From assembly GCA_016286165.1 (NCBI GenBank), contig JAEESE010000006.1:78633-142632 (forward strand): DNA of 64,000 nt, in the 5' to 3' direction. Shown here piece by piece: positions 1 through 64,000 of the stretch. The notes beneath the pieces were generated by a model that had not been told where the DNA came from, did no database searches, and saw only the letters and a program-made list of their open reading frames with translations. Numbering within the stretch: position 1 is the stretch's first letter; each line of letters opens with the position of its first letter. The stretch is from Bacteroidaceae bacterium. GTDB lineage: Bacteria; Bacteroidota; Bacteroidia; Bacteroidales; Bacteroidaceae. A program made the translations under genes and the position numbers.

Positions 1-874
1 TGGCGCGAGGGAAATCGGTATCAAGCACCACTTTCTGCGTGGCGGTAGTGATGCGCAAGTGAATGTCAGGCTGTACACCGAACTCATGGTTGAAGTTGTC
101 AATGGGATTGAACACTACGCTGTGTGCATGGCGCCCGTCCTTCAGGCGGATGGTGACCCGATGGGGCCGTTCAGACGTTGTGGGCCGTAAGGTGAATCCT
201 TTCCCGTCAATTAGTAAGTGTTGCCAGTCGGCAAGGTATTCGTCGGCCTGCACCGAGATGACTTCGCAGGATTGAGGCGTATCGTGGAGCGGGGTGGGAA
301 AGGCGAGCACTGCGATATCGCGCCAGTCACGCCATTCTTCGGTGAAGGGATGAGCGAGCACGGTGTCAATCAGACCGCCTCCACGAATGTCGGCACGGAC
401 GTAGCTTAGATGACGCATGGCTTGTTCGGGCTTAATCCAAGGTCCGCCGCTTGTAGCCCAGCCCGGACATGTCTGAAGGCTGAACCTTAACCCTAATCGA
501 TGCGCCTCCTCGGCAGTATGCTTGACCAAAGCCTCCCATTTAGGACTTAAACATTCAATGTGTTCCTCTGTGCCAGGCCAGTCGGCGGGATCACCCACTT
601 GTCCATGGAAGAATTGAATGCCTTGGATACCGGATTCCGCAATGGCCTCGAGGTCTTTTGTGATACCTTCTTGTCGTACGCTGCCGTTGATGAAATGGAA
701 CCAAGTCTCGGGATAGAAGATGCGGTCGGGATGAAGGAATGATGTCTCGTCGGTCGTGCTGAAAGGACGATTCAGCAACGAAGAATCAGGAGTGGCTCTG
801 AACGTGTCATGCGACCATGCGGTGAACATGGTGACCAGTGCCAGACAGAAAAGTAAGAATATTTTGTGTCTCAT
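1..874 (-). CDS. Secreted glycoside hydrolase, N-terminal part; the gene runs off the left edge. Family guess: GH106 / alpha-L-rhamnosidase-like.
   Basis: Hand translation of the reverse strand from the ATG (cat at 872-874) gives MRHKIFLLFCLALVTMFTAWS (signal peptide), then ...YPETWFHFINGSVRQEGITKDLEAIAESGIQGIQFFHG...SLQTCPGWATSGGPWIKPEQAM. It was checked stop-free from 874 down to about 421. Beyond that the frame was translated less carefully and appeared open to position 1. It is absent from the ORF track because there is no stop in the window. The family assignment is from memory of similar Bacteroidetes exo-glycosidases. Confidence 0.6.
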   Translation of the reverse strand, partial: MRHKIFLLFCLALVTMFTAWSHDTFRATPDSSLLNRPFSTTDETSFLHPDRIFYPETWFHFINGSVRQEGITKDLEAIAESGIQGIQFFHGQVGDPADWPGTEEHIECLSPKWEALVKHTAEEAHRLGLRFSLQTCPGWATSGGPWIKPEQAMRHLSYVRADIRGGGLIDTVLAHPFTEEWRDWRDIAVLAFPTPLHDTPQSCEVISVQADEYLADWQHLLIDGKGFTLRPTTSERPHRVTIRLKDGRHAHSVVFNPIDNFNHEFGVQPDIHLRITTATQKVVLDTDFPRA

Positions 875-921
875 CTAGGTTCGTTTTTAGAGGTAGATTA
901 TTGCAACTATTATTCTGGCTG

Positions 922-929
922 CAAAGTTA
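922..929 (-). promoter_or_regulatory. Bacteroidetes -7 box (TAACTTTG on the minus strand) for the partial glycosidase gene
   Basis: Plus strand reads caaagtta, which matches TAnnTTTG on the minus strand. It lies 48 nt upstream of the start at 874. Confidence 0.5.
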
Positions 930-1134
930 GGTAAAAGATTTGGCGTGGTCTAAGATTTTGTCCTTTTTTTGTCTTTGCTCGGTGAATACGCTCAAATGCA
1001 CTCGTAGGGCGAGTGTAAAGATTTCATGCTCAAAAGGCCCATTCCGTTACGCAAGAAATGCCTTCAAGAAGCTAAAAGTGCAACGAAGAAAGAAAAAGTG
1101 ACTGAAAAGTTGCGGTTGTTCGGAAATAAAGTTG

Positions 1135-1142
1135 TAATTTTG
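1135..1142 (+). promoter_or_regulatory. Bacteroidetes -7 box TAATTTTG upstream of thrS
   Basis: Exact TAnnTTTG match 75 nt upstream of the ATG at 1217. The leader contains a small hairpin, GAGCG-AGAA-CGCTC. Confidence 0.5.
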
Positions 1143-1216
1143 CAGCCGTGTTGTAAAAAAAGAGCGAGAACGCTCGACCAAAAGGAAATCAATAACAAAA
1201 CGACATAAGATTGACT

Positions 1217-3169
1217 ATGATCAAGATTACACTTCCCGACGGCTCTGTACTCGAACGCGAGGCAGGCGTAACGGGTTACGAGATTGCTGAGAGTATTTCA
1301 CCGGCTTTGGCCCGCAGCGTAGTGAGCTGTGGCGTGAACGGCGAGACTGTGGAGCTGAACCGCCCCATCACCGAGGACGCAGAGTTTGTGCTCTATAAGT
1401 TCGACGATGAGCAAGGCAAGCACACCTTCTGGCACACCAGCGCACACCTGTTGGCAGAGGCTCTGCAAGAGCTCTATCCCGGTGTTCAGTTCGGCTTCGG
1501 TCCTGCTATTGAGAACGGTTTCTATTACGATGTCCTGCTGCCCGATGGCAAGCAGATCAGCGAAGGCGACTTCGCCACGATAGAGGACAAGATGAAGGAA
1601 CTGGCAGGGAAGAAAGAACCCGTAGTGCGCCGTGAAGTGTCTAAGGCAGATGCTCTGAAGGAGTTTGCCGCCGATGGTCAGACTTTCAAAGTGGAGCATA
1701 TCGACCAGGACCTCGAGGATGGCACCATCACCACTTACACCCAGGGCAACTTCACCGACCTATGCCGCGGCCCACACCTTGTGAATACCGGCGACATAAA
1801 GGTCGTAAAGCTGACGAGCGTGGCAGGTTGCTTCTGGCGCGGTGACGCCGAGCGCGAAAGCATGCAGCGCCTCTATGGCATCAGCTTCCCCAAGAAGAAG
1901 ATGCTCGACGACTACTTGCTCATGCTCGAAGAGGCCAAGAAGCGCGACCACCGTAAGATTGGCAAGGAGATGGAGCTCTTTATGTTCAGCGACCGCGTTG
2001 GCAAGGGACTGCCCATCTGGTTGCCGAAGGGTACTGATCTGCGTCTGCGTCTGCAAGAGATGTTGCGTAAGATTCAGAAGCAGTACGGCTATCAGGAGGT
2101 CATCACGCCAAACATCGGTGGCAAGAACCTCTATCAGACTTCAGGCCACTGGGATCACTATGGCAAGGATAGCTTCCAGCCCATACAGACACCTGAGGAA
2201 GGCGAGGAGTACCTGCTGAAGCCTATGAACTGCCCGCACCACTGCGAGATCTTCGCCAATCGTCCCCGCTCCTATAAGGAGTTGCCCTTCCGCTGCGCCG
2301 AGTTCGGTACAGTGTATCGCTACGAGATGAGCGGTGAGCTGCACGGACTTACCCGCGTGCGCTGTTTCACACAGGATGATGCTCACATCTTCTGCCGTCC
2401 CGACCAGGTGAAGAAGGAGTTCACAAACGTTATCGACATCATTCAGCGTGTGTTCTCTACCTTCAATTTCAGCGATGAGAATGTTGAGGTGCAGATTTCA
2501 CTGCGCGACCCGAAGGATAAGAAAAAATATATCGGTTCAGACGAGGACTGGGCAAGCGCTGAACAGGCCATCGTTGATGCCTGTGAGGAGAAAGGCATGA
2601 AGGCTCGCAAGGAAATCGGCGAGGCCGCTTTCTATGGTCCCAAGCTCGACTTCATGGTCAAGGACGCCATCGGTCGTCGTTGGCAGCTCGGAACGATACA
2701 GGTTGACTATCAGTTGCCTCAGCGCTTCCAACTGGAATACACCGGCGAGGACAACCAGAAGCACCGTCCGGTGATGATTCACCGCGCGCCCTTCGGCTCT
2801 ATGGAGCGCTTCGTGGCTGTGCTCATCGAGCACACTGCAGGTCACTTCCCACTCTGGCTCACTCCAGACCAGGTGGCTATCCTGCCTATCTCAGATAAGT
2901 TCAACGACTATGCCAAGCAGGTTCAGGAGGTTCTCGGACAATATGACGTCCGTGCAATCCTCGACGACCGTTCCGAAAAGATAGGCCGCAAGATCCGCGA
3001 CAATGAGATGAAGCACATACCTTATCTGCTCATCGTTGGCGAGAAAGAAGCCGCAGATGGACTTGTGAGCGTAAGAAAACAGGGTCAAGGCGACCAAGGA
3101 AGCATGAAAATCGAAGATTTTGCAAAGAAAATCAACGAAGAAGTGCGTAGTATGACAGAAAAGTATTAA
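1217..3169 (+). CDS. thrS: Threonine--tRNA ligase
   Basis: The N-terminus [10 protein letters not shown] is TGS-like. Also seen: [37 protein letters not shown] and a class II catalytic core. The ATG at 1217 is preferred over the TTG at 1211 used by the ORF track. It heads the conserved thrS-infC-rpmI-rplT order. Confidence 0.95.
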
Positions 3170-3307
3170 CTTTGCGCCCGCTAATTTGACAATTCGACAG
3201 TTGACAGTTCTTGAAGGCTCATGCATCGCAAGCGCTGGGCGGATAGATTACAATAGAGACAGTTGACAGTCGGAACATAGAAAAAGCGGAAACGTAGATT
3301 ATTATTA

Positions 3308-3961
3308 ATGAAGAAAAACAACCTCAAAAGTCAGTATCGCGTTAACGAACAGATACGTGCTGCAGAAGTACGAGTCGTGGGCGATGATGTGGAATCGCAA
3401 GTGCTGCCACTGCGCGACGCCATTCATTTGGCCGAGCAGAAAGGCGTAGACCTTGTAGAGATATCGCCCAACGCCGAGCCCCCCGTGTGCCGCCTCATCG
3501 ACTACTCGAAATTCATCTACCAGCAGAAGAAACGCCAGAAGGAGATGAAGGCCAAGCAGGTGAAGGTGGAGGTTAAGGAGATTCGCTTCGGTCCTCAGAC
3601 CGACGACCACGACTACAACTTCAAGCTGAAGCACGCCCAAGGCTTCCTCTCGGACGGCGACAAGGTGAAGGCTTACGTCTTCTTCCGCGGCCGCTCAATC
3701 CTGTTCAAGGAACAAGGAGAGGTACTGCTCCTGCGTTTCGCTCAGGACCTGGAGGACTATGGCAAGGTAGAATCCATGCCTGTACTCGAAGGTAAGCGCA
3801 TGACGATGTTCATCGCCCCCAAGAAGGTGGCCCCCAAGAAAGCTGAGACCGACGATGACGACGACGATGACGTTGAAGAGCCGGTTCGCAAGAAACCTCA
3901 ACAGAAGGAACGTAAGGAATACACCGGTCCGAAGGTTGAGGGAGAGAACTGGGACGACTAG
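3308..3961 (+). CDS. infC: Translation initiation factor IF-3, with an acidic/lysine-rich C-terminal tail
   Basis: Motifs [39 protein letters not shown] and [21 protein letters not shown]. The tail is ...[27 protein letters not shown]. Confidence 0.93.
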
Positions 3962-4016
3962 TTGATAGTTGACAGTTGATAGTTGATAGTTGGCAGTTGA
4001 TAGTTGACAGTTGAAA
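3961..4016 (+). repeat. Tandem heptamer array, (GTTGAYA) x 8, starting at the infC stop codon
   Basis: gttgata gttgaca gttgata gttgata gttggca gttgata gttgaca gttgaaa. The same GTTGACA word also occurs twice in the thrS-infC spacer, at about 3199-3208 and 3261-3270. Confidence 0.9.
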
Positions 4017-4099
4017 GAAATGAAAAAGGATTGCGCGCTGCGCCCGGTATATGCGCAGCCGCGTCTGTTAATTAATAACAATTAAAAACAAACAAAAAA

Positions 4100-4297
4100 A
4101 TGCCAAAAGTAAAGACTAATTCCGGAGCAAAGAAGCGTTTCACGCTCACCGGAACGGGTAAGATTAAGCGTCACCACGCTTATCACAGCCACATCCTGAC
4201 AAAGAAAACCAAGAAGCAGAAGCGCAATCTGCAGCACAGCGACATCGTTGTCACTGCCAACCGCAAGCAGGTTCGCGAACTCCTCCTTCTTCGCTAA
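4100..4297 (+). CDS. rpmI: 50S ribosomal protein L35
   Basis: A 65-aa basic protein, [14 protein letters not shown]...TGKIKR. It sits between infC and rplT. Confidence 0.93.
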
Positions 4298-4379
4298 TCT
4301 CCTGTACAGGATAGAGAGTTAAACAAGTATTTCTGAAAGGAAATCACCCAAAGTCAAACCGAACGATGGCCTGAAAAGA

Positions 4380-4449
4380 GATTAGGGATTACGGATTAAA
4401 GATTGGAGATTAAAGATTAGAGATTATGGATTAAAGATTAGAGATAATC
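4380..4449 (+). repeat. Tandem heptamer array, (GATTARR) x 10, in the rpmI-rplT spacer
   Basis: gattagg gattacg gattaaa gattgga gattaaa gattaga gattatg gattaaa gattaga gataatc. It is followed by an AATC-rich stretch (4450-4500) that is partly complementary to it. Confidence 0.9.
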
Positions 4450-4530
4450 GCAATCGTAGAATCAAATCTTAAAATCAAATCGCAAGATCCGACAATCACA
4501 GTCCGCCTACGTTCAAAAACAAACAAAATT

Positions 4531-4875
4531 ATGCCAAGATCAGTTAATCACGTTGCTTCACGTGCAAAGAGAAAGAGAATCCTGAAGCTTACACGCGGCT
4601 ACTTCGGTGCCCGCAAGAACGTCTGGACCGTAGCCAAGAACACTTGGGAGAAAGGTCTGACCTACGCCTATCGCGATCGCAAGAACAAGAAGCGTTCATT
4701 CCGCGCTCTGTGGATCCAGCGTATCAACGCTGCCGCACGCATGGAAGGTATGAGCTACAGCCAGCTCATGGGCGCTCTGCACAAGGCTGGCGTTGAAATC
4801 AACCGCAAGGTGCTCGCCGACCTCGCCATGAACCACATGGAGGCTTTCAAGGCTATCGTAGCTAAGGTAAAGTAA
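4531..4875 (+). CDS. rplT: 50S ribosomal protein L20
   Basis: [30 protein letters not shown]...; 114 aa; last gene of the operon. Confidence 0.95.
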
Positions 4876-4912
4876 GTAAGCAAGGGGTCTCGCACCCATT
4901 TTGACTGAACAC

Positions 4913-4957
4913 AAAGAGAGGGCATGTCCAAACGGACACGCCCTCTCTCTTTGTTTG
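4913..4957 (+). terminator. Intrinsic terminator after rplT
   Basis: Stem aaagagagggcatgtcc / ggacacgccctctcttt with loop aaac, followed by tttgtttg. Confidence 0.7.
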
Positions 4958-5023
4958 TATGTGCCGGTGATATAGCAGCTGGCTACCTGTAGGGTAAGCC
5001 TTCTGCTATATCATCACGTTGTT

Positions 5024-6181
5024 TTATTGTTCACCTGGCATTTTGCCGTCCAAGGCATTGATGATCATCTCGAGGAGCTCGTCGGTGGGGCGCGAGAGCA
5101 TCATGTTGCCAATCTTGCGCTGAGCCTTGCGCTTGCCCTGATGAATCTCATCGATACGCTGACGTAGGATTTGCTTCATCTGATCCTTGTACTTGACCTC
5201 GGCATTCGGGTCGGCAAACGGCCTTGCCCAATTAGCCAGTTGCATATCATCGGCATTGAGGTCGGGGTTGGCAAGATATTCGCGGATATAGCGGATGTAG
5301 GCATCGTATTTCTTCTGCTTCTCAGTGAGCGTGATGAGGGTGGAGAGGCGATAGTGGTCGGCATTCTTCACGCCAAGCACGCCAAGGAGAGCCTGGAAGC
5401 GACCGAAGGCAGCCTCGTCGAGGGTGGCAGTGCCGTCGGCTTCGTTGATCATCTGGCGCTGGAAGTTGCTCAGCACGTTCTGTATCTTCATCTGCACGGG
5501 CATCTCACCCATGACGGCGGACAGAGCCTCGGGGTGCTGAGCCGTGTAAACGAACGACTTGGCGAATGGGTTGTTGATGTTGCGGAAGAAAATCATGCGC
5601 AGGGTGCTGTCGGTGGCGAAGGTCTCTTCCTTGCCTTCGAGAATGGCTTCGGCCACGTTGTTAGCTTCGTCGCCCTTGTACGAGGCGGTCAATGTCTTCA
5701 GGTACTGCATGAGGAACTCAGGGTCGCGGTCGCCGGCTTTCCAGCGCTGCTCGAGGTTTGAGGAGCTGTTGTCGGCGCTCTTCTCGGTCACTACCTTGAT
5801 GAACTCGTCGGCAGCCTGATAGCCAAGGAAACGCGAGATTTCCTGAGCGTCGGCGTTGAAGATTACGAAAGTGGGGTAGGCCTGAATCTGCAGTTTCTTG
5901 GCCAACGGAGCGCCATAAGCGCTTTCCATGTCAATCTGCAAGTTGATGAACTTAGGATTCATGAAGGCACCCACTTTCTCGAGCGGGAACACTTCCTTGG
6001 CCATCTTCTTGCAAGGACCACACCATTGGGTATAGCAGTCGAGGAAGATGAGCTTGTTCTCGGCTTTGGCCTTGGCAGAAGCTTGCTCCAGGGTTGTGCC
6101 TGCGGGTTCGAATACTACGCCTTGGGCTGACGCAGTGAGTGCGAAAGCCAGCGTGATGATGGTTGTGAGCAGTTTTTTCAT
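5024..6181 (-). CDS. Secreted thioredoxin-fold protein (WCGPC) with a long helical C-terminal domain
   Basis: Signal peptide MKKLLTTIITLAFALTASAQ and active-site motif YTQWCGPCKKM. It is the last gene of the SusC/SusD/DUF4843/PKD-like locus. Confidence 0.8.
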   Translation of the reverse strand: MKKLLTTIITLAFALTASAQGVVFEPAGTTLEQASAKAKAENKLIFLDCYTQWCGPCKKMAKEVFPLEKVGAFMNPKFINLQIDMESAYGAPLAKKLQIQAYPTFVIFNADAQEISRFLGYQAADEFIKVVTEKSADNSSSNLEQRWKAGDRDPEFLMQYLKTLTASYKGDEANNVAEAILEGKEETFATDSTLRMIFFRNINNPFAKSFVYTAQHPEALSAVMGEMPVQMKIQNVLSNFQRQMINEADGTATLDEAAFGRFQALLGVLGVKNADHYRLSTLITLTEKQKKYDAYIRYIREYLANPDLNADDMQLANWARPFADPNAEVKYKDQMKQILRQRIDEIHQGKRKAQRKIGNMMLSRPTDELLEMIINALDGKMPGEQ

Positions 6182-6191
6182 TATTGTAAAT

Positions 6192-6258
6192 ATGAGTTTT
6201 GAGTTTTTGAGTTTATAAGTTTATGAGTTATTTAGTTCTAGAGTTTATGAGTTTGTTT
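6192..6258. repeat. Degenerate tandem repeat (GAGTTTW, 7-9 nt period) directly upstream of the thioredoxin gene
   Basis: tgagttttgagtttttgagtttataagtttatgagttatttagttctagagtttatgagttt. Confidence 0.75.
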
Positions 6259-6400
6259 CACGTTAGCACATTTATATGTTTGACCGCTTAACAGTTCTTT
6301 GGTTTAAGTCTTGAACTACCGGACTGTCAACTCCCCACTTTGAAAGAAAGGGGAGCCCGAAGGGCGGGGTGAGTCTGATGGGTGAGTCTGCGAATTGTGT

Positions 6401-8092
6401 CTATTGCATAGAGAATTTCCAAGCCATATCCTTGACTCGGCCTGGAATAGGATATTCGTAGTGGTTGTCGGTGTTGAGGATACCGCTGGCGGGATTGATG
6501 AGGTATTCGTAAACACGGCCTTGCTGGGTGTTCTTGTTCCAAGTGGCGATGTGCACCAGTCGGTCCGACGAAGGTACCATGCCGTAGCCGTAGATGGTGC
6601 CGTGGTAGTACTTCATAATTCGTACACAAGTCACCTCTTCGTCCTCTGAAGGCGCCGTCCACGCCACGGATGCAGGCTGCTGGCTATCATAAGCGAAGTT
6701 GTAAACCTTATTGCCGGAAGCGTAGTAGATGAAGCTTCCGACATGGCTGGCGGCCATCGACGTGGCGTTGGCGATGCCTGGGCACAGGTCGTTCATAGGA
6801 TACAGGCCTACGCCTATATTGTTGTCCTGAGGCGTGGAAGTTGAGAAATTAGAAACCGTAAGGTATCGCGCGCCCGCGCGTTCCATAATTATATATTCGT
6901 AAGGACGTAGGGCTACGGCGTAGCTGGTGCCTTTGCCCCAGTCGGCCATCACGAATTCCATGCCTGTGTTGTTGATGTCGAAAGCGCAGAGGTCAGGTTC
7001 CTGCGGTGCAAACTCCTCGAGCTGAGCGCTGTTGTAAGCCGCGTAGCGGAAGCGGTGGTAGGTGTTGTCGTAGACCACTATGCCGTAGTTCAGTGTCTGT
7101 GGAACCTCTGCGTTCCAGGGTGCCAGTTCTCCTATGCCGTGGGCGAACTTTGGCACGCCGAACTTTGTAGCACGCCCTTCGGTGGCGCTGAAGGAGTAGG
7201 TGTTGGTGTAGATATCGTTGGCGTTGAGCAGCACCTCAGAGCTCTGCCCGCTCATCACGCCTGAGCCATGCTGACCATACCAAGTGGGGTGCATCACTGC
7301 AGGCGGTTCGTGGAAGAATTGGTCGAAATCCAAGGCCTTGAGTATGCCGTTCTCGCTCACGCCTACGAGGGTCCAGTCGGTGCATAGGCCTACATAGTTG
7401 TTGCCCGACGCCAATGACACGGCGATGTCAAGGCATCGGATGGGGCGACCTAGCAAGGCTTCGCCGTTGGTGGTCTCGTAGAGGTTGGTGTAGTAGCGGT
7501 TGTAGTTGGCGTTGAGCTTGGTCCAGGGGTTGTAGATGAGGGCGAGATCTGAGTAACCGTGTTTGTCGGCACGCTCATAGAATACCATCCAGCCGCCGTC
7601 GAACACTTCGCTCACGGCCACAGGCACGCGCCAGAACTGACGGATGCCGTCGTTGCGGTTCTGCACCACGAGTTGCACGTAATAGTTGCCGCCCGTACGG
7701 CTGATGACGGCGTTCAGGCGACGCTCGGTGCCGATGGTGTCGATTACGGCGCTCGCTCCTGTGCCGGAGGTGGCGCTGAAGATGGTCCATGTGTAATCGA
7801 GCGGTGCCTCGTCGGCTTTCACTACTTCCTCGCCTCGGAACGTCACCTTAGGCTCCAGCACGAGTGTGTCGAAACGCATGATGGCGTATTCGCTTTGGAT
7901 GCCGGCACCGGTGGTGTCGATTGCCACGGCATCGAGTTCGTGGTAATCGTAGTTGCCTTGGTCGTCGTAGCAGCCTGCAGTTGCGACGGCGAGAGTGAAG
8001 AGTGACAGGGCGAGAAGTGAAGAATAGGAGCTACTCTTCACAACTGCTTTCCTCTGCGCTGTGTATAATCGACTAAAAAATGACTTTCTCAT
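6401..8092 (-). CDS. PKD-like family lipoprotein (typical fourth gene of SusC/SusD/DUF4843 loci)
   Basis: 563 aa with a lipobox ...VATAGC. The N-terminal region CYDDQGNYDYHELDAVAIDT and the gene position match, from memory, the PKD-like lipoproteins that follow DUF4843 genes in Bacteroidales. Confidence 0.55.
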   Translation of the reverse strand: MRKSFFSRLYTAQRKAVVKSSSYSSLLALSLFTLAVATAGCYDDQGNYDYHELDAVAIDTTGAGIQSEYAIMRFDTLVLEPKVTFRGEEVVKADEAPLDYTWTIFSATSGTGASAVIDTIGTERRLNAVISRTGGNYYVQLVVQNRNDGIRQFWRVPVAVSEVFDGGWMVFYERADKHGYSDLALIYNPWTKLNANYNRYYTNLYETTNGEALLGRPIRCLDIAVSLASGNNYVGLCTDWTLVGVSENGILKALDFDQFFHEPPAVMHPTWYGQHGSGVMSGQSSEVLLNANDIYTNTYSFSATEGRATKFGVPKFAHGIGELAPWNAEVPQTLNYGIVVYDNTYHRFRYAAYNSAQLEEFAPQEPDLCAFDINNTGMEFVMADWGKGTSYAVALRPYEYIIMERAGARYLTVSNFSTSTPQDNNIGVGLYPMNDLCPGIANATSMAASHVGSFIYYASGNKVYNFAYDSQQPASVAWTAPSEDEEVTCVRIMKYYHGTIYGYGMVPSSDRLVHIATWNKNTQQGRVYEYLINPASGILNTDNHYEYPIPGRVKDMAWKFSMQ

Positions 8093-8210
8093 CCTTATCT
8101 ATATAATTATTGTGTAATTCTTCTCTGTTGTTTCCCCTTCCTGACGGAAGGGGCACTGGGGCTTTCTTCTTTGGGCTCCCTTCGCTGACTGGAGGGGAAC
8201 GGTGGTTGGG

Positions 8211-8999
8211 TTAGAAGGTTACCGGATTGCCGAATTCATCCGTGAGGGGCTCCTCGTGAGTTTCGTTGTACTCGTTGAGGGCTCGCTGCATGAGCTGCTG
8301 CAGGTGAATGGCATAGGCCACTGATACGACATTCAGTTCCTCGTCGTAGGCGGTCTGGGTGTTGTAGTTTATCTCAAAGTCTACGAGACCGAGGTGCTCG
8401 ATCATGAATTGGTACTTGACGCGGCTGTAGGTGCCGAAGTACTTGGAGAGGGGAATGCGCGGGAAATTGGCTGCGTCCCAGTTGTCGGGCTTGGCGAGGT
8501 AGTTTTTCAGGACTACTGTGAACTGCTGGTGGTTCTCGGTGCCCAATTGGAATTCATCGTTGGGCACTACGCGGAAGTTGATGTGCCCGTCTTTCGTGGT
8601 GAAGAGTGTGGGCGAGCTGAGCGCCTGGCTATTGAAATAGACCTGATAGGTGCCGCCTATCGCGCCTGCGGGGATAATGTAGTCCTCAGTCCGCACTGTG
8701 TTTGCCATGAGGTCGTAGTCGCCGCCGAAAGGCTCGAGGTGGAAAGTGCGGTCGTGGTCGGCCGGCACACCGCTTATCTGGGCGTAGAAAGTCACGGCAC
8801 CTTCCTCGTAGGCGTAGGAATAGTTGTAGGTGGTGGATTCAAACACGGCGCCGGCGGCGTTGCCTACCCATATGTCGAGGCTTGTGCGGTCAGGGTCGTA
8901 GGTCGATATCTCCTCGTGGGTGCATGAGGCGAGCATCGCTGCCATGATGGCGATGAATGAATAGCGGATGTATAAAGAATGGTTGATTCTCATAGACAT
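8211..8999 (-). CDS. DUF4843-like lipoprotein
   Basis: 262 aa with lipobox AMLASC. It lies immediately downstream of SusD and upstream of the PKD-like gene. The family call is based mainly on conserved gene order. Confidence 0.5.
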   Translation of the reverse strand: MSMRINHSLYIRYSFIAIMAAMLASCTHEEISTYDPDRTSLDIWVGNAAGAVFESTTYNYSYAYEEGAVTFYAQISGVPADHDRTFHLEPFGGDYDLMANTVRTEDYIIPAGAIGGTYQVYFNSQALSSPTLFTTKDGHINFRVVPNDEFQLGTENHQQFTVVLKNYLAKPDNWDAANFPRIPLSKYFGTYSRVKYQFMIEHLGLVDFEINYNTQTAYDEELNVVSVAYAIHLQQLMQRALNEYNETHEEPLTDEFGNPVTF

Positions 9000-9125
9000 T
9001 TATATGTGTGTTGTTGTCGGTTCTTGGTTGGCTGTGGGGAACCTTCCTGACGGAAGGGGCACGGTGGCTTTTACTTTTGGGCTCCCCTTCCTGACGGAAG
9101 GGGCACGGTGGCTTTTTTCTTTTGG
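8921..9125. repeat. Copy 1 of a roughly 200-bp direct repeat covering the first 26 codons and leader of the DUF4843-like gene
   Basis: Near-identical to 10523-10722. It contains two copies of ccccttcctgacggaaggggcacggtggctttt. Confidence 0.9.
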
Positions 9126-9152
9126 GCTCCCCTCCAGGGAGGGGGCTTTTCT

Positions 9153-10601
9153 TTATTTATTTGCCTCTCTCTGGGCGGCTTCGGTTTCGGTTATTGGCAG
9201 CGGGAAGGTGTATACTTTCTCGGCCACGGCGTCGACGTCGGAGTAGAGGATGTTGGGGCGGTTCAAGCGTTTGTAGAGGAAGAATAGCTGGCCCTCGCCG
9301 AGGAATTCGCGGCGGTATTCGCGTATGAGTTCAAGCTCGAAATCGGAGGGCAGTTCGCTCATGGCAGGCAGGTTGCGGGCTATGCGCAGCTGGTTGAGGG
9401 CAGCCCGTGCGCCGTCGGTATTGCCTTGGCGCTGCAGTACTTCAGCTCGTATGAGGTACATCTCTGAGATACGCATCAGCGGCATCTTATATCTGTAATA
9501 TGTGTTGTTGCCAGCGGGGTCATCGTATTTGGCCGTGTAGCGGTTGTTGGCATGAGTGGCTGTGCCGGATTTGAACAGGAAGGTGTAGCGATAGTCCTGT
9601 GTGGCGTTGTCGAAATAGTCGAGCAGTCGGTCGCGTGTGACGGCGAAACTGTACTGTGAGCCATCGTCGAAATAGCGGTCGGCGATATCAGCCTTGAGCG
9701 TCAGGTTGTTAAGGGCGAACAGGTGTTCGGTGGCGAAGCAGCGGTCGTAGCCGGCCTGCAGGTTGGACACTGTGGCCCATGGGAATTTCTCGGAATCGAT
9801 TACCTCGTTGGCGGCGTCGAGGGCTTGCTGGTAATCGCCTTGCCACATGTAGACGCGGGCTTCGAGGGCCTTGACGGCGTAGTAGTTGAGGTGTAGCTGG
9901 CGGTTGAGCAGGTAGCCGTTGTCGACGCTCTCGGTGATCTCGCGCCCTGTGACGATGGGGTCGGCACCTTTGAGCAAAGCCTCGGCAGTCTTCAGGTCGG
10001 CGAGCACGGCGGCAGCAGCTTCGCGCACTGTGAGCTGTGGGAAAACACGGTAGCTCAATGCGGTGGAGTAGGGGATTGATGGCTGCTCGGGATTTACGGC
10101 GAAGCTGACGCCGAAGCAGCGCAGAAGGTCGAAGTGGAGGAATGCGCGCAGGGCTATGGCTTCGCCTTTGATGACGTCGTGGTTGTCGGCCGAGAAGAGG
10201 CCGGGCTGGTCGTCGATGTGCTGAAGCAGGTTGTTGGCATTGGCGATTCCGCTATAGCTGTTTGCCCAGATAGCTCGGATGTAGTTTGTCGGGAATGAGG
10301 CGTCGTAGTTGAAGGCTGCAGCGTCGTCGTACTGGCTGGCGTAGTAGAAATCCCATTCGTGGCCGAGCACTCCGAGGAAACCGTAGGTGGCTTCTTTGGC
10401 ATAGGTGGAAGTGCTGACCATGGAGGAATAGACGCCGGCGAGGGCTTCCTTGAAGCCGCTCTCGCTCTTGAACAGCTCTGTGTCCTCGACTTGTGAGCGT
10501 GGCTGAACGTCGAGCCAGTCGTTGCATGAGGCGAGCATCGCTGCCATGATGGCGATGAATGAATAGCGGATGTATAAAGAATGATAGATTCTCATAGACA
10601 T
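9153..10601 (-). CDS. RagB/SusD family nutrient-binding outer membrane lipoprotein
   Basis: 482 aa with lipobox AMLASC followed by NDWLDVQPRSQVEDTELF. It has TPR-like helical content and lies directly downstream of SusC. Confidence 0.88.
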   Translation of the reverse strand: MSMRIYHSLYIRYSFIAIMAAMLASCNDWLDVQPRSQVEDTELFKSESGFKEALAGVYSSMVSTSTYAKEATYGFLGVLGHEWDFYYASQYDDAAAFNYDASFPTNYIRAIWANSYSGIANANNLLQHIDDQPGLFSADNHDVIKGEAIALRAFLHFDLLRCFGVSFAVNPEQPSIPYSTALSYRVFPQLTVREAAAAVLADLKTAEALLKGADPIVTGREITESVDNGYLLNRQLHLNYYAVKALEARVYMWQGDYQQALDAANEVIDSEKFPWATVSNLQAGYDRCFATEHLFALNNLTLKADIADRYFDDGSQYSFAVTRDRLLDYFDNATQDYRYTFLFKSGTATHANNRYTAKYDDPAGNNTYYRYKMPLMRISEMYLIRAEVLQRQGNTDGARAALNQLRIARNLPAMSELPSDFELELIREYRREFLGEGQLFFLYKRLNRPNILYSDVDAVAEKVYTFPLPITETEAAQREANK

Positions 10602-10722
10602 TTATATGTGTGTTGTTGTCGGTTCTTGGTTGGCTTTGGGGCCCTTCCTGACGGAAGGGGCACGGTGGCTTTTTTCTTTCTGAGCTCCCCTTCCTGACGG
10701 AAGGGGCACGGTGGCTTCTTTC
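10523..10722. repeat. Copy 2 of the roughly 200-bp direct repeat (first 26 codons and leader of SusD)
   Basis: See 8921-9125. The encoded N-termini are MSMRIYHSLYIRYSFIAIMAAMLASC (SusD) and MSMRINHSLYIRYSFIAIMAAMLASC (DUF4843-like). Confidence 0.9.
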
Positions 10723-10723
10723 T

Positions 10724-13700
10724 TTAGAATGTGGCGGTTAGACCCAGTGAGAAGGTGCGGGCGTATGGATAGCTGAGACCACGCTCGGCCTTGATGGTTG
10801 CCAGATGGAAGACATCGTTCATATAGGCTGTCACGCGCAGACGCTCGAGCTTGGCTCGCTGGAGCCGTGAGCAGTGCTTGAAGTCGTAGTAGGCTGACAC
10901 GGTGGTGAAGTCGAGCATGTTGTTGCGCTGAACAAAACGTGTTGAGGCATAGGTGGTTGTGGGCGTTGAGGAGATATGCTTGTAGAGGGCTATGTCTCCG
11001 GGTTGACTCCAAGTGTCGCTGAACACGCGGCGGTCAACGTTATTGGCAATATTGACGTTTTCCACGCGGTCCACGAGCGTTTGGTTGTAATAGTCGCCGC
11101 CCATCTGGTAGCTCATGAGCAGGCTCAGTCCGAAGCCTTTCACTTCGCCGTTGAAGCCGAGTGTGCCGTGTACCTTGGGGTTCGAGTCGCCGGCGATGAT
11201 GTAGTCGTCGGTGGTGTATGTGTAGGTGGTTGTGCCGTCCTTCTTGAGGAACATCTCACGGCCTGTGGCGGGGTCGATGCCGAGTGATTTCACAGCCCAG
11301 ATAACGCTCATCGACTGGCCTTCCTCGTAACGGATGATAGGTGAAGTGGTGTTCTCGGCATCCTGTTCGCGGTTGAAGGTCGAGAGTGCGTCGCTAATCT
11401 TAGTCACCTTGTTCACGTTGTGTGCAATACTTCCCGTCAAAGTGAGGTATGACTGGCCACTCTGGTAGAAACGCCAGTTGGCGGTTGCTTCAACGCCTCG
11501 GTTCTGCACATTGCCGAGGTTCTCCATGTACGATGTGAAACCCGTTGACGTCGGGATAGACATGGCAATGAGGGCGTCGCGTGTGCGGCTGTCGTAGTAG
11601 TCGAAGCGCATATTCAGGCGCTTCCACAGCCCGAGGTCGAGGCCGACGGTGAAGTCGCCCGTCTGCTGCCATTTCAGATTGGGATTAGGCATACCCATTA
11701 GGTATGAACCTGAGATATTGTCGTAGATGATGTTGTCGTAGAACTTATATGTCGCCTTGGCCTGATAAGGTGAGAAATTCTGGTTACCCGTGAGACCGTA
11801 GGTGACGCGGAACTTGCAGAGCGACAGCCAAGTAGCATCCTCCATGAAGTGCTCCTTGTGCAGATTCCAACCTACGCCGGCGCTCCAGAATGTACCCCAA
11901 CGGTTGTCGCTGCCGAATACCGATGAGCCGTTGAAACGCAAGCTGGCGTCGAAGAGGTAACGCTCGTCGTAGCTATAGTTGGCGGCTGCCGTGAGGCCGA
12001 GCGAGCGTGTGCGGCCTTCCGAGCCCGAGGGCTTGCCGCCTTCGGCGTATTGCTTGGCGAAGGTGATGTAGTCGACGTGGTTGTTGAGGAAGCCCCAGGC
12101 CGTCATGCCTTCGGATTCGTTGCTGCTCGACTGCAGTGAATAGGCGGCGTTGGCCAGCAGTAGGTGCTTGTCCCACGTGTGAGAGTAGTTGCCCGTGATA
12201 TCCATGTTCAGGCTGTTTGTCTCGCCGTTGTTGATGAAATAGCTGCCGCGCTGGAAATAGCGGTCGCCCGTCCAGTCGTTGAAACGGGTATGGTCACCGG
12301 GGTAGAAGTCCTCGCGCTTGTTGTTCTGGTGGTTGTAGCCCAAGCGTGCCGTGAAGCGGAGGTCCTCGATGGGGCGGTATTCGAGGTAGAAGTTCTCGAC
12401 CACTTCGGTGTACTTAGAGAAATTCTTGGTACCCAAGGTGGCGTTGAACAACGGGTTGTAGTAGGTGGTTGTGCTGCCGTTGGCGCCGGGCGAGGTGTAG
12501 GTGCCGAGCACTTTCTGAACGTTGCCGAAGGCGTCGGTCGACGTGAAATAAGGATTCACTACTACGTAGTCGCTGAAGCTGCCATAGGGGCTGTCGTCGG
12601 CCGTGTTGCCCGTGACTGACAATGAGTTGCGGAACATCCACTGCTTGTAGCGGTAGCTGAGGTTGATGTTGCCCTGGAGTGTGCGGCGCCCGGATTCCTT
12701 CATTACGCCGGCCACTTTGTTGTACATGAGGTTGGCGGCGTAGCGCATCTCTTCGGTGCCGCCTTCGACGTAGGCCGTGTGCTTGTTGCCGACGCCGGAG
12801 CGCAGTGGCTGCGACAGCCAGTAGGTGTCTACGCCGCGGGCTATGTTGGCTGCGATGGCGTTGTACTGCTCATCGAGCAAAGCCTGGTAGTAGGGCGAGG
12901 CTGATGTGTAGCGGCCTGCGTTCTTCTCCACCTGCAGTTTCTCCTGAGCGTTGCAGAGGTCGTAGGTCGACAGGTCGGGCAGCTCCACGTTGACGTCGCC
13001 GGTGTAGGTGATGCGCAGTCGTCCGGCTTCGGGAAGGATGGTTTCTACCACTATCACACCGTTGCTGGCCTTGGAACCGTAGATGGCCTTGGCGGCGCCG
13101 TCCTTAAGGATGGTTACGCTTTTGATGCGGTTTATGTCGAGGTCGAAGATCTGCTGCTGCGACGCCTCGAAGCCGTCGAGGATGAACAGCGGGGCGTTAG
13201 GGTTGCCGCTGTACTCGCCTTGCAGTCCGCTGAACGAGGCCTTACCACGGATGGTGATATCGGCCATGTAGTTGGGGTTAGAACCGTTGATGCTGTTCAT
13301 GTCGACGATGAACGAGGGGTCTATGGACTGAATGATTTTCAGCGTGTTGCTGTTGCCTACGAGCTTCAGTTCCTCTTGCGAATACGACACGGCGGAGCCT
13401 GTGAAGGTCGATGATTTGTAGTCGAACAGACCTGTTACCACCACCTCTTTCATTTCGCCGCTTTCCTGCAGGACTATCACCTCTTTGGTGTAGTTGCGCT
13501 TGCCGTCGTAACGCTTGGTGGTAGGTTTCATGCCAGCGTACGAGAATTCTAATGTCACGGCCTGACCGCGGGGCACGCCAATGACGAAGTTGCCCTCGGC
13601 GTCGGCCACAGCACCTGCTTTGGTCTCACGCACTTTAATGCTGGCCATGGGCAATGTCTCGCCCTGGCTGTCCTTGATGGTACCTTGGACCAATAGGTCG

Positions 13701-13897
13701 CCTGCAGGCAGTTGTCCTTGAGGCCTTTGTGGCGTCACGGAGGTCATGGGCACTGATGTGCTCTTTGTGGTCTGTGAGCTTTTAGCGTCAGTCTTCTTCT
13801 CGTTGCCTTTAGTGTTTTGTGCTGACAATGAGAAGCTTAGCACTAGCAGTCCTGCCAGCGCTACGACCTTTTTTATGTTCAACAGTTCTTTTATCAT
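10724..13897 (-). CDS. SusC/RagA family TonB-linked outer membrane protein
   Basis: 1057 aa with a signal peptide and a carboxypeptidase-regulatory-like domain (GTIKDSQGETLPMASIKV). The plug region reads TILKDGAAKAIYGSKASNGVIVVET. A long beta-barrel ends in ...GLTATF. Confidence 0.93.
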   Translation of the reverse strand: MIKELLNIKKVVALAGLLVLSFSLSAQNTKGNEKKTDAKSSQTTKSTSVPMTSVTPQRPQGQLPAGDLLVQGTIKDSQGETLPMASIKVRETKAGAVADAEGNFVIGVPRGQAVTLEFSYAGMKPTTKRYDGKRNYTKEVIVLQESGEMKEVVVTGLFDYKSSTFTGSAVSYSQEELKLVGNSNTLKIIQSIDPSFIVDMNSINGSNPNYMADITIRGKASFSGLQGEYSGNPNAPLFILDGFEASQQQIFDLDINRIKSVTILKDGAAKAIYGSKASNGVIVVETILPEAGRLRITYTGDVNVELPDLSTYDLCNAQEKLQVEKNAGRYTSASPYYQALLDEQYNAIAANIARGVDTYWLSQPLRSGVGNKHTAYVEGGTEEMRYAANLMYNKVAGVMKESGRRTLQGNINLSYRYKQWMFRNSLSVTGNTADDSPYGSFSDYVVVNPYFTSTDAFGNVQKVLGTYTSPGANGSTTTYYNPLFNATLGTKNFSKYTEVVENFYLEYRPIEDLRFTARLGYNHQNNKREDFYPGDHTRFNDWTGDRYFQRGSYFINNGETNSLNMDITGNYSHTWDKHLLLANAAYSLQSSSNESEGMTAWGFLNNHVDYITFAKQYAEGGKPSGSEGRTRSLGLTAAANYSYDERYLFDASLRFNGSSVFGSDNRWGTFWSAGVGWNLHKEHFMEDATWLSLCKFRVTYGLTGNQNFSPYQAKATYKFYDNIIYDNISGSYLMGMPNPNLKWQQTGDFTVGLDLGLWKRLNMRFDYYDSRTRDALIAMSIPTSTGFTSYMENLGNVQNRGVEATANWRFYQSGQSYLTLTGSIAHNVNKVTKISDALSTFNREQDAENTTSPIIRYEEGQSMSVIWAVKSLGIDPATGREMFLKKDGTTTYTYTTDDYIIAGDSNPKVHGTLGFNGEVKGFGLSLLMSYQMGGDYYNQTLVDRVENVNIANNVDRRVFSDTWSQPGDIALYKHISSTPTTTYASTRFVQRNNMLDFTTVSAYYDFKHCSRLQRAKLERLRVTAYMNDVFHLATIKAERGLSYPYARTFSLGLTATF

Positions 13898-13929
13898 TTA
13901 GTTGCCTGTTTTGTTCTTGTTTTCGAGTG

Positions 13930-13937
13930 CAAAGTTA
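13930..13937 (-). promoter_or_regulatory. -7 box TAACTTTG (minus strand) for SusC
   Basis: Plus strand reads caaagtta, 33 nt upstream of the SusC start. A second identical word lies at 14086-14093. Confidence 0.5.
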
Positions 13938-14246
13938 AGCTTTTTTTTCTAAATATCAGCGTTTTCGCTAATGTTTTGCAAAAAAAATGTTTGTTTATTC
14001 TTTAATGTGTTGTTTTACTGATAGTTGCGATGATTTTTTTTGTCAGAGTTGCCCGAATGGCTCTTTCTCTTTGTTGTTTGCGCTGCAAAGTTACTACTTT
14101 TCTTTGAACTGTGCAATACCCAAAACGCGGTTTCTGACCGTTTTGAAGCAAATGGCTCGTTGAGAACGAGAGATTCTCTGTTAATCTCCGTCAATCAGAA
14201 CGTCAATCAACTTTCCGACCCATCTTCCTCACACGCTAGAAAGTTT

Positions 14247-14510
14247 GAATCGAAAGAAAAAAAGGAAAAAGAAAAGTAGGCAAAAGAAAAAGAAAAATAA
14301 AGAAAGTTCAGCAGCAGCTGCTGCTAACACGCGCGAAGGAAACATCGACTTTGACGATGAAGAATTGAATGACGACCTCAACTCTGAAAGCTGTCCATCT
14401 TCCTCACACGCGTTAACAGACGACGACGATGTTACTTCTTCTTGGGCTTTTTATTCTTTTTCTTTTTGCTTCTTTTTCTTTTCCTTCTTTTTCCCTTCTT
14501 CTTTAAATAG
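14247..14510. repeat. Structured repeat copy A: purine-rich arm, about 125-nt conserved core, complementary pyrimidine-rich arm
   Basis: The 5' arm gaaagaaaaaaaggaaaaagaaaagtaggcaaaagaaaaagaaaaataaagaaag is an imperfect inverse complement of the 3' arm ctttttattctttttctttttgcttctttttcttttccttcttttt. The core (14311-14435) is shared with copy B. Confidence 0.85.
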
Positions 14511-14691
14511 TCGTTTTCTGAGTATTCAGTTTTCGTAAAGCAATAGCATTCATTTTAACCCAATTTTCTTGGCAATGATATAGGGCTTGCAGGTCATCTG
14601 AAACGACATCATTCCCGGCGGCATCTTCGACCACGACGGATGGCATCTCATAGGCCCGGAAACATTGTCGATTGTGGTAGCCAAATATTGA

Positions 14692-14922
14692 GCAGAAAAA
14701 AAGTTAGATTCAAAGAGAAAAAAGAAAAGTATACAAAAGAAAAATAGAGAAAATGCGGCGGCGGCAGCCGCTAACACGCGCGAGGAATACATCGACTTCG
14801 ACGATGAATAATTGGATGACGACCTCAAATGCGAAAGCTGTCCATAACCACGCAGTGCGCGTTAACAGACGACGTAGTTTGTGTGTTTCTTCTCCTTGCT
14901 TCTTTTTCTTTTCCTCTCATTC
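14692..14922. repeat. Structured repeat copy B (same architecture, direct orientation)
   Basis: The core is gcggcggcggcagccgctaacacgcgcgaggaatacatcgacttcgacgatgaa...gaaagctgtccat...gcgcgttaacagacgacg, flanked by a purine arm (14693-14754) and a pyrimidine arm (14886-14922). Confidence 0.85.
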
Positions 14923-15108
14923 TAAAATACCCGTTTCTTAAGCCTTGCTTTGCAGCTCAATTAGCCCGCATTTACAGCCCTTTTATCCTCGCATGATTTT
15001 GGTGTAGATATATATTGGAAAACGCTTAATTGATAGTGATTTAAGCTTTAAGGTTGGAAAAAAGTGAGTATTTCGTCGAAAAACCATTGTTGTATGGGAA
15101 TTTTTTTG

Positions 15109-15116
15109 TATATTTG
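15109..15116 (+). promoter_or_regulatory. -7 box TATATTTG upstream of the GH97 fusion gene
   Basis: Exact TAnnTTTG match 33 nt upstream of the ATG at 15149. Confidence 0.55.
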
Positions 15117-15148
15117 CAGTCGAAAATCAATTAAAACACAATATCAGA

Positions 15149-18100
15149 ATGAAACGAATAATCCTCTTTATCGTTGCCCTGACAACGGCCTTTGCAGCCA
15201 GTGCCATAGACATCACCGGCAAGCAAATCTATATCCCGCAGGAACTGCGCTCCAACGACTTCGAAAGCGACAGCTCCCAGTGGAGCTATTCCCGTATGCG
15301 CCTCACTCCGAACTTCGCCATCTTCTGGCAGCGCGGCTTCGGGGCAGACCTCAGCAATCCGCCACGCCTCGAAGGCCGCCCCATGAGTGTCGACCTCGAC
15401 AACCTGGCTTCACGCCTCGAGGAGTTCTACGCCTTCTACCGTGATTCGCTTAAGTTCATCAAGGCTGGCTCGCTGGCCGAGAAATACCGCATGATGGTAA
15501 TGCTCAACTACTCGCTCGAGGGCACGGCCTACGGTGGCGACTACGACGAGGTGATAGGCGCCTTCTGGGTAGCTCCTAACCGTCTGCAGGACCGCCGCCT
15601 GAACTGCGTCGCCCATGAACTAGGCCACAGCTTTCAGATGCAATCGCACTGCGACCGCCGGGCCCGCGCCGGACAATCGGCTGAGCAAGGCCAGACATCC
15701 GGTCAAAACACGCAATTCATTGATACACAAGATGCACAACGTCCTGACGTACAACGCTGGTTTGGCGGCGGTTTCTTTGAGATGACTTCGCAGTGGATGC
15801 TCTGGCACGTCAACCCCGACTGGGTTAAGGACGAGCTGTACCACTGGCGCGACTATCAGAAGCAGCCTCACCTGGCGCTGTTCAGCGGAGCCAATATCTA
15901 CCACACGCCCTACGCCTTGGAGTGGTGGAGCCAGCAGCACGGCTTGGAAATCATAGGCCAGATTTATCACACCGCCAGCAACCCCGAAGACCCTGCCGAT
16001 GCTTATATGCGCTTGACAGGGCTCAACGTGGAACAGTTCAACGACGAGCTCTTCGAGGCTCATCGCCACACCGTGTTCCTCGACTTCCGTCATGCCTTCA
16101 AGAATACCCGTCCCTACGCAGGCCACTGGCCTCAGGTCGACGAGGCCGGAGCTCCTGAGGCAGGCGGCTTCGACGTCAGACGGATGCCCGTTCCGGCACG
16201 TGGCGAGCGCATTGACGTGGACTTCCGCGGCCGCTCGTCAAAGCCTACCGACGGCTGGCGCTATGGCTTCGTGGCGCAGATGTCCGACGGCACCTGCATT
16301 TATTCCCCGGCCATGAAGGCGCAACAGGGCAAGGCCACCTTCACCGCTCCGCGCAACGCTGACGTACGGGAACTTTATTTCGTAGTAATGGGAGCGCCAA
16401 CGGAGCGCCGCAGCCGCGAAGTGTCCGGCAACTTCCCCTACGAGATGGTGGTTGCCACGGCCGGCGGCCTCTGCTCGCCCAACGGCCGCTTGGCGGTCAG
16501 TCCGCAGATTGAAGGCGATGCCCTTAGTTTCAGCGTCACTCTTGACGGCAACACACTCGTGGAGAGAGTGGGGGATTGCCTCGTTGCCGATGCCAAGGCC
16601 GGTGTCTCGAAGCTCAAGCTGGTGAAGCGTGAAACGAAGCGCGAGCACATAGAAGCCTTCGCCTACCGACAGAAAGCCTTCGACGTGCTCTACACCTCAG
16701 CCCTCTACCACCTCAACAGCCTCTTCGACGTGGAATTCCGCATCTTCGACGACGGCGTGGCATACCGCTTCATACAAACTGCCAAGCGACCTCTCACGAT
16801 TCGCGACGAAGCCTTCGACCTGAAGCCTGCAGGCGATCCGCTCACCTATCTCGCCTTCTCAACCAACGCCAAGAAGCCCGAGGCCATGGCCTTCCAGAAC
16901 ATCTATACTGTGGACTCTCTTTCGCGGTTGCCGCAGGAATGGGCCTTCATGCCTGTGACCTTCGAACTCGGGCAGGCAAAGCTCACCATAACCGAAGCCG
17001 ACCTCGAGGCCTACCCCGGCATGTTCCTCAAGCCCGACGGCAAGAGCCTTCGCAGCGCCTTCGGCCGTTATCCCAGTCGTATGGACTACTACAACCATCG
17101 TGGCATGAGTTATGTGGCTGAGACCGAGGATTTTATAGCCAAGACCAACGGCCGTCGCAACTTCCCATGGCGCGTCTTTGCCGTAGCCACCGACGACCGT
17201 CAGATGCCGGTGTCTAACCTCGTCTACGCCCTGGCGTCGCCAAACCGCATCGGCGACACGTCATGGATCACACCGGGCAAGAGCGCTTGGGACTGGTGGA
17301 ACGACTGGGAACTGCGTGGTGTGCCATTCAAGGCTGGCCTCAATCAGGACACATATAAGTACTACATCGACTTTGCCGAGCGATTCGGTCTGCAATACGT
17401 AATCCTCGACGAGGGTTGGTATGACCCCAAGAAGGCAGATATCATGAACGCCGTGCCCGAAATCGACGTCAAGGAACTCGTGGACTATGCCCGCTCTAAA
17501 GGCGTGAAAATCATCTTGTGGACGGTCTTCAACGTACTCGACGAGCACCTCGAGGAGGCGTGCCGCAAATATGCCGATATGGGCGTGGCAGGCTTCAAGG
17601 TAGACTTCCTCGACCGCGACGACCAGACAGCCGTAGAGATGGCCTACCGCATTGCCGAAACAGCCGCCCGCCACCGCCTCGTGGTCGATTACCACGGCTT
17701 CTACAAGCCCACCGGCCTGAACCGCACTTATCCTAACGTCATCAACTTCGAGAGCGTGTTCGGCATGGAGGAAGTGAAATGGAACAGCGACAAGAAAGAT
17801 ATGCCGCAGTACGACGTCACCTTCCCCTTCATCCGCGGCATGGCAGGCCCCGTAGACTTCACGCCAGGAGCTATGCGCAACGCTCAGCTGAAGGATTTCA
17901 AGGACATCTACTCGCATCCTATGTCAATGGGCACGCGCTGCCATCAACTGGCCACTTACGTCATTCATGACGCACCGCTGTCGATGCTCGCCGATGCCGC
18001 CACCAGCTACGAGGCTGAGCCCGACTACACCCGTTTCCTGGCCGCTATTCCGAGCACCGTAGATGAGACACGCGTGCTGCTCGGCAGCCTGGGCGAGTAC

Positions 18101-18364
18101 ATCGTAGTAGCCCGCCGCGCAGGCTCGTCGTGGTGGATCGCTGGGCAGACCAACTGGCAGGCACGTAAGCTGCAGCTGCCCAACCTCGTCCAAGCCCTCG
18201 GCCTCGAGCCTCGCGCCAACAACAAGGTCACGCTCTATTCCGACGGCCCCAACGCCGCCAAGGTGGCCGAGGATTATTCCGTAAGCAACTTCCGTTTGGA
18301 ACCTGGCCGTCCGCTCACCATCGACCTCGCCCCGGGTGGTGGCTTCGTGATGAGGATAAACTAA
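15149..18364 (+). CDS. Fusion protein: N-terminal HExxH metalloprotease-like domain (about 430 aa) + glycoside hydrolase family 97
   Basis: Signal peptide present. The motif NCVAHELGHSFQMQ lies in the N-terminal part. The C-terminal roughly 630 aa carry GH97-type motifs (YVILDEGWY, GVAGFKVDFLDRDDQ, VVDYHGFYKPTGLNRTYPN). Confidence 0.8.
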   Translation: MKRIILFIVALTTAFAASAIDITGKQIYIPQELRSNDFESDSSQWSYSRMRLTPNFAIFWQRGFGADLSNPPRLEGRPMSVDLDNLASRLEEFYAFYRDSLKFIKAGSLAEKYRMMVMLNYSLEGTAYGGDYDEVIGAFWVAPNRLQDRRLNCVAHELGHSFQMQSHCDRRARAGQSAEQGQTSGQNTQFIDTQDAQRPDVQRWFGGGFFEMTSQWMLWHVNPDWVKDELYHWRDYQKQPHLALFSGANIYHTPYALEWWSQQHGLEIIGQIYHTASNPEDPADAYMRLTGLNVEQFNDELFEAHRHTVFLDFRHAFKNTRPYAGHWPQVDEAGAPEAGGFDVRRMPVPARGERIDVDFRGRSSKPTDGWRYGFVAQMSDGTCIYSPAMKAQQGKATFTAPRNADVRELYFVVMGAPTERRSREVSGNFPYEMVVATAGGLCSPNGRLAVSPQIEGDALSFSVTLDGNTLVERVGDCLVADAKAGVSKLKLVKRETKREHIEAFAYRQKAFDVLYTSALYHLNSLFDVEFRIFDDGVAYRFIQTAKRPLTIRDEAFDLKPAGDPLTYLAFSTNAKKPEAMAFQNIYTVDSLSRLPQEWAFMPVTFELGQAKLTITEADLEAYPGMFLKPDGKSLRSAFGRYPSRMDYYNHRGMSYVAETEDFIAKTNGRRNFPWRVFAVATDDRQMPVSNLVYALASPNRIGDTSWITPGKSAWDWWNDWELRGVPFKAGLNQDTYKYYIDFAERFGLQYVILDEGWYDPKKADIMNAVPEIDVKELVDYARSKGVKIILWTVFNVLDEHLEEACRKYADMGVAGFKVDFLDRDDQTAVEMAYRIAETAARHRLVVDYHGFYKPTGLNRTYPNVINFESVFGMEEVKWNSDKKDMPQYDVTFPFIRGMAGPVDFTPGAMRNAQLKDFKDIYSHPMSMGTRCHQLATYVIHDAPLSMLADAATSYEAEPDYTRFLAAIPSTVDETRVLLGSLGEYIVVARRAGSSWWIAGQTNWQARKLQLPNLVQALGLEPRANNKVTLYSDGPNAAKVAEDYSVSNFRLEPGRPLTIDLAPGGGFVMRIN

Positions 18365-18378
18365 CGCCGAATTCATTA

Positions 18379-18510
18379 CACGAGCGGTCATAAGTGGCCA
18401 CACGAGCGGTCATAAGTGGACATACGAGCGGTCATAAGTGGCTCCACGAACGGTCATAAGTGGACATACGAACGGTCATAAATGGGCTTACATATGGTCA
18501 TGAATACATC
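18379..18510 (+). repeat. Tandem array of five to six 22-bp units (core CGARCGGTCATAAGTGG)
   Basis: The unit starts at 18381, 18403, 18425, 18447 and 18469, with a degenerate unit at about 18491. The units are contiguous with no spacers. Confidence 0.9.
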
Positions 18511-18585
18511 ATTCGTTATGAGAGCCTAAAATGACGTAACATTAAATTATATAGCCGAAAATATGGGACGTAAAGAATTAATAAG

Positions 18586-18593
18586 TATTTTTG
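18586..18593 (+). promoter_or_regulatory. -7 box TATTTTTG upstream of the sialic-acid operon
   Basis: Exact TAnnTTTG match 44 nt upstream of the ATG at 18637. Confidence 0.55.
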
Positions 18594-18636
18594 TGGCGCA
18601 ATTAACAAACTCACTTGATAAAACTAACAACAAACT

Positions 18637-19557
18637 ATGGAAAAAATCAAAGGGCTGATTGATGCCCCGTTCACTCCGATGCTCGCCGACGGCAGCATAA
18701 ACCTTAGTATTATTCCCGAATACGCTTCGCTGCTCTATCGCAACGGGCTGAAAGGCGTGTTCATCAACGGCTCCAGCGGCGAGGGCTATATGCTTACCGA
18801 GGACGAGCGCAAGGCCATCGCCGAGGCTTGGATGGACGCGGTGAAAGGCTTTGAAGACTTCAAGGTCATCGTTCACGTAGGCAGCACCTGTGTGCGTTCT
18901 TCAAAGAAACTTGCCGAGCATGCCCAGGCTATCGGCGCATTCGGTATCGGTGCCATGGCACCTCCTTTCCCCAAGGTAGGCCGCATCGAGGAACTCGTGA
19001 AGTATTGCGAGGAAATAGCCTGCGGAGCACCCAAGCTGCCGTTCTATTTTTACCACATCCCAGCCTTCAACGGTGCCTTCCTCTCGATGCTCGACTTCCT
19101 GCAGGCTGTAGATGGCCGTATTCCTAATTTCGCCGGCATCAAATACACGTTCGAGAGCCTCTACGAGTACAACCGCTGCCGCCGCTACAAGGACGGCAAG
19201 TTCGACATGCTTCACGGTCAGGACGAGACCATTCTTCCATGCCTGGCCATGGGCGGAGCACAGGGCGGAATAGGTGGCACTACCAACTACAATGGCCGCT
19301 GTCTCGTGGGTATCATCAAGGCCTGGCAAGAGGGCGACCTCGAGAAAGCACGTGCCCTGCAGAACTACGCTCAGGACGTCATCGATGTCATCTGCCACTT
19401 CCGCGGAAACATCGTCGGCGGCAAGCGAATCATGAAACTTATAGGCCTCGACCTCGGTCCAAATCGCACGCCTTTCCAGAACGTCACCGACGAAGAGGAG
19501 GCTCGCCTGCGTGCCGAACTCGAAGCTATTGATTTCTTCAACCATTGCAATAAGTAA
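18637..19557 (+). CDS. nanA: N-acetylneuraminate lyase (DapA/NanA family class I aldolase)
   Basis: MEKIKGLIDAPFTPM...GVFINGSSGEGYMLTEDERK has the DHDPS/NAL fold signature. The operon also carries a NanM-like mutarotase, a transporter and an AGE epimerase. Confidence 0.75.
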   Translation: MEKIKGLIDAPFTPMLADGSINLSIIPEYASLLYRNGLKGVFINGSSGEGYMLTEDERKAIAEAWMDAVKGFEDFKVIVHVGSTCVRSSKKLAEHAQAIGAFGIGAMAPPFPKVGRIEELVKYCEEIACGAPKLPFYFYHIPAFNGAFLSMLDFLQAVDGRIPNFAGIKYTFESLYEYNRCRRYKDGKFDMLHGQDETILPCLAMGGAQGGIGGTTNYNGRCLVGIIKAWQEGDLEKARALQNYAQDVIDVICHFRGNIVGGKRIMKLIGLDLGPNRTPFQNVTDEEEARLRAELEAIDFFNHCNK

Positions 19558-19603
19558 AGTGTTTTAAACCACTGGTTATTAACTAATTAAAAAATCAAAA
19601 ATC

Positions 19604-20080
19604 ATGAAGAAAATTCTATTGGTAATGCTGGTACTCGCCGGCTTCTGTGTGAAAGCAAACGCTCAGTTCTTCGTTTCTGGAACTGCAGGTTTTCAGTATC
19701 GCGACGAAGTGTTCAGCATGAAGCTGCTGCCTGGTGTAGGCTATGAAATCTCCGACCGCTGGGCTATTGGAGCTGGTCTCGGCCTCTCCGTGTACGATGA
19801 GAATACCAGAGGTCTTGCGAATCCTTATGTCCGTTTCAATTGCTGGAACAACGATCAGGTGTTCCTGGACGTGAAGGCCACTTCTGAACTCACTTTCGGC
19901 AAACATTACACCACTGCATTTGTGGGCCTCAAGCCTTCATTGCGCTATGCTGTAAACAATCATCTGCAGTTGTCGGCTGACTTCGGAGCCTTCGGTGTAG
20001 ACATCAACGACGGCGATGCTTCACCTGCTATCGGTCTTACACTTTCCGGCATCGACCTCACCGTTATCTACCGCTTCTGA
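19604..20080 (+). CDS. Small outer-membrane beta-barrel protein (OMP_b-brl-like)
   Basis: 158 aa with a signal peptide ending ...KANAQ. It has an alternating hydrophobic pattern and a C-terminal aromatic residue (...VIYRF). Confidence 0.65.
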   Translation: MKKILLVMLVLAGFCVKANAQFFVSGTAGFQYRDEVFSMKLLPGVGYEISDRWAIGAGLGLSVYDENTRGLANPYVRFNCWNNDQVFLDVKATSELTFGKHYTTAFVGLKPSLRYAVNNHLQLSADFGAFGVDINDGDASPAIGLTLSGIDLTVIYRF

Positions 20081-20108
20081 TTCATTCATTTAATTCATTG
20101 ATAGCTGT

Positions 20109-23018
20109 ATGAAAAAACTGCTCTCCATGCTGGGCATTTTTGTCTGCCTGGCTCATCTTTCATTTGCACAAGATTCCACTTCCCTCGCTCCCGAGGGGCT
20201 GGAGAGCAGACCGGCGGTCGGTTCTCCTTCCCACCGCTTCAATACAGCTGATTTCACATCCGTTCCCGCCCTCTCCGCCTTTGGCGGTCAGGGCGTGAGC
20301 GGTGCTTTTGCCGGTGTCGTAAACAATAGCCCGCTCGGCCAGTATGTGATAGTGGCCGGCGGTTGCAATTTCCCTGACACACCGGCAGCCGAGGGCGGAC
20401 AGAAAGTGTTCTACACCGACATCTATGCCCTCCCGCTCGCATATGCTGCTCCTGACGATTATCCCCGTTCAGGAGGTTGGCAACGTGTCGGCGCTATGCC
20501 CTGTGGCCTGGCTTATGGCGCCAGCGTCACCACCCCCGAAGGTGTCGTTTGCCTCGGCGGTACTTCCGACGGACAGAAGAGCGAGGATTTCGCCGTGCTG
20601 CTTACTATGGACGACAGCCTCGGCATCCAATCCCAGGACATTCCTCTTCTGCCTACTTCTCTCGACAATTTCGCTGCCGCCTATGGCGACGGCTATATAT
20701 ATGTGGCTGGTGGTCAGCACAATGGCATCCCCAATCGCAAGGCTTACCGCCTCCGCTGGCCGCTCGGCGCAGCTTGGGAAGAGCTGCCTGACATGCCCGG
20801 CCCTATGCGCCTGCAACCGTCTGCCGCAGTGCAGAAAGGCGCTCTTGCCGCCAATTTCTACCTACTTGGCGGCTTTGATCCTCGCTACGGCAAAGCCGTT
20901 GCCAACGGCGTTTACTATGATACGAGAAAGCGTGAGTGGCTGGCTACTTCCTTAATGCAGACCAGACCGGCCCCCCTGTCGTCCCCCGAGGGGGACACGG
21001 ATGCTTTGCCTTCTGTCAACAATACAATAGAAGCCCCCTCGGGGGCCGTAGGGGGGGCCGCTCTTTCCTTGGTCGGCGCTTCCGCCATCCCCTCCGGCGC
21101 AGCCCATATCCTCTGTTTCGGCGGTGTCGACAAGGACATCTTCGAGGCTGCCCTTGCGCGTAACGCTCTCATCGCCGACACCACGACCACTGCCGACCGT
21201 CTTGCCGAGCTGCGCGACGAAGCTTATTCCTATATGACGCAAGACCCCGCGTGGTACAAGTTCCGCCGCTCCATTCTCGTCTATCACACAGTCACTGATT
21301 CGTGGGCAGAGGTTTTCGATAGCCCCCTTATAGCCCGTGCCGGAGCGGCTGTAGTGCCTGTGCCGTCGGGCACTGGGTCCTCGTCCCTCTCCGCCCTTGT
21401 CATCGGCGGCGAAGAGAAGCCCGGAGTGCGTTCGTCCGATGTCACCCGTGTGGACATCGGTTATACAGCCCATTTCGGTTGGCTCAACTGGACAGTGCTC
21501 ATTCTCTACCTATTGGGCATGGTCTATCTGGGCTACTACTTCATGAAGCGCGCCTCGAACTCCACCGACGATTTCTTCAAAGGCGGCGGCCGCATACCCT
21601 GGTGGGCGGCAGGCATCAGCATCTTCGCCACTATGCTCAGCGCCATCACCTACATGAGTATTCCTGCCAAGGCTTACGCCACCGACTGGACCTACTATCC
21701 CATGCAGATCTGCATCCTGTTGGTGTCGTTCCCTGTCATTAGATATTACTTGCCGTTCTTCCGTCGTCTCAACGTCACCACGGCTTACGAATACCTTGAG
21801 CGCCGCTTCAACTCGGCTACGCGCCTCATGGCCAGCATCCTGTTCATCGTATTCATGGTGGCCAGAACAGCTCTCGTGCTCTTCCTTCCGTCGCTGGCGA
21901 TGACTGCCGTAACGGGCATCAATATCTACATATGTATAGCCCTGATGGCGCTCATCACCATCCTCTACTGCACGATGGGCGGTGTTGAGGCCGTAGTCTG
22001 GGGCGATGTCATCCAAGGCATCATCCTCGTTGGCGGAGCCGTTCTCGCTGCCGTTTATCTTATCGTCAACACAGGCGACAACGGTGCTTCGGATTTCTTC
22101 CATATTGCCACCGACAACGACAAGTTCCGCCTATTCCTCTTCGACCCCGAACATCCGTTCGACTTCGTCAATGCCACCTGGTGGGTGGTCATCCTCGGCG
22201 GCTTGGCCAACAACCTCATCTCCTACACCAGCGACCAGACCGTAATTCAGCGTTACCTGACCACCAGCGACGAGAAGAGTGCAGCGCGTGGTATCCTCAC
22301 CAACGGCCTCATGTCCGTCGTGGTGACCATCGCCTTCTTCACCATCGGCACAGGCCTTTACACCTTCTTCAAGACGCATCCAGCCGAACTCGACATCACC
22401 ATGGCCAAGGGCGATGCCATCTTCCCCTTCTTCATGATGAGCCAGTTGCCAGCAGGTCTCGCCGGCCTCCTCATCGCTGCCGTCTTCGCTGCCACCATGT
22501 CCACCATCGCCTCAAATATCAATAGTATTTCTACGGCATTCACAGTGGATTTGTGGAGCAAGCTGAAGAAGATGACTCCCCTTTCGTCTGCTGACATCGA
22601 AGGTAATGAAGCCCCCTCGGGGGCCGTAGGGGGGGCCGGCACCGTTCGTGTCGCTCGCATCGCAGGCATCTGCGCCGGCATGCTCGGCATGGCTATTGCC
22701 TGGCTGATGGCAACCGTTGATATCCAGTCATTGCTCGACTACTTCAACACCATCCTCGGCCTCTTGAGCGGCGCCATCGGCGGCCTGTTCCTCATGGGTA
22801 TCTTCTTCCCGCGCATCGGTTCCAAGGCTGCCATCATCGGCTTCCTCTGCGGTACAGCCACCGTTCTTTACATGAACTTCTACACCAACGCCAACTTCCT
22901 CCTCTTCGGCTTCGTCTCTATGCTCGTCAGCGTCCTCGTCGCCCTCTTCCTCAGTATCTTTATGCCGCAGACTGAGGAGCAGAAGGGGTTGACATGGAAG
23001 ACATTGCAAAAGGAATAA
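20109..23018 (+). CDS. Fusion protein: Kelch/beta-propeller cyclically permuted mutarotase (NanM-like) + sodium:solute symporter (SSS family)
   Basis: Signal peptide present. The first roughly 450 aa carry Kelch-type GG repeats (VAGGCNF, CLGGTSDG, YVAGGQHNG, YLLGGFD, CFGGVDKD, VIGGEEKP). From about aa 455 there are multiple TM helices with SSS motifs (DFFKGGGRIPWW, TAYEYLERRF, GGVEAVVWGDVIQ). Confidence 0.85.
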   Translation: MKKLLSMLGIFVCLAHLSFAQDSTSLAPEGLESRPAVGSPSHRFNTADFTSVPALSAFGGQGVSGAFAGVVNNSPLGQYVIVAGGCNFPDTPAAEGGQKVFYTDIYALPLAYAAPDDYPRSGGWQRVGAMPCGLAYGASVTTPEGVVCLGGTSDGQKSEDFAVLLTMDDSLGIQSQDIPLLPTSLDNFAAAYGDGYIYVAGGQHNGIPNRKAYRLRWPLGAAWEELPDMPGPMRLQPSAAVQKGALAANFYLLGGFDPRYGKAVANGVYYDTRKREWLATSLMQTRPAPLSSPEGDTDALPSVNNTIEAPSGAVGGAALSLVGASAIPSGAAHILCFGGVDKDIFEAALARNALIADTTTTADRLAELRDEAYSYMTQDPAWYKFRRSILVYHTVTDSWAEVFDSPLIARAGAAVVPVPSGTGSSSLSALVIGGEEKPGVRSSDVTRVDIGYTAHFGWLNWTVLILYLLGMVYLGYYFMKRASNSTDDFFKGGGRIPWWAAGISIFATMLSAITYMSIPAKAYATDWTYYPMQICILLVSFPVIRYYLPFFRRLNVTTAYEYLERRFNSATRLMASILFIVFMVARTALVLFLPSLAMTAVTGINIYICIALMALITILYCTMGGVEAVVWGDVIQGIILVGGAVLAAVYLIVNTGDNGASDFFHIATDNDKFRLFLFDPEHPFDFVNATWWVVILGGLANNLISYTSDQTVIQRYLTTSDEKSAARGILTNGLMSVVVTIAFFTIGTGLYTFFKTHPAELDITMAKGDAIFPFFMMSQLPAGLAGLLIAAVFAATMSTIASNINSISTAFTVDLWSKLKKMTPLSSADIEGNEAPSGAVGGAGTVRVARIAGICAGMLGMAIAWLMATVDIQSLLDYFNTILGLLSGAIGGLFLMGIFFPRIGSKAAIIGFLCGTATVLYMNFYTNANFLLFGFVSMLVSVLVALFLSIFMPQTEEQKGLTWKTLQKE
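21030..21060 (+). repeat. GC-rich palindromic element, in-frame copy 1 (encodes EAPSGAVGGA)
   Basis: gaagccccctcgggggccgtagggggggccg is identical to 22608-22638 and in the same codon phase. A related palindrome, gtcccccgagggggac, lies at 20981-20996. Confidence 0.9.
22608..22638 (+). repeat. GC-rich palindromic element, in-frame copy 2 (encodes EAPSGAVGGA)
   Basis: Identical 31-mer inside the symporter half of the same ORF. Confidence 0.9.
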
Positions 23019-23030
23019 CAGACCCACCCC

Positions 23031-23069
23031 TCACCCTCCCTGTGAGGGAGGGGGTGGTCACCATCAAGA
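23031..23069 (+). repeat. GC-rich palindromic element / hairpin 13 nt downstream of the symporter stop codon
   Basis: gacccacccctcaccctccctgtgagggagggggtggtc is self-complementary. It is an inverted copy of the element at 23161-23197. Confidence 0.85.
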
Positions 23070-23129
23070 AACGCAATCCCAACTAATAATCCTTCATTAG
23101 TCATCAAGAATTATTCATATAGAATCACA

Positions 23130-24386
23130 ATGCAAGAAAAACAATCTTCAAAAGTAATTACTCCCCTCCATCACAGGGAGGGGCAGGGGGGTGGGTCTTT
23201 TAAAGAGTTAGCCCAGCTCTACAAATCAGAGTTGCTCGATCGCGTAGTCCCCTTCTGGCTCAACAAGTCCCAGGACACCGAGTTCGGTGGCTATTTCACT
23301 TGCCTCGACCGCGACGGCTCGGTCTATGATACCGACAAATTCATCTGGCTGCAAGGCCGTGAGGTTTGGATGTTCTCCAAACTCTACAACACCGTTGAGC
23401 CACGTCAGGAGTGGCTTGATGCCGCCATCCAAGGTGCCGAGTTCCTGAAGAAGTACGGCCACGACGGCAACCTCAACTGGTACTTCGCCCTCGACCGCGA
23501 AGGACATCCCCTCGTGGAGCCCTACAACATTTTCTCCTATACCTTTGCCGTCATCGCCTTCGGTCAGCTCTCCATCGCCCTCGCTACTGCTGGACAGAAG
23601 GAAAGAAGTGAGGAGTATGCCTCTATAGCCAAACGCACCTTCGACATTGTCCTCTCCAAGACCGACAACCCGAAAGGCCGCTGGTCTAAGGCCTCACCAG
23701 GCGCACGCGCCATGAAGACCTTCGACCTTCCCATGATTCTCTGCAATGTAGCTCTCGAGATAGAATCGCTCCTCGAGCCCGCCTTCCTGCAGAAAGCCAT
23801 CGACGATTGCCTCCACGAAGTCATGGATGTCTTCTATCGTCCTGAACTTGGCCTCATCGTCGAAGCCTTGGGCAAGGACGGCAACCTCGTTGACAGCTTC
23901 GACGGTCGCAAACTCAATCCCGGTCACGCCATCGAAGCTATGTGGTTTGTCATGGACCTCGGCAAGCGCCTCAATCGTCCCGAGCTTATCAAGCAAGCCG
24001 TTGACATCTGCCTGCAGGAAGTAGAATACGGTTGGGACAAAGAGTACGACGGCGTCTTCTACTTCATGGATCGCTTGGGCAAGCCCCGTCACGAACTCGA
24101 GTTCGACCAGAAACTCTGGTGGGTACACCTCGAAACGCTTATCTCCCTCATCAAGGGCTACCAGCTCACGGGCGACGAGCGTTGTCTCCGTTGGTTCGAG
24201 CGCGTTCACGACTACACCTGGAGCCATTTCCGCGACCCCGACTACCCCGAGTGGTATGGCTACCTCAACCGTCAAGGCGAAGTCCTCCTCCCCCTCAAGG
24301 GCGGCAAATGGAAAGGCTGCTTCCACGTCCCCCGCGGCCTCCTCAACGTATGGAAGATCCTCGAAGATCTCGCTCAAAGAGGATAG
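23130..24386 (+). CDS. N-acylglucosamine 2-epimerase (AGE/RENBP family)
   Basis: 418 aa with (alpha/alpha)6-type motifs VVPFWLNKSQDTEFGGYFTCLDRDG, PGHAIEAMWF, WWVHLETL and KGCFHVPRGL. Codons 12-23 are encoded by a GC-rich palindromic element. Confidence 0.85.
   Translation: MQEKQSSKVITPLHHREGQGGGSFKELAQLYKSELLDRVVPFWLNKSQDTEFGGYFTCLDRDGSVYDTDKFIWLQGREVWMFSKLYNTVEPRQEWLDAAIQGAEFLKKYGHDGNLNWYFALDREGHPLVEPYNIFSYTFAVIAFGQLSIALATAGQKERSEEYASIAKRTFDIVLSKTDNPKGRWSKASPGARAMKTFDLPMILCNVALEIESLLEPAFLQKAIDDCLHEVMDVFYRPELGLIVEALGKDGNLVDSFDGRKLNPGHAIEAMWFVMDLGKRLNRPELIKQAVDICLQEVEYGWDKEYDGVFYFMDRLGKPRHELEFDQKLWWVHLETLISLIKGYQLTGDERCLRWFERVHDYTWSHFRDPDYPEWYGYLNRQGEVLLPLKGGKWKGCFHVPRGLLNVWKILEDLAQRG
23161..23197 (-). 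repeat. GC-rich palindromic element inside the 5' end of the epimerase ORF (encodes PLHHREGQGGG)
   Basis: The reverse complement gacccacccccctgcccctccctgtgatggaggggag aligns with 23031-23069. Confidence 0.85.
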
Positions 24387-24416
24387 GTTAACGAAAACGC
24401 ATAATTCCCCATAGTT

Positions 24417-24872
24417 ATGAAACTCGCTGAAGCTTTAAGCATCCGCAAGGATCTGCAAAAACGTATCCAACAGATAGGGAAACGTTTGGAAGATAACGTG
24501 AAGATACAGGAGGGCGACGAACCAGCCGAGAACCCGAAGGAACTGATGAAGGAATTGGACGAATGCCTGAAACAATTGGAAAACCTGATTTGGCGTATTA
24601 ACCTGACAAACGTTCAGACCGTGAATGAGGCAGGTAAGACCGTCACGCAACTGATGGCAGAGAAAGATGTACTTTCGTTACGCTTGTCGACTTTACGCGG
24701 CACTTTCGACAGGGCTTCTTCGCAACACGATCGTTATTCCCGTTCTGAAATAAAGATGATTACGGTGGTAGATGTCAAGCAACTGAGCAAGCAGATTGAC
24801 GAATACTCAGCTGCGCTACGCAAGCTTGATATGGAAATTCAGACGTTGAATTTCCAGACCGAACTCGTCTGA
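24417..24872 (+). CDS. DIP1984-family (septicolysin-like) coiled-coil protein
   Basis: MKLAEALSIRKDLQKRIQQ...ENPKELMKELDECLKQLENLIWRINLTN...RYSRSEIKMITVVDVKQL...LNFQTELV matches my memory of the DIP1984 family consensus. Confidence 0.6.
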   Translation: MKLAEALSIRKDLQKRIQQIGKRLEDNVKIQEGDEPAENPKELMKELDECLKQLENLIWRINLTNVQTVNEAGKTVTQLMAEKDVLSLRLSTLRGTFDRASSQHDRYSRSEIKMITVVDVKQLSKQIDEYSAALRKLDMEIQTLNFQTELV

Positions 24873-25114
24873 TTTCTATTGGAGACATTCACATTCATAG
24901 GGCGAACTGAAAAACAATTGGTCTCTGATCAATGCCCGTTCGGCCGGGAGCAGGCCTCCTTCTCATTGGAGAACTCACGGAGCAAGCTTAGCACGGCTGC
25001 AATCGCATGCATTGTTCATTTAGCACATTGCACTACCGTCAGTTGACTATGATTGTCGAATGTCTCCTTCCTTTGTTGTCCTTTTATAAATTGTTGTTGG
25101 CGATATAGAAGTTT

Positions 25115-25147
25115 TTCATTGATGAACCCTTGTGTTATTGGCACAAG
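25115..25147. promoter_or_regulatory. Two small palindromes (candidate operators) upstream of the WYL gene promoter
   Basis: TTCAT-TG-ATGAA (25115-25126) and CTTGTG-ttattgg-CACAAG (25129-25147), about 30-60 nt upstream of the -7 box at 25174. Confidence 0.3.
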
Positions 25148-25173
25148 CAAGATTGTTCACCTTTTCCTATTAT

Positions 25174-25181
25174 TATATTTG
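25174..25181 (+). promoter_or_regulatory. -7 box TATATTTG for the WYL-nuclease operon
   Basis: Exact TAnnTTTG match 34 nt upstream of the ATG at 25215. Confidence 0.55.
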
Positions 25182-25214
25182 CCGTAGTCATTTCCCTGCT
25201 TTTGTATTTTTACG

Positions 25215-26126
25215 ATGATTAGCAAAACTTATTATCGATATATCTGGCTGCTGAACTTGTTGCTTGATAGCGACCCTCTCACATTTGATGAGATCTGTAT
25301 GATGTGGAAAATGAATCCGGCGTTCGATGGTCCTTTACCCATCCGTACGTTCCACGAGCATCGGAAGGGCATCAAAGAGATGTTTGGCGTGGACATCGAA
25401 TGCGACCGTTCGAAGGGTAATGTCTATTACGTCAAGAATCCGGAGGTCTTGGGGAAGATGAAACTGGAGAAGTGGTTGTTGCGTAATTATAGCATTCCAC
25501 AGGACTTTGTGACCTTCAACGCTATGAAGGACCGTATCCTGCTGGAGGAGATACCGCTGGGGCAGGCTTTCTTGGATCATATCATCGAAGCGATGAAGTC
25601 GAACGTGGAACTGCGGATAGAATACCAGCGATATGAATACGGGCAGGACACTCATCGACAAACGATTCACATGCAACCATACGCCCTGAAGGTCTATAAC
25701 CGTCGTTGGTATCTGTTGGGCTATCTGAAGGAACAAGATGCCTTGCGCATCATCTCGTTAGACCGCATTCTAAGCTTGCAAGTGCTAAAGACCTTCTTTG
25801 AACTGCCTTCAAACTTCAATGCAAGGAAATACTTCGCTGATGTGGTCGGCATCTTCGTGAACGAAGATCTTCCTGTGACCAAAGTGAAGATTCGCGCCTA
25901 CGGTACTCAGGCAGAATACCTTCGCTCTACTCCGCTCCATAAAAGCCAATCCGAAGGTCGCTCCAAATATCGTGAGTTTGCAGAATTCACCTATAGACTG
26001 TGCATAACACCAGAGTTGGTCACTCAGTTGCTAGCAATGGGGGACAAGGTAGAGGTGCTGGAGCCGGAGGAGTTGAGAGAAGAGATGAAAGAAGAATTAA
26101 TTAAATGTTTAACAAATTATAAATAG
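25215..26126 (+). CDS. WYL-domain transcriptional regulator (wHTH-WYL-WCX, BrxR/CapW-like architecture)
   Basis: 303 aa. It has an N-terminal wHTH-like region (YRYIWLLNLLLDSDPLTFDEI), the WYL signature VYNRRWYLLGY, and a C-terminal extension ending ...VEVLEPEELREEMKEEL. Confidence 0.8.
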   Translation: MISKTYYRYIWLLNLLLDSDPLTFDEICMMWKMNPAFDGPLPIRTFHEHRKGIKEMFGVDIECDRSKGNVYYVKNPEVLGKMKLEKWLLRNYSIPQDFVTFNAMKDRILLEEIPLGQAFLDHIIEAMKSNVELRIEYQRYEYGQDTHRQTIHMQPYALKVYNRRWYLLGYLKEQDALRIISLDRILSLQVLKTFFELPSNFNARKYFADVVGIFVNEDLPVTKVKIRAYGTQAEYLRSTPLHKSQSEGRSKYREFAEFTYRLCITPELVTQLLAMGDKVEVLEPEELREEMKEELIKCLTNYK

Positions 26127-26130
26127 TGTT

Positions 26131-26889
26131 ATGCAAATATCAAATAAAAATGGTAAAATAATTACTTGCCTCTCAACATGGAAAGATGCTTTTATTGAAG
26201 TTGACAATCCAAAGCATTGGAAACCAGGTAGGAGCGCTCATTCTTTAGCTCTTCATTTTACACGCCCATCAATAAATGGTTCTAAAGGAATAGATGTTTT
26301 ATCGGAATATCTTGGATATCTGGGATTTAAAAATGTTTTATTCGATTATGCAGAAATAGAGCATGAGAGCCGTTTTGATACCTTCCGTGGAAATGGACGT
26401 ATTCAAGATTTAATGATTTGGGCAAAAAGCGGAAATCGCCCTTTAGCTATATGTATAGAAGCCAAGGTTGATGAAACATTTGATAAGAATGTACCAGATG
26501 CGTATAAAGAAAGAATGATTTATTCTTCCAAGAGACCTAAGAGCAAAACCCTTGATAGATTAAACTATATTTGTAAGCACTATTATAAAGTTGAACCCAA
26601 TAGTAGTGAACTGAATGATATTCGATATCAACTTCTTTACTATCTAGCAGGCTCTATCACTGAGGCCAAAAAAATTGATGGCGTTGCATTTATGCCAGTC
26701 TTTGTTTACCATACAGATTCATACAACGATCAAAATGGAGATAATAACAAAAAAGACTATGAGACATTTATCAAATCACTTAATTTTTCTTCTATAAGGG
26801 TTAATGACACAATCCAAATGTATAAGAATAAAATTGACGGCGTTGATGTTTATAGTGCATATATCGAAATAGAAAAAAATGATTATTAA
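26131..26889 (+). CDS. PD-(D/E)xK nuclease-fold protein (possibly DUF6946-like)
   Basis: It starts 4 nt after the WYL gene stop. The candidate catalytic pattern is EHESRFD ... IQDLMIW ... ICIEAKVDE (E / D / ExK). The N-terminal WKDAF...HWKPGRSAHSLALHF resembles my recollection of DUF6946. This is unverified. Confidence 0.5.
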   Translation: MQISNKNGKIITCLSTWKDAFIEVDNPKHWKPGRSAHSLALHFTRPSINGSKGIDVLSEYLGYLGFKNVLFDYAEIEHESRFDTFRGNGRIQDLMIWAKSGNRPLAICIEAKVDETFDKNVPDAYKERMIYSSKRPKSKTLDRLNYICKHYYKVEPNSSELNDIRYQLLYYLAGSITEAKKIDGVAFMPVFVYHTDSYNDQNGDNNKKDYETFIKSLNFSSIRVNDTIQMYKNKIDGVDVYSAYIEIEKNDY

Positions 26890-26970
26890 TAATTTAAAAT
26901 AAGAGATACCTTTGTAAAATCTATTTTATCTTCATTTTTAGAATAAATATATAGAATACATCTCCTTTCT

Positions 26971-27011
26971 GCGGCGTTTTTGCATAACAAACAGCAAAAA
27001 CGTCGTTTTTT
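26971..27011 (+). terminator. Intrinsic terminator of the WYL-nuclease operon (first copy of a duplicated cassette)
   Basis: gcggcgtttttgc-ataacaaaca-gcaaaaacgtcg followed by tttttt. The 12-bp stem contains one G-U pair, which is valid only on the plus-strand RNA. Confidence 0.8.
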
Positions 27012-27085
27012 GTGACTTTTCATTCGTATATATATATTTATAGGGGCTGGTATGAAAAGGTGTGCCCCATGATGTTTCACTAAAA

Positions 27086-27093
27086 TATATTTG
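27086..27093 (+). promoter_or_regulatory. -7 box TATATTTG upstream of the 101-aa acidic membrane protein gene
   Basis: Exact TAnnTTTG match 45 nt upstream of the ATG at 27138. Confidence 0.5.
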
Positions 27094-27137
27094 TATATGG
27101 CATTACATATTATTTTATTCGCGACAAAGAAGGTCGC

Positions 27138-27443
27138 ATGGAAAAGATTCTGGACGATAAGGAGTATGATAGTTATCAAATGAGAAAGGGATGCTTTCAG
27201 TTCCTGTTAGCTGCTGCTCTTATAGGCTTGGCGGTTTATGGTAGCACCATGCAAGAGCCTGAAGACTCCTCAGATGCACAGACGGAGACGCCCACAATAG
27301 AGACTGAAGAAACCATTGAAATGAAAGAGGAGGAAGCGTCATCCGAGGAAGAGGACTTAGAAGATGTAAAAACAGAAACCGAAGACACCTCTTCTGTCAT
27401 TGACGAAGATGAATTGGTACAGCGGTTCAAGGAGAATCAGTAA
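27138..27443 (+). CDS. Small membrane-anchored protein with an extremely acidic tail
   Basis: 101 aa with one TM helix (CFQFLLAAALIGLAVYG). The 62-residue tail is about 40% D/E (EPEDSSDAQTETPTIETEETIEMKEEEASSEEEDLEDVKTETED...). Confidence 0.6.
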   Translation: MEKILDDKEYDSYQMRKGCFQFLLAAALIGLAVYGSTMQEPEDSSDAQTETPTIETEETIEMKEEEASSEEEDLEDVKTETEDTSSVIDEDELVQRFKENQ

Positions 27444-27507
27444 GAATAAAAGAATAGATTTATAAACACTTAGCAGTTCGTCCGACACGTAGATAGGGCT
27501 ATGTCAC

Positions 27508-27921
27508 ATGAAAATAACTGAGAAATACGTAAACGAGTCGCATCTTGAAGAGGTTTATCAACTCTTGCATAAAGGTGAAAAGTTGATTGATCTTGACTTG
27601 GAAAACGTGAAGAGTGTGCTTGTAGGAAAAGAGGGCATTCTTTACGAGGCCTATAAAGACGGCGGTGCAGAGAATGGCGCCTTTATGGAAGAATTCTTTG
27701 ATACGGTGAAAAAGATGGAAATGGTTCAAAACTGCACAGGAATACTATTCAACATAACCATGCCGGATGATGATCAATTGATGATGGAGGATATGGACAT
27801 TATCAATTGCTTCCTCAAATTATTTGAAGAAAAGAATATGATGATTCGTTGGGGGTTAAGGGTTGATGAGCAGGGAAGCCAGACATCTATATTAATGATC
27901 TGCACTAAAGATAAACAGTAA
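27508..27921 (+). CDS. Stand-alone FtsZ C-terminal-domain-like protein
   Basis: 137 aa. By eye it aligns along its length with E. coli FtsZ residues about 205-316. The matched pairs are LIDLDLENVKSVL vs LINVDFADVRTVM, CTGILFNITMPDDDQLMMEDMD vs ARGVLVNITAGFDLRLDEFE, and TSILMICTK vs LRVTVVATG. There is no N-terminal GTP-binding domain. Confidence 0.6.
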   Translation: MKITEKYVNESHLEEVYQLLHKGEKLIDLDLENVKSVLVGKEGILYEAYKDGGAENGAFMEEFFDTVKKMEMVQNCTGILFNITMPDDDQLMMEDMDIINCFLKLFEEKNMMIRWGLRVDEQGSQTSILMICTKDKQ

Positions 27922-27982
27922 AAGTGCGGAGCCAGTATTGGGCCTTCTTACACCCAAATTCCACAAATTACATATCCTTTCT

Positions 27983-28022
27983 GCGGTGTTTTTGCACATC
28001 AAACAGCAAAAACGCCGTTTTT
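27983..28022 (+). terminator. Intrinsic terminator (second copy of the duplicated cassette)
   Basis: gcggtgtttttgc-acatcaaaca-gcaaaaacgccg followed by ttttt. The wobble pair is U-G here, versus G-U at the same stem position in copy 1. Confidence 0.8.
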
Positions 28023-28083
28023 GTATCTATTCTTTCGTATATATATAATAGAGGGCTATTCCTCTTAACGAGTAAAAGTAGTA

Positions 28084-28434
28084 ATGATGCAAGAACAGAA
28101 GACACTAACCGTGACAGACATCTTGGGCAACGCAGTCAACACACCGTTGCTCAGTAATGAGGAAGAAATCCGTATGTCAAAGAAGGTAAGAGAGGGTGAT
28201 GAGGCGGCTATCAAGGAGTTCAAACAATGCAATGCGCGCTTCGTGGCGGCAGTCGCCAAGCAGTACACCGACCGAGGCATGACCATCGACGAGCTGATGG
28301 AGGCGGGCTACGACGGACTCATAGAAGCAGCATGTAAGTACGACGAGAAAGACGGATTCAAGTTTATCAGCTATGCCGTTTGGTGGATTCGACAAAACAT
28401 TCTACAAGTCCTATTTGCACCAGCTTCGAACTAA
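28084..28434 (+). CDS. Sigma-70 family protein truncated to regions 1.2-2.4 (sigma-2 domain only)
   Basis: TPLLSNEEEIRMSKKVREGDEAAIKEFKQCNARFVAAVAKQYTDRGMTIDELMEAGYDGLIEAACKYDEKDGFKFISYAVWWIRQNI aligns colinearly with primary-sigma regions 1.2-2.4. The ORF stops 10 codons after WWIRQ. There are no regions 3 or 4. Confidence 0.75.
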   Translation: MMQEQKTLTVTDILGNAVNTPLLSNEEEIRMSKKVREGDEAAIKEFKQCNARFVAAVAKQYTDRGMTIDELMEAGYDGLIEAACKYDEKDGFKFISYAVWWIRQNILQVLFAPASN

Positions 28435-28474
28435 AAAGAATCAAATAGATAACCAATCTCAATACTTACATCTT

Positions 28475-28936
28475 ATGATTACAACAAGACTTACAACCAA
28501 GAAATCCGAATTCCGTGAGATGCTCAGCAAGCTCAACGCCCAGCAAAAGCGTCTCTTCAGTCCCGATGAGGTGGATTACCTCTCGAACTGCAATAGCTTT
28601 GAGTATCTGGAGTTCAAGCAGGAAGATGAGGATGACGATGAATTCCTCAAGCAGTTTTCCACCTGGCTGCACGAGTGCCCCAAGCATCAGGGGCACGTGG
28701 ATTACTATGTCCTGTTCTATCTCTGTATGGGCGAGACGCTGACCCGAGATCAGTTCGAGTACATGGAGCGGAACGTCGCCGAATGCTTCGACACTAGCCA
28801 CGGCTGGATCTACGAGATCAACAACCGTATTCGCTTCAAGATGCGTGTCCGTCTGATATGCAGTTACAAGAACAAGATGCGTCGTCTGACAAGAAAGGAT
28901 TGGAGAGAAGGAACTGAGATTGACGAAAACAAATGA
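28475..28936 (+). CDS. Hypothetical protein with a weak sigma region-4-like HTH (possible second half of a split sigma factor)
   Basis: The ATG at 28475 was chosen because the longer 28373 start overlaps the sigma-2 ORF. YYVLFYLCMGETLTRDQ...VAECFDTSHGWIYEINNRIRFKMR loosely resembles region 4.1-4.2 (xxVLxLRFG...xxEVGxxFGVTRERIRQIExKALRKLR). It also has an acidic stretch, QEDEDDDEF. Confidence 0.4.
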   Translation: MITTRLTTKKSEFREMLSKLNAQQKRLFSPDEVDYLSNCNSFEYLEFKQEDEDDDEFLKQFSTWLHECPKHQGHVDYYVLFYLCMGETLTRDQFEYMERNVAECFDTSHGWIYEINNRIRFKMRVRLICSYKNKMRRLTRKDWREGTEIDENK

Positions 28937-28955
28937 TTGGATTAACCGTAACGTC

Positions 28956-29849
28956 ATGAAAGAGACCACAACGAAGATATTGAAGAGACTTGTCGCCGAA
29001 GGCATGAAAATGCGCTATGGCGACAACCCTGACAGAAAAGTGAAACTGAGAATACTATGGGAGCTGAAGCATATCATAGATGCCGGCTTCGAGGGCCACT
29101 ATATCATGGTCTTTAGGTTATTCAGGCATTATGCTGAGACCGTAAAGATGGGCTATAGGGGGCGCGGCGCGATGTGTTCCTCTATTGTTTGCTACTGCTT
29201 GGGCCTCACAGAGGTTGATCCTCTGCGCTTTGGCCTTCACTCGGCTCGTTTCGTAAACGATGAGCCGCCCAAGTTTCAATTTGACTTCGAGGCATCACAC
29301 TACGATGAGTTCATGCAAGGGGCACAGCATCTGCTTGTAGCTAATGCAAAGGACTACGACATGGAGGTCGTGCGCTTGTCTCTGGATGTCACACCGATGG
29401 CATATCTGAGCAGGAAACGTGAAGCGCCAGAGCCTGAGGACCTCGATGATGAGATAGCGCGTGATGCCCTTATTCGACCTGACACGATGGACTTGTATGA
29501 TGCTTACATGCGTCGCAAAAGTGACGGGCTCTGGACGAGACATGGTGGACGTCTCGATGAGATACTGGCTCCTACCTGCGGATTTTTGGTATATCAAGAG
29601 CAAATGCTGGACATCCTTCGCCAGTTCTTTCACGTGAGCGGAATCAAGGCCAACCAAATCCGCCTGAGCATTCAACGAGGAGACACAGAGCAAGTTGAAA
29701 CTTACAAGCAGGAACTCTTTGCTCACCTCGAAGACCTCACAGAGAAAAAGGCCGAATGGCTCTGGCAACTCCTCACCAGCAATCCTCATGCCTTCCTGAA
29801 AGCTCATGCGGTTAGTCGTGTGCTGGCAAAGTGTCATTTTGAATATTAA
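28956..29849 (+). CDS. Miniature DnaE (Pol III alpha)-like protein lacking the catalytic aspartates
   Basis: Segment 1, ELKHIIDAGFEGHYIMVF...GYRGRGAMCSSIVCYCLGLTEVDPLRFGLHSARFVNDEPPKFQFDF, aligns with DnaE ELQVINQMGFPGYFLIV...[48 protein letters not shown]. Segment 2, ALIRPDT...YMRRKSDG...LAPTCGFLVYQEQMLDILRQ...ANQIRLSIQRGD...FLKAHAVSRV, aligns with the fingers region (ALFRPGP...FIDRKHG...LEPTYGIILYQEQVMQIAQ...ADMLRRAMGKKK...FNKSHSAAYA). The ATG at 28956 is preferred over the TTG at 28920. Confidence 0.65.
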   Translation: MKETTTKILKRLVAEGMKMRYGDNPDRKVKLRILWELKHIIDAGFEGHYIMVFRLFRHYAETVKMGYRGRGAMCSSIVCYCLGLTEVDPLRFGLHSARFVNDEPPKFQFDFEASHYDEFMQGAQHLLVANAKDYDMEVVRLSLDVTPMAYLSRKREAPEPEDLDDEIARDALIRPDTMDLYDAYMRRKSDGLWTRHGGRLDEILAPTCGFLVYQEQMLDILRQFFHVSGIKANQIRLSIQRGDTEQVETYKQELFAHLEDLTEKKAEWLWQLLTSNPHAFLKAHAVSRVLAKCHFEY

Positions 29850-29884
29850 TCGACAAAATAATAGTGAGAATAACAGAAAAAGTG

Positions 29885-29892
29885 TATTTTTG
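29885..29892 (+). promoter_or_regulatory. -7 box TATTTTTG for the PD-(D/E)xK / MBL operon
   Basis: Exact TAnnTTTG match 21 nt upstream of the ATG at 29913. Confidence 0.5.
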
Positions 29893-29912
29893 CAGAGTAA
29901 TAAATCGTTAAA

Positions 29913-30806
29913 ATGAATTTTATGGATAAAAAGTATTTCAAATTAAACAAGGATGCAGCATTATTTGAGTTTTTGTCTCATAAGCCTATGTGGTGGAAAT
30001 TGCTTTTAGAGGACAAGGACTTATATGTGAATATTAGAAAAGAAAACAGGATAAATGTTTATTATCGTGGAGCTTCTATAATGAGCCTTAGTTATAATGA
30101 TGGCAAGGTAACAGCTGAAATTCATAACTATTACTTGGGATTTGAGAAGGATACATGTGCTGCTTTAGGAATCAAATACGGCAATCAAAAGAAAGCCCCC
30201 GAAGAAATCGTTTGCAGACTTCCGATGATAAAGAAACGAGTAGAGGCGAACAAGAAGTACATCGCTTGTTTAGAGGAGGAAGGAATGGTAGGGAACATCT
30301 ATTCAAGTGAAAAGTATGTTCAATCACAACTCTATATGAATGATAACCATTACTTCGATACTGAATTTGCACTCAGGTTGGATGATGGCACAGATATCAG
30401 AATAGATTTGGTAAGAATGTCTGATCATGGCGAAATCTGCTTCGTGGAACTGAAATTGATTGATGACCAGCGACTTTATCCATCAAGTGGAAGAGATGCT
30501 GAGATCATTACCCAGATGGAAAATTATGAAAGATTCCTTTTAGAAGCTAATAAGTTGAAAGGAAAAACTGGTAAACCAATTCTTATCGAATATTATACAA
30601 CAGTCTTGGAAATTATGGAGAAGATAGGTATTCACCGTACATCCATTAAACCTGTAATGGTACATGACAAAGTCTTTCTCTTTATAAAACAAACCTACAC
30701 AAAGAAATCTTCAGGAAGAGAAAAACGCCTGAACACAATTAAAAAAGTATGTGATGGTTTATACTCCAATATTGATGATGTTTTAACGGATTATAATAGC
30801 CTATGA
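29913..30806 (+). CDS. PD-(D/E)xK nuclease-fold protein
   Basis: 297 aa. The candidate core is SEKYVQSQL ... IRIDLVRMSDHGEICFVELKLID (E / D / ExK spacing typical of restriction-endonuclease-like folds). Its stop overlaps the next start (ATGA at 30803-30806). Confidence 0.5.
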   Translation: MNFMDKKYFKLNKDAALFEFLSHKPMWWKLLLEDKDLYVNIRKENRINVYYRGASIMSLSYNDGKVTAEIHNYYLGFEKDTCAALGIKYGNQKKAPEEIVCRLPMIKKRVEANKKYIACLEEEGMVGNIYSSEKYVQSQLYMNDNHYFDTEFALRLDDGTDIRIDLVRMSDHGEICFVELKLIDDQRLYPSSGRDAEIITQMENYERFLLEANKLKGKTGKPILIEYYTTVLEIMEKIGIHRTSIKPVMVHDKVFLFIKQTYTKKSSGREKRLNTIKKVCDGLYSNIDDVLTDYNSL

Positions 30807-32026
30807 CCATTACCATTCATCGCGGCCTTGACCAGATAGGCGGCTGCATAACTGAGATAAGTACAGCAACGTCCCGCATCTTTGTGGATATGGGGCAGAA
30901 TCTACCAGGCAATGGTGAGAAAACCACACCGGCGCAGGACAAGGAGATGGTGGAAGGGCTGTTCAAGAACAACCCCAAAGCACATGAAGCCGTCATCTAT
31001 ACTCATGCACATGAAGATCATATAGGACTCTTTGATTATGTGCCGAAGGGCGTTCCTCAGATGATAGGAGAAGGTGCCAAGGATGTCTTGCTGGAAAAAT
31101 ACAGGTTGCTGTGCAAGGCTGATGAGGCAGCAGGAAATGACCCTGCTACAAATCTTCGGAAACGAGCAAAGCTAAAACGTTTTAAGACGTGGCCTCGAAG
31201 CCGTGATCCCAAACCATTCAGCGTTGGCGATATACAGATTACGCCCTTCTTCAACTGCCATTCCATCTATGACTCCTATATGTTTCTGATTGAGGCCGAC
31301 AGTAAGCGCGTCTGGCATATGGGCGACTATCGTCAGCACGGCTGGATGGGTGGCAAGTTGCTGCAACTGCTGAGATGGAGGGCCACGAATATCGACACCT
31401 TAATTACGGAAGGTACAATGCTTGGGCGTGAAGAGGAATGTATCACAGAAAAAGAGGTGTCTGAAAAGATGGCCCACGTGATGCGTGCCTTTAAATATGT
31501 CTTCGTACTGACCTCTGCCACAGACATTGAGCGTCTTGCCAGCATCAATTTGGCAGCAAGGCAAGTGAACAGGCCGCTCTATGTCAGCTCAGGGCTTTTG
31601 AATGCAGCAATGAAAATCTTTACTCATCGTGAAGCGAAGACACCTGGCGACCTGTTCTTTTTCAAGCCTCGTTACTATGGTGGGTTTAAGCATTTGGAAC
31701 CAATGAGAAAACGTGGTTTTGTGATGATTACCAACGTTGGAAAGTTTGTGGACATGGATAATCTTCGCCGTGAATTGCCAGAGAGTGAAACCCTACTCAT
31801 CTATTCCTCATGGGACGGCTACTACAATGACCCAGAGCAAGTGCGCCTCAATCCGATGTATGCCATGTTTCGCGGAGCGTTTCACAACGTAGTAGATATC
31901 CATACTTCTGGCCATGCCGACCGAAAGACCATCAAGCAGGTCATCGAGACCATCCATCCCAAGGAGGTCATCTGTATTCACAAAGAAAAAGGACAGTCGT
32001 TGGAGTCATTAGGAATACATTATTGA
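30803..32026 (+). CDS. Metallo-beta-lactamase fold nuclease of the beta-CASP / RNase J-like type
   Basis: Motifs HAHEDHIG (HxHxDH), FNCHS, HMGDY, the TEGT beta-CASP motif A-like element, and C-terminal HTSGHADRKTIKQVIETIHPKEVICIHKE (motif C). Confidence 0.75.
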   Translation: MTITIHRGLDQIGGCITEISTATSRIFVDMGQNLPGNGEKTTPAQDKEMVEGLFKNNPKAHEAVIYTHAHEDHIGLFDYVPKGVPQMIGEGAKDVLLEKYRLLCKADEAAGNDPATNLRKRAKLKRFKTWPRSRDPKPFSVGDIQITPFFNCHSIYDSYMFLIEADSKRVWHMGDYRQHGWMGGKLLQLLRWRATNIDTLITEGTMLGREEECITEKEVSEKMAHVMRAFKYVFVLTSATDIERLASINLAARQVNRPLYVSSGLLNAAMKIFTHREAKTPGDLFFFKPRYYGGFKHLEPMRKRGFVMITNVGKFVDMDNLRRELPESETLLIYSSWDGYYNDPEQVRLNPMYAMFRGAFHNVVDIHTSGHADRKTIKQVIETIHPKEVICIHKEKGQSLESLGIHY

Positions 32027-32155
32027 CTAGGGAACTCGATTCATGCAATATTTGAATTAAATATTTCTTTTTTAACCTGAAGAATAGGCGCGTGCCTCAT
32101 AGGGGCAAGGTTAAACTTGGCTGCCGAAAGAAAATGTATGGGCTGAGTGCTTTCC

Positions 32156-32869
32156 CTATTTTACATAGTCTGGGTCGAAGTGGCTATGGTATTCTAAGCA
32201 CAATTGTCGGTAGTATTCTCGCGTGGTGTCGCTTGTCGTGTCAGAACGGATGATCTCATAATAGTAATGTGATAGTCCTGGCTCTAGGCCGGTCTCTGTA
32301 TGGATGACGTTGTATAGCGAATCGCCCAGCACGGGTCGGCAGACGTCCTCGGGATTTGCTGCATAGAACATGCGGTAACTCTTCACCTGTACCTCTGTCT
32401 GCAAATACTCGAATGCCATGTTAAAGAGGTCGCCCCAATAGCCACGGTTGCTGGTCTGGTGCTTGTAACTGCCGAAGATACCGCGCTCAGTGGCTGTTGA
32501 TTTCACGTCGTCGATGACAATACTTATCTTATCATATTCGCAGACAACGGTGGTGCGTGCCAGATCCTTCAGCTCGAATGGCCTGGATTTATCGGAACGG
32601 CATTTGCGCTCGGCGCTCTCACGGGTCTTGTAGTCAAGAGGCGTGGTTTTACCGTTGTGGCGTGCAGCCACCTCTTCGGCAAGTGCCTGTGTCGGTGGGC
32701 CATATATTTGAGCCCACCTAATGGCCTGATCCAGTTCGGCCTGAAATTCTTTTTCTAATTGTTGCTCCGCATCGATAGGGTCGTCTTCGCGGTCGCAGGA
32801 GACGAAGAAGAAGCTGAAGGTGAGGACGGCGATCAGCATCCACAATTGTCGTAAAGATTTCATTATCAT
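32156..32869 (-). CDS. Lipoprotein with a RelA/SpoT-like (small alarmone synthetase-type) nucleotidyltransferase domain
   Basis: The start was moved to the ATG at 32869, giving MIMKSLRQLWMLIAVLTFSFFFVSC (lipobox). Synthetase-type motifs are present in order: YKTRESAERKCR, LKDLARTTVVCE, RGYWGDLF, TEVQVKSYRMFYA. Confidence 0.6.
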   Translation of the reverse strand: MIMKSLRQLWMLIAVLTFSFFFVSCDREDDPIDAEQQLEKEFQAELDQAIRWAQIYGPPTQALAEEVAARHNGKTTPLDYKTRESAERKCRSDKSRPFELKDLARTTVVCEYDKISIVIDDVKSTATERGIFGSYKHQTSNRGYWGDLFNMAFEYLQTEVQVKSYRMFYAANPEDVCRPVLGDSLYNVIHTETGLEPGLSHYYYEIIRSDTTSDTTREYYRQLCLEYHSHFDPDYVK

Positions 32870-32942
32870 GGTAAGTTTGATGTTTCTGTTTGTAAAGGTA
32901 GTGAAAAATACGTGAAAGGCATGCCCTTTAGTGGATTTTTTA

Positions 32943-32950
32943 TATCTTTG
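32943..32950 (+). promoter_or_regulatory. -7 box TATCTTTG upstream of the oxidoreductase gene
   Basis: Exact TAnnTTTG match 29 nt upstream of the ATG at 32979. Confidence 0.55.
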
Positions 32951-32978
32951 CGCCCAGAAACGATAATATCCACAACTA

Positions 32979-33938
32979 ATGAATATCGCAATCATTGGCA
33001 CAGGAAAGATTGTTCACGAGGCGCTGCCGGTGATCGTTGGGACCGAAGGCATCGTGGTGCGCAGCATCTGGTGCCGTGAGCATTCGTTGGCGAAGGCGGA
33101 GGCGTTGGCGGCGCAGTTCGGCATTCCGCAGGTTGCGACGGATTATGCAGCGGTATTGGCTGACCCACAGGTCGATACCGTATATGTTGCTCTCGTCAAC
33201 AGCGTTCATTACGCCTATGCCTTGCAGGCGTTGCAAGCAGGAAAAAACGTTATCCTTGAGAAGCCGGCGTGCATGAGTCATCGCGAGCTTGCCCGTCTGG
33301 CCGAGGAAGCGCGAGGCCGTGGGCTGATGCTCTTCGAGGCCGTCACGCTGTTGCACTTGCCCGCCTTCCATCTCCTTCAAACAGAGCTGCTGCCGCAGTT
33401 GGGCGCCATTCGCCATGTCGAGTGCAACTACAGCCAACGCTCCAGCCGTTATGATGCTTATTTGCGTGGTGAAGTGCTGCCCGCCTTCGACCCGTCGGTT
33501 GGTGGCGGTGCGCTCATGGACATCAATATCTACAATCTCCATTTCGTCATTGCCCTCTTCGGCAAGCCCGATTCAGCTCGTTACTATTGCCGTCGCGGCT
33601 TCAATGGCGTAGATTTGTCGGGGACGGTGGTGATGAACGCGCCGCTCAGCCTCTGTACTGGCGCTAAGGATACCGATGCGCCGAGCTTTGGACTGCTGCA
33701 GGGCGACAACGGATGGTTGCGCATCGAGGGACCTGTCAGCACGATGGCGGCCATGACCATTTGTCTTCGTGGTCAGCAGCCGCGACAAATTCCCCTTGCG
33801 CCCGTCAGCCATCGCCTGGCCCCCGAGTTCGCGGCCTTCGCTGATATCCTCCGTCGGCAGGACTTCGCCACGATGAACAGCCTGCTCGACCATTCCCTCG
33901 CCGTCATGAAGGTGGTGGATGAGATCGTGTCAGATTAA
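32979..33938 (+). CDS. Gfo/Idh/MocA family oxidoreductase
   Basis: N-terminal Rossmann motif MNIAIIGTGKIVHEA plus EKPACMSHRELARL, which is typical of the family. Confidence 0.85.
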   Translation: MNIAIIGTGKIVHEALPVIVGTEGIVVRSIWCREHSLAKAEALAAQFGIPQVATDYAAVLADPQVDTVYVALVNSVHYAYALQALQAGKNVILEKPACMSHRELARLAEEARGRGLMLFEAVTLLHLPAFHLLQTELLPQLGAIRHVECNYSQRSSRYDAYLRGEVLPAFDPSVGGGALMDINIYNLHFVIALFGKPDSARYYCRRGFNGVDLSGTVVMNAPLSLCTGAKDTDAPSFGLLQGDNGWLRIEGPVSTMAAMTICLRGQQPRQIPLAPVSHRLAPEFAAFADILRRQDFATMNSLLDHSLAVMKVVDEIVSD

Positions 33939-33954
33939 ATAAATTGTATTACCT

Positions 33955-35301
33955 ATGATAAACAAATGTTTAAATCGTTCGTTGAGCTTAATGATGCTCG
34001 CGGCCTTTTCCTTCATAACGCTCCCTGCCAAGGCTCAAGTCACGGAGCGTCAACGTCCCGCCGAATGGGCAAGTCTCGTGCCGGGTGCTCGTTTCATGGA
34101 CCGCTTTCGTCCCATGCAGGGCAATGACCTGCGCAGCGATGTCTGGGGCGCTCATTATGTGAAACCCCGCTTGGTGGACAACGGCATCGAGGATGCTTTC
34201 TGGAGCTACTGGGGTGGCAACATCGTCAAGGGCGACGACGGGCGCTGGCATCTGTTCGTGGCAGCCTGGCTGGAAGCCTCGGAGAAAGGACACATGGAGT
34301 GGGGCAACTCATGGGTGGTCCATGCCACGGCTCCCACTTCGCACGGTCCATTCCGTCCGCAGCAGATTGTAGGCCGGGGCCATAATCCCGAGATTTATCT
34401 TACCGACGACGGCACTTGGGTGCTCTATGTTATCGACGCCCGCTACACCTCGCGCAGCCTCAATGGCCCATGGGAAAAAGGTAAGTTTGAGTTTGACCCT
34501 CAGGGCAAGCCCATCATCGAGGGCCTGTCGAACCTCTCGTTTGCGCGTCGTCCCGAAGGCGGATGGCTGATGGTGTGCCGTGGTGGTGGCATCTGGACGA
34601 GCGACGACGGTCTGTCCACATGGCGTCAGGTTTCCGACGGCTCAGTGTACCCTAAGGTTGACGGACGCTTCGAGGACCCCGTGCTGTGGCGCGACTCGGT
34701 GCAGTACAACCTCATCGTGAACGACTGGCTCGGGCGCATCGCCTACTACCTGCGTTCAGCCGATGGCATCCATTGGCAGGTGGACGACGGCGAGGCTTAT
34801 ATGCCTGGTATCGCACGTCATGCTGACGGCAGTCGCGAGGAATGGTTCAAGTACGAACGCATGCGCATCCTTCAGGATGAGCACGGGCGTGCCGTTCAAG
34901 CTAACTTCGCCGTCATCGATACCATCAAGTGGGACGATAAACCGCTCGACCGTCACAGCTCAAAGAACATCTGCATACCTCTCGACCCAGGTCTGTTGCT
35001 CACTATTCCATCCACGGTGAAGGCCAAGGCCGGCAAACTCACCTTGCGCATCCGTGCGGAGGAAGGCTTCGAGCCCCAGCGCGACCTCGACCTGAGCAGT
35101 TTGAGATGCGGCTCGCCTCACGAAGTGGACTATGGCCGAGGCGCTGCTCCCACGTCCTCACGTGTGGATGGTCGAGACCTTGTGCTCACTTTCCGTATGC
35201 GCGACCTGAAGCTCGCTCCCGACGACTTTGCCGCCAAGGTCATCGTGTCCCGTCGCAATGGTTCCGTCACCTTCGGCTTTGCCCGTCTGCCGTGGTTCTG
35301 A
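33955..35301 (+). CDS. Secreted beta-propeller-like putative glycoside hydrolase (family not assignable by eye)
   Basis: 448 aa with a signal peptide. It has repeated W/DG-containing blade-like segments (GDDGRWHLFV, TDDGTWVLYV, SDDGLSTWRQV, SADGIHWQV) and lies in the pectin-degradation cluster. Confidence 0.45.
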   Translation: MINKCLNRSLSLMMLAAFSFITLPAKAQVTERQRPAEWASLVPGARFMDRFRPMQGNDLRSDVWGAHYVKPRLVDNGIEDAFWSYWGGNIVKGDDGRWHLFVAAWLEASEKGHMEWGNSWVVHATAPTSHGPFRPQQIVGRGHNPEIYLTDDGTWVLYVIDARYTSRSLNGPWEKGKFEFDPQGKPIIEGLSNLSFARRPEGGWLMVCRGGGIWTSDDGLSTWRQVSDGSVYPKVDGRFEDPVLWRDSVQYNLIVNDWLGRIAYYLRSADGIHWQVDDGEAYMPGIARHADGSREEWFKYERMRILQDEHGRAVQANFAVIDTIKWDDKPLDRHSSKNICIPLDPGLLLTIPSTVKAKAGKLTLRIRAEEGFEPQRDLDLSSLRCGSPHEVDYGRGAAPTSSRVDGRDLVLTFRMRDLKLAPDDFAAKVIVSRRNGSVTFGFARLPWF

Positions 35302-35347
35302 ACCGTTTGAGTGGCCCCCGAAGAAGTTAATCCTTTATTCTTAAAAA

Positions 35348-38300
35348 ATGAATCTCCGCCTCCCTTACTTTGTCCTCATCCTTCTGCTGACGTTGCCGCT
35401 CCCGAGTCGTGCTTGGGACGATGGCCTGTACGCAGAGATAGAGCGGAGCATCACGCCGCCGCGCTTGTCCGAAAGCACGTTCGATATTACCCGTTATGGC
35501 GCCCGACCCGAAGCTTCGGCGGCGCAGAACCAGCGTGCTATCCAGCGTGCCATCGACGTGTGTTCGCAGAAGGGCGGCGGAAGGGTAGTGGTGCCCTCCG
35601 GCAAGCGTTTCCTGACAGGTGCCCTCACGCTGAAAAGCGGCGTAAACCTGGTGGTGGAGGACAGCGCACGGCTGGAGTTCGCCTTCGAGCCTGCGCTCTA
35701 TCCTATCGTCCGCACGAGTTGGGAGGGGCTGGAGTGTTATAACCTGCAGCCCTGCATCTACGCCTATGAAGCTCATGACGTCGCTATCACAGGGCGTGGC
35801 ACCATCGATGGCGGCGGCACGCGCGAGACGTGGTGGGCGTGGTGCGGCAATCCTAAGTTCGGCTGGCATGAGGGTCTGCCCAGCCAGCGCTTGGGCGGGC
35901 GCGACCGCTTGTTGCGCAACGGTGAGGATGGCGTGCCGATGAATGATGATAAGGGCCAACGGCAGGCGGAGCGTGTGTTCACGGCAGCCGACGGTATGCG
36001 TCCTCAACTCGTGAACTTCGTCCGTTGTCAGCGCGTGCTCTTGGAAGACGTCACGTTGCTGCGGTCGCCCTTCTGGGTGGTGCATCCCCTGATGTCCACC
36101 GATGTCACACTCAGACGCTTGCGCATCATGAACGACGGCCCTAACGGCGACGGCTGCGACCCTGAGTCGTGCGACCGAGTGCTCATCGAGGATTGCTATT
36201 TCAGTACCGGCGACGACTGCATCGCCATCAAGAGTGGCCGCAATAATGACGGCCGCCTGCGTGCCATGCCGTCGCAGAACATCATCGTCCGTCGCTGCGA
36301 GATGCGGAACGGGCACGGCGGCGTGGTCATCGGATCGGAGATCAGCGGCGGCTGCAAGAATGTGTTTGCCCACGACTGCGTTATGGACTCGCCCAATCTG
36401 GACCGCGTGCTGCGCATCAAGACCAATACGTGTCGGGGCGGGGTGGTGGAGAACATCAACATGAAGGACATACGCGTAGGCCAATGCCGCGAGGCGGTGG
36501 TGAAGATCAACCTCGACTACGAGCCGCGCGAGCAATGCTGCCGGGGCTTCCTGCCTATGGTGAGGAATGTCAACGTGGAGCGTGTCACCTGCCAGCAGTC
36601 GCGCTACGGCGTGATGATTGTGGGGCTGGACACGGCGACGTGTGTCAGCGATATCCACCTCCGCGACTGCCGCTTCGAAGGCGTGGCTGAGGGCAACAAC
36701 ATAAAAGGTAAGACGCGCGGCGTAAGCTTCGAGAACCTCTTCATCAACGGCAACTTAGTGCTGTACGAGCTGCCCTACGGCGGCCGCTATTCCGAGTGGA
36801 TGGTGCGTTCAGAGATGCAACGCACGCCGCGGTCCTACCTGCTCGACTTCTCCAAAAAACCCAAATGGAGCTATGTGATGGGCATCGAGTTGGAGGCCAT
36901 GCTGGACACCTATCTTCGCTACGGCGGCGAGGACATCCTTCGCTACTGCCGCGAGTACACGGATACGATGATCAGCGAGCAAGGCGCAATCCGCACCTAT
37001 AAGCTGGAGGACTATAATCTCGACCAAATCCGTACCGGGCATTTCGTGGCTCGCATGTATCAGCTCTATCCCGAGCGCAAGAACCTGCTGGCTCTGCATA
37101 CGCTCATGAAACAGTTGCGCAAGCAGCCGCGCACCACGCAGGACAAGGTGTTCTGGCACAAGGCCATCTATGCCTATCAGGTGTGGCTCGACGGCATCTT
37201 CATGGGCCTGCCCTTCTACGCGATGACCGCCCGCGACCTGCTGAAACCCAAGCAGGCGCTTAAGATTTACGACGATGCCGTGGATCAGATCAACGCCACC
37301 TACCGCCGCACCTTTGATCCGCAGGCAGGCTTGAACCGTCATGCCTGGGACGAGACGGCGGAGATGTTCTGGGCAGACAAGCAGACTGGACAGACGCAGC
37401 ATTGCTGGGGACGGGCACAGGGGTGGTTCACGATGGCGTTGGTGGAGCTGTTGGACGCGCTGCCCGAGGACTACTCTCGGCGTGCGGAAGTCATTGATCT
37501 GCTGCGGCGTGATCTCGATGCCGTCATCCGTTGGCAGGACAGCGCGAGCGGACTTTGGTATCAGGTGATGGATGCGCCCGACCGTCAGGGCAACTACCTC
37601 GAATCCACCTGCTCGTCGATGTTTGCCTACGCGCTGCTGAAGGCCTTCAACCAAGGTTATGTGGGCGAGAAATACCGCGATGCAGGCCTGAAAGCCTACG
37701 AAGGCATCATCAAGCATTTCATCCGCGTGAATGCCGACAGGACGATCTCCCTGACCCGTTGCTGCGAAGTGTCGGGCTTGGGGCCAGGCGTGAGCGACAA
37801 AGTGTTGAAAGCAGCCCCTCATGTGAAGGAAAACCGCCGCCGCGACGGCTCGTTCGAATACTACGTCAGCGAACCCATTCGTGACAATGATGCCAAGGGC
37901 ATTGGCCCCTTCATCTGGGCTTCGCTGGAAGCCGAGAAGCTGGGATTCAACGCCGACAAGGCGACGGCGATAGACCGTCATGCTGTTGTCAGTCGCAACA
38001 GCCCCGTAGTCATGGCAGCCGACAAACTCGTCTCTCTCACTGTCGGCAACGGCCATTTTGCGACCACGGTTGATGTGACGGGCCTGCAGAGCTACCCTTT
38101 CGAGTATGCCTCTGGCGTGCCCCTGACTGCCATGTCCGACTGGGGATGGCATTCGTTCGAGAACGTGCATCACCTGACAGCCTCCGAGAGCCACAAAGCC
38201 TATGACTTCGGCCATGGCCATCAGGAAGTGTATGCTGTGGAGTATAAGAAAGACGAGGACGGGCGCCACAAGGAAGCCACAGCATACTTCCGCGTGAATC

Positions 38301-40117
38301 CCCACCGCCTGAATCTCGGCACGATTGGACTTAACCTTCGCGACCGGCAAGGGCAGCCCGTCTCATGGCAGTCGCTTCAAGCCATACGTCAAGAACAGAA
38401 ACTCTGGGACGGACTGATTGAATCCGCTTTCACGGCCGATGGCGAGAGGGTAGAGGTGACCACGGGTGTTCACCCGACGAAGGACGCTCTTTTCGCAAGG
38501 ATCAAGAGCCGATTGCTGAAGGACCAAAGAGCATTGCTCGCGCTGCGGTTCTCTTATCCTACAGGGCGACATGCCGATGATGCCAACGACTGGAGTCAGC
38601 CCGAGCGCCATCAGTCGGAGATCATCGCAAGGAACGACCGTTGGGCTCTGATCCGCCGGACGCTCGATGAGACCATCTACTACGTTCTTCTTCAATGGGA
38701 AGGAAACGCCACCCTGCGCGAAAGCGGACTTCACACGTTCGAACTTACGACGACCGACGAAGTCCTCGCTTTCGCTGTCGAATACCTGCAGCAGGCACCC
38801 GCCACTGAGCCCACGGTTTTTGCCTTCGACCCATACCATGAGGCCACACGGCGACATTGGAACGGCTGGTGGCAGGCGGGTGCTATCGTGGATTTCTCCC
38901 GATGTACAGACGTGCGTGCCAAGGAGTTAGAGCGCAGGGTGGTGCTCTCGCAGTATCTCACCCAAATCAACTGCGCCAACAACCTGCCACCCCAAGAGAG
39001 TGGACTGACCTACAACACATGGTTTGGGCGTCCACATCTGGAGATGGCGTGGTGGCACGCGACCGATTTCGCGCTTTGGAATCGTCCTGAGACAGTAGCG
39101 CAGATGCTGCGATGGTACAACGAGACCGCCTATCCCGTGGCCCGTCAGATTGCTGAGCGTCAAGGCTTCAAGGGCGCCCGATGGATGAAGATGACCGATC
39201 CCTGGGCAGGCGAAGCGCCGTCCAACACCGGCTCCTTCCTGATTTGGCAACAGCCTCATTACATCTATCTGGCCGAAGAGATGTATCGTGCGCTGCCTAC
39301 TGCCGAAACCTTGAAAACCTACGGCGAGCAGGTGGAGGCGACAGCAGCCTTCATGGCTGACTTCGTGTCGTTTGATGAACAGACGAAGCGTTATCATTTG
39401 AAGGGCGCCACCTCCATGCAGGAGTCCATAACCAAGGACATCGCCTGCGACCAGCCTTTCGAACTCGCCTATTGGCAGTATGGTCTGTCGGTGGCACAAC
39501 GCTGGCGCCAGCGGCAGGGCAAGCCGCGTGTGGCACGATGGGATGACATCATCAACCGCCTCTCACCCCTGCCGGAGGACAACGGTATTTATACAGCCGG
39601 CCTGCCCCTTGGCGACTTCGGCCCGTCGGCAGCCTTTGACCCTTTCGACAGCCCCTCCAAGAAGATGGAGACGTTCAATGACAAGTGCCGCAACGACCAT
39701 CCTGCAGTACTTGGTGCTTGCGGCCTGTTGCCCAGCGAGCGCGTGCCTTACACCTTATTATATAATAAGGACAGGATGCGGGCGACGCTCCATTGGGTGA
39801 TGCAGCATTGGAACTGGCCTACCACCTGGGGCTGGGACTACGGCATGATAGCCATGGCGGCTGCTCGCCTCGGAGAGCCTGATACAGCCCTCAAGGCCTT
39901 GCTGCTCGACACCCCGAAGAACACTTTCCTGTCCAATGGCCATAATTTCCAGACGTCCGACCGCCTGCGCGTCTATCTGCCAGGCAACGGAGCCCTGCTC
40001 ACGGCCGTTGCCATGATGTGTGCGGGATGGGACGGTTGTCAGGAATCACCCAACCCTGGCTTCCCTAAAGACGGCACGTGGGACGTGCGATGGGAGGGTC
40101 TCAAAAAGATGCAATAG
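35348..40117 (+). CDS. Three-module pectin/rhamnogalacturonan enzyme: GH28 + GH105 + uncharacterised C-terminal roughly 800-aa glycosidase-like module
   Basis: GH28 motifs: NGDGCDPES, TGDDCIAIKSG, GHGGVVIGSE, RIKT. GH105/YteR-like motifs: YNLDQIRTGH, WLDGIFMGLPFY, CWGRAQGWFTMALVELLD. The remainder (from about aa 860) is helical-repeat-like with no family recognised. Confidence 0.8.
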   Translation: MNLRLPYFVLILLLTLPLPSRAWDDGLYAEIERSITPPRLSESTFDITRYGARPEASAAQNQRAIQRAIDVCSQKGGGRVVVPSGKRFLTGALTLKSGVNLVVEDSARLEFAFEPALYPIVRTSWEGLECYNLQPCIYAYEAHDVAITGRGTIDGGGTRETWWAWCGNPKFGWHEGLPSQRLGGRDRLLRNGEDGVPMNDDKGQRQAERVFTAADGMRPQLVNFVRCQRVLLEDVTLLRSPFWVVHPLMSTDVTLRRLRIMNDGPNGDGCDPESCDRVLIEDCYFSTGDDCIAIKSGRNNDGRLRAMPSQNIIVRRCEMRNGHGGVVIGSEISGGCKNVFAHDCVMDSPNLDRVLRIKTNTCRGGVVENINMKDIRVGQCREAVVKINLDYEPREQCCRGFLPMVRNVNVERVTCQQSRYGVMIVGLDTATCVSDIHLRDCRFEGVAEGNNIKGKTRGVSFENLFINGNLVLYELPYGGRYSEWMVRSEMQRTPRSYLLDFSKKPKWSYVMGIELEAMLDTYLRYGGEDILRYCREYTDTMISEQGAIRTYKLEDYNLDQIRTGHFVARMYQLYPERKNLLALHTLMKQLRKQPRTTQDKVFWHKAIYAYQVWLDGIFMGLPFYAMTARDLLKPKQALKIYDDAVDQINATYRRTFDPQAGLNRHAWDETAEMFWADKQTGQTQHCWGRAQGWFTMALVELLDALPEDYSRRAEVIDLLRRDLDAVIRWQDSASGLWYQVMDAPDRQGNYLESTCSSMFAYALLKAFNQGYVGEKYRDAGLKAYEGIIKHFIRVNADRTISLTRCCEVSGLGPGVSDKVLKAAPHVKENRRRDGSFEYYVSEPIRDNDAKGIGPFIWASLEAEKLGFNADKATAIDRHAVVSRNSPVVMAADKLVSLTVGNGHFATTVDVTGLQSYPFEYASGVPLTAMSDWGWHSFENVHHLTASESHKAYDFGHGHQEVYAVEYKKDEDGRHKEATAYFRVNPHRLNLGTIGLNLRDRQGQPVSWQSLQAIRQEQKLWDGLIESAFTADGERVEVTTGVHPTKDALFARIKSRLLKDQRALLALRFSYPTGRHADDANDWSQPERHQSEIIARNDRWALIRRTLDETIYYVLLQWEGNATLRESGLHTFELTTTDEVLAFAVEYLQQAPATEPTVFAFDPYHEATRRHWNGWWQAGAIVDFSRCTDVRAKELERRVVLSQYLTQINCANNLPPQESGLTYNTWFGRPHLEMAWWHATDFALWNRPETVAQMLRWYNETAYPVARQIAERQGFKGARWMKMTDPWAGEAPSNTGSFLIWQQPHYIYLAEEMYRALPTAETLKTYGEQVEATAAFMADFVSFDEQTKRYHLKGATSMQESITKDIACDQPFELAYWQYGLSVAQRWRQRQGKPRVARWDDIINRLSPLPEDNGIYTAGLPLGDFGPSAAFDPFDSPSKKMETFNDKCRNDHPAVLGACGLLPSERVPYTLLYNKDRMRATLHWVMQHWNWPTTWGWDYGMIAMAAARLGEPDTALKALLLDTPKNTFLSNGHNFQTSDRLRVYLPGNGALLTAVAMMCAGWDGCQESPNPGFPKDGTWDVRWEGLKKMQ

Positions 40118-40120
40118 CCT

Positions 40121-42226
40121 ATGAACTATAAGAATATCCTCATTCTGCTGGCCGTCGCTTGCCTCTTAGCCATACCCTTGCAGATGGCTGCCCAAGGCGC
40201 GGCCCGTGATCCGTTGCGCGCTACTTCATCGGCTTTCTTCCAAACCGACGAGGCACGGCGCATCGGTGACCAGATGCTACTCTACCAAAGAGCAACGGGA
40301 GGCTGGCCCAAGAACGTCGATATGCAACGGCCGCTCACGCCCGACGAGCGTGCACAGGTCGAACGCGACAAGCAGCGGCGCGACGACTCGACCATCGACA
40401 ACGGCGCCACGACCACGCAGACGGCCTTCCTGGCTCGGCTCTATCAGCAGACCGGCGACAATCGCTACCGTGAAGCCGTACGAAGGGCTGTTGACTACCT
40501 GCTCGCCGGGCAGTACGACAACGGCGGTTGGCCGCAGTTCTGGCCTGAGATGCGCGGCTATCAGGTGCACATCACCTACAACGACGATGCCATGGTCAAC
40601 ACGCTACGCCTCTTGCACGACATCAGGGACCGGCGTGAGCCTTATCAGGGACGCCTCATCGACAAGGCCATGCGCCGACGTGTGGCTGCAGCCTTCGACC
40701 GAGGCATCGAATGCATCCTGAACACACAGATAGTCCACGACGGGCAGCCCACCATCTGGTGCCAGCAGCACGACCGCACGACGTTGCAGCCTACGGGAGC
40801 CCGTGCCTACGAGTTGCCGTCCTATTGTCCCGAGGAGAGTGCTGCTATCGTCGAGCTGCTCATGGCGTTGGAACACCCCTCCGAGCGCGTCAAGAAGGCT
40901 GTGACGGCCGCCATGCGCTGGTTCGACGACCACAAGCTGACGGGCTACCGCGTGGAGCGCGCCTCTGAGCCAGGTTCACCACAGCCCGGCACACGTCTTG
41001 TGCGAGATGTTCAGGCTGCTCCACTTTGGGCGCGCTTCTACGACCTCACCCACGCCGAACCTTTCGTCTGCGACCGCGACGGCATACCCCGCCGTCACCT
41101 CGAACAGATTGGCAGCGAGCGCCGCAACGGCTATGCGTGGTACGGTAACCGCCCTGCACGCCTCTATGCCCTCTACGAACAATGGGCTGACAAGCATCAC
41201 GTCGGCGACCGAGCCGATATCAGCCTCCGAACCCCTGGCGGCAACGAGGCGGGACGCATCGAATGGTTTCGCCGTCCCGCGAAGCACGAGGCGGACTTCG
41301 ACGTCGTTGTGCAGCCAGGCGACAGCATACAACTGGCCATCGAGCAAGCGCCTTTAAAGCCTACGGAACCCTTCAAGATACTCATCCGCAAAGGCGAGTA
41401 TCATCAGAAAGTCATCATCGACCGACCGAATATCGTGCTAGTAGGCGAAGACCGCGACAGCACCATCCTCATCTTGGCTGAGGCCCGTGAGAAGATGATG
41501 GGCACCACCTACCACGGCAAGCCTGTGGGCAACGGCGTCATCATGCTGCAGGAAGGTGCCGACGACTGCATCATCAGCGGGCTGACCGTTTATAACAACT
41601 TCGGCACGGCCGTGGAGCCCGGCAACACCACCCATCAGATGGCCATCTACGGACGCGCCGACCGTACCATCGTCATCAACTGCAACGTATGGGCCGACGG
41701 CAACGACGCCCTGTCGCTGTGGCCTCCGGGCGGCGGCTTCTCCTACCACGCCGACCTCTTCCTGCGCTGCCCGGGCATCGACTTCCTATGTCCTCGCGGC
41801 TGGTGCTTCGCCACGCGTTGTCATTTCCTCGGTGACCGCCGCGCTATCATCTGGCACGACGGCAGTAACGATAAGGACAAGAAGCTGGTCATCACGGATT
41901 CCTACTTCGATGCCCTTTCGCCCACGCCGCTCGGCCGTTACCACCACGATGCCCAGTTCGTGCTCGTCAACTGCCGCATGTCCTCGCAGATCATCGACCG
42001 CAACATCGAGTATGCCTATATCAAGAAGCAACCCGACCCGTGGGGCCTGCGCGCGTATTACTACAATTGTACCCGCGAGGGAGGAGATAGTGGTTGGTTA
42101 AAGAATAACTTTAACCAAATGGACAAAACGCCTGAGCCCCACGAAATTACTGCACGTTGGACATTCCATGATCAATGGGATCCCGAAGCTTGTATCCGCG
42201 ACCTCTGGCACGTGCTGGCTTATTGA
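40121..42226 (+). CDS. Fusion protein: PL10 (PelA/Pel-15E-type) pectate lyase + CE8 pectin methylesterase
   Basis: PL10-like: YQRATGGWPKNVDM, TIDNGATTTQTAFLARLY. CE8-like: IRKGEYHQKVII, HQMAIYGRADRTIVINCNVWADGNDAL, IDFLCPRG. Confidence 0.7.
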   Translation: MNYKNILILLAVACLLAIPLQMAAQGAARDPLRATSSAFFQTDEARRIGDQMLLYQRATGGWPKNVDMQRPLTPDERAQVERDKQRRDDSTIDNGATTTQTAFLARLYQQTGDNRYREAVRRAVDYLLAGQYDNGGWPQFWPEMRGYQVHITYNDDAMVNTLRLLHDIRDRREPYQGRLIDKAMRRRVAAAFDRGIECILNTQIVHDGQPTIWCQQHDRTTLQPTGARAYELPSYCPEESAAIVELLMALEHPSERVKKAVTAAMRWFDDHKLTGYRVERASEPGSPQPGTRLVRDVQAAPLWARFYDLTHAEPFVCDRDGIPRRHLEQIGSERRNGYAWYGNRPARLYALYEQWADKHHVGDRADISLRTPGGNEAGRIEWFRRPAKHEADFDVVVQPGDSIQLAIEQAPLKPTEPFKILIRKGEYHQKVIIDRPNIVLVGEDRDSTILILAEAREKMMGTTYHGKPVGNGVIMLQEGADDCIISGLTVYNNFGTAVEPGNTTHQMAIYGRADRTIVINCNVWADGNDALSLWPPGGGFSYHADLFLRCPGIDFLCPRGWCFATRCHFLGDRRAIIWHDGSNDKDKKLVITDSYFDALSPTPLGRYHHDAQFVLVNCRMSSQIIDRNIEYAYIKKQPDPWGLRAYYYNCTREGGDSGWLKNNFNQMDKTPEPHEITARWTFHDQWDPEACIRDLWHVLAY

Positions 42227-42573
42227 ATTTATATGAAGGTGACGATATCGTATTGCTATCTAAAGAATATGAAGAGTAAGCATGATAAAATAAGGAAATA
42301 ACTGCAAAGCTGCCACCAATCATGGTATTCGAGCTTAAAATCCGAATGCTATATTGGTGGTAGCAATTGTTATATCAGTCTGTAAAAGTGTAGGTCTTAG
42401 TTCTTTTTATTGTGCATCATGCCGAAGGCAAAAGTGCTCTTATTCATACCTTTATTCCTTGTTTTATGCGCAAAGATAATGAAAAGTCAGTGTTTTGAGG
42501 CTTAAAGCCTGAATATTTTCCACTTGCATACGAAATTATTAATTATCAATAACCTGAATTCTCAATTTATTCA

Positions 42574-42581
42574 TATCTTTG
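42574..42581 (+). promoter_or_regulatory. -7 box TATCTTTG upstream of queF
   Basis: Exact TAnnTTTG match 27 nt upstream of the ATG at 42608. This supports the shorter start. Confidence 0.55.
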
Positions 42582-42607
42582 CAACGGATTTCAAACGAAA
42601 AGGAATT

Positions 42608-43069
42608 ATGCAAGAAAGAGAACAAGAAGGGCTGTCGGCCCTTGGACGTAAGACTGAGTATAAGAGCGATTATGCCCCCGAGGTGCTCGAGACATTTGTG
42701 AACAAGCACCCCGACAACGACTACTGGGTGCGCTTCAACTGCCCGGAATTCACCAGCCTTTGCCCCATCACGGGCCAGCCTGATTTCGCTGAGATACGCA
42801 TTAACTATCTGCCGGGCGAGCGGATGGTGGAGTCTAAGAGTCTGAAGCTTTACCTCTTCAGCTTCCGCAATCATGGTGATTTTCACGAGGACTGCGTGAA
42901 CAAGATAATGAAGGATCTTATTAAGTTGATGGATCCAAAGTATATAGAGGTTATAGGTCTGTTTACACCCCGAGGCGGCATCAGTATCTACCCATACGCC
43001 AACTATGGCCGGCCAGGCACTAAGTATGAGGAGATGGCGCAGTACAGATTGCTGCATCACGATTTGTGA
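42608..43069 (+). CDS. queF: NADPH-dependent 7-cyano-7-deazaguanine (preQ0) reductase
   Basis: [27 protein letters not shown]...[20 protein letters not shown] matches the type I QueF signature. Confidence 0.9.
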
Positions 43070-43141
43070 TGAGCTAGTTTATTACCAATTCCTATATGTA
43101 TAGGCCAGTAAGACTTCCGTGTAATACGTAATTTTTCAATT

Positions 43142-44479
43142 ATGAGTTTCAAGGAAATCCTTCGTCGATACTTCGATCTTCGTGCCGATAAAGTCCCGGA
43201 GGAAGAGACCATCGCCAATATCCGTGCTGATGCCTCGTTCCGTGGAGCACAGTTGTGGGTCCTTATATTTGCTATCTTTATAGCTTCGTTGGGGTTGAAT
43301 GTCAATTCCACAGCTGTCATTATCGGCGCAATGCTCATTTCGCCTCTCATGGGACCTATCGTAGGCATGGGTCTTGCAGTAGGTATTAATGACCTTGACC
43401 TTTTGCGTGTGTCGGCCAAGAACTTCGGTGTCGCTACCATCATCAGTGTTGCCACCGCCACGGTCTATTTCCTGTTGTCACCTTACCGGGAACTGCAGAG
43501 CGAATTATTGGCACGCACATCTCCGACACTGTATGATGTTCTCATAGCTTTCTTCGGCGGCGCAGCAGGCATTGTGGCTATTGCCACAGGCGGCAAAGGC
43601 AATATCATTCCAGGTGTAGCCATAGCCACAGCTCTCATGCCCCCTTTGTGCACAGCAGGCTATGGACTGGCTACTGGCCAGTGGGTATTTTTCCTTGGTG
43701 CCATTTATCTGTTCTTCATCAACACTGTTTTCATAGCAGTGGCCACCTTCCTTGGCGTCCGCTTAATGCAGTTCAAGCTTCATCCAGAGCTTAATCACGA
43801 GCGAGCTGTTCGTGCTCGTAGGATACTGATTTTTATGGTGGTGCTCACTCTCGTTCCTGCCGGTTTCATGACCTTCTCGCTAGTACGCAAGAGCCTTTTT
43901 GAACAGCGGCTGGCTAATTTCACCGACACAGAACTGTCGTGGCCCGGTACGCAAATCCTTTCACGAAGCACCGACCGCGAGTCTCGTGCCATAAGTGTGG
44001 CTGTTATAGGCCGTGAGATTGAGGCTGCGCAGATAGCTGCGGCCCGTGAGCGTCTGGCGAATTATGGGCTGGCCGACTATCAGTTGAACATAGTACAAGG
44101 CACTCAGAGCGACAGCCTAATCCACCTGCTTGGCGAACTGCAACATTCAAAGACCGACCTCAGCCGCACCACTTTGCAGCAGAACATGCAAATACATTCG
44201 CTCGAAGTGGCACTCGATGATTATCAGCGTCTCAATCGATTGGCTGAGCAACTGCGCCCAGAATTACGTGCACTGTATCCCGATATCTCGGCAATAAGCC
44301 TTGCCCGCACCACGGAGGTGCTTACTGACACTGCTATCACCGAGGCTGCGAAACCCTTAACTATGGCGGTAGTGAGTATGGCTGGCGGCAAGCGTCTCGA
44401 TACAGAGCAGATGCAACGCCTTGCCGAGTGGTTGGAAGCACGTGTTGAAGCTGACACCTTGGCGTTGGTAGTGAGATGA
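43142..44479 (+). CDS. DUF389 family membrane protein
   Basis: IASLGLNVNSTAVIIGAMLISPLMGPIVGMGLAVG and several TM helices, with a soluble C-terminal extension. Confidence 0.7.
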   Translation: MSFKEILRRYFDLRADKVPEEETIANIRADASFRGAQLWVLIFAIFIASLGLNVNSTAVIIGAMLISPLMGPIVGMGLAVGINDLDLLRVSAKNFGVATIISVATATVYFLLSPYRELQSELLARTSPTLYDVLIAFFGGAAGIVAIATGGKGNIIPGVAIATALMPPLCTAGYGLATGQWVFFLGAIYLFFINTVFIAVATFLGVRLMQFKLHPELNHERAVRARRILIFMVVLTLVPAGFMTFSLVRKSLFEQRLANFTDTELSWPGTQILSRSTDRESRAISVAVIGREIEAAQIAAARERLANYGLADYQLNIVQGTQSDSLIHLLGELQHSKTDLSRTTLQQNMQIHSLEVALDDYQRLNRLAEQLRPELRALYPDISAISLARTTEVLTDTAITEAAKPLTMAVVSMAGGKRLDTEQMQRLAEWLEARVEADTLALVVR

Positions 44480-44524
44480 TAGTCCCGGCGACCATTGCTG
44501 ACAGGAATATAAAAGCAACAAAAG

Positions 44525-46069
44525 ATGAGTTACGTTAAAGCCTTTCTGCCTCTTCTTGCGCTACCCGCATATGCCCAGCAGCGTCCCAACATCCTGTATA
44601 TCATGTGCGATGATATGGGGTGGGGCGATTTGTCGTGCTACGGTCAACAGCGTTTCTCGACGCCTAATATCGATCGCTTGGCACAGCAAGGGATGCGGAT
44701 GACGGCAGCTTACGCGGGCAGTCCCGTTTCGGCGCCTTCGCGTGCTTGCTTCATGACGGGGCAGCACTCAGGGCATACCCATGTTCGAGGCAACCGCGAG
44801 TACTGGCGCAACAGCGGAAGCGTGCAGTATGGGCAATGTGAGGATTTTGCCGTAGTGGGACAAGAACCTTACGACCCCAATCACGTCATCCTGCCCGAAA
44901 TCTTCAAGGCCGAAGGCTATCGGACGGGCATGTTCGGCAAGTGGGCGGGCGGTTACGAAGGCAGTAGCTCGACTCCAGACAAGCGCGGTGTGGACGAGTT
45001 CTATGGTTATATTTGTCAGTTTCAGGCACATCTTTATTTCCCCAACTTCCTCAACCGATTCAGTCGCTCGTTGGGCGATACGGCAGTGGTGCGCGAAGTG
45101 TTGGAGCAGAACGTTCAGCATGCCATGTTCGGCGAGGATTACAACAACCGCCGGCAGTACAGCTCCGACCTGATTCACCAGCGCGCATTGGCTTGGTTGC
45201 GCGAGCAGAAGAAAGGTCGTCCGTTCTTCGGCATCTTCACCTACACTCTGCCACATGCTGAACTGCGGCAGCCCGACGATAGTATCTTACAGGCTTTCCG
45301 AGGCAAGTTGCTCCCTGAACGCGAATACCGTGGCGATAATCCGTCGCGCTACAATCCCACGCCTGAGGCTCACGCTCAGTTTGCAGCCATGATTACGCGC
45401 CTTGATGCCCAAGTGGGTGAGATTATGGCTCTGTTGGAGCAGCAGGGCTTAGCAGACAACACAGTGCTCATCTTCACCAGCGACAACGGCCCTCACGAAG
45501 AGGGTGGAGCAGACCCCGAGTATTTCAACCACGACGGAAAGTTCCGAGGCTTAAAGCGCAGCACGCACGAGGGCGGCATTCGAGTGCCGTTCATAGTCCG
45601 CTGGCCCGGGCATATCCGCGCTGGCAGCGAGAGTGACCAGCCCTTCGCCTTCTACGATCTTATGCCTACGTTCTGCGACTTGGCCGGAATCCGCAACTAC
45701 GAGCAACGCTTTCGCCGTCGGCAACCGGAAACAAAGCTCCAAGGTTCATTTCCCGTAAGAGTAGCCAAGCCCGACTACTTCGACGGTATAAGCATACTGC
45801 CTACCTGGTTAGGCAGACAACAGACACAACAACACGACCACCTATACTGGGAGTTTCACGAGACGGATATGCTGGCAGTTCGTCGTGGTGATTGGAAATT
45901 AGTTGTCCGACGCGGAACACCTGCTCTGTACAACCTGAGCAGTGACCCGCACGAGGACCACGACCTGGCGGCTCAGCACCCCGATGTAGTGCGCCAATTA
46001 GTCAACATCATTTACGCCGAACACTCCGACAATCCGCTCTTCCGTGTAACACTGCCCAATAACTCATAA
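44525..46069 (+). CDS. Arylsulfatase (Ser-type formylglycine motif)
   Basis: NILYIMCDDMGWGDLSCYG plus SAPSRACFMTG (S-x-P-x-R) and FTSDNGP. Confidence 0.88.
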   Translation: MSYVKAFLPLLALPAYAQQRPNILYIMCDDMGWGDLSCYGQQRFSTPNIDRLAQQGMRMTAAYAGSPVSAPSRACFMTGQHSGHTHVRGNREYWRNSGSVQYGQCEDFAVVGQEPYDPNHVILPEIFKAEGYRTGMFGKWAGGYEGSSSTPDKRGVDEFYGYICQFQAHLYFPNFLNRFSRSLGDTAVVREVLEQNVQHAMFGEDYNNRRQYSSDLIHQRALAWLREQKKGRPFFGIFTYTLPHAELRQPDDSILQAFRGKLLPEREYRGDNPSRYNPTPEAHAQFAAMITRLDAQVGEIMALLEQQGLADNTVLIFTSDNGPHEEGGADPEYFNHDGKFRGLKRSTHEGGIRVPFIVRWPGHIRAGSESDQPFAFYDLMPTFCDLAGIRNYEQRFRRRQPETKLQGSFPVRVAKPDYFDGISILPTWLGRQQTQQHDHLYWEFHETDMLAVRRGDWKLVVRRGTPALYNLSSDPHEDHDLAAQHPDVVRQLVNIIYAEHSDNPLFRVTLPNNS

Positions 46070-46081
46070 TTAATTCTTGCT

Positions 46082-47479
46082 TTGAAAAAGTATCTCTCAC
46101 TTATCCCTTTCATTGCGCTTATAGCGCTGATATCCATTTGTGTATCAGTGTTCGGTACTGATGCACTTGACGGTGCTACGCAAGTGTCGTTGCTTATAGC
46201 CTCGGCCATTTGTGTGGCTGTGGGCTATGCCATGAAGCGTGTGGAATGGGAATCGCTTGAGCAGGAGATGACAGATAAGATATCCACTTGTATGCCCAGT
46301 ATCATCATCCTGCTGCTCATAGGCGCTATCGGCGGCACATGGATGCTTTCCGGCATCGTGCCTACGATGATTTACTATGGTGTGCAAGTGCTGCGTCCCG
46401 AGTGGTTTCTGGTAAGCAGCAGTCTGTTCTGTGCACTTGTCAGCTTAATGGTAGGGTCGTCATGGACCACAGTGGCCACTATAGGTGTGGCGCTGATGGG
46501 TATAGGTCGTGCTCACGGTTTCGACGATGGTTGGGTGGCCGGCAGCATCATCACCGGAGCCTATTTCGGTGATAAACTTTCGCCGTTGTCCGACACAACC
46601 GTCCTGGCTTCCAGCGTTTCCGGCACACCACTCTTCACACATATTCGATATATGATGAAGACCACTATTCCCACGTTCTGCGTTTCACTGCTCATCTTTA
46701 CCGTGGCAGGCTTGGTGATGAACGTATCGGGTAGCGGTGAGATGAATTTCCTGAACCAGTTGGAAAGCACTTTCTTGATTTCACCGTGGCTGCTATTGGT
46801 GCCAGTGCTTACAGGTGTGATGATAGCGCGCCGCTGGCCCGCTATGGTGGTACTGTTTCTTGCAGCCTTGATGGCTGCCGTCGTGGCCGTGGTGTGGCAG
46901 CCGTCGCTGTTGTCGCAGATATCCGAAGGCGGCTGGTACGAAAACATCATGAAGGTTGTCTATGGTTCTACTCGCATAGAAACGGGAGCCCCAATGCTCG
47001 ACGACCTTGTACACACCAACGGCATGGCAGGCATGATGCCAACAGTGTGGCTTATCATTTGTGCACAAATCTTCGGAGGTGTAGTCACGGCTACCGGTGT
47101 TCTGCGCGATGTGATGCAGATGATAATGTATTTTGTCCGTGGCACAGCGTCGCTGGTAGCATCAACGGCTTTGACGGGCATCTTCTGCAACGTAGCCCTT
47201 GCCGACCAGTTCCTCAGCATCATCCTTACCAGTTCCATGTTCAAGGACGTTTACCGCGACCATGGTTATGAGTCGCGTTTGCTGAGTCGGACCTGTGAGG
47301 ATGGGGCAACGGTAACGAGTGTCTTGGTTCCTTGGAACACTTGTGGCCTCGTGCAGAGCACAGTCCTTGGAGTGGCAACCCTCGCTTACCTCCCTTATTG
47401 CTTCTTCAACTTGCTTTCGCCGGTGACCAGTGTCATTGTCGCTGCAACAAGGCCCATTCCCCGACAGGATAATAATTAG
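46082..47479 (+). CDS. nhaC: Na+/H+ antiporter, NhaC family
   Basis: 465 aa, polytopic, with NhaC-like segments (GGTWMLSGIVPTMIYYG, SWTTVATIGVALMGIG, GAYFGDKLSPLSDTT). The start codon is TTG in the ORF track. Confidence 0.8.
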   Translation: MKKYLSLIPFIALIALISICVSVFGTDALDGATQVSLLIASAICVAVGYAMKRVEWESLEQEMTDKISTCMPSIIILLLIGAIGGTWMLSGIVPTMIYYGVQVLRPEWFLVSSSLFCALVSLMVGSSWTTVATIGVALMGIGRAHGFDDGWVAGSIITGAYFGDKLSPLSDTTVLASSVSGTPLFTHIRYMMKTTIPTFCVSLLIFTVAGLVMNVSGSGEMNFLNQLESTFLISPWLLLVPVLTGVMIARRWPAMVVLFLAALMAAVVAVVWQPSLLSQISEGGWYENIMKVVYGSTRIETGAPMLDDLVHTNGMAGMMPTVWLIICAQIFGGVVTATGVLRDVMQMIMYFVRGTASLVASTALTGIFCNVALADQFLSIILTSSMFKDVYRDHGYESRLLSRTCEDGATVTSVLVPWNTCGLVQSTVLGVATLAYLPYCFFNLLSPVTSVIVAATRPIPRQDNN

Positions 47480-47492
47480 TGTTTTGGGCGGG

Positions 47493-47545
47493 ACGTGAAG
47501 AGGTTTTTGTTGTCATTTGTTTCAAAAACTTCACGTTTTGTTTCC
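47493..47545 (+). terminator. Intrinsic terminator after nhaC
   Basis: acgtgaag(agg)tttttg ... caaaaacttcacgt followed by tttgttt. Confidence 0.7.
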
Positions 47546-47593
47546 TCGCCTTCAAATTTACTGCTTCACCCATTATAGTTCGCAAATAATAGC

Positions 47594-47601
47594 TATATTT
47601 G
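47594..47601 (+). promoter_or_regulatory. -7 box TATATTTG upstream of the first GH43 gene
   Basis: Exact TAnnTTTG match 41 nt upstream of the ATG at 47642. Confidence 0.55.
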
Positions 47602-47641
47602 CAACGGAAAACAGATCGTTAGTTAATCCGTAAATCTTTAT

Positions 47642-49633
47642 ATGATGAAGCGTTATTGTTTGTTACTTATTTTTTCGTCCTTATTCATTAGCCGTGCCAC
47701 GGCGCAGAACCCGATCATCCGCGACCAGTTCACTGCCGACCCTACAGCACGAGTGTTTAATAATAAGGTCTATCTGTTTCCTTCGCACGACATTCTCGTG
47801 CCGGAAGGCGCACGCAAAGACTGGTTCTGTATGGCCGACTATCACGTGTTCTCGTCGGAGAACCTCACGGAGTGGACCGACCATGGAGTGATAGTGTCGC
47901 AGGAAGATGTTCCGTGGGGAAATCCTACGGGCTATTCCATGTGGGCCCCTGACTGCGTAGAGAAGGGCGGCAAATACTATTTCTATTTCCCCAACGGACC
48001 AAAGGGAGGACGTGGTTTCGCAATAGGCGTGGCCACAGCTGACCTGCCTGAAGGCCCCTACCGTTTGGAGGAAAAGCCCATTGTGGGCGTTTCCGGCATT
48101 GACCCATGTGTGCTTGTCGACAACGATGGTCAGGCTTATATCTATTGGAGCGGAATGGGTATCCGCGGCGCCAAACTGAAGGATAATATGAAAGAGCTCG
48201 ACGGGGAACTGCAGGAAGTGAAAATGCAGCGCCGCGAAGGAGCTCCTGAAATGCCGCCCATGAAGGTAGGAGGACAGCAGATGGAAGGCCTGCCCGACGG
48301 TTTCAAGGAGGGCCCCTATGTATTCCACCGAGGCGATTGGTATTATCTCACCTTCCCTTGGGTGCGCCAGGAAGGGGGCACAGAGACGCTGGCTTATGCC
48401 ATGTCGCACTCTCCGTTAGGGCCTTGGGATTTCAAGGGTATAATCATGGCTGAGCATGCCAACCGCTGCTGGACGAATCACCATAGCCTGTTGGAATATC
48501 GCGGTCAGTGGTATCTGTTCTATCATCACAACGATTTCTCGCCACGCGACGACAAACGTCGCTCGGCGCGAATTGAGAAGATTGGTTTCAATACCGACGG
48601 CACAATCCAAGAGGTCAAACCTACCTTGAGAGGAGTTGGCATCCTGCCTGCCACCTCGCGCGTTGAGGTTGACCGCTACAGCGACGCCAGCAACGGCGTG
48701 ACTTATGCATACAACGATACCGCGAACACCTTCCTCGGCTGGCATGCCACGTTGCCAGGCAAGGGCAGTTGGCTGCGTTTTGCCGACGTGGACTTCAGTG
48801 CTATCACCGATGGTTATGTTATTGCCAAGGTTAAGGCAGAAGGCAACACGGAAGTGATTATTAATGCAAAGGGTGATAAGAAGAAAGGGAAGGAGATTGC
48901 ACGGCTCAAGGTCGCTGTGTCAGGCGCTCAAGGACCCTTCCGCCGCAGCACTCGAGGCCAGTGGCTTACGCTGACGGCTCCTCTGACAAACGTGCCCAAT
49001 GGCGTGGCAGATGTCGAGGTTTTGTGCGGCGACAGCGCGTTGAGCGTGGACTGGCTTCAGTTCAAGAATCGTCAGCAGTATTTTACTCCTGTCGACAAGA
49101 AAGCCACTGCAGCCCAGCCCGACGACCGCGGTTTCATACGCCGCTGGCGGCTGATGGAGCCTCAGAAGCAAGATATTCGTTCCAACACAATCTTCACCGA
49201 TTCGTGGTTGCGCGAGACATTTGCCAAAGAACTGGCTAAGTTGCCAAAACAGAAAGCAAAGTGGTACTCGATGGAAAGCCCGACTTACAATATGAAACTG
49301 TTCCACTTTGCCGAGAAATACGGTAGCCAGGCCTATGGCAACCTGTTCTGGTGTGAAACTGTCGTCAACTGTGCAGAGGAAATCAGTGATATCCGCTTGG
49401 CGGCAGGCAGCAATGGAGCCTCAATGTGGTGGCTCAATGGCGAGGAGGTTCTGCTGCTTGAGGGCGACCGCCGAATGGTCGTTGACGATGGTGTGAGCAA
49501 GCGACTGACGCTGAAGAAGGGGCGCAACACGCTTCGCGGTGCAGTCATCAACGGTCCTGGCCTCAGCGATATGTGCATTAGGTTTATCGACGAACAGGGC
49601 AAGCCGGTCAAAGGTTATGACATAGAGAACTGA
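47642..49633 (+). CDS. GH43 glycoside hydrolase with a CBM6-like module and an extra C-terminal domain
   Basis: QNPIIRDQFTADPTARVFNNKVYLFPSHD, MWAPDCVEKGGKYYFYF and EGPYVFHRGDWYY. The CBM6-like segment is RVEVDRYSDASNGV...WLRFADVDF. Confidence 0.8.
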   Translation: MMKRYCLLLIFSSLFISRATAQNPIIRDQFTADPTARVFNNKVYLFPSHDILVPEGARKDWFCMADYHVFSSENLTEWTDHGVIVSQEDVPWGNPTGYSMWAPDCVEKGGKYYFYFPNGPKGGRGFAIGVATADLPEGPYRLEEKPIVGVSGIDPCVLVDNDGQAYIYWSGMGIRGAKLKDNMKELDGELQEVKMQRREGAPEMPPMKVGGQQMEGLPDGFKEGPYVFHRGDWYYLTFPWVRQEGGTETLAYAMSHSPLGPWDFKGIIMAEHANRCWTNHHSLLEYRGQWYLFYHHNDFSPRDDKRRSARIEKIGFNTDGTIQEVKPTLRGVGILPATSRVEVDRYSDASNGVTYAYNDTANTFLGWHATLPGKGSWLRFADVDFSAITDGYVIAKVKAEGNTEVIINAKGDKKKGKEIARLKVAVSGAQGPFRRSTRGQWLTLTAPLTNVPNGVADVEVLCGDSALSVDWLQFKNRQQYFTPVDKKATAAQPDDRGFIRRWRLMEPQKQDIRSNTIFTDSWLRETFAKELAKLPKQKAKWYSMESPTYNMKLFHFAEKYGSQAYGNLFWCETVVNCAEEISDIRLAAGSNGASMWWLNGEEVLLLEGDRRMVVDDGVSKRLTLKKGRNTLRGAVINGPGLSDMCIRFIDEQGKPVKGYDIEN

Positions 49634-49700
49634 ACTGCAGAATCGTTGACACTTTGAGAATCGTATTACCGTTATATCAAATATCGTAAACCTGTCAATC

Positions 49701-51152
49701 ATGAAACGTTATTATTGCTTATTAATAGTCTTCTCTTTATTCACTGGTCGCGCTGCAGCGCAGGTGGGTGCGCCCTATATCCACGATCCATCGACAATAG
49801 CCGAATGCGATGGTAAGTACTACACCTTCGGCACTGGCGGGGGCGGACTTATCTCAGACGACGGTTGGTCTTGGCACGGCGGAGCCGAGCGTCCGGGCGG
49901 CGGCGCTGCCCCTGATGTGATGAAGATAGGCGACCGCTATCTTGTCATCTACGGCGCCACGGGCGGAGGCCTCGGAGGTGGGCACAACGGACGAATACTA
50001 ACCATGTGGAACCGCACGCTCGACCCGAAGTCGCCCGACTTCCGTTATACTACGGCCATCGAGGTGGCTGCCAGCGACGGACTTGAGGACTGCGATGCCA
50101 TAGACCCTTGCTTGCTGCTTGATCCTACCACAGGCCGCCTTTGGGCTTCCTTTGGTACGTATTTCGGAAATATCCGTCTCATCGAACTCGACCCCAAGAC
50201 GGGCGAGCGTGTTCGTGGCAATCAGGAGAAGGACATTGCCATCGACTGCGAAGCCACGGATCTCATCTATCGCGACGGCTGGTATTACCTGCTTGGCACT
50301 CATGGCACCTGCTGCGACGGCGTAAACTCTACATATAACATTATTGTAGGCCGCTCGCGCTCGGTCGAAGGTCCTTATGTGGACAATGTAGGACGTGATA
50401 TGCTTAACGGTGGCGGTAGAATGGTGATTACAGCCGGCGACCGCGTCTGTGGTCCCGGTCATTTCGGACGGACAGTCATCGACGAAGGGGTAGAGGTGAT
50501 GTCGTGCCACTACGAAGCAGACTTCGACCAAGGCGGTCGCAGTGTGCTCGGCCTGCGTCCTCTGCTGTGGAAGAACGGATGGCCCGAGGCCGGCGACCGT
50601 TTCCATGGCGGCACTTTCGCCATCTTGTCGGAGCGTCGTGGCTATTCTCTGGAGCTGGCCGTTGATTTCGTGAGAATTCAGCACGAGCGCCAAGGCTGGC
50701 GACGAGTCAATCCCGACGAGCCTGTCAAGCCGGTGGCTGACCAACAGCTTGCTGATGTAGCTGGCAATTGGCCTCAAGGTGATATCAAAGTCCGTTGCAG
50801 CGATTATATGATGCGGCCTCATCAACTATGGACTATAACCCCCGTGCCCGAAGCCGGCGGCTTCCTCGGAGGGCCTTATTGCAAGATTGTCATTGCCGGC
50901 ACAGAACGGGCTTTGGCTGCTACTGACGATTTGGAACTTACGGCTGTGCCCGCTTTCACCGGTGCTCCTGAGCAGTTGTGGCGCGTCGAGCAGGCAACCG
51001 ACGGCACCTTCCGTATTATGCCGAAGCAGATTCCAGGGCGCGAAGGCATTAACACCACCTATGTTCTGTACTCCGCTGCCGATAGCACGCCCACGCTGGC
51101 TAAGTGGGATTTCGCATCGGATAATGCCAAATGGAGACTGAAACTGAAATAA
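49701..51152 (+). CDS. GH43 endo-arabinanase-like enzyme with a C-terminal ricin-type (CBM13) lectin domain
   Basis: YIHDPSTIAECDGKYYTFGTG and DAIDPCLLLDPTTGRLW. QxW-type repeats: HQLWTI, EQLWRV, AKWRL. Confidence 0.75.
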   Translation: MKRYYCLLIVFSLFTGRAAAQVGAPYIHDPSTIAECDGKYYTFGTGGGGLISDDGWSWHGGAERPGGGAAPDVMKIGDRYLVIYGATGGGLGGGHNGRILTMWNRTLDPKSPDFRYTTAIEVAASDGLEDCDAIDPCLLLDPTTGRLWASFGTYFGNIRLIELDPKTGERVRGNQEKDIAIDCEATDLIYRDGWYYLLGTHGTCCDGVNSTYNIIVGRSRSVEGPYVDNVGRDMLNGGGRMVITAGDRVCGPGHFGRTVIDEGVEVMSCHYEADFDQGGRSVLGLRPLLWKNGWPEAGDRFHGGTFAILSERRGYSLELAVDFVRIQHERQGWRRVNPDEPVKPVADQQLADVAGNWPQGDIKVRCSDYMMRPHQLWTITPVPEAGGFLGGPYCKIVIAGTERALAATDDLELTAVPAFTGAPEQLWRVEQATDGTFRIMPKQIPGREGINTTYVLYSAADSTPTLAKWDFASDNAKWRLKLK

Positions 51153-51204
51153 AGAATCACCAGTCTTTCGCATAGCCTTTTTCAATTATTAGAAAAAGGT
51201 GCCC

Positions 51205-51316
51205 AAAAATTAGACCGGCCTAACATGCAAATTAGGCCGGCCTAATTCGTCTCTAAGGCTGGCCTATTTCGCCAATAAGCTTGGGCTAATTTGCCAATAA
51301 GATTAGGCTTATACAA
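51205..51316. repeat. Tandem array of about five 20-25-bp units built around the palindrome TTAGGCCGGCCTAA
   Basis: aaattagaccggcctaacatgc / aaattaggccggcctaattcgtctc / taaggctggcctatttcgcc / aataagcttgggctaatttgcc / aataagattaggcttatac. Confidence 0.8.
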
Positions 51317-51448
51317 ATCATGACCGTTCATACAAGCCATCATGACCGTTCATGCAAGCCATCATGACCGTTCATGCAGGCCTTTACGAACGTTCATACA
51401 AGCGAATACGACCGGTCATGTTTGGCAGCACGACCGGTCGTATTTTTA
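51317..51448 (-). repeat. Tandem array of six 22-bp units, related to and inverted relative to the array at 18379-18510
   Basis: atcatgaccgttcatacaagcc x3, then degenerating to acgaccggtcat and acgaccggtcgt. The reverse complement of the core (ATGAACGGTCAT) matches the 18.4-kb array core (CGAACGGTCAT). Confidence 0.85.
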
Positions 51449-53947
51449 TTTCGTTATGAGCATCTTGTGTCCGTTCACTATATATAGTCCCGGACGGAGT
51501 CCGTCGCGGACAGTGTTGTAGGTAGCTCCCGCTTTCAACTTTGTACCGCTGATGTCGTAAACATCGAAAAGCGTAGGCTGTGCTTTTTCGGCAAGAATGT
51601 CGTCGGTATATGGCAGGAAATCGCCTTCAGGATCTTCCTCGTCGTCGGGGACGAGCCCCAGTTCCTCATCGGAAAGCTCATAAGGCGTCATCTTGGAATA
51701 GAGGAACTCCGCTCGCTGGCGCAGCCATTTCTTGGCATTCTCTGCATTTTTGGCGTAATCAGTGTAGTCGGGGTTTGTGTATATGCTACGATTCAACTCA
51801 ATTGTTTCCTTGGCGAAAGCGTAGTAGTCGTCGATGTAGTCTGTGATATCGTCGAGATAAAGGGTCATGAAACGTGTCCAGTACTTGTACATCGCCTTGT
51901 CCACTTTCTCGGAGTTCTGACGGAGTTTCTTGAAGAATGTCACGGCTCCCCAATCGGTGCCGCTGACACCGGTCCAGAATGCCTCCTTGGCTCCGCTGAG
52001 ATAGTAGCTGTGGTTCTTCTCATAACCATAGCTCCAATCGAGGTCCCAAACCGGTCCCCATTTCCATTTGCACGAATCCTCGTATACATTCTCGTGGTAC
52101 AGGAAGGTGCTCTTTGGGTGCATGATTTCGTAGTTTTGAATGAGCTCATTCACGAATAGGAACCGTGCCAGCGACTCAATATCCGTGTGTTCCGATACGT
52201 CGTCGCCGCTCCTTAGCGCCGCTGCCATCTGGTTGAACCTGGTCATAACGTCCTTGTAGGATTCGATTTGCGAGTCCCCGGGGTCTTCAAAGTCCGGCTC
52301 TTTGATTTTAACAGGCTGGTTGTAAGGGCTGGACCTGTAGATTTTCTCGTCGGTATAGGTGTCAAGTTCCACCATGCAGGCAAAAGTCTCGTCGGGCAGG
52401 TCGATACTGTTGTTTGAGAATCCTGATTTTTCCGTGAAGTTGTAGCTGCCCCAATATATGCCGTTCATATAAAGGTCTACGGGCACAATGTGGTTGGCTC
52501 CGTCGGCCCCTATGAGCCCTGCTGCATAATGACCTATGGCGTTGGTGAGCTGCGACCCCGGCTGCTTGTTGGCCAGCAGCACCCAGCTCTTGCCTCCGTG
52601 CAAGCCGAAAGGCTTCATCTTCTGGGGAAATTTGAGGCGGTAAGGATTCTTAGCCCAGTATTGGTTGGACCAGCTGCTGTTGCCGCGGCCCTTGATTTGC
52701 ACGTCAGTGGCTTCCATCGATGGGTAAATGTTTGCCCCGTCGAATGAGATTGTAGCGTTGAGGTAGTAGCTCTTGCTGCTTACGAAGTCCCCGTTCTCTA
52801 CATCTATATAAATGGTTGGAGTGCCAGCCCGTTCGGCAAGCCAGTCGAGTTGCAATTGGTATTTTCGTCCGAAAGGAACGAGGTCGTAGGCGTACTGGGC
52901 TGGCTCAACGATGATTTCCTGATTGCTTATCTTGAAGAGTGCGAACTCGCTCCAACAGAGATAGTTGCTTTGATAGGAACATGCCGTCTGTTCGAAGCGC
53001 AGGTATTTGTATGCAGCCTGAAGGTCGATAGTGGGGGAGAGGAATGTTCCGAGCTGCTCAGTAGGTAAGCCGTCAGTGTCTACAGCGAAGTCGTGGACAA
53101 CAGTCCATGATGCCTTGTTCTTGCTGGCAAACAGACGAAGTCCTGTGGCATAACGTCCTGGATAGTTGCGATTAGTGAAGCTGAACTTGATCTTCTCCAT
53201 TGGTTCCGGCAGCTCTATTTCGAGATATGGGTTTACACCTTCGGGCAGTTTCTCGTAAATGCCTGAGCCCCAAGTGGAGTGGAAGATAGTCTCTACGTCG
53301 CCGTCGAGCAGGTTGCCCGGGTCTTCGCCGTAGTTGCTCGGAGCATTAGTCGAGAGCATGTCGGCTGTAAGAGCGGCCTTCTCCTCTATCTCGTCGCCAA
53401 GCCCAGTGACAGCTTCCTTGGTGAGAACGGAATCAATGATGTTTATGTCGGGATAGGCGGCAGTGATGGTGTGATTCTTCCCCAGTTTCACTCGAGAATA
53501 TTTACTGTACAGGCGGATACTGTCGTCGAGGTAAACCTCGGCTCGTTTGTCGGTTAGCTTGAACGAAGGTGTAGCCCAATGTCCGATGCAGGCCATCTGT
53601 CCGGTGATGAGGCTATCGCCGGTAATCTCGCAGAGAGCGTCGGAGAAGAGCTGATGGTTGAATTTGTTGTTGAACTTGAACGATGTTATCGAGGGCAATA
53701 CCATCTCAAGTTGGTGGTCGTAGTAAAGGATATCGGCCAGGGAATAACGGAACGTGCTGCCGTCTTTCGCCTTGAGCACGAGGGCATTGCTGCCTTCCTG
53801 CACATCAGTAAGAAGCTGTTTGGGATAGATGTCCACTTTCCCTTCGGCACGGACTACGAAAATCGTGTCGGCTTCATCAACAGAGGCTCTGGCAAAGAGG
53901 GCGTTGCACAGAGTCAACACAAGAGCTAAAGAGTAGATTTTCTTCAT
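51446..53947 (-). CDS. CotH-kinase-family protein with an F5/8 type C (discoidin) domain and a T9SS C-terminal sorting domain
   Basis: The start was set at MKKIYSLALVL (cat at 53945-53947), downstream of a minus-strand -7 box. Discoidin-like: NLLDGDVETIFHSTWG. CotH-like: YRLKFPQKMKPFGLHGGKSWVLLAN...VDLYMNGIYWGSYNFTEK. The C-terminus GLYIVNGHKMLITK is typical of T9SS CTDs. Confidence 0.6.
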   Translation of the reverse strand: MKKIYSLALVLTLCNALFARASVDEADTIFVVRAEGKVDIYPKQLLTDVQEGSNALVLKAKDGSTFRYSLADILYYDHQLEMVLPSITSFKFNNKFNHQLFSDALCEITGDSLITGQMACIGHWATPSFKLTDKRAEVYLDDSIRLYSKYSRVKLGKNHTITAAYPDINIIDSVLTKEAVTGLGDEIEEKAALTADMLSTNAPSNYGEDPGNLLDGDVETIFHSTWGSGIYEKLPEGVNPYLEIELPEPMEKIKFSFTNRNYPGRYATGLRLFASKNKASWTVVHDFAVDTDGLPTEQLGTFLSPTIDLQAAYKYLRFEQTACSYQSNYLCWSEFALFKISNQEIIVEPAQYAYDLVPFGRKYQLQLDWLAERAGTPTIYIDVENGDFVSSKSYYLNATISFDGANIYPSMEATDVQIKGRGNSSWSNQYWAKNPYRLKFPQKMKPFGLHGGKSWVLLANKQPGSQLTNAIGHYAAGLIGADGANHIVPVDLYMNGIYWGSYNFTEKSGFSNNSIDLPDETFACMVELDTYTDEKIYRSSPYNQPVKIKEPDFEDPGDSQIESYKDVMTRFNQMAAALRSGDDVSEHTDIESLARFLFVNELIQNYEIMHPKSTFLYHENVYEDSCKWKWGPVWDLDWSYGYEKNHSYYLSGAKEAFWTGVSGTDWGAVTFFKKLRQNSEKVDKAMYKYWTRFMTLYLDDITDYIDDYYAFAKETIELNRSIYTNPDYTDYAKNAENAKKWLRQRAEFLYSKMTPYELSDEELGLVPDDEEDPEGDFLPYTDDILAEKAQPTLFDVYDISGTKLKAGATYNTVRDGLRPGLYIVNGHKMLITK

Positions 53948-53989
53948 GTGTGAGAGCCCAAGACAGGGCGTATTTGGTTTTTCTGCGTG

Positions 53990-53997
53990 CAAAAGTA
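53990..53997 (-). promoter_or_regulatory. -7 box TACTTTTG (minus strand) for the CotH-like gene
   Basis: Plus strand reads caaaagta, 43 nt upstream of the chosen start at 53947. Confidence 0.5.
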
Positions 53998-54040
53998 GTA
54001 AAAAGTTTGGCTTGAAGTGTCTTTGGAAACAATTTTTTTG

Positions 54041-54048
54041 TAATTTTG
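54041..54048 (+). promoter_or_regulatory. -7 box TAATTTTG for the Crp/Fnr regulator gene
   Basis: Exact TAnnTTTG match 20 nt upstream of the ATG at 54068. Confidence 0.5.
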
Positions 54049-54067
54049 CGCGCGAAAAAGCAAAAGA

Positions 54068-54739
54068 ATGCAGGAATCTATGTTTACGATGCTCCTGACC
54101 TTGCCTCTTTTTCAAGGCCTGAGCTATGATGATGTGACACGTATCGTCGAGTCGACGAGGCTCGACTTCAGTACGTTGACGGAAGGGGCTATACTCTGCC
54201 GGCAGGACGAGCCGTGCACCGACCTGCATATCATCATCGACGGACGCCTCAAGGCCCGAACCGCTTCGGCTGACCGCTCGTGGGCCGTTGAGGAGGAGGT
54301 GACGGAGCGCAGCATCGTAGGTTTGGATGTGCTGTACGGTCGCCGTCGTACACATGCGAGCACCTTCACGGCCTTGACCACAACCCGCATACTCAGCATT
54401 GACAAGCGCACTATGGGCGCTCTCTTCCGCTACTTCGAGGTGATGCAGATTAATGCATTCAACGTGCTCACCAGTCAGATTGCCACTCGAGACCGCGTAA
54501 TGTGGCTGCCGCCTGCAGACTCGCTGGAGCAGCGTCTTACGAGATTCATGCTGTCTCACGTTTCACGTCCGGCAGGGCGTAAGCGCTTCGATATTTCCAT
54601 GGCTCTGCTTGGCCGTTATCTCGGCGAGGACCAGCGACGTATAAGCAAAGCCCTCCACAATATGATGGCCGACGGTCTGGTGAATCTGCAGCGCAGAGCC
54701 GTTGAAGTGCCGGCGTTCGAAAAGCTTTTGTTAAGATAA
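54068..54739 (+). CDS. Crp/Fnr family transcriptional regulator
   Basis: A cNMP-binding-like N-terminus (LPLFQGLSYDDVTRIV...) and a C-terminal HTH region (ALLGRYLGEDQRRISKALHNM). Confidence 0.8.
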   Translation: MQESMFTMLLTLPLFQGLSYDDVTRIVESTRLDFSTLTEGAILCRQDEPCTDLHIIIDGRLKARTASADRSWAVEEEVTERSIVGLDVLYGRRRTHASTFTALTTTRILSIDKRTMGALFRYFEVMQINAFNVLTSQIATRDRVMWLPPADSLEQRLTRFMLSHVSRPAGRKRFDISMALLGRYLGEDQRRISKALHNMMADGLVNLQRRAVEVPAFEKLLLR

Positions 54740-54765
54740 ACTTAAAAACAACATTAGAATTCATT

Positions 54766-56907
54766 ATGCAGAATTCCGAATCACATATCAATCCCCTTTT
54801 CAATAAAGACTACGGTACTCCTCATAATACCCCTCCTTTTGACCGCATCCTATTCGAGGACTATGAGCCGGCAATCATGGAGGCGCTGAAGCTTGATAAT
54901 GCTTTCATCGACCGCATAGTGTCGAACCCGGAGCCTCCAACCTTCGACAACACTATTGCCATCACCACCCCTGATGATATGTTGGAGCGTGTGACGAAGG
55001 TATTTTTCAACCTGCTTTCGGCTAATACCAACGATGAAATGGACGCGCTGGCGCAGAAGCTGTCGCCAATCCTCACCGAGCACGCTAACAATATAATGTT
55101 CAACCGCGCTTATTTCGAGCGCGTCGAGGCTGTATACAAACAATATGCAGATGGCTCAGCGTTTGGCGTTGCAGCTACATCGTCGTCGAATCCTTCAGCA
55201 CGCGAACTCACGCCCGAGGAGCAGATGCTCTTGAAGAATGCTTACGAGGGATTCCTCAGAGCAGGCGTGGCATTGCCCGACGATGAACAGCAGCACCTGC
55301 GCGAGATAAACAACAAACTCGGACTGCTGACCTTACAGTTCTCGCAGAACAACCTAAAGGAAACGAATGCCTATGAGCTCAGAATAACCGATGAGGCTCA
55401 GCTCGCAGGCCTCACTCCTACGTCGCGCGAAGCAGCTGCAAATGCCGCCAAGGAGCACGGCTACGAAGGTTGGCTCTTCACACTGCATGCACCATCGTAT
55501 GGCCCGTTTATGACATATGCCGACAACCGTGAACTACGTCGGCAGTTGTACATGGCTAAAAACACTCTTTGCATCAAGGACAACGAATACAACAACGAGG
55601 AAATAGTGCGCCAGATAGTGAACTTGCGCCTCGAACGTGCCAACATCCTCGGCTTCAAAACTTATGCCGATTACGTGCTTGTGCATCGTATGGCTGAAAG
55701 CAAGGAGCGCGTTTACGAGCTGCTCGACCAGCTGCTTAACGCATACCTTGAGCCTGCCCGTAAGGAGATTGCCGAGATAGAGGCTCTGGCACGCCGCCTT
55801 GAAGGCGACGACTTCAAGGTGGAGCCTTGGGATTTCTCGTACTACGGCCATAAGCTGAAGATGGAACGTTTCAATATCGATGCTGAAATGTTGAGGCCCT
55901 ACCTTGAACTCTCGCGTGTGCGCGAGGGCGTCTTCGGCTTGGCTACCCGTCTGTATGGCATAACATTCAAGAGAAACACTGATATTCCTGTATATCATCC
56001 TGATGTTGAGGCCTATGAGGTCATCGATAAAGACGGGTCGTTCCTTGCAGTGCTCTTCACCGATTTCTTCCCACGCGAAGGTAAACAGAGCGGAGCCTGG
56101 ATGACATCGTTCAAGGAACAATGGATAGGACGTGAAGAAACAGAAGAGCTTAAAGGCGAAAAGGCCCCGCTGAAGAACAGCCGTCCTCACGTCTCTCTCG
56201 TCATGAATTTCACTAAGCCGACGCCGACAAAACCGGCCTTGCTTACACTTGGTGAAGTGGAGACTTTCCTCCACGAATTCGGTCATGCGCTGCATGGTAT
56301 ATTTGCCAATACGCGCTACTCTTCACTGTCGGGCACAAATGTTTATTGGGACTTCGTTGAGCTGCCGTCGCAACTGATGGAGAACTTCGCCGTAGAACCG
56401 GGCTTCCTCGACACTTTCGCCCTCCATTATCAGACAGGCGAGCCGTTGCCTCAAGAGTTGATTCAGCGAATCATTGACAGTCGCAACTTCAACGTGGCTT
56501 ATGCCTGTGTTCGACAAGTGAGCTTCGCGTTGCTCGACATGGCATATTATACCCGCACAGAACCTCTTACCGAGGACGTGCCAACATTCGAGCGCGAAGC
56601 CTGGCACAAGGCTATCCTTATTCCTGAAGTGCCCGGAACGTGTATGTCGGTGCAGTTCTCGCATATCATGTCGGGCGGTTATGCTGCCGGCTACTATTCA
56701 TATAAGTGGGCAGAGGTGCTGGATGCTGATGCTTTCGCCCTCTTCAAGCAGGCCGGCATCTTCGACCGTGCTACTGCACAGCGCTTCCGCGACGAGATAT
56801 TGTCGCGCGGCGGCACGGAGCATCCCATGACTCTGTACCGTCGATTCCGAGGCGGTGAACCTACTATCAACGCTCTGTTGGAAAGAAACGGGATAATCAA
56901 GAAGTGA
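54766..56907 (+). CDS. dcp: M3 family peptidyl-dipeptidase
   Basis: 713 aa with the HEFGHALH zinc motif and M3 length and architecture. Confidence 0.85.
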   Translation: MQNSESHINPLFNKDYGTPHNTPPFDRILFEDYEPAIMEALKLDNAFIDRIVSNPEPPTFDNTIAITTPDDMLERVTKVFFNLLSANTNDEMDALAQKLSPILTEHANNIMFNRAYFERVEAVYKQYADGSAFGVAATSSSNPSARELTPEEQMLLKNAYEGFLRAGVALPDDEQQHLREINNKLGLLTLQFSQNNLKETNAYELRITDEAQLAGLTPTSREAAANAAKEHGYEGWLFTLHAPSYGPFMTYADNRELRRQLYMAKNTLCIKDNEYNNEEIVRQIVNLRLERANILGFKTYADYVLVHRMAESKERVYELLDQLLNAYLEPARKEIAEIEALARRLEGDDFKVEPWDFSYYGHKLKMERFNIDAEMLRPYLELSRVREGVFGLATRLYGITFKRNTDIPVYHPDVEAYEVIDKDGSFLAVLFTDFFPREGKQSGAWMTSFKEQWIGREETEELKGEKAPLKNSRPHVSLVMNFTKPTPTKPALLTLGEVETFLHEFGHALHGIFANTRYSSLSGTNVYWDFVELPSQLMENFAVEPGFLDTFALHYQTGEPLPQELIQRIIDSRNFNVAYACVRQVSFALLDMAYYTRTEPLTEDVPTFEREAWHKAILIPEVPGTCMSVQFSHIMSGGYAAGYYSYKWAEVLDADAFALFKQAGIFDRATAQRFRDEILSRGGTEHPMTLYRRFRGGEPTINALLERNGIIKK

Positions 56908-56931
56908 CTTATACATTATTACTTTAGCATT

Positions 56932-57348
56932 ATGAATCCAGATTTAGATAAACGCTATTTGCGCATGGCTCGCATTTGGAGCGAGAACAGCTACTGCCAG
57001 CGCCGACAAGTGGGCGCACTCATCGTCAAGAACAAGATGATTATCAGCGACGGATACAACGGCACGCCCTCTGGCTTCGAGAATATTTGCGAAGAAAATG
57101 GCGTTACCAAGCCCTACGTGTTGCATGCTGAGGCCAATGCCATAACCAAAATAGCACGCTCGGGCAACAACTCCGAAGGAGCGACGCTTTACGTCACCGA
57201 CTCGCCTTGCATAGAATGTGCCAAGCTTATCATCCAAGCAGGAATCAAGCGAGTGGTCTATGCTCGCGACTATCGTCTCACCGACGGCATCGACCTGCTC
57301 AGGCGTGCAAACATCGAAGTGGAGCTCATGCCCATAGAAGAAAAGTAA
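56932..57348 (+). CDS. dCMP deaminase (ComEB family)
   Basis: HAEANAI and SPCIECAKLI zinc-binding motifs; 138 aa. Confidence 0.88.
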   Translation: MNPDLDKRYLRMARIWSENSYCQRRQVGALIVKNKMIISDGYNGTPSGFENICEENGVTKPYVLHAEANAITKIARSGNNSEGATLYVTDSPCIECAKLIIQAGIKRVVYARDYRLTDGIDLLRRANIEVELMPIEEK

Positions 57349-57367
57349 TCCAACACATTATTTATAA

Positions 57368-59074
57368 ATGAACACGAAATCGCGTATCGTTCCTTTGCTT
57401 TTGGCAATAGCCGTTGTGATAGGCATTGTCATTGGAACCTTCTACACAAGCCATTTCTCAGGAAAACGGCTCAATATAATCAACACAGGCAGCAACAAGC
57501 TCAATTATCTGCTGCAGATTATCGACAATAACTATGTCGACACTGTCAACGCACAGATGCTCATTGAAAGTGCTATGCCGCAGATCTTGTCGGAACTTGA
57601 CCCGCATTCAAGCTATATTAGTGCCGAGGATGCCGAAGAAAGCACCGACGAGCTCAAAGGCTCGTTCTCCGGCATTGGAGTTAGATTCACAATGCAGGGC
57701 GACACCGTCAACGTGATGAACGTCATCAAGGGCGGACCGTCAGAGCGAGTAGGTATCCTGCCGGGCGACCGCATTATTGCAGCCGACGACAGCACGCTCA
57801 TCGGGCTCGAGAACCGCGATGTGATGAAGCGCCTGCGCGGACCTAAGAATTCAAAGGTGAAGCTTACCGTCAGCCGTCATGGCACACGTGAACCCTTGAC
57901 GTTCAATGTCGTACGAGGTGATGTGCCCGTTGAGAGCGTCGACGCAGCTTTCATGATCGACGACAAGACGGGTTATATTGCCATTGAGAGCTTTGGCGAG
58001 TCTACTTATCCTGAAATGCTTTCAGCTCTCGCTCAGCTCAGTGCTCAAGGTCTCTCGAATCTCATCATAGACCTACGCGGCAACCGCGGAGGATATATGC
58101 AGACTGCTATTATGATGGTCAACGAGTTCCTGCCGGCAGGTGAACTCGTCGTGTATACCGAAGGGCGTAAATCACCACGCGAGGAATACCGGACCGATGG
58201 GCATGGTTCATTCCAGAAGATGCCGCTCATAGTGCTTGTTGACGAAGGTTCAGCCTCTGCTTCAGAGATTTTTGCAGGAGCCATTCAGGACAACGACCGC
58301 GGTACTATCATAGGCCGTCGTTCCTTCGGTAAGGGACTCGTACAGCAGCCCATAGAATTTAAGGACGGAAGCATAGTTCGTCTTACCATCGCTCGCTACT
58401 ACACGCCATCGGGCCGTTGCATACAAAAGCCTTATGAAAAGGGACATGGCGAGGACTACGAGAACGACCTCATCGCCCGTTACGAGCGCGGAGAGTTCTT
58501 CTCGGCAGACAGTATCCATCAGGAAGGTCCTGAATATAAGACCCGCTTGGGAAGAACCGTATACGGAGGAGGTGGCATTATGCCGGATATCTTTGTACCG
58601 GAGGACACCACTCTCTACACTTCCTACTTCCGCGAAGCTCTTTTCACAGGTCTTACGATTCAGTTTGCCTTCAACTACACAGATCAGAACCGTCAACAAC
58701 TGTCCCGCTTCAAGAGCGCCGACGAACTTGCTGCTTACCTCCAGCGCCAGAACCTTCTCGAGCAGTTTGCGCAGTTCGCTGATCAGCACGGACTTAAGCG
58801 TCGGAACCTGATGTTGCAGCGCAGCGCCCCGTTGTTCCAGCGCAACCTTATCTCAAACATTATTTACAACACTCAGGAACAGCAGTGGCGAATGCAATAT
58901 CTTGTCAAGGAAGATCCTTCAGTTCAGCGTGCTCTACAGCTCTTCCGCGACGGAGCGGCCTTCCCAAAGCTGGATAAGGACAAGAAAATGTCGAGGGCTG
59001 AGTTCTCGAACAAGTTCGGCATGACCAACGTACACCACACGAACGGCTTCCACTATATCACTATTCTTTCCTAA
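57368..59074 (+). CDS. S41 family C-terminal processing peptidase
   Basis: N-terminal TM helix, a PDZ-like segment (GGPSERVGILPGDRIIAAD), and the catalytic region LVDEGSASASEIFAGAIQDN. Confidence 0.88.
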   Translation: MNTKSRIVPLLLAIAVVIGIVIGTFYTSHFSGKRLNIINTGSNKLNYLLQIIDNNYVDTVNAQMLIESAMPQILSELDPHSSYISAEDAEESTDELKGSFSGIGVRFTMQGDTVNVMNVIKGGPSERVGILPGDRIIAADDSTLIGLENRDVMKRLRGPKNSKVKLTVSRHGTREPLTFNVVRGDVPVESVDAAFMIDDKTGYIAIESFGESTYPEMLSALAQLSAQGLSNLIIDLRGNRGGYMQTAIMMVNEFLPAGELVVYTEGRKSPREEYRTDGHGSFQKMPLIVLVDEGSASASEIFAGAIQDNDRGTIIGRRSFGKGLVQQPIEFKDGSIVRLTIARYYTPSGRCIQKPYEKGHGEDYENDLIARYERGEFFSADSIHQEGPEYKTRLGRTVYGGGGIMPDIFVPEDTTLYTSYFREALFTGLTIQFAFNYTDQNRQQLSRFKSADELAAYLQRQNLLEQFAQFADQHGLKRRNLMLQRSAPLFQRNLISNIIYNTQEQQWRMQYLVKEDPSVQRALQLFRDGAAFPKLDKDKKMSRAEFSNKFGMTNVHHTNGFHYITILS

Positions 59075-59095
59075 TACAATAATTCATTATTCCCC

Positions 59096-60553
59096 GTGGC
59101 AAGAAAAAGGAAACCATTGCCCCGAATTGAGGGCGTCAAGATACAAAGCATAGCAGCTGAAGGTAAGTCCATTGTCAGAATCGATGACTTGGTCGTATTC
59201 GTGCCGTTCGTCATTCCCGGGGATGTTGTGGACTTGCAGCTTACGAAAAAGAAACACTCTTATGCCGAGGCTGAAGCGGTTCGGTTGGTCGAGCCTTCGC
59301 CTGACCGCATAGCACCTGTTTGTCCTCACTTCGGAGTCTGTGGTGGCTGCAAATGGCAGATGCTGCCTTACGAGTTGCAGCTGGCAGCAAAGCAACAACA
59401 GGTGATGGACGCGCTGACACGAATAGGTAAGGTTGAACTTCCTGCCTGCTCACCGATACTTGGCTCTAAGCAGACGCTTGAGTATCGCAACAAACTTGAG
59501 TTCGGATTCGCCAATCGTCGCTGGCTGACAAAGGAGCAAATACTCTCAGGAGAGCAGTTTGAACGGCAGGAAAGCGTAGGCTATCATGCCAACGGCACTT
59601 TCGATAAGATTCTGCCTATCGAGGAATGCCACCTCATGTCGCCTGTAAACGACCGTTTGCGCCTGGCAATCCGCGATTATGCCTATGCTCACGACCTCAC
59701 GTTCTTTGATGCTCGCGAGCACACAGGACTGCTTCGTGGCATGATGATCCGCCTGTCAAACACAGGTGGTCTGATGCTCCTCATGCAATTCTGTATAGCA
59801 ACACCCGAGGAGCAGGAGCAGGCCGAAGCACTGTTAGCTTTCATCAGAGACAGTTTCCCCGAAATCACCTCACTGCTTTACGTCAATAATCAGAAGTTCA
59901 ACGACACCTTCTCAGACCTGCCCGTCTATGTCTTTTCAGGCGACGACCACATATTCCTCGAGATGGAAGGCCTGCGGTTTAAGGTCGGCCCGAAGAGTTT
60001 TTACCAGACTAATACCGAGCAGGCATATGAATTATACAAGGTGGCAAGAGAGTTCGCATTTGGACCGGTTGATGGTCAAGATAGTCTCTCATCACAAGGT
60101 GATTTAGAGGGACCTTTGGTCTACGATCTCTACACAGGCACCGGCACCATTGCTAACTTCGTAGCTCGTCAGGCTCGTCAGGTTATAGGTATAGAATATG
60201 TGCCCGAAGCTATCGAGGACGCCAAGGTCAACAGCCAGATCAACGGTATTACCAATACGTTGTTCTATGCAGGCGACATGAAAGACATTCTCACCAACGA
60301 CTTTATCAGTCGCCATGGACGCCCTGACATTATTATCACTGACCCGCCCCGTGCCGGCATGCACGCTGATGTAGTCAACGTCATCCTCAATGCCGAGCCA
60401 AAGCGAATAGTTTATGTCAGTTGTAATCCTGCCACCCAGGCTCGCGATCTTTCGCTGCTTGACGTGGGTTATCGTGTAGCCCGCATCCAGCCAGTCGACA
60501 TGTTCCCGCATACTCAGCATGTCGAAAACGTTGTGTTGCTCGAAAGAAGATAA
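59096..60553 (+). CDS. rlmD: 23S rRNA (uracil-5-)-methyltransferase RlmD/RumA
   Basis: TRAM domain, CPHFGVCGGCKWQ Fe-S motif, SAM motif DLYTGTGTI, and DPPRAG. GTG start. Confidence 0.88.
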   Translation: MARKRKPLPRIEGVKIQSIAAEGKSIVRIDDLVVFVPFVIPGDVVDLQLTKKKHSYAEAEAVRLVEPSPDRIAPVCPHFGVCGGCKWQMLPYELQLAAKQQQVMDALTRIGKVELPACSPILGSKQTLEYRNKLEFGFANRRWLTKEQILSGEQFERQESVGYHANGTFDKILPIEECHLMSPVNDRLRLAIRDYAYAHDLTFFDAREHTGLLRGMMIRLSNTGGLMLLMQFCIATPEEQEQAEALLAFIRDSFPEITSLLYVNNQKFNDTFSDLPVYVFSGDDHIFLEMEGLRFKVGPKSFYQTNTEQAYELYKVAREFAFGPVDGQDSLSSQGDLEGPLVYDLYTGTGTIANFVARQARQVIGIEYVPEAIEDAKVNSQINGITNTLFYAGDMKDILTNDFISRHGRPDIIITDPPRAGMHADVVNVILNAEPKRIVYVSCNPATQARDLSLLDVGYRVARIQPVDMFPHTQHVENVVLLERR

Positions 60554-60625
60554 CTGACCGAGCGTTTCGATAGGCAACATTGCTTCTCTCGTAGTCTTAA
60601 ACCGGTTGACACACTAAAAACCGCC

Positions 60626-61963
60626 ATGCGCAAAATAATTGTCCTTTTTGTCTTCTTTTGCTTCCAGCATCTTAACGCTCAAGACCTTGCCACTCGTCTT
60701 GCAGCTAGCGATTATCGTCTGTCTTATGACGATACGCGGACGCTTGCCGTGGATGTTCATGCGCTTGCGTTCTTCAAGGATAATGAGTTTGGCGGCGATC
60801 AGGCAACTGGCTACACGCTTCCGGGATTTTGGCTACAGCCGCGTCTGACCTATCAGCCCTTGGATGCCGTCCGCCTGGAAGCTGGCCTACATGCCATAGT
60901 CTTCAACGGAGCCAACAAATATCCTTGTTACGCTTACCACGATATCTCTCTTTGGAAAGGAGCTCAGTACCAACGTGGCGCTCACGTTCTGCCATTCTTC
61001 AGAGCCCAGGCTCAGTTGCGGCGGCTCAATTTTGTCTTAGGTGATATCTACGGCGGAGCAAACCACGGCCTTGTGGAGCCTCTGATGAATCATGAAGTCA
61101 ACCTCACCCAAGACCCTGAGATGGGTTTCCAACTTCTTGCAGACCTCCCTCGTTATCACTTTGATGCTTGGATCAATTGGCAGAGTTTCATCTTCCGCGA
61201 GGACAACCATCAGGAAGCCTTCACCGTAGGTCTCTCGCAGCGAATAGGCCTGTTCTCCACGGCTTCTCGCAAAGCTGAATCACAAGGCTCGCTGCGTTCA
61301 GCAGCCTCTTATGTGTCTCCTTTTGCTTCTTTGTCTCAAACTGCAGCCCCCTCCATTTCACTTTACATTCCCATAGACATTCTGATTCAACATCGAGGAG
61401 GTGAGATAGACAATACGGATATGGGCGCGCAGACTATTGACAATGCGGCCATCGGCTTAGGCCTTCGCTGGAATAACAAAGGAAGGATTTTCAATGGATT
61501 GACAGCTGAGGCATTGGCTCTTGGCTGTTTGCAACAATCAGGTAATCTATGGCCTTTCGACAATGGCTTAGGCGCCTCTGTTAGCCTTAGTGCCGATTTC
61601 CTGCGTCAGCTTCGTATCTTCGCTACCACAGTCTACGGAAAGGACTTCTGTCCCATCTACGGTGCTCCGTTCTTCTCTACTTATTCCACTAAGACTGGTG
61701 GTAGTTTCGAACATATTCTTACTTCTCACGTTGGTGCAGAATGGAGCCATACCTTTGCTCGTGACTACGTTCTTGGTGCTAAGGTTGACACTTATCTCTG
61801 CTCAACTGGCGAAGAAACAATTCCCGCAGAAGCCACAACTATTGAGCACGGCGGCTCTCCGTCAGGCCTTGTCACTCGTCCTTCTGCTTTTAAGAACAAT
61901 TTCTCCTTTGGCGTCTTCTTCCGCTGTAGTCCTCGCTTCGAGTTGAAACGGTTCAAGCGATGA
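60626..61963 (+). CDS. Hypothetical outer-membrane beta-barrel-like protein
   Basis: 445 aa with a signal peptide (…FQHLNAQ), alternating beta-strand pattern and an aromatic-rich C-terminus. Confidence 0.5.
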   Translation: MRKIIVLFVFFCFQHLNAQDLATRLAASDYRLSYDDTRTLAVDVHALAFFKDNEFGGDQATGYTLPGFWLQPRLTYQPLDAVRLEAGLHAIVFNGANKYPCYAYHDISLWKGAQYQRGAHVLPFFRAQAQLRRLNFVLGDIYGGANHGLVEPLMNHEVNLTQDPEMGFQLLADLPRYHFDAWINWQSFIFREDNHQEAFTVGLSQRIGLFSTASRKAESQGSLRSAASYVSPFASLSQTAAPSISLYIPIDILIQHRGGEIDNTDMGAQTIDNAAIGLGLRWNNKGRIFNGLTAEALALGCLQQSGNLWPFDNGLGASVSLSADFLRQLRIFATTVYGKDFCPIYGAPFFSTYSTKTGGSFEHILTSHVGAEWSHTFARDYVLGAKVDTYLCSTGEETIPAEATTIEHGGSPSGLVTRPSAFKNNFSFGVFFRCSPRFELKRFKR

Positions 61964-62984
61964 AGTTCACCTCTGGTTCGATGCGGATGCCAAAACGTGC
62001 TTCCACATCTTCTTGAATACGCTCGCACAACGCTGCTATATCTTTACCCGTAGCCCCGCCGCGGTTGACAAGCACCAGTGCCTGCCGTTCGTAAACGCCT
62101 GCTTTTCCCAGTGTCTTGCCCTTCCATCCGCATTGCTCAATCATCCAGCCTGCAGGAATCTTTACGTAATCCTTATCTACTTCATAATGAGGTATATTCG
62201 GATTTTCGTTCAACAATTGCTTGAAGGTTGCCTGTGGTACAATGGAATTGGTGAAGAAGCTTCCTGCGTTGCCCAGTTCCGACGGCTCGGGCAGCTTGGC
62301 TCTGCGTATTTCAATAATCGTCTGGCGTAGTTGCTCGGGTGTGAGGTTCGTCTCGTCAATGTTCCGATCTTCTAATGCCTTGCGAATGCCGCCATAGTCC
62401 AACTTGGGGCGGAAACTATGAGAAAGCTTGAAATGGACATGAGTAACGGCGTATCGTCCTTTTAACTCATGCTTGAAAGCGCTGTCGCGATAGCCGTAGC
62501 GGCACTCCTCAGCCGTGAAATGACGGATCTCGCCCGTCTGCAAGTCCACGGTATCCACGAAAATGATAAAGTCCTTAGCTTCAGAACCGTAGGCTCCTAT
62601 GTTTTGCACAGCCGAAGCACCAACCGTTCCAGGAATGAGCGACAGGTTCTCGAGGCCATACCAATGACTGTCGACGGCGTATTGTACCCAATCATCCCAC
62701 ACTATACCTGCCGTAACACAGACGTACACGTTGTCGCCCTCGTCGGCCGTCACTTGAATCTTCCTCATGTTTGAACGAAGTATCGTTCCGTGGAAATCAT
62801 CTATGAAAAGCAGGTTTGAGCCGCCGCCGATATGGAGTAGGGGAGAACTGTCGGCAGAAGCGTTGCGCTGATGCACAAAAGATTGTAATTCCTCTACGCT
62901 TTCGTATTCTACCATACGGTCGGCTGTAGCTTCAATGCCGAAGGTGTTGTATGTTGCCAATTGGCAGTTGTCCTGAATCTTCAT
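61953..62984 (-). CDS. murB: UDP-N-acetylmuramate dehydrogenase
   Basis: FAD-binding N-terminus (TFGIEATADRMVEY...GGGSNLLF), GAYG, and C-terminal GWMIEQCGWKG. Confidence 0.92.
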   Translation of the reverse strand: MKIQDNCQLATYNTFGIEATADRMVEYESVEELQSFVHQRNASADSSPLLHIGGGSNLLFIDDFHGTILRSNMRKIQVTADEGDNVYVCVTAGIVWDDWVQYAVDSHWYGLENLSLIPGTVGASAVQNIGAYGSEAKDFIIFVDTVDLQTGEIRHFTAEECRYGYRDSAFKHELKGRYAVTHVHFKLSHSFRPKLDYGGIRKALEDRNIDETNLTPEQLRQTIIEIRRAKLPEPSELGNAGSFFTNSIVPQATFKQLLNENPNIPHYEVDKDYVKIPAGWMIEQCGWKGKTLGKAGVYERQALVLVNRGGATGKDIAALCERIQEDVEARFGIRIEPEVNFIA

Positions 62985-63004
62985 CCTATGTTTTTGTCAA
63001 TTAT

Positions 63005-63889
63005 TCAATTTTCATAATCCGTCAGTTGCCATCGTCCGCTTATGTCACGATGGAATATCAGGATGCTTTGCAAGCCGTTGGCAAGGCCGCGCATCTGAAC
63101 TACCATACGGTTTGGGTTGGGGTATGTCTGACCGAAATTGATATTAGTAATCACGTCTTGAGGTATCTCTGGCGCAAACTCAAACCATTGGTCGGTATCA
63201 ATAGTTCCGGAAATAGCCTCATACTCTGAATCCTCGTCTATGGTAGTGTAGTTCAGCGGATTACGTACATGCTGACGTTGGTAAACCGAATCGGTGGCAA
63301 ACTGGCGATAGAAATCGAAGAAACCTTCCATATCGGTGTGCTCAAACGGGATATCGTAAATCTCAGTGAGCATCCATTGACCGTTCAGGCTGTCGCGCTC
63401 GAAAGAATAAGCGTTGACAGTTCGGCTATGAAGATAGATTTGTTCCACGCGTGCTGCAACGACATTTGAATCCTCAGCTAACGACATTTGTTGACGTGAG
63501 TTCCAAAGCACCGTGCAAAAGTCTTGCCCGAGAAACATCGAATGATGGCGCCAGTCAGCACGTTCTATGGTGTGCTCTTCGCCATTTGAATCCATAGAAC
63601 TTAATGGAAAGCGCACACGGGCTCGTTGCAGGCGAGCACTTTGGTCAAACTTGAAAACGAAATCGTTGAACAATTCATCCTCTACCACCGCCAAAGGTTC
63701 AGTAATGGGTTCATTGTCAAGAGCAAAAGTGTCTTCAGATTGGAGAATGGAATCTATAGTGGCAGAATCCTCGGCAGCTTCGTAGGCATCAGCGTGATTT
63801 GTTGTAGCTTGTCCGCCACAACCATTCAAACTAATGTTCACGAGAGCACAGAACATAACGACTGCAAAAACAGTCCATTTCCCTTTCAT
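63005..63889 (-). CDS. Hypothetical lipoprotein
   Basis: The start was set at MKGKWTVFAVVMFCALVNISLNGC (cat at 63887-63889) because a minus-strand -7 box (TACTTTTG) abuts the longer ATG. No family was recognised. Confidence 0.55.
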   Translation of the reverse strand: MKGKWTVFAVVMFCALVNISLNGCGGQATTNHADAYEAAEDSATIDSILQSEDTFALDNEPITEPLAVVEDELFNDFVFKFDQSARLQRARVRFPLSSMDSNGEEHTIERADWRHHSMFLGQDFCTVLWNSRQQMSLAEDSNVVAARVEQIYLHSRTVNAYSFERDSLNGQWMLTEIYDIPFEHTDMEGFFDFYRQFATDSVYQRQHVRNPLNYTTIDEDSEYEAISGTIDTDQWFEFAPEIPQDVITNINFGQTYPNPNRMVVQMRGLANGLQSILIFHRDISGRWQLTDYEN

Positions 63890-64000
63890 TTCCGCTTTCT
63901 TTTGCTTCCTTTTTGCTATTTTCATGCAAAAGTAAGCTTTTATTTTCATTCCACGCACACTTTTTCCCAAGAATTGTGTATCTTTGCGCAGTTTTTTGAA

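Follow-up and report, generated by a model that had tools for sequence, protein, structure and literature searches.

A WYL-regulator, nuclease and machinery-fragment gene block of a Bacteroidaceae bacterium as one copy of a conserved, horizontally exchanged cassette

What does the AT-rich gene block between the sialic-acid operon and the pectin cluster of this Bacteroidaceae genome represent, one acquired unit or several small systems, and in which process would it serve? A preliminary description of the window, a contiguous stretch of 64 kb, had proposed a horizontally acquired, defence-type island. The proposed location agrees with the Pfam assignments of the flanks, and the A/T-rich shift seen at about 24.9-32.0 kb is borne out by windowed GC: 7168-bp windows taken across the 64 kb average 0.525 (sd 0.037), and the lowest of them all, 25000-32167, stands at 0.422. 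The interval as initially delimited has a GC of 0.424 against 0.535 in the remaining sequence, and one-kb bins range over 0.325-0.477 within the island versus 0.537 +/- 0.045 outside. Codon usage deviates likewise, with GC3 of 0.24-0.67 in the island genes, below the 0.69-0.74 of the flanking genes. The island is internally mosaic, the sigma, DnaE and MBL genes (GC 0.48-0.50) lying well above the DUF6946 gene (0.32) and the 297-aa PD-(D/E)xK gene (0.35).

The junctions were located with the genomes of relatives. Homology stops at 24373-24380, resumes at 25215, precisely with the start codon of the WYL gene, and stops at 32032; flank synteny picks up again at 32991. This puts the shared island core at 25215-32032, and the whole variable block, as judged from these alignments, is 24374-32990. 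A short direct repeat (24898-24908 and 32027-32035), put forward earlier as a candidate boundary signal, lies away from these junctions and is absent from the reported repeat families, and was discarded. The island occupies a variable slot that has the sialic-acid operon on one side and a Gfo/Idh/MocA gene on the other. Horizontal acquisition is supported by several comparisons. One relative, syntenic on both sides, carries an alanine dehydrogenase in place of the island. With the epimerase gene as anchor, the presence of the island varies among close relatives whose epimerases are 86-92% identical, many being without it. For the same genome pair dS is 0.05-0.38 within the island versus ~1.0 in the flanks, and nucleotide identity to one relative reaches 90-95% in the island and only 75-85% in the flanks. 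Swaps of cassettes relative to locus L066 are gene-exact, the nuclease-slot segment and the 297-aa gene being those that differ. Taken together, these comparisons indicate an accessory, horizontally exchanged block in a rumen Prevotella-type bacterium.

The two outer genes had been suspected to be accessory as well, and both fall within the variable block. The DIP1984/DUF6847 gene represents an additional insertion that separates the epimerase gene from the island, a singleton cluster found in this lineage only among the loci compared; it is missing in L014, L020, L021 and L024, where WYL starts 56-59 nt past the epimerase gene. The lipoprotein, which begins with a signal peptide and a lipobox (..FVSC), had been called RelA/SpoT-like, and its residues 58-206 indeed match the toxin domain of Tas1, of the RelA/SpoT family (6OX6 residues 263-410, E 2.5e-16 in the PDB search). 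Pfam gave nothing for this protein and the gene is absent in L065; it lies within the variable block yet outside the cassette.

Conservation in other genomes backs nine plus-strand genes (Table 1). Of the ten tightly packed plus-strand ORFs described initially, the orientation and nine genes thus stand, but a tenth is without support, and the packing is tight only inside transcription units, between which gaps of 248 nt and 162 nt contain a repeated regulatory element. As candidate genes, ORF 27924-28157 was rejected for its overlap with a conserved non-coding element, and support was absent for ORF 24879-25046. The reported lack of integrase, transposase and tRNA holds: Pfam, NCBIfam and PHROGs gave zero matches to integrase or transposase families in the window, and a tRNA search of the whole 64 kb found none.

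Table 1. Genes and cis elements of the variable block, with the evidence for each assignment
Feature	Position	Strand	Evidence and composition
DIP1984/DUF6847-family gene	24417..24872	+	Pfam DUF6847 3e-52, NCBIfam DIP1984_fam 7e-55; GC 0.46
WYL + WCX regulator, PafBC/DriD-like	25215..26126	+	Pfam WYL 8e-13, WCX 2e-10
DUF6946 protein, PD-(D/E)xK clan	26131..26889	+	Pfam DUF6946 3e-24; GC 0.32, GC3 0.24
Cis element copy 1	26957..27036	+	13-bp hairpin 26971-27006, T-run, then TCGTATATATA.. box; direct repeat families D1, D3
101-aa protein, one transmembrane helix, highly acidic tail	27138..27443	+	homologues in loci
137-aa stand-alone FtsZ C-terminal-domain paralogue	27508..27921	+	profile search, hhalign
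Cis element copy 2	27969..28047	+	hairpin 27983-28018
116-aa sigma-70 fragment, regions 1.2 + 2 only	28084..28434	+	Pfam Sigma70_r2 2e-11, r1_2 6e-6
153-aa conserved protein	28475..28936	+	14 loci, 43-95% identity, 37 invariant columns
297-aa mini-DnaE	28956..29849	+	Pfam DNA_pol3_alpha 6e-20, finger 4e-14
297-aa uncharacterised protein, PD-(D/E)xK-type motif IDLV...FVELK	29913..30806	+	motif read; GC 0.35
407-aa MBL-fold beta-CASP nuclease (RNase J / CPSF / Artemis class)	30803..32026	+	Pfam Lactamase_B_2, RMMBL
235-aa lipoprotein, Tas1-like (RelA/SpoT-family) toxin domain	32156..32863	-	PDB Tas1 6OX6

The left edge of the shared island is formed by the WYL regulator, the most conserved of the island genes (dN/dS 0.07-0.17), which in 24 of 30 loci precedes the mini-DnaE gene by 1-3 kb. 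Pfam detects no N-terminal HTH in the protein. Its earlier designation as BrxR/CapW-like has to be revised, as the best PDB matches are PafBC (6SJ9, 1e-10) and DriD-type WYL proteins, with no BrxR or CapW entry among them. PafBC and DriD are ssDNA-activated regulators (PMC7617703, PMC13004042); DriD switches on DidA, which inhibits division, and PafBC-like proteins are reportedly common in Bacteroidetes (PMC7617703). Immediately 3' and in the same operon, the DUF6946 gene, of a family placed in clan CL0236 (PMC10584680), fills a swappable nuclease slot, which is occupied by REase-ARP nucleases in 12 loci, by DUF6946 in 4 and by other D..ExK proteins elsewhere; in L066 the segment 26100-26962, with the DUF6946 gene, is swapped for other sequence.

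The central genes encode small proteins, several of them related to single domains of core machinery. The acidic transmembrane protein, for which Pfam gave nothing, has same-position homologues in L020, L021, L031, L056 and L062 and a related family, c29, found elsewhere (dN/dS of the gene, 0.22-0.56). The FtsZ paralogue keeps the T7-loop region without the GTPase domain, and its relationship to FtsZ is visible by profile only: the family profile matches residues 206-318 of true FtsZ (Tubulin + FtsZ_C) at E 9e-6 among 1.8e9 proteins, and hhalign aligns residues 24-134 with FtsZ 207-319 (93.9% probability, E 1.5e-7). This family comprises 90 clusters at 50% identity, most of 128-140 aa, and the gene has a dN/dS of 0.24-0.33. 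A distant family member sits in a CHAT/dynamin/AAA locus. The sigma fragment stops just past region 2.4, regions 3 and 4 being missing, with NCBIfam RpoS/RpoD models covering ~100 of its residues; it clusters with Bacteroidota-type island paralogues that are full-length (286-297 aa) or made of regions 2 and 4 (~207 aa), and its dN/dS is 0.15-0.36. The 153-aa gene (dN/dS 0.14-0.30), whose product has a conserved start, MITT.., at 28475, is invariably located immediately 5' of the mini-DnaE gene. Its profile finds no relative in the PDB, and a weak Pfam PHP match (E 0.0046) hints faintly at a PHP-domain remnant, if any. The fragment genes of the window are all under purifying selection (dN/dS about 0.15-0.56).

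The mini-DnaE consists of the first palm half and part of the fingers of a C-family polymerase, its residues 8-124 and 159-282 corresponding to 314-433 and 644-790 of M. tuberculosis DnaE1, and is devoid of the thumb, the second palm half and the PHP, beta-binding and OB domains. An AF2 model (pLDDT 76) has structural matches to C-family polymerases only; in the Foldseek alignments its identity to solved DnaE structures is 15-17%. The degenerate active site has PKFQFDI in place of the PDIDIDF of DnaE and keeps one of the three catalytic Asp, and the protein is predicted to be catalytically dead. Homologues number 490, with lengths of 266-320 aa in 117 of the best 120 listed; they stay short down to 48-55% identity, with ~60 invariant columns, Gln108 being invariant in the family, and the gene has a dN/dS of 0.15-0.22. 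The invariant motifs RGA..SS, IR..IQRG and FLKAHA map to the incoming-nucleotide contacts of DnaE, a placement compatible with a sensor of a ligand or DNA end as much as with a bait.

At the right end, the 297-aa PD-(D/E)xK-type protein found zero matches in Pfam, PADLOC, NCBIfam and the PDB, and none of the 75 clusters of its family has a Pfam domain or an informative name. Its gene (dN/dS 0.06-0.08) adjoins the MBL gene in the window, L024, L033 and L129-L131, is separated from it by one 252-aa ORF in L132/L133, is fused to it in L027 and is missing from L066. We consider it from this arrangement a putative partner of the MBL protein, behaving as cassette-like cargo. The beta-CASP protein carries HAHEDH, HTSGH and IHKE motifs and matches the NCBIfam RNase J family (5e-17) and, in the PDB, RNase J and Integrator-11. 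Its gene, present in 14 of 30 loci, marks the right edge of the shared island, homology to L066 ceasing just past it, at 32032.

An island-specific element, composed of a hairpin, a U-run and TATAAT, heads each fragment unit. Copy 1 is upstream of the acidic-transmembrane/FtsZ-C unit (RNA fold -17.6 kcal/mol, z -4.05) and copy 2 lies 104 nt 5' of the sigma-fragment gene (-18.4 kcal/mol, z -4.9). In the hairpin 99% of cells are paired, and one-sided changes are of the G.U type. The 17-mer TCTGCGGYGTTTTTGCA occurs 28 times across 24 loci, always on the gene strand and in 25 of the 28 occurrences 100-144 nt upstream of the gene that opens a fragment unit; in 1.1 Mb of control loci it is confined to the five that carry the island. 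Alternatively, the hairpin may be nothing more than the WYL-operon terminator.

The scan of species-representative genomes revealed 28 loci, spanning at least 4 different chromosomal sites, that share the order WYL, nuclease, sigma fragment, 152-aa/DnaE-fragment gene and mini-DnaE. Loci reached from the PD-(D/E)xK gene alone (42-48% identity) again hold WYL, PD-(D/E)xK, MBL and Metallophos genes, the PD-(D/E)xK and beta-CASP pair being often followed by a calcineurin-like phosphoesterase gene; L129-L131 encode a dead DnaE-like protein too, and L132/L133 have a WG-repeat protein at the DnaE-like position plus a GyrA-like fragment. Related loci contain DnaB C-domain, GyrA and DnaE fragments (Pfam), and the fusions observed are sigma+mini-DnaE, mini-DnaE+FtsZ-C-like, mini-DnaE+WG repeats and MBL+PD-(D/E)xK. 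Some genomes have two copies (L022, L025). The distribution so far is restricted to Bacteroidota, mostly rumen Prevotellaceae/Bacteroidaceae; the cassette was not found on viral contigs or plasmids, which leaves it with no tie to a specific invader, and no member of its families was found in IMG/VR. We found no paper describing it. On these comparisons, 25215-32032 is one copy of a conserved, unnamed, horizontally exchanged multi-gene cassette with a fixed layout. The recurrence of the gene set, the single cis element and the fusions make the several small systems suggested at the outset unlikely. As to the label of defence, it is kept as an interpretation: PADLOC recognised no catalogued defence system, its matches being to the WYL domain and, via the shared sigma-70 region 2, to MzaA.

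At least 4 nuclease/phosphoesterase families, hypervariable nuclease slots and the CHAT/dynamin/AAA locus of the distant FtsZ-C family member give the cassette its conflict flavour, and its probable role is in conflicts with phages. We propose, with about even confidence, a WYL-switched conflict system in which the fragments are baits or plugs and the nucleases the effectors of an inducible anti-phage or anti-mobile-element response. The WYL protein would respond to infection or damage by sensing a nucleic-acid signal, much as its relatives sense ssDNA, and turn on the fragment units via the shared cis element. Deprived of catalytic parts, the fragments would act through binding, either baiting those invader proteins whose targets are the replisome, RNA polymerase and divisome or plugging these machines as dominant negatives, and the nucleases would subsequently destroy nucleic acid, giving an inducible response against phages or mobile elements. 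How faithfully the fragments mimic host surfaces is uncertain because they are very diverged from their parents. Pfam finding no HTH counts against a WYL switch, and the fact that PafBC and DriD govern DNA-damage regulons counts against a role in immunity.

Among known systems, PafBC and DriD share the WYL + WCX domains of the island regulator and are its best solved relatives, and the DriD/DidA pair offers a parallel for a regulator upstream of small, potentially division- or replication-inhibiting proteins (PMC7617703). Here, however, the putative targets are domain-only FtsZ, sigma and DnaE paralogues and nucleases, the island is mobile, patchily distributed and AT-rich, and ssDNA sensing, DNA binding and activation are only presumed. 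BrxR/CapW of BREX, CBASS and other defence islands are likewise WYL-WCX regulators placed first in a variable, nuclease-rich accessory block, but PADLOC finds neither BREX, CBASS nor another catalogued system behind the island regulator, and neither protein is among its PDB matches. MzaA, of the candidate anti-phage system MZA, is a precedent for a sigma-70 region-2 protein in a defence context; its models match the sigma fragment over ~85 residues but have 683-726 positions against 116 aa, and the match reflects shared region 2 only. For the other island proteins PADLOC gave nothing beyond the WYL models and weak matches at E >= 0.002. In the ImuA-ImuB-DnaE2 mutasome, ImuB is a catalytically dead polymerase that acts as a binding scaffold (PMC6511836). 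The mini-DnaE may share with it the concept of an active-site-less polymerase paralogue, under selection, in an inducible cassette, although ImuB is Y-family and partners an active full-length DnaE2, whereas the mini-DnaE is a truncated C-family palm/finger piece; Pfam and NCBIfam found no ImuA, ImuB or active DnaE2 near the island. PARIS senses an anti-restriction protein, retron Ec48 guards RecBCD, and SulA and MciZ are FtsZ-capping inhibitors. As in our proposal, attack on central machines would be detected or blocked via proteins that present or occupy surfaces; the binding partners of the island fragments, in contrast, are hypothetical. We know of no system with stand-alone truncated FtsZ, sigma, DnaE, DnaB or GyrA paralogues.

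The same components could be read, though we think this unlikely, as a non-immune DNA-damage checkpoint/repair regulon under an ssDNA-sensing PafBC/DriD-like activator. Among the small inhibitors induced, the FtsZ C-domain would act as a cap that pauses division, sigma region 2 would do the same for transcription and the DnaE, DnaB and GyrA fragments for replication, while damaged DNA is processed by the beta-CASP, Mre11-like phosphoesterase and PD-(D/E)xK nucleases. The PafBC/DriD kinship of the regulator, the induction of DidA by DriD and the frequency of PafBC-like proteins in Bacteroidetes (PMC7617703) all favour this, as does the retention by the fragments of domains with parental contact surfaces, their catalytic parts being gone. 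A core stress regulon, however, would not be expected to be AT-rich, patchy among relatives with epimerases this similar, exchanged between lineages with swappable nuclease cassettes, or duplicated as in L022 and L025. Beta-CASP and Metallophos enzymes include DNA-repair nucleases, which also fits a checkpoint.

That independent small defence systems share a hotspot (e.g. WYL+DUF6946, PD-(D/E)xK+MBL and the fragment genes) is quite improbable. Defence hotspots do gather unrelated systems, the composition is mosaic, DUF6946 and the 297-aa gene are gained and lost independently, and the PD-(D/E)xK+MBL pair could be its own unit because it also exists as a fusion. Nevertheless, the combination repeats at distinct places on the chromosome, and also in distant relatives found via another gene, a single island-specific element precedes each fragment unit, and fusions link the sigma, DnaE and FtsZ-C modules. 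We hold it very improbable that the block is the replication/transcription module of an integrative element or satellite that has so far escaped recognition and would propagate itself, or commandeer a helper, by means of minimal sigma, DnaE, DnaB and FtsZ-like proteins. Horizontal exchange, the sigma and replication-type domains, the full-length rpoD-like paralogues of some loci and the 871-bp direct repeat that flanks the L028 module are in its favour, but integrase, relaxase, capsid and packaging genes and att repeats are absent in all loci examined, the DnaE-like protein is short of the thumb and 2/3 of the catalytic Asp, and no family member was found in IMG/VR. Barely plausible is an array of immunity proteins or target mimics against interbacterial toxins that hit FtsZ, RNA polymerase, gyrase and the replisome, along the lines of the orphan-immunity arrays of Bacteroidales: small genes are arrayed with an intergenic element that recurs, some of them encode mimics of common toxin targets and a Tas1-like toxin lipoprotein is next door, but no recombinase or recognisable immunity family was found (Pfam, PADLOC, NCBIfam, PHROGs), and tight linkage to a WYL regulator and several cytoplasmic nucleases would be unexpected. 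Finally, decaying pseudogenes of foreign dnaE, rpoD and ftsZ, as truncation, internal deletions, lost catalytic residues and the overlap of the ORFs as first listed (28373-28936 and 28920-29849) might suggest, are effectively refuted by a dN/dS of about 0.15-0.36 for the sigma, FtsZ-C, 153-aa and mini-DnaE genes, by hundreds of homologues equally short down to 48-55% identity with ~60 invariant columns, and by the conserved gene order and upstream cis element.

The block between the sialic-acid operon and the pectin cluster is confirmed as AT-rich, being the GC minimum of the window. The interval originally outlined (24873-32040) has a GC content of 0.424 against 0.535 for the remaining window, and the lowest-GC 7168-bp window in the 64 kb was located at 25000-32167 with a value of 0.422 (all such windows: average 0.525, sd 0.037). 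In a sliding analysis GC is ~0.56-0.60 in the flanks and drops to 0.29-0.50 from ~24.7 to 32.2 kb, and GC3 is 0.24-0.67 in the island genes versus 0.69-0.74 in the neighbouring sialic-acid and pectin genes. The identities proposed for the flanks agree with Pfam, which assigns DHDPS/NanA, an NANM-SSF fusion and a GlcNAc 2-epimerase to the left side and a Gfo/Idh/MocA gene followed by a GH28/GH88 protein to the right. The preliminary description had counted ten plus-strand ORFs, of which nine are backed by conservation in other genomes and the tenth has no support. Its statement that mobility genes and tRNAs are absent stands, since no tRNA lies within the 64-kb window and family searches match no island protein to integrase or transposase families.

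A metagenome scan anchored on the epimerase gene yielded 80 loci. The island follows the epimerase in only five of them (L051, L055/56, L062 and L066), and many relatives with an epimerase 86-92% identical do not carry it. In contig L065 synteny extends over both sides (window 11865-24373 and 32991-33911), and an alanine dehydrogenase gene with a GC content like that of the host (L065 11440-12546) replaces the 8.6-kb block between the epimerase and Gfo/Idh/MocA genes, which makes this position a replacement hotspot rather than a simple empty/occupied insertion site. Between the window and L021/L066, dS is 0.97-1.07 for the three sialic-acid genes and 0.05-0.38 for the island genes, with a nucleotide identity of 90-95% in the island and 75-85% in the flanks. 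Patchy presence, the synteny of L065 and discordant divergence are three independent lines demonstrating that the island was horizontally acquired, as had been supposed. The comparison with relatives advised for finding the empty site did map the junctions, although the slot in L065 turned out to be filled: homology stops at 24373-24380, resumes exactly at the ATG of the WYL gene (25215) and stops at 32032, and the synteny of the right flank restarts at 32991. No flanking att repeats coincide with the island junctions, and the short direct repeat once considered as a boundary signal lies at a different position from them.

Within these limits the block is itself composite. A DIP1984/DUF6847-family gene, together with ~340 bp of unique non-coding DNA, is an insertion confined to this lineage, and in relatives without it the WYL gene starts 56-59 nt past the epimerase gene. 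Two genes of the island behave as cassettes that are replaced with gene-exact limits, namely DUF6946 (26100-26962) and the gene for the 297-aa PD-(D/E)xK protein (29852-30800), which also show the lowest GC among the island genes (0.32 and 0.35, respectively). The lipoprotein gene on the right falls within the variable block, so that both it and the DIP1984 gene can be regarded as accessory, in accordance with the earlier suggestion. Tas1 is a T6SS (p)ppApp-synthetase toxin. The lipoprotein, which has a signal peptide and the lipobox FVSC, gives a match to the Tas1 domain (PDB 6OX6, E 2.5e-16), with no Pfam match and no obvious adjacent immunity gene.

Genes and repeated elements of the island and its variable surroundings (window positions)
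Feature	Position	Strand	Basis
DIP1984/DUF6847-family gene	24417-24872	+	
WYL + WCX protein	25215-26126	+	Pfam WYL 8e-13, WCX 2e-10
DUF6946 protein	26131-26889	+	Pfam; clan CL0236
~80-bp element, first copy	26957-27036		
Single-pass membrane protein, acidic tail	27138-27443	+	
FtsZ C-terminal-domain protein, 137 aa	27508-27921	+	profile search, hhalign; ~135-aa family
~80-bp element, second copy	27969-28047		
Sigma-70 regions 1.2 + 2 fragment	28084-28434	+	Sigma70_r2 2e-11, r1_2 6e-6
153-aa conserved protein	28475-28936	+	weak PHP signal at most
Mini-DnaE	28956-29849	+	Pfam/NCBIfam DnaE palm + finger
297-aa D..ELK-motif (PD-(D/E)xK) protein	29913-30806	+	75 clusters
Beta-CASP MBL nuclease	30803-32026	+	Pfam Lactamase_B_2 + RMMBL
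Lipoprotein	32156-32863	-	

The regulator at the head of the island had been compared to BrxR/CapW. Its best PDB relatives are PafBC (1e-10) and DriD-type WYL proteins (2e-4 to 9e-4), no BrxR or CapW entry being among them, and an N-terminal HTH could not be recognised, residues 1-116 matching no Pfam family even at E 5. DUF6946 has been placed in clan CL0236 (PMC10584680), the PD-(D/E)xK nuclease clan. None of the clusters of the 297-aa D..ELK family carries a Pfam domain or an informative name. The metallo-beta-lactamase (MBL) protein matches the RNase J family (NCBIfam, 5e-17), has RNase J and INTS11 as PDB relatives, and presents the HxHxDH motif as HAHEDH.

The central genes encode domain-only paralogues of essential machinery. 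The homology of the 137-aa protein to FtsZ was settled by an exhaustive profile search, in which the family profile matches true FtsZ at 206-318 (E 9e-6), and by hhalign to Bacteroidota FtsZ (93.9% probability, E 1.5e-7; residues 24-134 on 207-319). The aligned segment includes the INLDFNDVK T7-loop region, and the GTPase (tubulin) domain is absent, as the protein aligns to FtsZ 207-319 alone. With an approximate E. coli FtsZ sequence hhalign gave a probability of 0.2%, Pfam FtsZ_C matches 1 of 19 family members, no PDB relatives were found by sequence or profile search, and the AlphaFold2 model (pLDDT 48) was unusable. The family comprises 90 clusters at 50% identity. In the sigma fragment the motif FISYAVWWIRQ can be read and the ORF stops past region 2.4, region 4 being absent; relatives elsewhere retain region 4 at 207 aa or have the full length of 286-297 aa, and for sigma there are already signs of descent from host paralogues. 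For the 153-aa protein a PHP origin is only weakly indicated, by a Pfam E of 0.0046, and its profile found in the PDB a single, spurious designed-repeat match.

Mini-DnaE, a 297-aa protein, is related to C-family polymerases by PDB profile (1.6e-20) and by Foldseek (4e-9), and its predicted structure (pLDDT 76) matches C-family polymerases only. Residues 8-124 correspond to M. tuberculosis DnaE1 314-433 and residues 159-282 to 644-790. The gap between 433 and 644 of DnaE1 means that ~210 residues are missing, which we take to be the thumb and the second half of the palm with the third catalytic Asp of DnaE. The catalytic PDIDIDF reads PKFQFDI, in which the Gln is invariant, and the PHP, beta-binding and OB domains are lacking. 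There are 490 homologues, with lengths of 266-320 aa in 117 of the best 120 and identities of 55-92%, and ~60 columns of the alignment are invariant. The idea that the fragment genes are debris is contradicted by these uniform short lengths and by dN/dS values of 0.15-0.36 for the sigma fragment, FtsZ-C, 153-aa and mini-DnaE genes. In one source, family members are named 'DNA polymerase III alpha subunit' or 'cell division GTPase FtsZ'; annotators should drop those names for cassette genes, even if the mechanism proposed below is wrong.

The fragment genes are accompanied by an ~80-bp element present twice in the window. It is formed by a 13-bp hairpin and a T-run, with a TCGTAT..TATAAT box ~20 nt onward. 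The hairpins fold at -17.6 and -18.4 kcal/mol (z-scores -4 to -5) and were missed by a simple terminator scan because the loop is 10 nt. Across 17 sequences 99% of the hairpin cells are paired, versus 43-61% with the partner slid, and 6 of the 13 pairs show one-sided variation via G.U-compatible changes. A symmetric operator, which the paired arms might otherwise represent, is weakened as a model by the asymmetry of the arms, the 3' one accumulating G.U-compatible changes and the 5' one being invariant; on this pattern of substitutions we favour an element that would act as an RNA-level hairpin. No Rfam family was found in the island, and an attC/integron or rAID-1-type array was rejected since, despite the repeated element, neither the window nor 30 loci contain a recombinase.

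A 17-mer of the element, TCTGCGGYGTTTTTGCA, occurs in 28 copies in 24 cassette loci, on the coding strand every time, and 25 of these copies lie 100-144 nt ahead of the first fragment-unit gene. Among the epimerase-anchored loci (1.1 Mb) the 17-mer is confined to the five island carriers. This island-only census argues that the fragment units form a co-regulated set specific to the cassette, for which the WYL protein is the candidate regulator acting on the element. More diverged WYL loci (45-47% identity) have a different hairpin at the same position. The conserved box 3' of the hairpin (28037-28053, with equivalents in ~20 loci) always includes TATAAT, which we take to resemble a -10 of proteobacterial type, unlike the usual Bacteroidota TAnnTTTG, and which raises the idea that these promoters are read by the island-encoded sigma paralogues and not by the host primary sigma.

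A scan of one genome per species gave 28 loci. The genomes concerned belong without exception to Prevotellaceae, Bacteroidaceae or other Bacteroidales and come mostly from ruminant gut (goat, yak, sheep, reindeer); the named strain HUN156 contributes one locus. The common order is WYL, a variable PD-(D/E)xK nuclease, the sigma fragment, a 152-aa protein or another DnaE palm fragment, and mini-DnaE, followed by variable extras and often, after these, by a PD-(D/E)xK and MBL pair. The nuclease slot is occupied by REase-ARP in 12 loci and by DUF6946 in 4; what 'ARP' stands for in the Pfam name REase-ARP was not found in the literature. The same architecture is found at several places in the chromosome, among them one that follows the sialic operon and one that precedes the NQR operon. 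Pfam identified further fragments in related loci, namely a DnaB C-terminal domain (4e-47), GyrA/ParC positions 322-419 (5e-7) and a second DnaE palm fragment (1e-6), and found among 20 more small ORFs no machinery fragments beyond sigma, DnaE, DnaB, GyrA and FtsZ-C. Loci reached independently, from the 297-aa PD-(D/E)xK gene (42-48% identity), again contain WYL, PD-(D/E)xK, MBL and Metallophos genes; three of the compared loci (L129-L131) also encode a DnaE-like protein of 480 aa whose active site is dead, and two others (L132/L133) a WG-repeat protein at the DnaE-like position together with a GyrA-like fragment.

Natural fusions join sigma region 2 to mini-DnaE (protein P0112), MBL to PD-(D/E)xK (L027), and mini-DnaE to an FtsZ-C-like domain whose likeness is by motif only and undetected by Pfam. 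WG-containing beta-repeats (PF14903) are fused at the C-terminus of mini-DnaE in L035, L037-L039 and L046 (ORFs of 389-529 aa), and the stand-alone WG-repeat protein of L132 (6160-7203) fills the DnaE-like position in a distant cassette; this arrangement hints that WG-repeat and DnaE-like proteins may be interchangeable sensor modules. Searches of phage GenBank records (tblastn), IMG/VR and PLSDB returned no cassette members, only distant true DnaE and sigma genes. In one locus (L028) an 871-bp direct repeat, 95.6% identical between its copies (7185-8055 and 10851-11721), brackets a WYL, 152-aa and mini-DnaE module; each copy is a full-length Bacteroidota rpoD-like gene, and the repeat may trace module movement or the origin of the sigma fragments.

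Lacking catalytic parts, the fragments retain individual domains of their parents: region 2 of sigma, the C-domain of FtsZ with the T7-loop region and the RecA-like domain of DnaB, as well as part of the GyrA topoisomerase core and the nucleotide-pocket motifs of DnaE. To these regions belong the surfaces by which sigma meets the core enzyme and FtsZ polymerises, the body of the DnaB hexamer and the exit-gate region of GyrA. Since the fragments are dead but keep interface domains, we favour an inducible conflict system, for which we infer the following mechanism. By analogy with known WYL proteins, an ssDNA-sensing WYL regulator would switch the fragment units on through the cis element; the fragments would then work as binding proteins, baiting invader proteins or plugging host machines, and the role of effector would fall to the PD-(D/E)xK, beta-CASP and phosphoesterase proteins.

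Two papers describe PafBC and DriD as WYL-WCX regulators of SOS-independent DNA-damage responses, DriD binding ssDNA, activating transcription and inducing the division inhibitor DidA (PMC7617703; PMC13004042). A housekeeping DNA-damage checkpoint under a regulator of this type is the main rival explanation; however, the island is mobile and patchy and has swappable nuclease slots, for which reason immunity is favoured over it. Strict mimicry of the parent proteins is weakened by the strong divergence of the fragments from them, as judged from the alignments. Returning to the conflict system, we put forward, as a substantial possibility though one less likely than not, that it may represent a new class, in which dead stand-alone domain-only paralogues of DnaE, DnaB, GyrA, sigma-70 and FtsZ would be specificity modules under an ssDNA-sensing WYL protein and a dedicated cis element. 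Coupled to nucleases of the PD-(D/E)xK, beta-CASP and Mre11-like types, these modules would serve either as decoys that draw phage host-takeover proteins or as dominant-negative plugs.

The island had been regarded as possibly containing several small defence systems, and a PADLOC scan had been suggested for it. PADLOC-DB v2.0.0 shows no markers of any catalogued anti-phage system, the only well-scoring matches being generic WYL models and MzaA region-2, with 7 of 10 proteins unmatched at E <= 0.001. To our knowledge, DNA-damage and phage responses have been little studied in Bacteroidota, and it is possible that PafBC/DriD-type regulators play a role on their mobile islands. Accessory islands that are AT-rich and have a WYL regulator at their head are already known as a kind; the cargo of dead DnaE, sigma-2, FtsZ-C, DnaB-C and GyrA paralogues with WYL and nucleases is not, and a literature search covering few subscription journals found no paper on such WYL/nuclease-linked stand-alone paralogues. 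The nearest concepts are DriD/DidA for the regulator and inhibitor, BrxR/CapW-headed islands for the WYL gene at the island head, MzaA, a sigma-like defence component, for the sigma fragment, ImuB, a dead polymerase retained as a scaffold, for mini-DnaE (PMC6511836), and guard or decoy sensing for fragment baits.

Should the cassette serve in immunity or as a checkpoint, it would show that bacteria reuse parts of their essential machinery as binding modules under regulation, which would be either bait for phage proteins seizing the replisome, RNA polymerase and divisome or inducible brakes on these machines. Either model, if true, would add a new principle to prokaryotic immunity, akin to the integrated decoys of plant NLRs. 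The size and modularity of the family, with hundreds of mini-DnaE clusters and natural fusions indicating which parts cooperate, make these ideas open to direct testing, and the cassette gives the dark families DUF6946, REase-ARP, 297-aa PD-(D/E)xK and 153-aa a first functional context.

Relatives of the fragments were also observed in other settings. A 48%-identical member of the FtsZ-C family is found in a different conflict-type locus (L010-L013; e.g. L010 1-20414) with genes for a dynamin-like protein, a CHAT protease (1024 aa) and an AAA ATPase, and ~15 small ORFs including YbjN/TY-Chap-like proteins and duplicated modules. Metagenomes contain further FtsZ-C proteins that are chimeric or truncated (P0221, P0167, P0210, P0230), among them a truncated ABC-transporter ATPase joined to FtsZ_C (316 aa), FtsZ-C joined to guanylate kinase (327 aa) and FtsZ_C-only proteins, and domain-only FtsZ derivatives may therefore extend beyond this cassette. 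Finally, two small ORFs of L129 (4312-4716 and 7302-7832) have in common a C-terminal domain, ..ILSGNxRKGM..FIIxSDL.., which has no Pfam match and, from its motifs, looks as though it may be a degenerate P-loop NTPase remnant, another machinery fragment.

Follow-up and report, generated by a model that had tools for sequence, protein, structure and literature searches.

The window, the whole stretch of 64,000 nucleotides analysed here, comes from a rumen Prevotellaceae genome and contains an island of about 8 kb that holds genes for fragments of sigma, FtsZ and DnaE. Across the island the GC is 30-50%, down from about 58%. Most of the low-GC stretch is enclosed by an imperfect direct repeat of 24 nt (22/24, family D3), with its left copy at 25137..25160 and its right copy at 32994..33017 on the plus strand, the latter within the 5' end of the flanking oxidoreductase gene (GFO_IDH_MocA). 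The repeat pair is a possible island border. No integrase is found between the two copies (25137-33017).

All genes described below are on the plus strand. The first gene of the island (25215..26126) encodes a regulator with WYL and WCX domains (Pfam, 8e-13 and 2e-10), which also matches the PADLOC WYL model (3e-32). It is followed by variable cargo, a DUF6946 protein (26131..26889; Pfam, 3e-24) of the PD-(D/E)XK nuclease clan; the family belongs to clan CL0236 (PMC10584680). In other loci the position of this gene is filled by REase-ARP or unidentified genes. At the far end lie ORF6 (29913..30806, 297 aa), variable cargo with no family match, and a gene overlapping it by 4 nt (30803..32026), which encodes an RNase J-like beta-CASP nuclease of the metallo-beta-lactamase fold (Pfam Lactamase_B_2 and RMMBL; NCBIfam RNase J family, 5.5e-17). 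Reading by eye, we see in ORF6 a candidate PD-(D/E)XK-like motif, D...ELK, and its homologues are paired with an MBL gene in L020 and L029. The beta-CASP nuclease, with homologues in 13 of 27 species loci and additionally in L051, L054 and L056, is a recurrent part of the cargo and the likely effector of the island.

The five ORFs in between had been singled out in the original prediction. They are present where predicted, and the same ORFs are called on independent contigs. ORF1 (27138..27443, 101 aa) combines one hydrophobic stretch, at residues 18-34, with a 64-aa acidic tail (40.6% D/E), in agreement with the membrane-anchored protein with about 40% D/E in its tail that had been described. 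Homologues of ORF1 are located before homologues of ORF2 in L016, L017, L051 and L127, while in L150 the ORF1-type gene is interrupted by the contig end. The pair of ORF1 and ORF2 is an extra feature of the clade of the window.

ORF2 (27508..27921) is, as predicted, a stand-alone FtsZ C-terminal domain. Its family profile, run against 1.84 billion proteins, retrieves the FtsZ P0269 (442 aa, with Pfam Tubulin and FtsZ_C) over residues 206-318 with an E-value of 9.2e-6, and pairwise BLASTP against FtsZ gives an E-value of 1e-7. In this alignment LIDLDLENVKSVL is aligned to IINLDFNDVKTVL, so the T7-loop motif of ORF2 reads DLDLEN. Pfam, a PDB sequence search and a low-confidence AlphaFold model do not by themselves show the relation to FtsZ. 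The proposed change of D212 to Asn in the T7 loop stands only in part: the DLDLEN reading is correct, but the Asn is specific to the window clade, and at least 90% of 53 family members carry Asp in this column. The GTPase domain is absent from ORF2, and the T7 motif LDxxDV is kept in at least 90% of its family. At least 91 clusters make up the family of stand-alone FtsZ-C proteins, and we know of no member that has been studied. ORF2 is confined to one clade and is therefore placed outside the core of the module.

Natural inhibitors of FtsZ, such as MciZ, SulA and Kil of phage lambda, act at filament ends or interfaces. ORF2 differs from these in being a homologue of FtsZ and not an unrelated peptide. 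Since it keeps LDxxDV and has no GTPase domain, it could bind the GTP face at a filament end and block growth of the filament. It resembles engineered dominant-negative fragments of FtsZ in offering one longitudinal face, made up of the T7 loop and the C-terminal domain; fragments that span the longitudinal interfaces inhibit the growth of E. coli (PMC9245647). Extended to all fragments, the same idea makes them effectors of abortive infection, or toxins, that poison host machines: ORF2 would cap FtsZ filaments, the sigma fragment would compete with sigma-A for core, and the DnaE fragment would disturb replication. The leading position of the WYL gene would suit tight repression of toxic genes. 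We consider this quite unlikely for the island as a whole, and the restriction of ORF2 to one clade speaks against it. A dominant-negative role is plausible for ORF2 and weak for the DnaE fragment.

The sigma fragment (mini-sigma, 28084..28434, 116 aa) consists of sigma-70 regions 1.2-2.4 only, just as had been read from the sequence. It matches the Pfam families Sigma70_r2 (1.9e-11) and r1.2 (5.8e-6), with no match past region 2.4. The mini-sigma of the window retains the region 2.3-2.4 motif GFKFISYAVWWIRQ, which most copies conserve; in some small sigma copies the melting residues are altered (WW to WV or WF, Q to M or T). Across loci, regions 1.2-2 occur with or without region 4, and the island sigmas form a graded series: at one end are full-length proteins of 266-290 aa with regions 1.2-4, at the other those that consist of region 2 alone. 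Region 2 of sigma binds the beta-prime clamp helices and the non-template strand of the -10 element, and region 1.2 reads the discriminator. A region-2 fragment should thus bind the clamp helices, as a poison of RNA polymerase would; however, the sigmas with region 4 or of full length found in many loci look like working proteins.

The sub-operon of ORF1 and ORF2 and the sigma operon are each headed by a copy of the same cassette. In copy 1 (26966..27046, plus strand) the hairpin arms at 26971-26983 and 26994-27006 are followed by a T-run and by CGTATATATATATTTATAGGGG at 27025-27046. In copy 2 (27978..28065, plus strand) the arms are at 27983-27995 and 28006-28018, followed by a T-run, by CGTATATATATAATAGAGG at 28036-28054 and by a small 5' hairpin, AGAGGgctattCCTCT, at 28050-28065. 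The order in the cassette is terminator hairpin, TATAAT-like TA-run, GAGGG and short 5' hairpin. The duplication of a terminator and AT-rich cassette of about 85 bp, claimed in the original prediction, is confirmed: the spans 26957-27036 and 27969-28047 are 87-91% identical, and a cassette 19-mer has 2 matches where 0.05 are expected by chance. The accompanying claim, that the stems differ by a G-U to U-G swap at the same position, is not correct, as two adjacent pairs differ (G.U/C-G versus G-C/U.G). A 16-mer of the cassette is restricted to these islands, with 1-3 copies per locus and on the coding strand in every case, and 25 further true cassettes are found in metagenomes. Of 45 genes that come first after a cassette, 26 are sigmas and the others belong to the cargo.

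A host-type box, TAnnTTTG, is found upstream of the WYL gene (-41), ORF6 (-28) and ORF1, while the 150 nt before the start codon of the sigma gene contain none. Having its own host-type box, the ORF1-ORF2 sub-operon need not depend on the mini-sigma. In the cassette the mini-sigma would have two candidate targets, a -10-like element and a G-rich discriminator, the kinds of promoter element that regions 2 and 1.2 recognise. Alternatively, the TA-run may serve the WYL protein as an operator or a different host sigma as a promoter.

We know of no cellular genome in which a sigma with region 2 only has been proven to function. In phage T4, gp55 is a sigma of this type and uses, together with co-factors, a promoter with only a -10 element. 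The possible likeness to T4 late transcription (the minimal sigma gp55, the co-activator gp33 and the sliding clamp gp45) would include a sigma reduced to region 2, an extended TA-rich -10-like element with no obvious -35, here in a putative promoter, and accessory proteins that stem from the replication machinery or are connected with it. In contrast to T4, the module is located on a chromosomal island and not in a phage, and in place of gp33 and the clamp it has a DnaE fragment and an FtsZ-C-like domain. Reading by eye, we noticed no clamp-binding motif in the island module.

The gene after the mini-sigma, ORF4 (28475..28936, 153 aa), had been described as weakly similar to sigma region 4. 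It is instead a second, divergent FtsZ-C-like domain. The AlphaFold model is confident (pLDDT 87, pTM 0.82) and shows an alpha/beta domain, whose best matches in the PDB are FtsZ, reaching a probability of 0.98 although the scores are weak (E 7e-3, TM 0.45). Further, hhalign of the ORF4 family profile against the stand-alone FtsZ-C family gives a probability of 92.5% and an E-value of 4.8e-7. The fold of the model and these profile and structure matches rule out a region-4 HTH. The T7 motif is lost in ORF4. An FtsZ-C-like partner is found in 18 of 27 loci and missing from about a third; it lies upstream of the DnaE fragment or nearby in 14 (one on the opposite strand), just downstream in 3, and is fused to it in 1.

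The DnaE fragment (mini-DnaE, 28956..29849, 297 aa) comprises the first half of the palm and part of the fingers of Pol III alpha. The two segments that had been predicted match Pfam DNA_pol3_alpha at profile positions 2-118 of 260 (5e-20) and the finger profile at positions 60-162 of 166 (4e-14). By our own mapping of the named domains, the retained segments include neither PHP nor the C-terminal domains, and the rest of the palm, the thumb and the beginning of the fingers are deleted. A full-length DnaE has about 1,100-1,200 aa, and the motifs best conserved in the mini-DnaE correspond to well-conserved ones in it: RGAxxSS...LGLTEVDP, RFVN, the catalytic strand, YQEQ and FLKAHA. However, the catalytic strand is D-x-D in the full-length protein and Q-x-D in the mini-DnaE, where PKFQFDFE aligns with PDIDIDFD of M. 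tuberculosis DnaE1. In E. coli numbering, which is again our mapping, D401 corresponds to an invariant Gln and D403 to a position that is Asp in at least 90% of the family. The claim that the palm aspartates are replaced thus applies to one of the two aligned residues; the other is kept, and the segment that would carry the third is deleted. DNA polymerisation by the mini-DnaE is almost certainly impossible. By our own domain mapping, the known binding regions of DnaE for the clamp, tau and epsilon all lie outside the two retained segments, which argues against the mini-DnaE as a poison of the replisome.

Every ORF spans only a part of its parent protein, so one might regard them as functionless, decayed remnants of sigma, ftsZ and dnaE genes. 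This is refuted by the conservation data, and we give it next to no credence. Purifying selection acts on all five ORFs, at an overall dN/dS of 0.15-0.4 (gene by gene: ORF1 0.3-0.56, ORF2 0.24-0.42, mini-sigma 0.16-0.30, ORF4 0.14-0.30 and mini-DnaE 0.21-0.28). Lengths and reading frames are maintained down to 47% identity in 27 species, and hundreds of equally short homologues exist. The mini-DnaE family has 490 database matches, and the best 120 of these have 266-423 aa, nearly all below 320 aa. The pieces of FtsZ, sigma and DnaE are stand-alone, selected genes. In this the original prediction was right, with the exception of the region-4-like protein, and matches to Sigma70_r2 and DNA_pol3_alpha and, through the family profile of ORF2, to FtsZ are all found.

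Gene order is conserved as well. The trio of sigma, FtsZ-C-like protein and mini-DnaE is syntenic in 27 species genomes of rumen Bacteroidales, so the homologues are not scattered, as a search proposed with the original prediction might have found. In nearly all loci for which flanking sequence exists, the mini-DnaE has a sigma-like gene as its neighbour, and a WYL homologue is located upstream of the trio in 21 out of 22 loci with enough upstream sequence. Around the trio the nuclease genes, PD-(D/E)XK types and beta-CASP, are interchangeable. In-frame fusions join sigma to mini-DnaE (P0088, a cluster of 18 member sequences), mini-DnaE to the FtsZ-C-like domain (L037) and mini-DnaE to WG repeats (L032-L034, L041 and P0046). 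These fusions argue for the trio as one complex and not for three separate targets, as dominant-negative effectors would have. Within islands the families have also diversified into paralogues, with two or three copies of sigma, a DnaE-palm fragment of a second type and FtsZ-C-like domains of several types.

Such diversification would fit fragments that are decoys or guards and mimic host surfaces hit by phage takeover proteins. A phage inhibitor that binds the decoy would free or activate the nucleases, possibly via release of the mini-sigma, which overlaps with our preferred explanation below. One conserved module represents three different essential machines, conserved surface and active-site motifs of the parent proteins survive in the fragments, some mini-DnaEs carry sensor-type WG repeats, and the cargo consists of variable nuclease effectors. 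However, the loss of the T7 motif in ORF4 does not fit, the retained segments of the mini-DnaE are not known interaction surfaces, and for a pure decoy both the island-specific TATAAT-type cassette and the full-length sigma paralogues would be superfluous. It also counts against this explanation that we know of no phage inhibitor of sigma, FtsZ or DnaE for Prevotellaceae. We regard it as unlikely.

The island type is restricted to rumen Prevotellaceae and related Bacteroidales. Related islands occupy different chromosomal sites, and their flanks are housekeeping genes that differ from locus to locus. Together with the low GC and the bracketing repeat, which has one copy inside a target gene, this could indicate a small non-autonomous mobile element, a satellite or integrative mobilisable element, which would rely on a sigma and on polymerase-derived proteins of its own to complete its life cycle or to hijack a helper. 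A gene for a VapE-like primase-helicase adjoins the WYL gene in one locus, and the mini-DnaE scores slightly higher against a phage DnaE family than against bacterial models. However, genes for an integrase, a replication initiator, packaging or phage structure are found in none of the flanks and loci examined, and neither phage genes nor an integrase place the block inside an intact prophage, which the original prediction had named as a case against itself. Further, 2.9 million viral contigs and 50,697 phage records contain no mini-DnaE, only full-length DnaEs of about 30% identity. In several related species the island occupies the same site, downstream of the GlcNAc 2-epimerase gene, and this fits long residence or a hotspot. 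A cryptic phage or satellite origin is disfavoured, and we hold the mobile-element explanation to be very unlikely. The rAID-1, integron-like arrays of Bacteroidales (bioRxiv 10.1101/471110) share the skewed GC and a repeated intergenic sequence before successive cassettes, but their XerD-type recombinase is absent here, there are 1-3 cassettes per island, and they carry immunity genes where the cargo here is nucleases and fragments of housekeeping proteins.

Defence operons are known to be controlled by the WYL regulators CapW and BrxR. A dedicated ECF sigma and anti-sigma pair, DdvS/DdvA, controls a CBASS-CRISPR island (PMC11506125). The island resembles these systems in the WYL/WCX protein at its head and in the dedicated sigma beside nuclease-type cargo. 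It differs in that its sigma is a truncated, group-1/2-like protein and not an ECF sigma, in having no transmembrane anti-sigma, and in its cargo, which matches no known defence system in PADLOC. Among the PADLOC defence models, the WYL model and a generic sigma match to MzaA are the only matches, so the label of defence rests on context. As had been suspected, no described system with this gene set was found in PADLOC or in the literature.

The constant WYL protein, the variable nuclease cargo, the island-specific cassette and the fusions point to a regulatory or sensor role of the trio. Our preferred explanation, which we hold tentatively and with rather less than even confidence, is a WYL-associated, defence-type island in which the mini-sigma drives the cassette promoters and the mini-DnaE and FtsZ-C-like proteins act as sensor or gate. 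The mini-sigma would bind the host RNA polymerase core and recognise the -10-like element and the G-rich discriminator of the cassette. The roles of its two partners, which in complex with sigma would form the gate or sensor, are guesses from the fusions and the WG-repeat extension. Several points speak against this explanation: a sigma operon with positive feedback behind a terminator needs a basal input, about a third of the loci lack ORF4, some small sigmas have altered melting residues, and ORF1-ORF2 has a host-type box of its own. The WYL protein would set the baseline level of expression. The island would then be a self-contained, defence-type expression switch with nuclease expression as its output. 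In the clade of the window, the FtsZ C-terminal domain would be a further output, which could cap FtsZ filaments and halt division.

The five genes of this analysis, ORF1 (27138-27443), ORF2 (27508-27921), the mini-sigma (28084-28434), ORF4 (28475-28936) and mini-DnaE (28956-29849), occupy 27138-29849 in a region of low GC: host DNA has 55-62% GC, and this falls to 30-50% between ~24.4 kb and 33.0 kb of the window. Upstream, a DIP1984/DUF6847 gene (24417-24872; NCBIfam 7e-55) lies between an epimerase gene and the island, and is followed by the genes of a WYL+WCX regulator (25215-26126) and of a DUF6946 protein (26131-26889), whose family has been placed in the PD-(D/E)XK nuclease clan (PMC10584680). 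Downstream come ORF6 (29913-30806), which encodes 297 aa with no family assignment and overlaps its neighbor by 4 nt, and the gene of a beta-CASP metallo-beta-lactamase nuclease (30803-32026). All are on the plus strand. Genes of carbohydrate metabolism flank the island; the 64-kb window contains no tRNA, and 24000-33000 has no match to an Rfam RNA family.

A 24-nt direct repeat (22/24 matching) at 25137-25160 and 32994-33017 brackets most of the low-GC stretch. The first codons of a flanking GFO_IDH_MocA oxidoreductase gene hold the right copy; an orphan piece of the 5' end of that gene forms the left copy. The repeat looks like a target-site duplication flanking a 7.9-kb island without integrase. 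The same site, downstream of a GlcNAc 2-epimerase gene, is found in four related loci, and in general the related islands are flanked by housekeeping genes that differ from locus to locus. In three related loci (L016, L017 and L020) the DIP1984/DUF6847 gene is missing and the WYL gene comes straight after the epimerase gene.

One alternative is that the genes belong to a cryptic phage or satellite. In the flanks examined there are no integrase, replication-initiator, packaging, structural, phage or conjugation genes. Further, a scan of viral contigs gave no mini-DnaE and only one distant relative (34% identity over the palm segment), and phage records gave only full-length DnaEs at ~30% identity. 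We consider a function in a mobile element improbable.

The conserved and selected unit is a module of a sigma fragment, an FtsZ-C-like protein and mini-DnaE, linked by gene fusions, with a WYL gene at its head and exchangeable nuclease genes around it. When one genome per species is scanned for mini-DnaE, 27 loci are found, all from rumen Prevotellaceae or 'Bacteroidaceae' MAGs and the isolate Prevotellaceae bacterium HUN156, locus L031. The gene order in these loci is conserved: WYL/WCX, variable cargo, an intergenic terminator cassette, sigma, FtsZ-C-like and mini-DnaE, in many cases a 67-72-aa ORF and in some a full-length sigma, then a variable partner gene and the beta-CASP nuclease. Of the 22 loci whose upstream DNA is long enough, 21 have WYL; the FtsZ-C-like partner is present in 18/27 (14 upstream or nearby, three directly downstream, one fused) and the beta-CASP gene in 13/27. 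The cargo between WYL and the cassette is of several kinds: DUF6946, REase-ARP, metallophosphatase and unknowns.

The fusions are all in frame. Sigma is fused to mini-DnaE in a 423-aa database protein (P0088) from a cluster of 18 member sequences. Mini-DnaE is fused to the FtsZ-C-like protein in locus L037, and as the junction sequence is unlike the unfused relatives this is not a simple frameshift. In a third type, mini-DnaE carries 2-6 C-terminal WG beta repeats (L032-L034, L041 and the protein P0046). These repeats match Pfam PF14903, down to 1e-57, and the mini-DnaE ORFs of L032, L033, L034 and L041 start near 9989-10001.

Two neighborhoods contain additional genes. At 6713-7897 of L014 a VapE-like/DUF5906 gene of primase-helicase type is located directly upstream of WYL, the sole replication-type gene in any island seen. 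Near the island of L011 there are a DUF3791-DUF3990 pair and an MNT-HepT toxin-antitoxin pair (12060-12949 and 20162-20792), which fits a neighborhood of conflict genes.

Isolated fragments of housekeeping genes could also be decay remnants, that is pseudogenes or debris. This is excluded: compared with the two closest loci all five genes show a dN/dS of 0.15-0.4, which indicates purifying selection.

The mini-sigma consists of sigma-70 regions 1.2 and 2 only, as proposed from the sequence (Pfam Sigma70_r2 1.9e-11, r1.2 5.8e-6). It aligns to SigA ~109-199 in solved holoenzyme structures, and also to RpoS structures. The region 2.3-2.4 motif FKFISYAVWWIRQ (WWIRQ) is intact, and the residues for core binding and -10 melting are retained. 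The chain stops six residues past region 2.4; regions 3 and 4, used for -35 recognition and beta-flap binding, are absent. Across the loci the sigma proteins form a size series, from 266-290 aa (regions 1.2, 2, 3 and 4) over 206 aa (1.2, 2 and 4) and ~125 aa (2 with a short 4) down to the smallest, of 116 aa (1.2 and 2).

ORF1 and ORF2 occur as a pair only in the clade with a sigma of 115-116 aa. ORF1 contains a single hydrophobic segment, at residues 18-34, and of the 64 aa in its tail 26 are D/E (40.6%), in agreement with the estimate of about 40%. ORF2 (137 aa) had been described as a stand-alone FtsZ C-terminal domain, and this is what it is. An exhaustive search of its family profile against 1.84 billion representative proteins gives 91 clusters at E up to 0.001, mostly stand-alone proteins of 130-140 aa, and genuine FtsZ is also among the matches: P0269, a 442-aa protein with the Pfam domains Tubulin and FtsZ_C, is retrieved over residues 206-318 at E 9.2e-6. 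In a pairwise BLASTP the two proteins align over 111 residues with E 1e-7, LIDLDLENVKSVL being opposite IINLDFNDVKTVL. The alignment begins at the T7 loop, and ORF2 has no match to the Tubulin domain, i.e. the N-terminal tubulin/FtsZ GTPase domain.

It should be noted that only the exhaustive profile search, followed by BLASTP, settled this identity, while the other searches were silent. ORF2 has no match in Pfam, NCBIfam, PHROGs or PADLOC, and a sequence-profile search of the PDB does not give FtsZ. Its AlphaFold model is poor (pLDDT 51), with Foldseek matches (Alba, IF3-like) that are not meaningful, and an hhalign comparison of the close ORF2 family with E. coli FtsZ, using an approximate sequence, is not significant.

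The T7 loop of ORF2 reads DLDLEN, with Asn for the second Asp, just as had been seen by eye. This Asn is found in the clade of the window only; in the 53-member family alignment the motif is LDxxDV and the column is Asp in at least 90%. A conserved T7 motif in the family is what makes ORF2 the most credible case for the reading of the isolated domains as dominant-negative effectors, and fragments of the FtsZ interface are toxic in E. coli (PMC9245647). As an account of the genes we find this reading doubtful.

A homologue of ORF2 with 48% identity is found in uncultured Prevotella (L044-L047, ~8001-8414), where it follows the genes of a 1,024-aa CHAT protease and an AAA ATPase. The ORFs around it are small and unannotated and form a long series on one strand; neither sigma nor mini-DnaE is nearby.

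ORF4 was originally read as a weak sigma region-4-like HTH, which has to be abandoned: Sigma70_r4 is matched by 0/29 family members, and the AlphaFold model (pLDDT 87, pTM 0.82) is an alpha/beta domain with a beta-alpha-beta sandwich. Against the PDB the best structural matches are almost all FtsZ, with a probability up to 0.98 but a modest E of 7e-3 and a TM of 0.45 over ~130 columns. When a viral structure library is searched, FtsZ does about as well as RusA-like resolvases, so the structure alone gives the fold class only. The identity was decided by profile comparison: in hhalign, the ORF4 family and the broad family of stand-alone FtsZ-C proteins align with a probability of 92.5% and E 4.8e-7 over 103 columns. 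In addition, the HMM of the broad family matches ORF4 homologues at 1e-4 to 1e-5. The comparison is significant only with this broader family, as the narrow ORF2 family gives E 0.064. The locus has two FtsZ-C-like genes, ORF2 close to FtsZ and ORF4 divergent, with the T7 motif lost. Two other matches of ORF4 were discarded, a weak one to PHP (E 0.004) that is present in only 2/29 family members, and a spurious PDB sequence match to a designed repeat protein.

Mini-DnaE matches the Pol III alpha palm model over the first 118 of its 260 positions (2-118, 5e-20) and the finger model over positions 60-162 of 166 (4e-14); in M. tuberculosis DnaE1 the counterparts are residues 315-427 and 632-783. 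The palm aspartates were initially thought to be replaced. This is correct for the D401 position, which is Gln, while the D403 position is still Asp (PDIDIDFD vs PKFQFDFE), according to our own mapping onto E. coli numbering. Gln108 and Glu112 do not vary among 24 members of the family, at least 90% of which have Asp110; the stretch due to hold the third palm Asp is deleted. As only palm and finger models match, mini-DnaE contains neither the three catalytic palm aspartates as a set nor the PHP, thumb, clamp-binding and OB domains. Judged by its sequence, it lacks two of three catalytic carboxylates and most Pol III alpha domains. The family has 490 matches, and the best 120 of these are 266-423 aa, nearly all below 320 aa, and 55-92% identical. 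A probable remnant of a duplicated or replaced copy is seen in L016, where a second, short match to the C-terminal 33 residues (12021-12119, 73% identity) is located ~1.1 kb downstream of the intact gene.

None of these proteins qualifies functionally as a member of its parent family: ORF2 has no GTPase domain, the sigma no regions 3 and 4, and mini-DnaE is without two carboxylates and most domains.

The sub-operons of the island are punctuated by an island-specific terminator/TA-run cassette. In the window it is indeed duplicated, at 26957-27036 and 27969-28047, with 87-91% identity, and a 19-mer from it occurs twice in 64 kb, compared with 0.05 times expected by chance. A 13-bp stem closed by a 10-nt loop is followed by a T-run, a spacer of ~20 nt, TCGTATA(TA)n leading to (A/G)GAGGG, and a small 5' hairpin, which in copy 2 is AGAGGgctattCCTCT. 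In most related loci the cassette also precedes the sigma gene, and it is found ahead of some cargo operons too. In all DNA fetched, its 16-mer core CTGCGGYGTTTTTGCA is confined to these islands; each locus has 1-3 copies, all of them on the coding strand. A metagenome scan adds 25 further true cassettes, amid chance matches.

For 45 distinct cassettes a downstream ORF could be called. The first gene is sigma in 26/45, ORF1-type in 6/45, an ORF2 homologue in 1/45, a recurrent 166-aa protein in 8/45, and other cargo in the remainder. The 166-aa protein has weak in-register matches to the DnaE palm segment of mini-DnaE, which are below threshold (E 0.003 and 0.02), and carries SLVPFILGIT, similar to the LGIT motif of DnaE and mini-DnaE. 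It is found in L029 (~4650-5150, minus strand), L072, L073, L079, L086 and L126; in L029 the gene is upstream of an ORF6-like gene and the beta-CASP nuclease.

In a survey of 46 distinct hairpins, 92% of the stem positions are Watson-Crick, the closing pair left out, and three sequences have a compensatory U-A at one position. At least five of the eight bases after the stem are T in 42/46. A generic terminator scan did not call these hairpins because of the 10-nt loop. The left stem arm is invariant, which limits tests of covariation, and a shuffle control was not significant. Selection on the plus-strand RNA was proposed from a swap at the same pair of the two stems in the window; the differences are in fact at adjacent pairs. 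The proposal itself is weakened. G.U outnumbers A.C by 29:3, but base composition alone predicts ~77:23, since the conserved arm is G/T-rich and neutral transitions already give this ratio, so the argument is suggestive only (p about 0.05).

The conserved arm, TCTGCGGYGTTTTTGCA, could be a protein-binding site. It reads CTGCNN-N5-TTGCA in the window (26969-26984 and 27981-27996) and in L014, L031, L035, L037 and L039. It is similar to a sigma-54 -24/-12 element, but the GG dinucleotide is missing and the TA-run is ~40 nt further downstream. The motif TTTTTGCA has a spacing of ~40 nt from CGTATA, which is kept even in three loci assessed by eye that have a differently built hairpin. The TA-run with GAGGG looks like a -10 element with a G-rich discriminator. 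The Bacteroidetes -7 box TAnnTTTG is found in the window upstream of WYL (-41), ORF1 (-52) and ORF6 (-28), and not before the sigma operon, where the cassette stands alone.

As originally stated, no described system of this kind is known: the literature, searched for this set of genes, for DUF6946 with REase-ARP and for FtsZ, sigma or DnaE decoys, gave nothing relevant. PADLOC, including Mza, matches no system; it gives WYL models, a generic match of the sigma domain to MzaA and weak Cas8c matches of mini-DnaE (E 0.005 and 0.011), and nothing for ORF1, ORF2, ORF4, ORF6 or the metallo-beta-lactamase. In its composition we regard the module as categorically new. One of the nearest working analogies is T4 gp55, which acts with co-factors; the island sequence would be compatible with a similar region-2-only sigma on a -10-only promoter (a TATAAT-like run and GAGGG, no host-type box). 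The other is the CBASS-CRISPR island of Myxococcus, which is under sigma control (PMC11506125). With rAID-1, the integron-like arrays of Bacteroidales (bioRxiv 10.1101/471110), the island shares repeated intergenic cassettes and GC skew, nothing more; rAID-1 depends on a tyrosine recombinase, and no recombinase was seen in any island locus examined.

The cassette element, the WYL gene and the nuclease cargo suggest a dedicated expression switch of defence type, a reading that we hold tentatively. Regions 2 and 1.2 of sigma-70 read the -10 element and the discriminator. The mini-sigma would thereby read the cassette, region 2 recognizing the -10-like TA-run and region 1.2 the G-rich GAGGG. This putative promoter is unlike the -7 box of the host, and nothing else ahead of the sigma operon looks like a promoter. 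The role of gate or sensor would fall to mini-DnaE together with its FtsZ-C-like partner, and the WG-repeat extensions accord with a sensor role. That the fragments instead serve as decoys or guards for phage proteins partly overlaps with the expression switch, and appears rather unlikely to us.

A more specific form of the switch can be proposed, in which the trio is a nucleotide-dependent immune switch built from parts of three housekeeping machines. FtsZ subunits insert the T7 loop into each other's pocket in trans. Here mini-DnaE would retain a nucleotide-binding pocket without a full catalytic site, and a T7-type acidic loop of the FtsZ-C-like partner would enter this pocket in trans, as between FtsZ subunits. 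The state of the composite site would gate the region-2-only sigma, which in turn would redirect host RNA polymerase to the island-specific promoters. That all of these steps hold jointly is a long shot.

If the module acts as a unit, domains of sigma, FtsZ and the replicative polymerase have been excised, kept by selection and rewired into a function of a mobile island, and we know of no description of such an event. The mini-sigma would then be a natural cellular sigma cut to regions 1.2-2, making minimal promoter recognition testable outside phage T4. Further, capping of filaments may be the natural role of the stand-alone FtsZ C-terminal domains, a family of at least 91 clusters, and such proteins could serve as probes or help in the search for division inhibitors. 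For rumen Prevotellaceae, whose defence repertoire is to our knowledge poorly studied, the island with its modular nuclease cargo is one more candidate for an immune or regulatory system.

Follow-up and report, generated by a model that had tools for sequence, protein, structure and literature searches.

SulA, MinC, MciZ and phage Kil are protein inhibitors of FtsZ assembly, and the first three of these bind the C-terminal domain of FtsZ. Oliva et al. in 2004 and Du et al. in 2018 reportedly worked with separately expressed FtsZ domains and interface "capper" mutants, all of them laboratory constructs. In FtsZ filaments, the T7 and S9 elements lie on the face that touches the nucleotide of the subunit below; in S. 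aureus FtsZ, the catalytic water is held above the GTP of the lower subunit by three residues of the upper one, N208, D210 and D213, while M292 and F294 of S9 form a bridge to that nucleotide, and the substitutions D213N and N208L suppress assembly (PMC8936486). Three further systems bear on the genetic setting described below. In the SOS-independent checkpoint of Caulobacter, the WYL regulator DriD turns on the division inhibitor gene didA after DNA damage (PMC9186387, PMC4211646). MoxR-vWA ternary conflict systems (Kaur et al., 2020; PMC7159879) bear inactive cell-division-related domains, rarely of the FtsZ/tubulin superfamily, and inactive copies of cellular enzymes were proposed as decoys by the authors of that study. 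Lastly, rAID-1 orphan immunity arrays of Bacteroidales consist of low-GC, co-directional small genes with repeated intergenic sequences (bioRxiv 10.1101/471110).

Here we describe a locus in a 64,000-nt stretch of DNA from a Bacteroidaceae bacterium of the gut or rumen (the window). At its centre are two open reading frames, both already called in a first-pass annotation:

27138..27443, + strand: small membrane protein, 101 aa, upstream of the 137-aa gene
27508..27921, + strand: stand-alone FtsZ C-terminal (T7-loop, GTPase-activating) domain protein, 137 aa, recognised from family profiles, a structural model and hhalign

The 137-aa protein is homologous to FtsZ_C (PF12327) and colinear with it from the end of H7 via the T7 loop and H8 through S7-S10; it shares with FtsZ an N-x-D-x-x-D type motif and the S9 (W/F)-G, and its predicted structure superposes on that of FtsZ. 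It differs from FtsZ in lacking the GTP-binding domain, the linker and the C-terminal peptide, in having an additional N-terminal beta-strand, and in being encoded on a low-GC island rather than in the division and cell-wall gene cluster. Like the capper constructs, it would offer one longitudinal face only, and could join a filament or subunit without being built upon; those constructs are engineered, whereas the 137-aa family is natural and widespread. The outcome that we propose for the 137-aa protein, a brake on division, is that of SulA, MinC, MciZ and Kil, in which a small induced protein blocks FtsZ polymer dynamics. These inhibitors have no sequence or fold relationship to it, however, and they bind the T7/bottom side of FtsZ, whereas the 137-aa protein would present its own T7 side and bind the nucleotide face.

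The locus resembles DriD-DidA in having an HTH-WYL-WCX regulator beside small genes, one of which encodes a membrane protein, and the logic that we propose for it, from stress signal to division brake, is the same; by contrast, DidA is not homologous to either ORF, and the WYL gene is found in some locus types only. As in MoxR-vWA systems, copies of cell-division proteins occur in conflict or defence loci; in those systems, however, they are fused domains, mostly MinD/ParA and FtsK, with FtsZ/tubulin being rare, a stand-alone C-domain family is not described there (PMC7159879), and the window has neither a MoxR nor a vWA gene. The likeness to rAID-1 arrays lies in the low-GC, co-directional small genes and repeated intergenic sequences, but the window island has no XerD-like recombinase, and no match to an immunity family was found.

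Results

Homology to the FtsZ C-terminal domain

The 137-aa protein is a true homologue of the C-terminal, T7-loop-bearing domain of FtsZ. The colinear similarity, read by eye in the first-pass annotation, spans the end of helix H7 and the T7 loop through to the last strand of FtsZ, and is confirmed by profiles, hhalign, tblastn and Foldseek. A profile of 23 homologues matched a true FtsZ (P0094, with Pfam Tubulin and FtsZ_C domains) at E 8.8e-6 in a library of 1.84 billion proteins, the matched part being residues 206-318. A 63-sequence profile matched PDB FtsZ chains at E 2.9e-7 and 8e-6, with profile positions 16-132 aligned to chain residues about 219-338, and hhalign against Phocaeicola FtsZ gave a probability of 98.8% (E 5.9e-17, residues 202-320). 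The window protein alone, used as a tblastn query, matched Phocaeicola ftsZ with 31.6% identity over residues 27-122; when two distant family members were used as separate queries, the Phocaeicola ftsZ gene was the sole match for each in the 7.3 Gb searched. Similarity is strongest to Bacteroidales FtsZ, with 85 bits for Phocaeicola FtsZ versus at most 33 bits for PDB FtsZs. The identity to the Bacteroidales FtsZ C-domain, only about 31% for a gene on an acquired island, was counted against the division brake.

The structure prediction and comparison with FtsZ that had been suggested with the original alignment point the same way. An AlphaFold2 model built from a deep alignment has a pLDDT of 93.9, and FtsZ accounts for 50/50 of its top Foldseek matches in the PDB (best E 3.7e-6; TM-score 0.5-0.63 over the query). 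In this model, a strand (residues 3-9) is followed by a helix (10-20) aligned with the end of H7, a T7-like loop (27-33, IDLDLEN), H8 (31-38) and a beta-alpha-beta-alpha-beta-beta arrangement up to residue 135; the chain ends 2-5 residues past the last strand, with no linker and no C-terminal peptide.

The relationship is detectable with family profiles and structure but lies below Pfam's detection. The 137-aa protein has no match in Pfam, NCBIfam, PHROGs or PADLOC, and its lack of a match to FtsZ_C (PF12327) at E<=1 places it under the gathering threshold. PDB searches with the single sequence and a shallow profile gave no FtsZ match, hhalign with the 23-sequence alignment against E. coli FtsZ was negative, and Foldseek with a first AlphaFold2 model (pLDDT 77.5) returned just weak Alba and IF3-C matches; the PDB, hhalign and Foldseek searches turned positive once the 63-sequence alignment was used. 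No viral counterpart of the protein was found in IMG/VR or BFVD. Apparent "phage" and "plasmid" matches in tblastn were rejected as ordinary ftsZ genes on mislabelled records.

Profile and fold thus agree on the presence of a T7-loop-bearing C-terminal domain in the 137-aa protein. The first-pass annotation was also right that the GTP-binding N-domain is missing: the Tubulin/FtsZ GTPase domain (Pfam Tubulin, PF00091) has no match in the protein at E<=1, and neither a tubulin-like GTPase nor a partner consisting only of the FtsZ N-domain is encoded among the genes near the ORF or in the relatives' loci examined. The ftsZ gene of the host lies outside the window.

Conservation of the T7 and S9 elements

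Conservation was computed over 63 diverse family members with an average identity of 25%. Best kept is W115, in 61/63 of them, followed by the second T7 Asp and G116 in 56/63 each and the first T7 Asp in 54/63; the T7 consensus of the family, (N/G)-L-D-x-x-D, is close to the N-x-D-x-x-D of FtsZ. The only role known for these T7/S9 residues is one in trans, on a partner with bound nucleotide. The window protein does not follow this consensus: its T7 loop reads D-L-D-L-E-N, with one Asp kept, the second Asp replaced by Asn, and Asp at the position of the FtsZ Asn; together with its nearest relatives it follows the pattern (D/N)-L-D-L-E-N. Since D213N and N208L suppress assembly of S. aureus FtsZ, docking by the window member may be weak or altered. 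The idea of a filament cap, put forward in the first-pass annotation, stands in part: the protein is an isolated T7-loop domain from a family in which the T7 and S9 positions are the most conserved, and this agrees with docking on a nucleotide-bound face without further extension, although the T7 loop of the window member itself departs from the consensus.

A Bacteroidales family with changing neighbours

Stand-alone FtsZ C-terminal domains of this kind make up an unnamed Bacteroidales family, derived from Bacteroidota-type FtsZ, of which the 137-aa protein is a member. The family comprises about 85 clusters at 50% identity, with members of about 130-140 aa, and has no name in Pfam, NCBIfam, PHROGs or PADLOC; a GTDB scan with narrow search patterns returned two loci. 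Its members retain the end of H7, the T7 loop, H8 and the beta-alpha-beta-alpha-beta-beta core, but not the GTP-binding domain, nor the disordered linker or the C-terminal peptide for membrane tethering. With dN/dS of 0.08-0.39 in the family and 0.25-0.39 for the window gene, the family is under purifying selection. It is very improbable that the ORF is a functionless, decaying remnant of an ftsZ gene that was once duplicated or transferred. Decayed copies do occur, with a premature stop in locus L028 and an internal deletion in L040, and the neighbouring genes too resemble gene fragments; nonetheless, a pseudogene reading was rejected on dN/dS values well under 1 and on the breadth of the family, whose clusters keep the same length and the new N-terminal strand, and the conserved leader (see below) and confidently predicted fold argue in the same direction.

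The neighbours of the family gene vary by locus type, and among the types compared there is no universal partner; a universal gene partner was accordingly rejected. Certain associations recur. A DUF1232 membrane protein is encoded directly downstream in five locus types, with stop and start codons overlapping in part; an AAA gene and two YbjN/TY-Chap-like genes lie upstream in four; and DnaE-like genes adjoin the family gene in two unrelated locus types. Other loci have defence-type neighbours: GmrSD, restriction-modification, HipA, NERD, CHAT/AAA and MoxR-vWA. The last of these are found only around a distant member, P0088 (loci L046-L048), whose gene is flanked on both sides by DnaE-like genes within a bpMoxR-vWA-WLM peptidase operon. 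The changing neighbours and the T7 departure of the window protein were counted against the division brake, as was the recurring link with truncated DnaE-like genes, which a simple brake does not account for.

These associations raise the question of whether the domain now serves a purpose that has nothing to do with FtsZ, for instance as an adaptor or regulatory subunit for another nucleotide-binding protein of these islands (DnaE-like, AAA or MoxR), or as a factor associated with small membrane proteins. The recurrence of DnaE-like, DUF1232 and AAA-YbjN/TY-Chap genes would fit such a re-use of the fold, as would the T7 loop of the window protein. We nevertheless consider it quite unlikely, since no single neighbour is universal, no tubulin-like GTPase partner was found nearby, and the conserved residues are exactly those of the nucleotide interface between FtsZ subunits.

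The island

The two genes lie within a horizontally acquired, defence-like island, inserted after sialic-acid utilisation genes:

24400..32100, no strand: low-GC island, 33-48% GC versus 51-61% in the flanks
25215..26126, + strand: HTH-WYL-WCX transcription regulator (Pfam WYL 8e-13, WCX 2e-10; PADLOC WYL)
26131..26889, + strand: DUF6946 protein with an E-x-K motif of PD-(D/E)xK type, nuclease-like
28084..28434, + strand: sigma-70 fragment, 116 aa, regions 1.2 and 2 only, dN/dS 0.2-0.36
28475..28936, + strand: 153-aa protein, or 187 aa if counted from the first ATG (28373), weak matches
28956..29849, + strand: DnaE fragment, 297 aa, N-terminal palm part and fingers, dN/dS 0.21-0.28
30803..32026, + strand: RNase J / beta-CASP metallo-beta-lactamase-fold nuclease, 407 aa, given as context

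In L007 and L010-L015 this chromosomal site is likewise occupied, and no integrase or recombinase, XerD-like enzymes included, is encoded in or beside the island. The WYL regulator gene is syntenic in L007-L015, and a WYL/WCX gene with 29% identity lies near a distant family member in L050, such that the regulator is present in two unrelated locus types. We regard the WYL protein as a candidate regulator of the island, its link to the two-gene pair being inferred only; that this link is seen in just two of about ten locus types was counted against the brake. The DUF6946 position is filled by different nuclease-like genes in related loci. PADLOC-DB gives matches for just two island genes, those of the WYL regulator and the sigma fragment (MzaA-like), and neither the 101-aa nor the 137-aa ORF matches a defence-system protein model there. 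The 153-aa protein weakly matches both the FtsZ-C-like family and the C-terminal portion of the PHP domain; when it was tested as a second paralogue of the former, hhalign gave a probability of only 33%.

The island thus holds three truncated homologues of housekeeping proteins: the FtsZ C-domain, the sigma-70 fragment and the DnaE fragment, the last with its first catalytic Asp replaced (PKFQFDFE). Such company would fit a decoy or tripwire, a role of the kind already raised as an alternative in the first-pass annotation, in which the isolated C-domain mimics the FtsZ surface attacked by inhibitors such as phage Kil-like proteins, SulA-, MinC- or MciZ-like binders or interbacterial toxins, and either soaks them up, protecting division, or reports their presence to a nearby immune effector; the sigma-70 and DnaE fragments would then be sister decoys against inhibitors of transcription and replication. 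Indeed, all three truncated or crippled homologues are under purifying selection, the setting is a defence island, the C-terminal domain is the part of FtsZ that SulA, MinC and MciZ target, and the FtsZ-C-like gene changes faster than its neighbours (80% versus 90-95% identity in the same locus pair). The position of P0088 between DnaE-like genes in a MoxR-vWA operon adds to this, as does the precedent of inactive cell-division-related domains in such systems (PMC7159879). A decoy with an intact polymerisation face would poison FtsZ, however, so its T7 aspartates should drift, yet they are among the most conserved positions of the family. Moreover, neither an inhibitor nor an effector partner was identified, the neighbours are not constant, and the fixed leader motif points to expression that is regulated and not constitutive. 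We consider a decoy plausible, although somewhat unlikely.

A broader scheme, which we think unlikely, would treat the island as a coordinated set of mimics of three essential machines, namely division (the FtsZ C-domain), transcription (sigma-70 regions 1.2-2) and replication (the crippled DnaE palm-fingers), wired to the WYL regulator and the nucleases and acting as tripwires or decoys or as a joint dominant-negative growth arrest. If so, tripwires or decoys would sense or absorb phage inhibitors, a growth-arrest module would amount to abortive infection, and the MoxR-vWA operon, with its FtsZ-C-like gene between two DnaE-like genes, would be a second instance of this logic.

Putative transcription signals and the membrane neighbour

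Three elements flank or precede the genes of the two-gene unit:

26957..27036, + strand: 80-nt direct repeat, copy 1 (repeat families D8/D9; from reading of the sequence)
27476..27498, + strand: leader motif GTTCGYCCGACACnnAnAWARGR, ending 9 nt before the ATG of the 137-aa gene
27969..28047, + strand: 80-nt direct repeat, copy 2, 91% identical to copy 1 (from reading of the sequence)

The window and each related locus contain a single copy of the leader motif, invariably a short distance 5' of the homologous gene, and in metagenomes 12/17 of its matches lie upstream of FtsZ-C-like genes or decayed copies thereof. It is specific to this gene family, which is consistent with tight control. Rfam has no match anywhere in the island, the leader included. 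As for an RNA structure in the motif, the alignment supports no more than a 4-bp stem.

Copy 1 of the repeat contains a 12-bp hairpin (26972-26983 / 26994-27005) with a 10-nt loop, a T-run (27006-27011) and then an A+T-rich, promoter-like stretch; copy 2 has the corresponding hairpin (27984-27995 / 28006-28017) and T-run (28018-28022), closes the two-gene unit and precedes the sigma-fragment gene. The stems of both copies are preserved via G-U pairs on opposite arms. Given these G-U pairs and the T-runs, we read the repeats as terminators plus promoters, copy 1 putatively serving as terminator of the upstream gene and promoter of the two-gene unit; a DNA operator palindrome was rejected on the same features. 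The hairpin was not listed by the terminator scan because that scan was limited to loops <=8 nt. In L007, the 80-nt element lies directly 5' of the FtsZ-C-like gene.

In the 101-aa protein, an N-terminal peptide (MEKILDD.EYD) is invariant and a C-terminal one, SSVIDEDELVQRF.ENQ, is conserved; between them lie a single hydrophobic helix (residues 18-34) and an acidic spacer that varies in length. The 62-residue tail holds 26 D/E, as in the original description, and 4 K/R. The dN/dS of its gene is 0.31-0.56. The pairing with the 137-aa protein proposed in the first-pass annotation is real and conserved in the closest lineage, but it is confined to the closest loci: the 101-aa gene is absent in L007, and elsewhere the DUF1232 membrane protein or other genes take its place beside the FtsZ-C-like gene. 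The distribution of charge predicts an N-in, C-out topology, which would make the acidic tail periplasmic; this speaks against the earlier suggestions of a DNA mimic or of a membrane tether acting through the tail.

Discussion

We tentatively propose that the 137-aa protein is a non-extendable cap or sequesterer of FtsZ that serves as an inducible division brake, an idea that falls slightly short of what we would call probable. That it docks on real FtsZ and blocks or modulates division is probable. Speaking for the brake are the homology to the FtsZ C-terminal half, the selection acting on the family, the conserved T7 and S9 residues, the lack of a GTPase domain in the protein and among its neighbours, the low-GC setting with a WYL regulator and, in other loci, defence-type genes, and the precedent of DriD and didA. 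In the proposed mechanism, the T7/S9 face would bind host FtsZ, either a monomer or the end of a filament, on the top face that bears the nucleotide. The isolated domain would offer no nucleotide face of its own, such that nothing could add onto it, and FtsZ-GTP subunits would consequently be sequestered or protofilaments capped; Z-ring dynamics would be slowed or blocked, resulting in a division brake. Expression would be under tight control and induced by stress, such as DNA damage or phage infection, as may be expected from the gene's own leader motif, the duplicated terminator/promoter elements that bound the unit and the adjoining WYL gene. The 101-aa membrane protein would be a lineage-specific accessory rather than a required part.

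To our knowledge, no natural FtsZ half has been described that keeps the trans-acting T7 face yet cannot be polymerised upon. If the family binds FtsZ, it would offer an existing, genetically encoded means to probe the polarity and treadmilling of filaments. With sigma-70 and DnaE fragments as its company in defence-type islands, it also opens to direct test the idea that truncated copies of a bacterium's own essential proteins serve in growth arrest or as bait for phage inhibitors. We know of no SulA-type checkpoints in Bacteroidales, where division control is poorly known; if the proposed brake is correct, the family would constitute a division regulator for this order.

Identification of a stand-alone FtsZ C-terminal domain

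The 137-aa protein is encoded within a low-GC island, together with the features listed here in window positions.

26957-27036, first copy of an 80-nt direct repeat, before the 101-aa gene
27138-27443, + strand, 101-aa acidic membrane protein
27476-27498, + strand, 23-nt leader motif GTTCGYCCGACACnnAnAWARGR, upstream of the FtsZ-C-like ATG
27508-27921, + strand, 137-aa FtsZ-C-like protein
27969-28047, second copy of the 80-nt direct repeat, after the 137-aa gene
28084-28434, + strand, 116-aa sigma-70 homologue with regions 1.2 and 2 only, without regions 3 and 4
28475-28936 (ORF from 28373), + strand, 153-aa protein with weak PHP and FtsZ-C-like matches
28956-29849, + strand, 297-aa DnaE fragment with the N-terminal palm part and fingers, middle of the palm missing
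29913-30806, + strand, 297-aa ORF lacking any family match, inserted after the DnaE fragment and before an RNase J-like gene

The 101-aa and 137-aa ORFs, separated by 64 nt, have the coordinates given in the first-pass annotation. The 137-aa protein matched nothing in Pfam, NCBIfam, PHROGs or PADLOC, and a search of PDB sequences with the single sequence returned nothing relevant. Its 24 close homologues (~135-139 aa) come from metagenomes and MAGs; one is annotated 'cell division GTPase FtsZ' by JGI. A profile built from 23 homologues and compared with 1.84 billion representative proteins matched 91 proteins at E<=0.001, mostly stand-alone and 130-140 aa long. In the protein P0047, an FtsZ-C-like domain is joined to guanylate kinase. 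The profile also matched a true FtsZ (P0094, 442 aa; residues 206-318, E 8.8e-6) and several FtsZ fragments; Pfam assigns Tubulin and FtsZ_C to P0094, and FtsZ_C to the fragments.

We then used a deeper alignment of 63 stand-alone family members (mean column identity 25%). Its profile matched PDB FtsZ chains with E-values of 2.9e-7 (9v7v) and 8e-6 (M. jannaschii), and profile positions 16-132 aligned with chain residues ~219-338, from the end of helix H7, via the T7 loop, to the final strand. A W319Y mutant of M. jannaschii FtsZ scored 6 bits below wild type, showing that the nearly invariant Trp of the family aligns with W319. In hhalign, the alignment matched Phocaeicola FtsZ with a probability of 98.8% (E 5.9e-17), and this FtsZ scored 85 bits with the profile, far above every PDB FtsZ; the origin of the family is therefore a Bacteroidota-type FtsZ. 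Compared by tblastn with phage records (2.3 Gb) and plasmid records (7.3 Gb), the 137-aa protein matched nothing but ftsZ genes of 431-435 aa (31% identity across residues 27-122 of the query); two distant family members used as queries each matched only that same ftsZ gene. We found no viral copy of the FtsZ-C-like gene.

AlphaFold2 with a shallow alignment gave a pLDDT of 77.5, and Foldseek then returned just weak matches to Alba and IF3-C. With the 63-sequence alignment, pLDDT rose to 93.9 (pTM 0.87), and FtsZ accounted for all 50 of the top 50 PDB matches (best E 3.7e-6, probability 1.00; TM-scores of 0.5-0.63 over the 137-aa query). The structural comparison with FtsZ called for in the first-pass annotation agrees with the profile, hhalign and tblastn matches, and together they bear out the colinear alignment from the T7 region to the last strand that had been proposed by eye. 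In the model, a new N-terminal strand (residues 3-9) is followed by a helix (residues 10-20), equivalent by alignment to the end of H7, then by a T7-like loop, H8 and a beta-alpha-beta-alpha-beta-beta core; the chain stops directly after the last strand. The GTP-binding domain is absent, as had been noted, and so are the linker and the C-terminal peptide; no tubulin-like domain is encoded by any of the neighbouring genes scanned. We conclude that the 137-aa protein belongs to the FtsZ C-domain lineage, as a distant member that stands alone and lies below the Pfam threshold. It is not an FtsZ, since two of the three defining parts are missing.

Conservation of the T7/S9 face

The best conserved columns of the 63-sequence alignment are W115 (61/63), the second T7 Asp (56/63), G116 (56/63), the first T7 Asp (54/63) and M93, followed by L29, L80, F59 and I27; the family-wide motif is (I)(N/G)(L)D-x-x-D(V/I), and the T7/S9 face is conserved. 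When S. aureus FtsZ forms filaments, the upper subunit contributes N208, D210 and D213, which place the catalytic water above the GTP bound by the subunit below; the backbone of S9, at M292 and F294, forms a bridge to this nucleotide, and the D210N and D213N substitutions suppress assembly (PMC8936486). The family has thus kept the residues through which FtsZ acts in trans on a partner with bound nucleotide, yet it lacks a nucleotide site itself. From this comes the main argument for continued action on an FtsZ-type GTPase; re-use of the fold with a non-FtsZ partner is less likely. As a caveat, the loop is (D/N)-L-D-L-E-N in the window protein and those closest to it, with Asn in place of the second Asp.

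The acidic partner and the leader of the FtsZ-C-like gene

The 101-aa protein has, as first described, a single hydrophobic helix (residues 18-34) and a 62-residue tail that holds 26 D/E. Common to its 74 homologue clusters (all >=53% identity, 103-140 aa) are the N-terminal peptide MEKILDD.EYD, which is invariant, the helix, an acidic spacer whose length is polymorphic by 14 residues, and a conserved C-terminal peptide, SSVIDEDELVQRF.ENQ. The upstream start (MALHVIRD..GR) on which most homologues rely is missing from the 101-aa gene (region 27090-27140), apparently owing to a 4-nt indel; its start is now the internal MEKIL, as in the homologue P0123. Because the K/R residues are placed N-terminal to the helix, with none among the first 15 residues beyond it, the protein is predicted to be N-in, C-out, and the acidic tail would be periplasmic. 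If correct, this speaks against a role of the tail as a DNA mimic or a cytoplasmic tether. The proposed pairing of the two ORFs holds in the window and the closest loci, the only ones with the 101-aa gene upstream of the FtsZ-C-like gene, and fails in the related locus L007, which lacks it.

The 80-nt repeat copies, which are 91% identical, bracket the two-gene unit. Each consists of a 12-bp hairpin with a 10-nt loop, a T-run and an A+T-rich stretch, and the stem is kept in both copies via G-U pairs on opposite arms; the repeats look like a duplicated module of terminator and promoter. L007 has the same element directly upstream of its FtsZ-C-like gene.

The leader motif, which is strongly conserved, ends 8-10 nt before the FtsZ-C-like ATG in at least seven locus types, in front of proteins that share just 32-50% identity. 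It occurs once per locus, including once in the window, and was seen in the window and in related loci L001, L007, L019, L025, L029-L037 and L041. Of 17 exact matches to the motif in the metagenome collection, 12 precede FtsZ-C-like genes or decayed copies of them. Decayed copies behind an intact leader occur in L028 (premature stop) and L040 (internal deletion). The motif is absent upstream of more distant family members, matches no Rfam family, and has a foldable stem of 4 bp only.

Selection and genomic setting

The FtsZ-C-like gene is functional, under purifying selection, and acquired; that it is a dead relic is less likely. Pairs of close loci give it a dN/dS of 0.25-0.39, and more distant pairs give lower values; values below 0.6 were also obtained for its partner and for the WYL, sigma-fragment, 153-aa and DnaE-fragment genes. 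The island (~24.4-32.1 kb) has a GC content of 33-48%, versus 51-61% in the flanks, and lies between sialic-acid genes (DHDPS, NanM-SSF, GlcNAc 2-epimerase) and, after it, pectin-degradation genes. We found no integrase in or around it; MAGs of related Bacteroidaceae and Prevotellaceae are likewise occupied at this chromosomal position. The island starts with a DUF6847/DIP1984-family gene (24417-24872), then a WYL/WCX regulator. Elsewhere in the window, 22-nt tandem-repeat arrays lie 33 kb apart in opposite orientation at 18357-18501 and 51300-51441 (cores ACGAGCGGTCAT / ATGACCGTTCAT). At 8136-10758, between minus-strand genes, GC-rich hairpin units (CCTTCCTGACGGAAGGGGCAC...) recur, as does a 124-nt sequence (8916-9039 and 10518-10641).

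Related loci differ in the gene that separates the WYL regulator from the FtsZ-C-like unit: it encodes a 252-aa DUF6946 protein in the window (26131-26889), a protein of 304 aa in L010 (6525-7439) and one of 204 aa in L007 (7201-7815). All three carry the E-x-K motif of PD-(D/E)xK nuclease type, and the variation looks like effector swapping. Downstream, the sigma fragment has RpoD/RpoS and the sigma portion of MzaA as its closest counterparts, and is conserved under purifying selection in related loci. The 153-aa protein gives two weak matches, one to the C-terminal portion of the PHP domain (E 0.004) and one, spanning the whole 153-aa protein, to the FtsZ-C-like profile (local E ~2e-4, hhalign 33%). 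The DnaE fragment covers DnaE residues ~290-415 and 556-686; it is probably not a polymerase, because it has lost the first catalytic Asp and reads PKFQFDFE in place of PDxDxDF. The following 297-aa ORF is absent from that position in L010-L015, and the RNase J-like nuclease gene closes the run.

The neighbours of FtsZ-C-like genes differ between locus types. In five, a small DUF1232 (YkvA-like) membrane protein is encoded directly downstream (L001 8777-9139; L025 629-991; L031 1790-2152; L036 2441-2803; L045 507-848); in L045, an Apyc1-like metallo-beta-lactamase-fold protein follows. Four locus types have, upstream, an AAA ATPase, two YbjN/TY-Chap-like proteins and a 140-aa protein, and L003 (11475-13252) has the module in tandem duplicate, [140-151-aa protein][FtsZ-C-like][..][138-141-aa protein]. 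L050 has a WYL/WCX regulator close to a distant family member. Another distant member, P0088 (L046), is flanked on both sides by truncated DnaE-like genes, in an operon with bpMoxR, vWA and WLM peptidase genes. GmrSD, restriction-modification genes, HipA, NERD, RtcB/HIRAN and CHAT are also among the surroundings; these settings are defence or conflict islands.

Discussion

We propose that the 137-aa protein docks via its T7/S9 face on the nucleotide face of host FtsZ. Since nothing can add onto the docked protein, it would cap filaments or sequester FtsZ subunits, and the outcome may be an inducible division brake. The WYL-DriD-DidA checkpoint provides a precedent for this regulatory logic (PMC9186387, PMC4211646). 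The main rival possibility is that the protein is a decoy or tripwire for FtsZ inhibitors, which would fit the adjoining sigma and DnaE fragments, the MoxR-vWA context of the distant member, and a published decoy proposal for inactive domains in MoxR-vWA systems (PMC7159879); the strong conservation of polymerisation-face residues, however, counts against the decoy reading. We found no description of a natural stand-alone FtsZ C-domain family in the searchable literature, the nearest published statement being that MoxR-vWA systems rarely contain FtsZ/tubulin domains, there fused as effector domains (PMC7159879). Such a family is of real interest to researchers in both cell division and phage defence.
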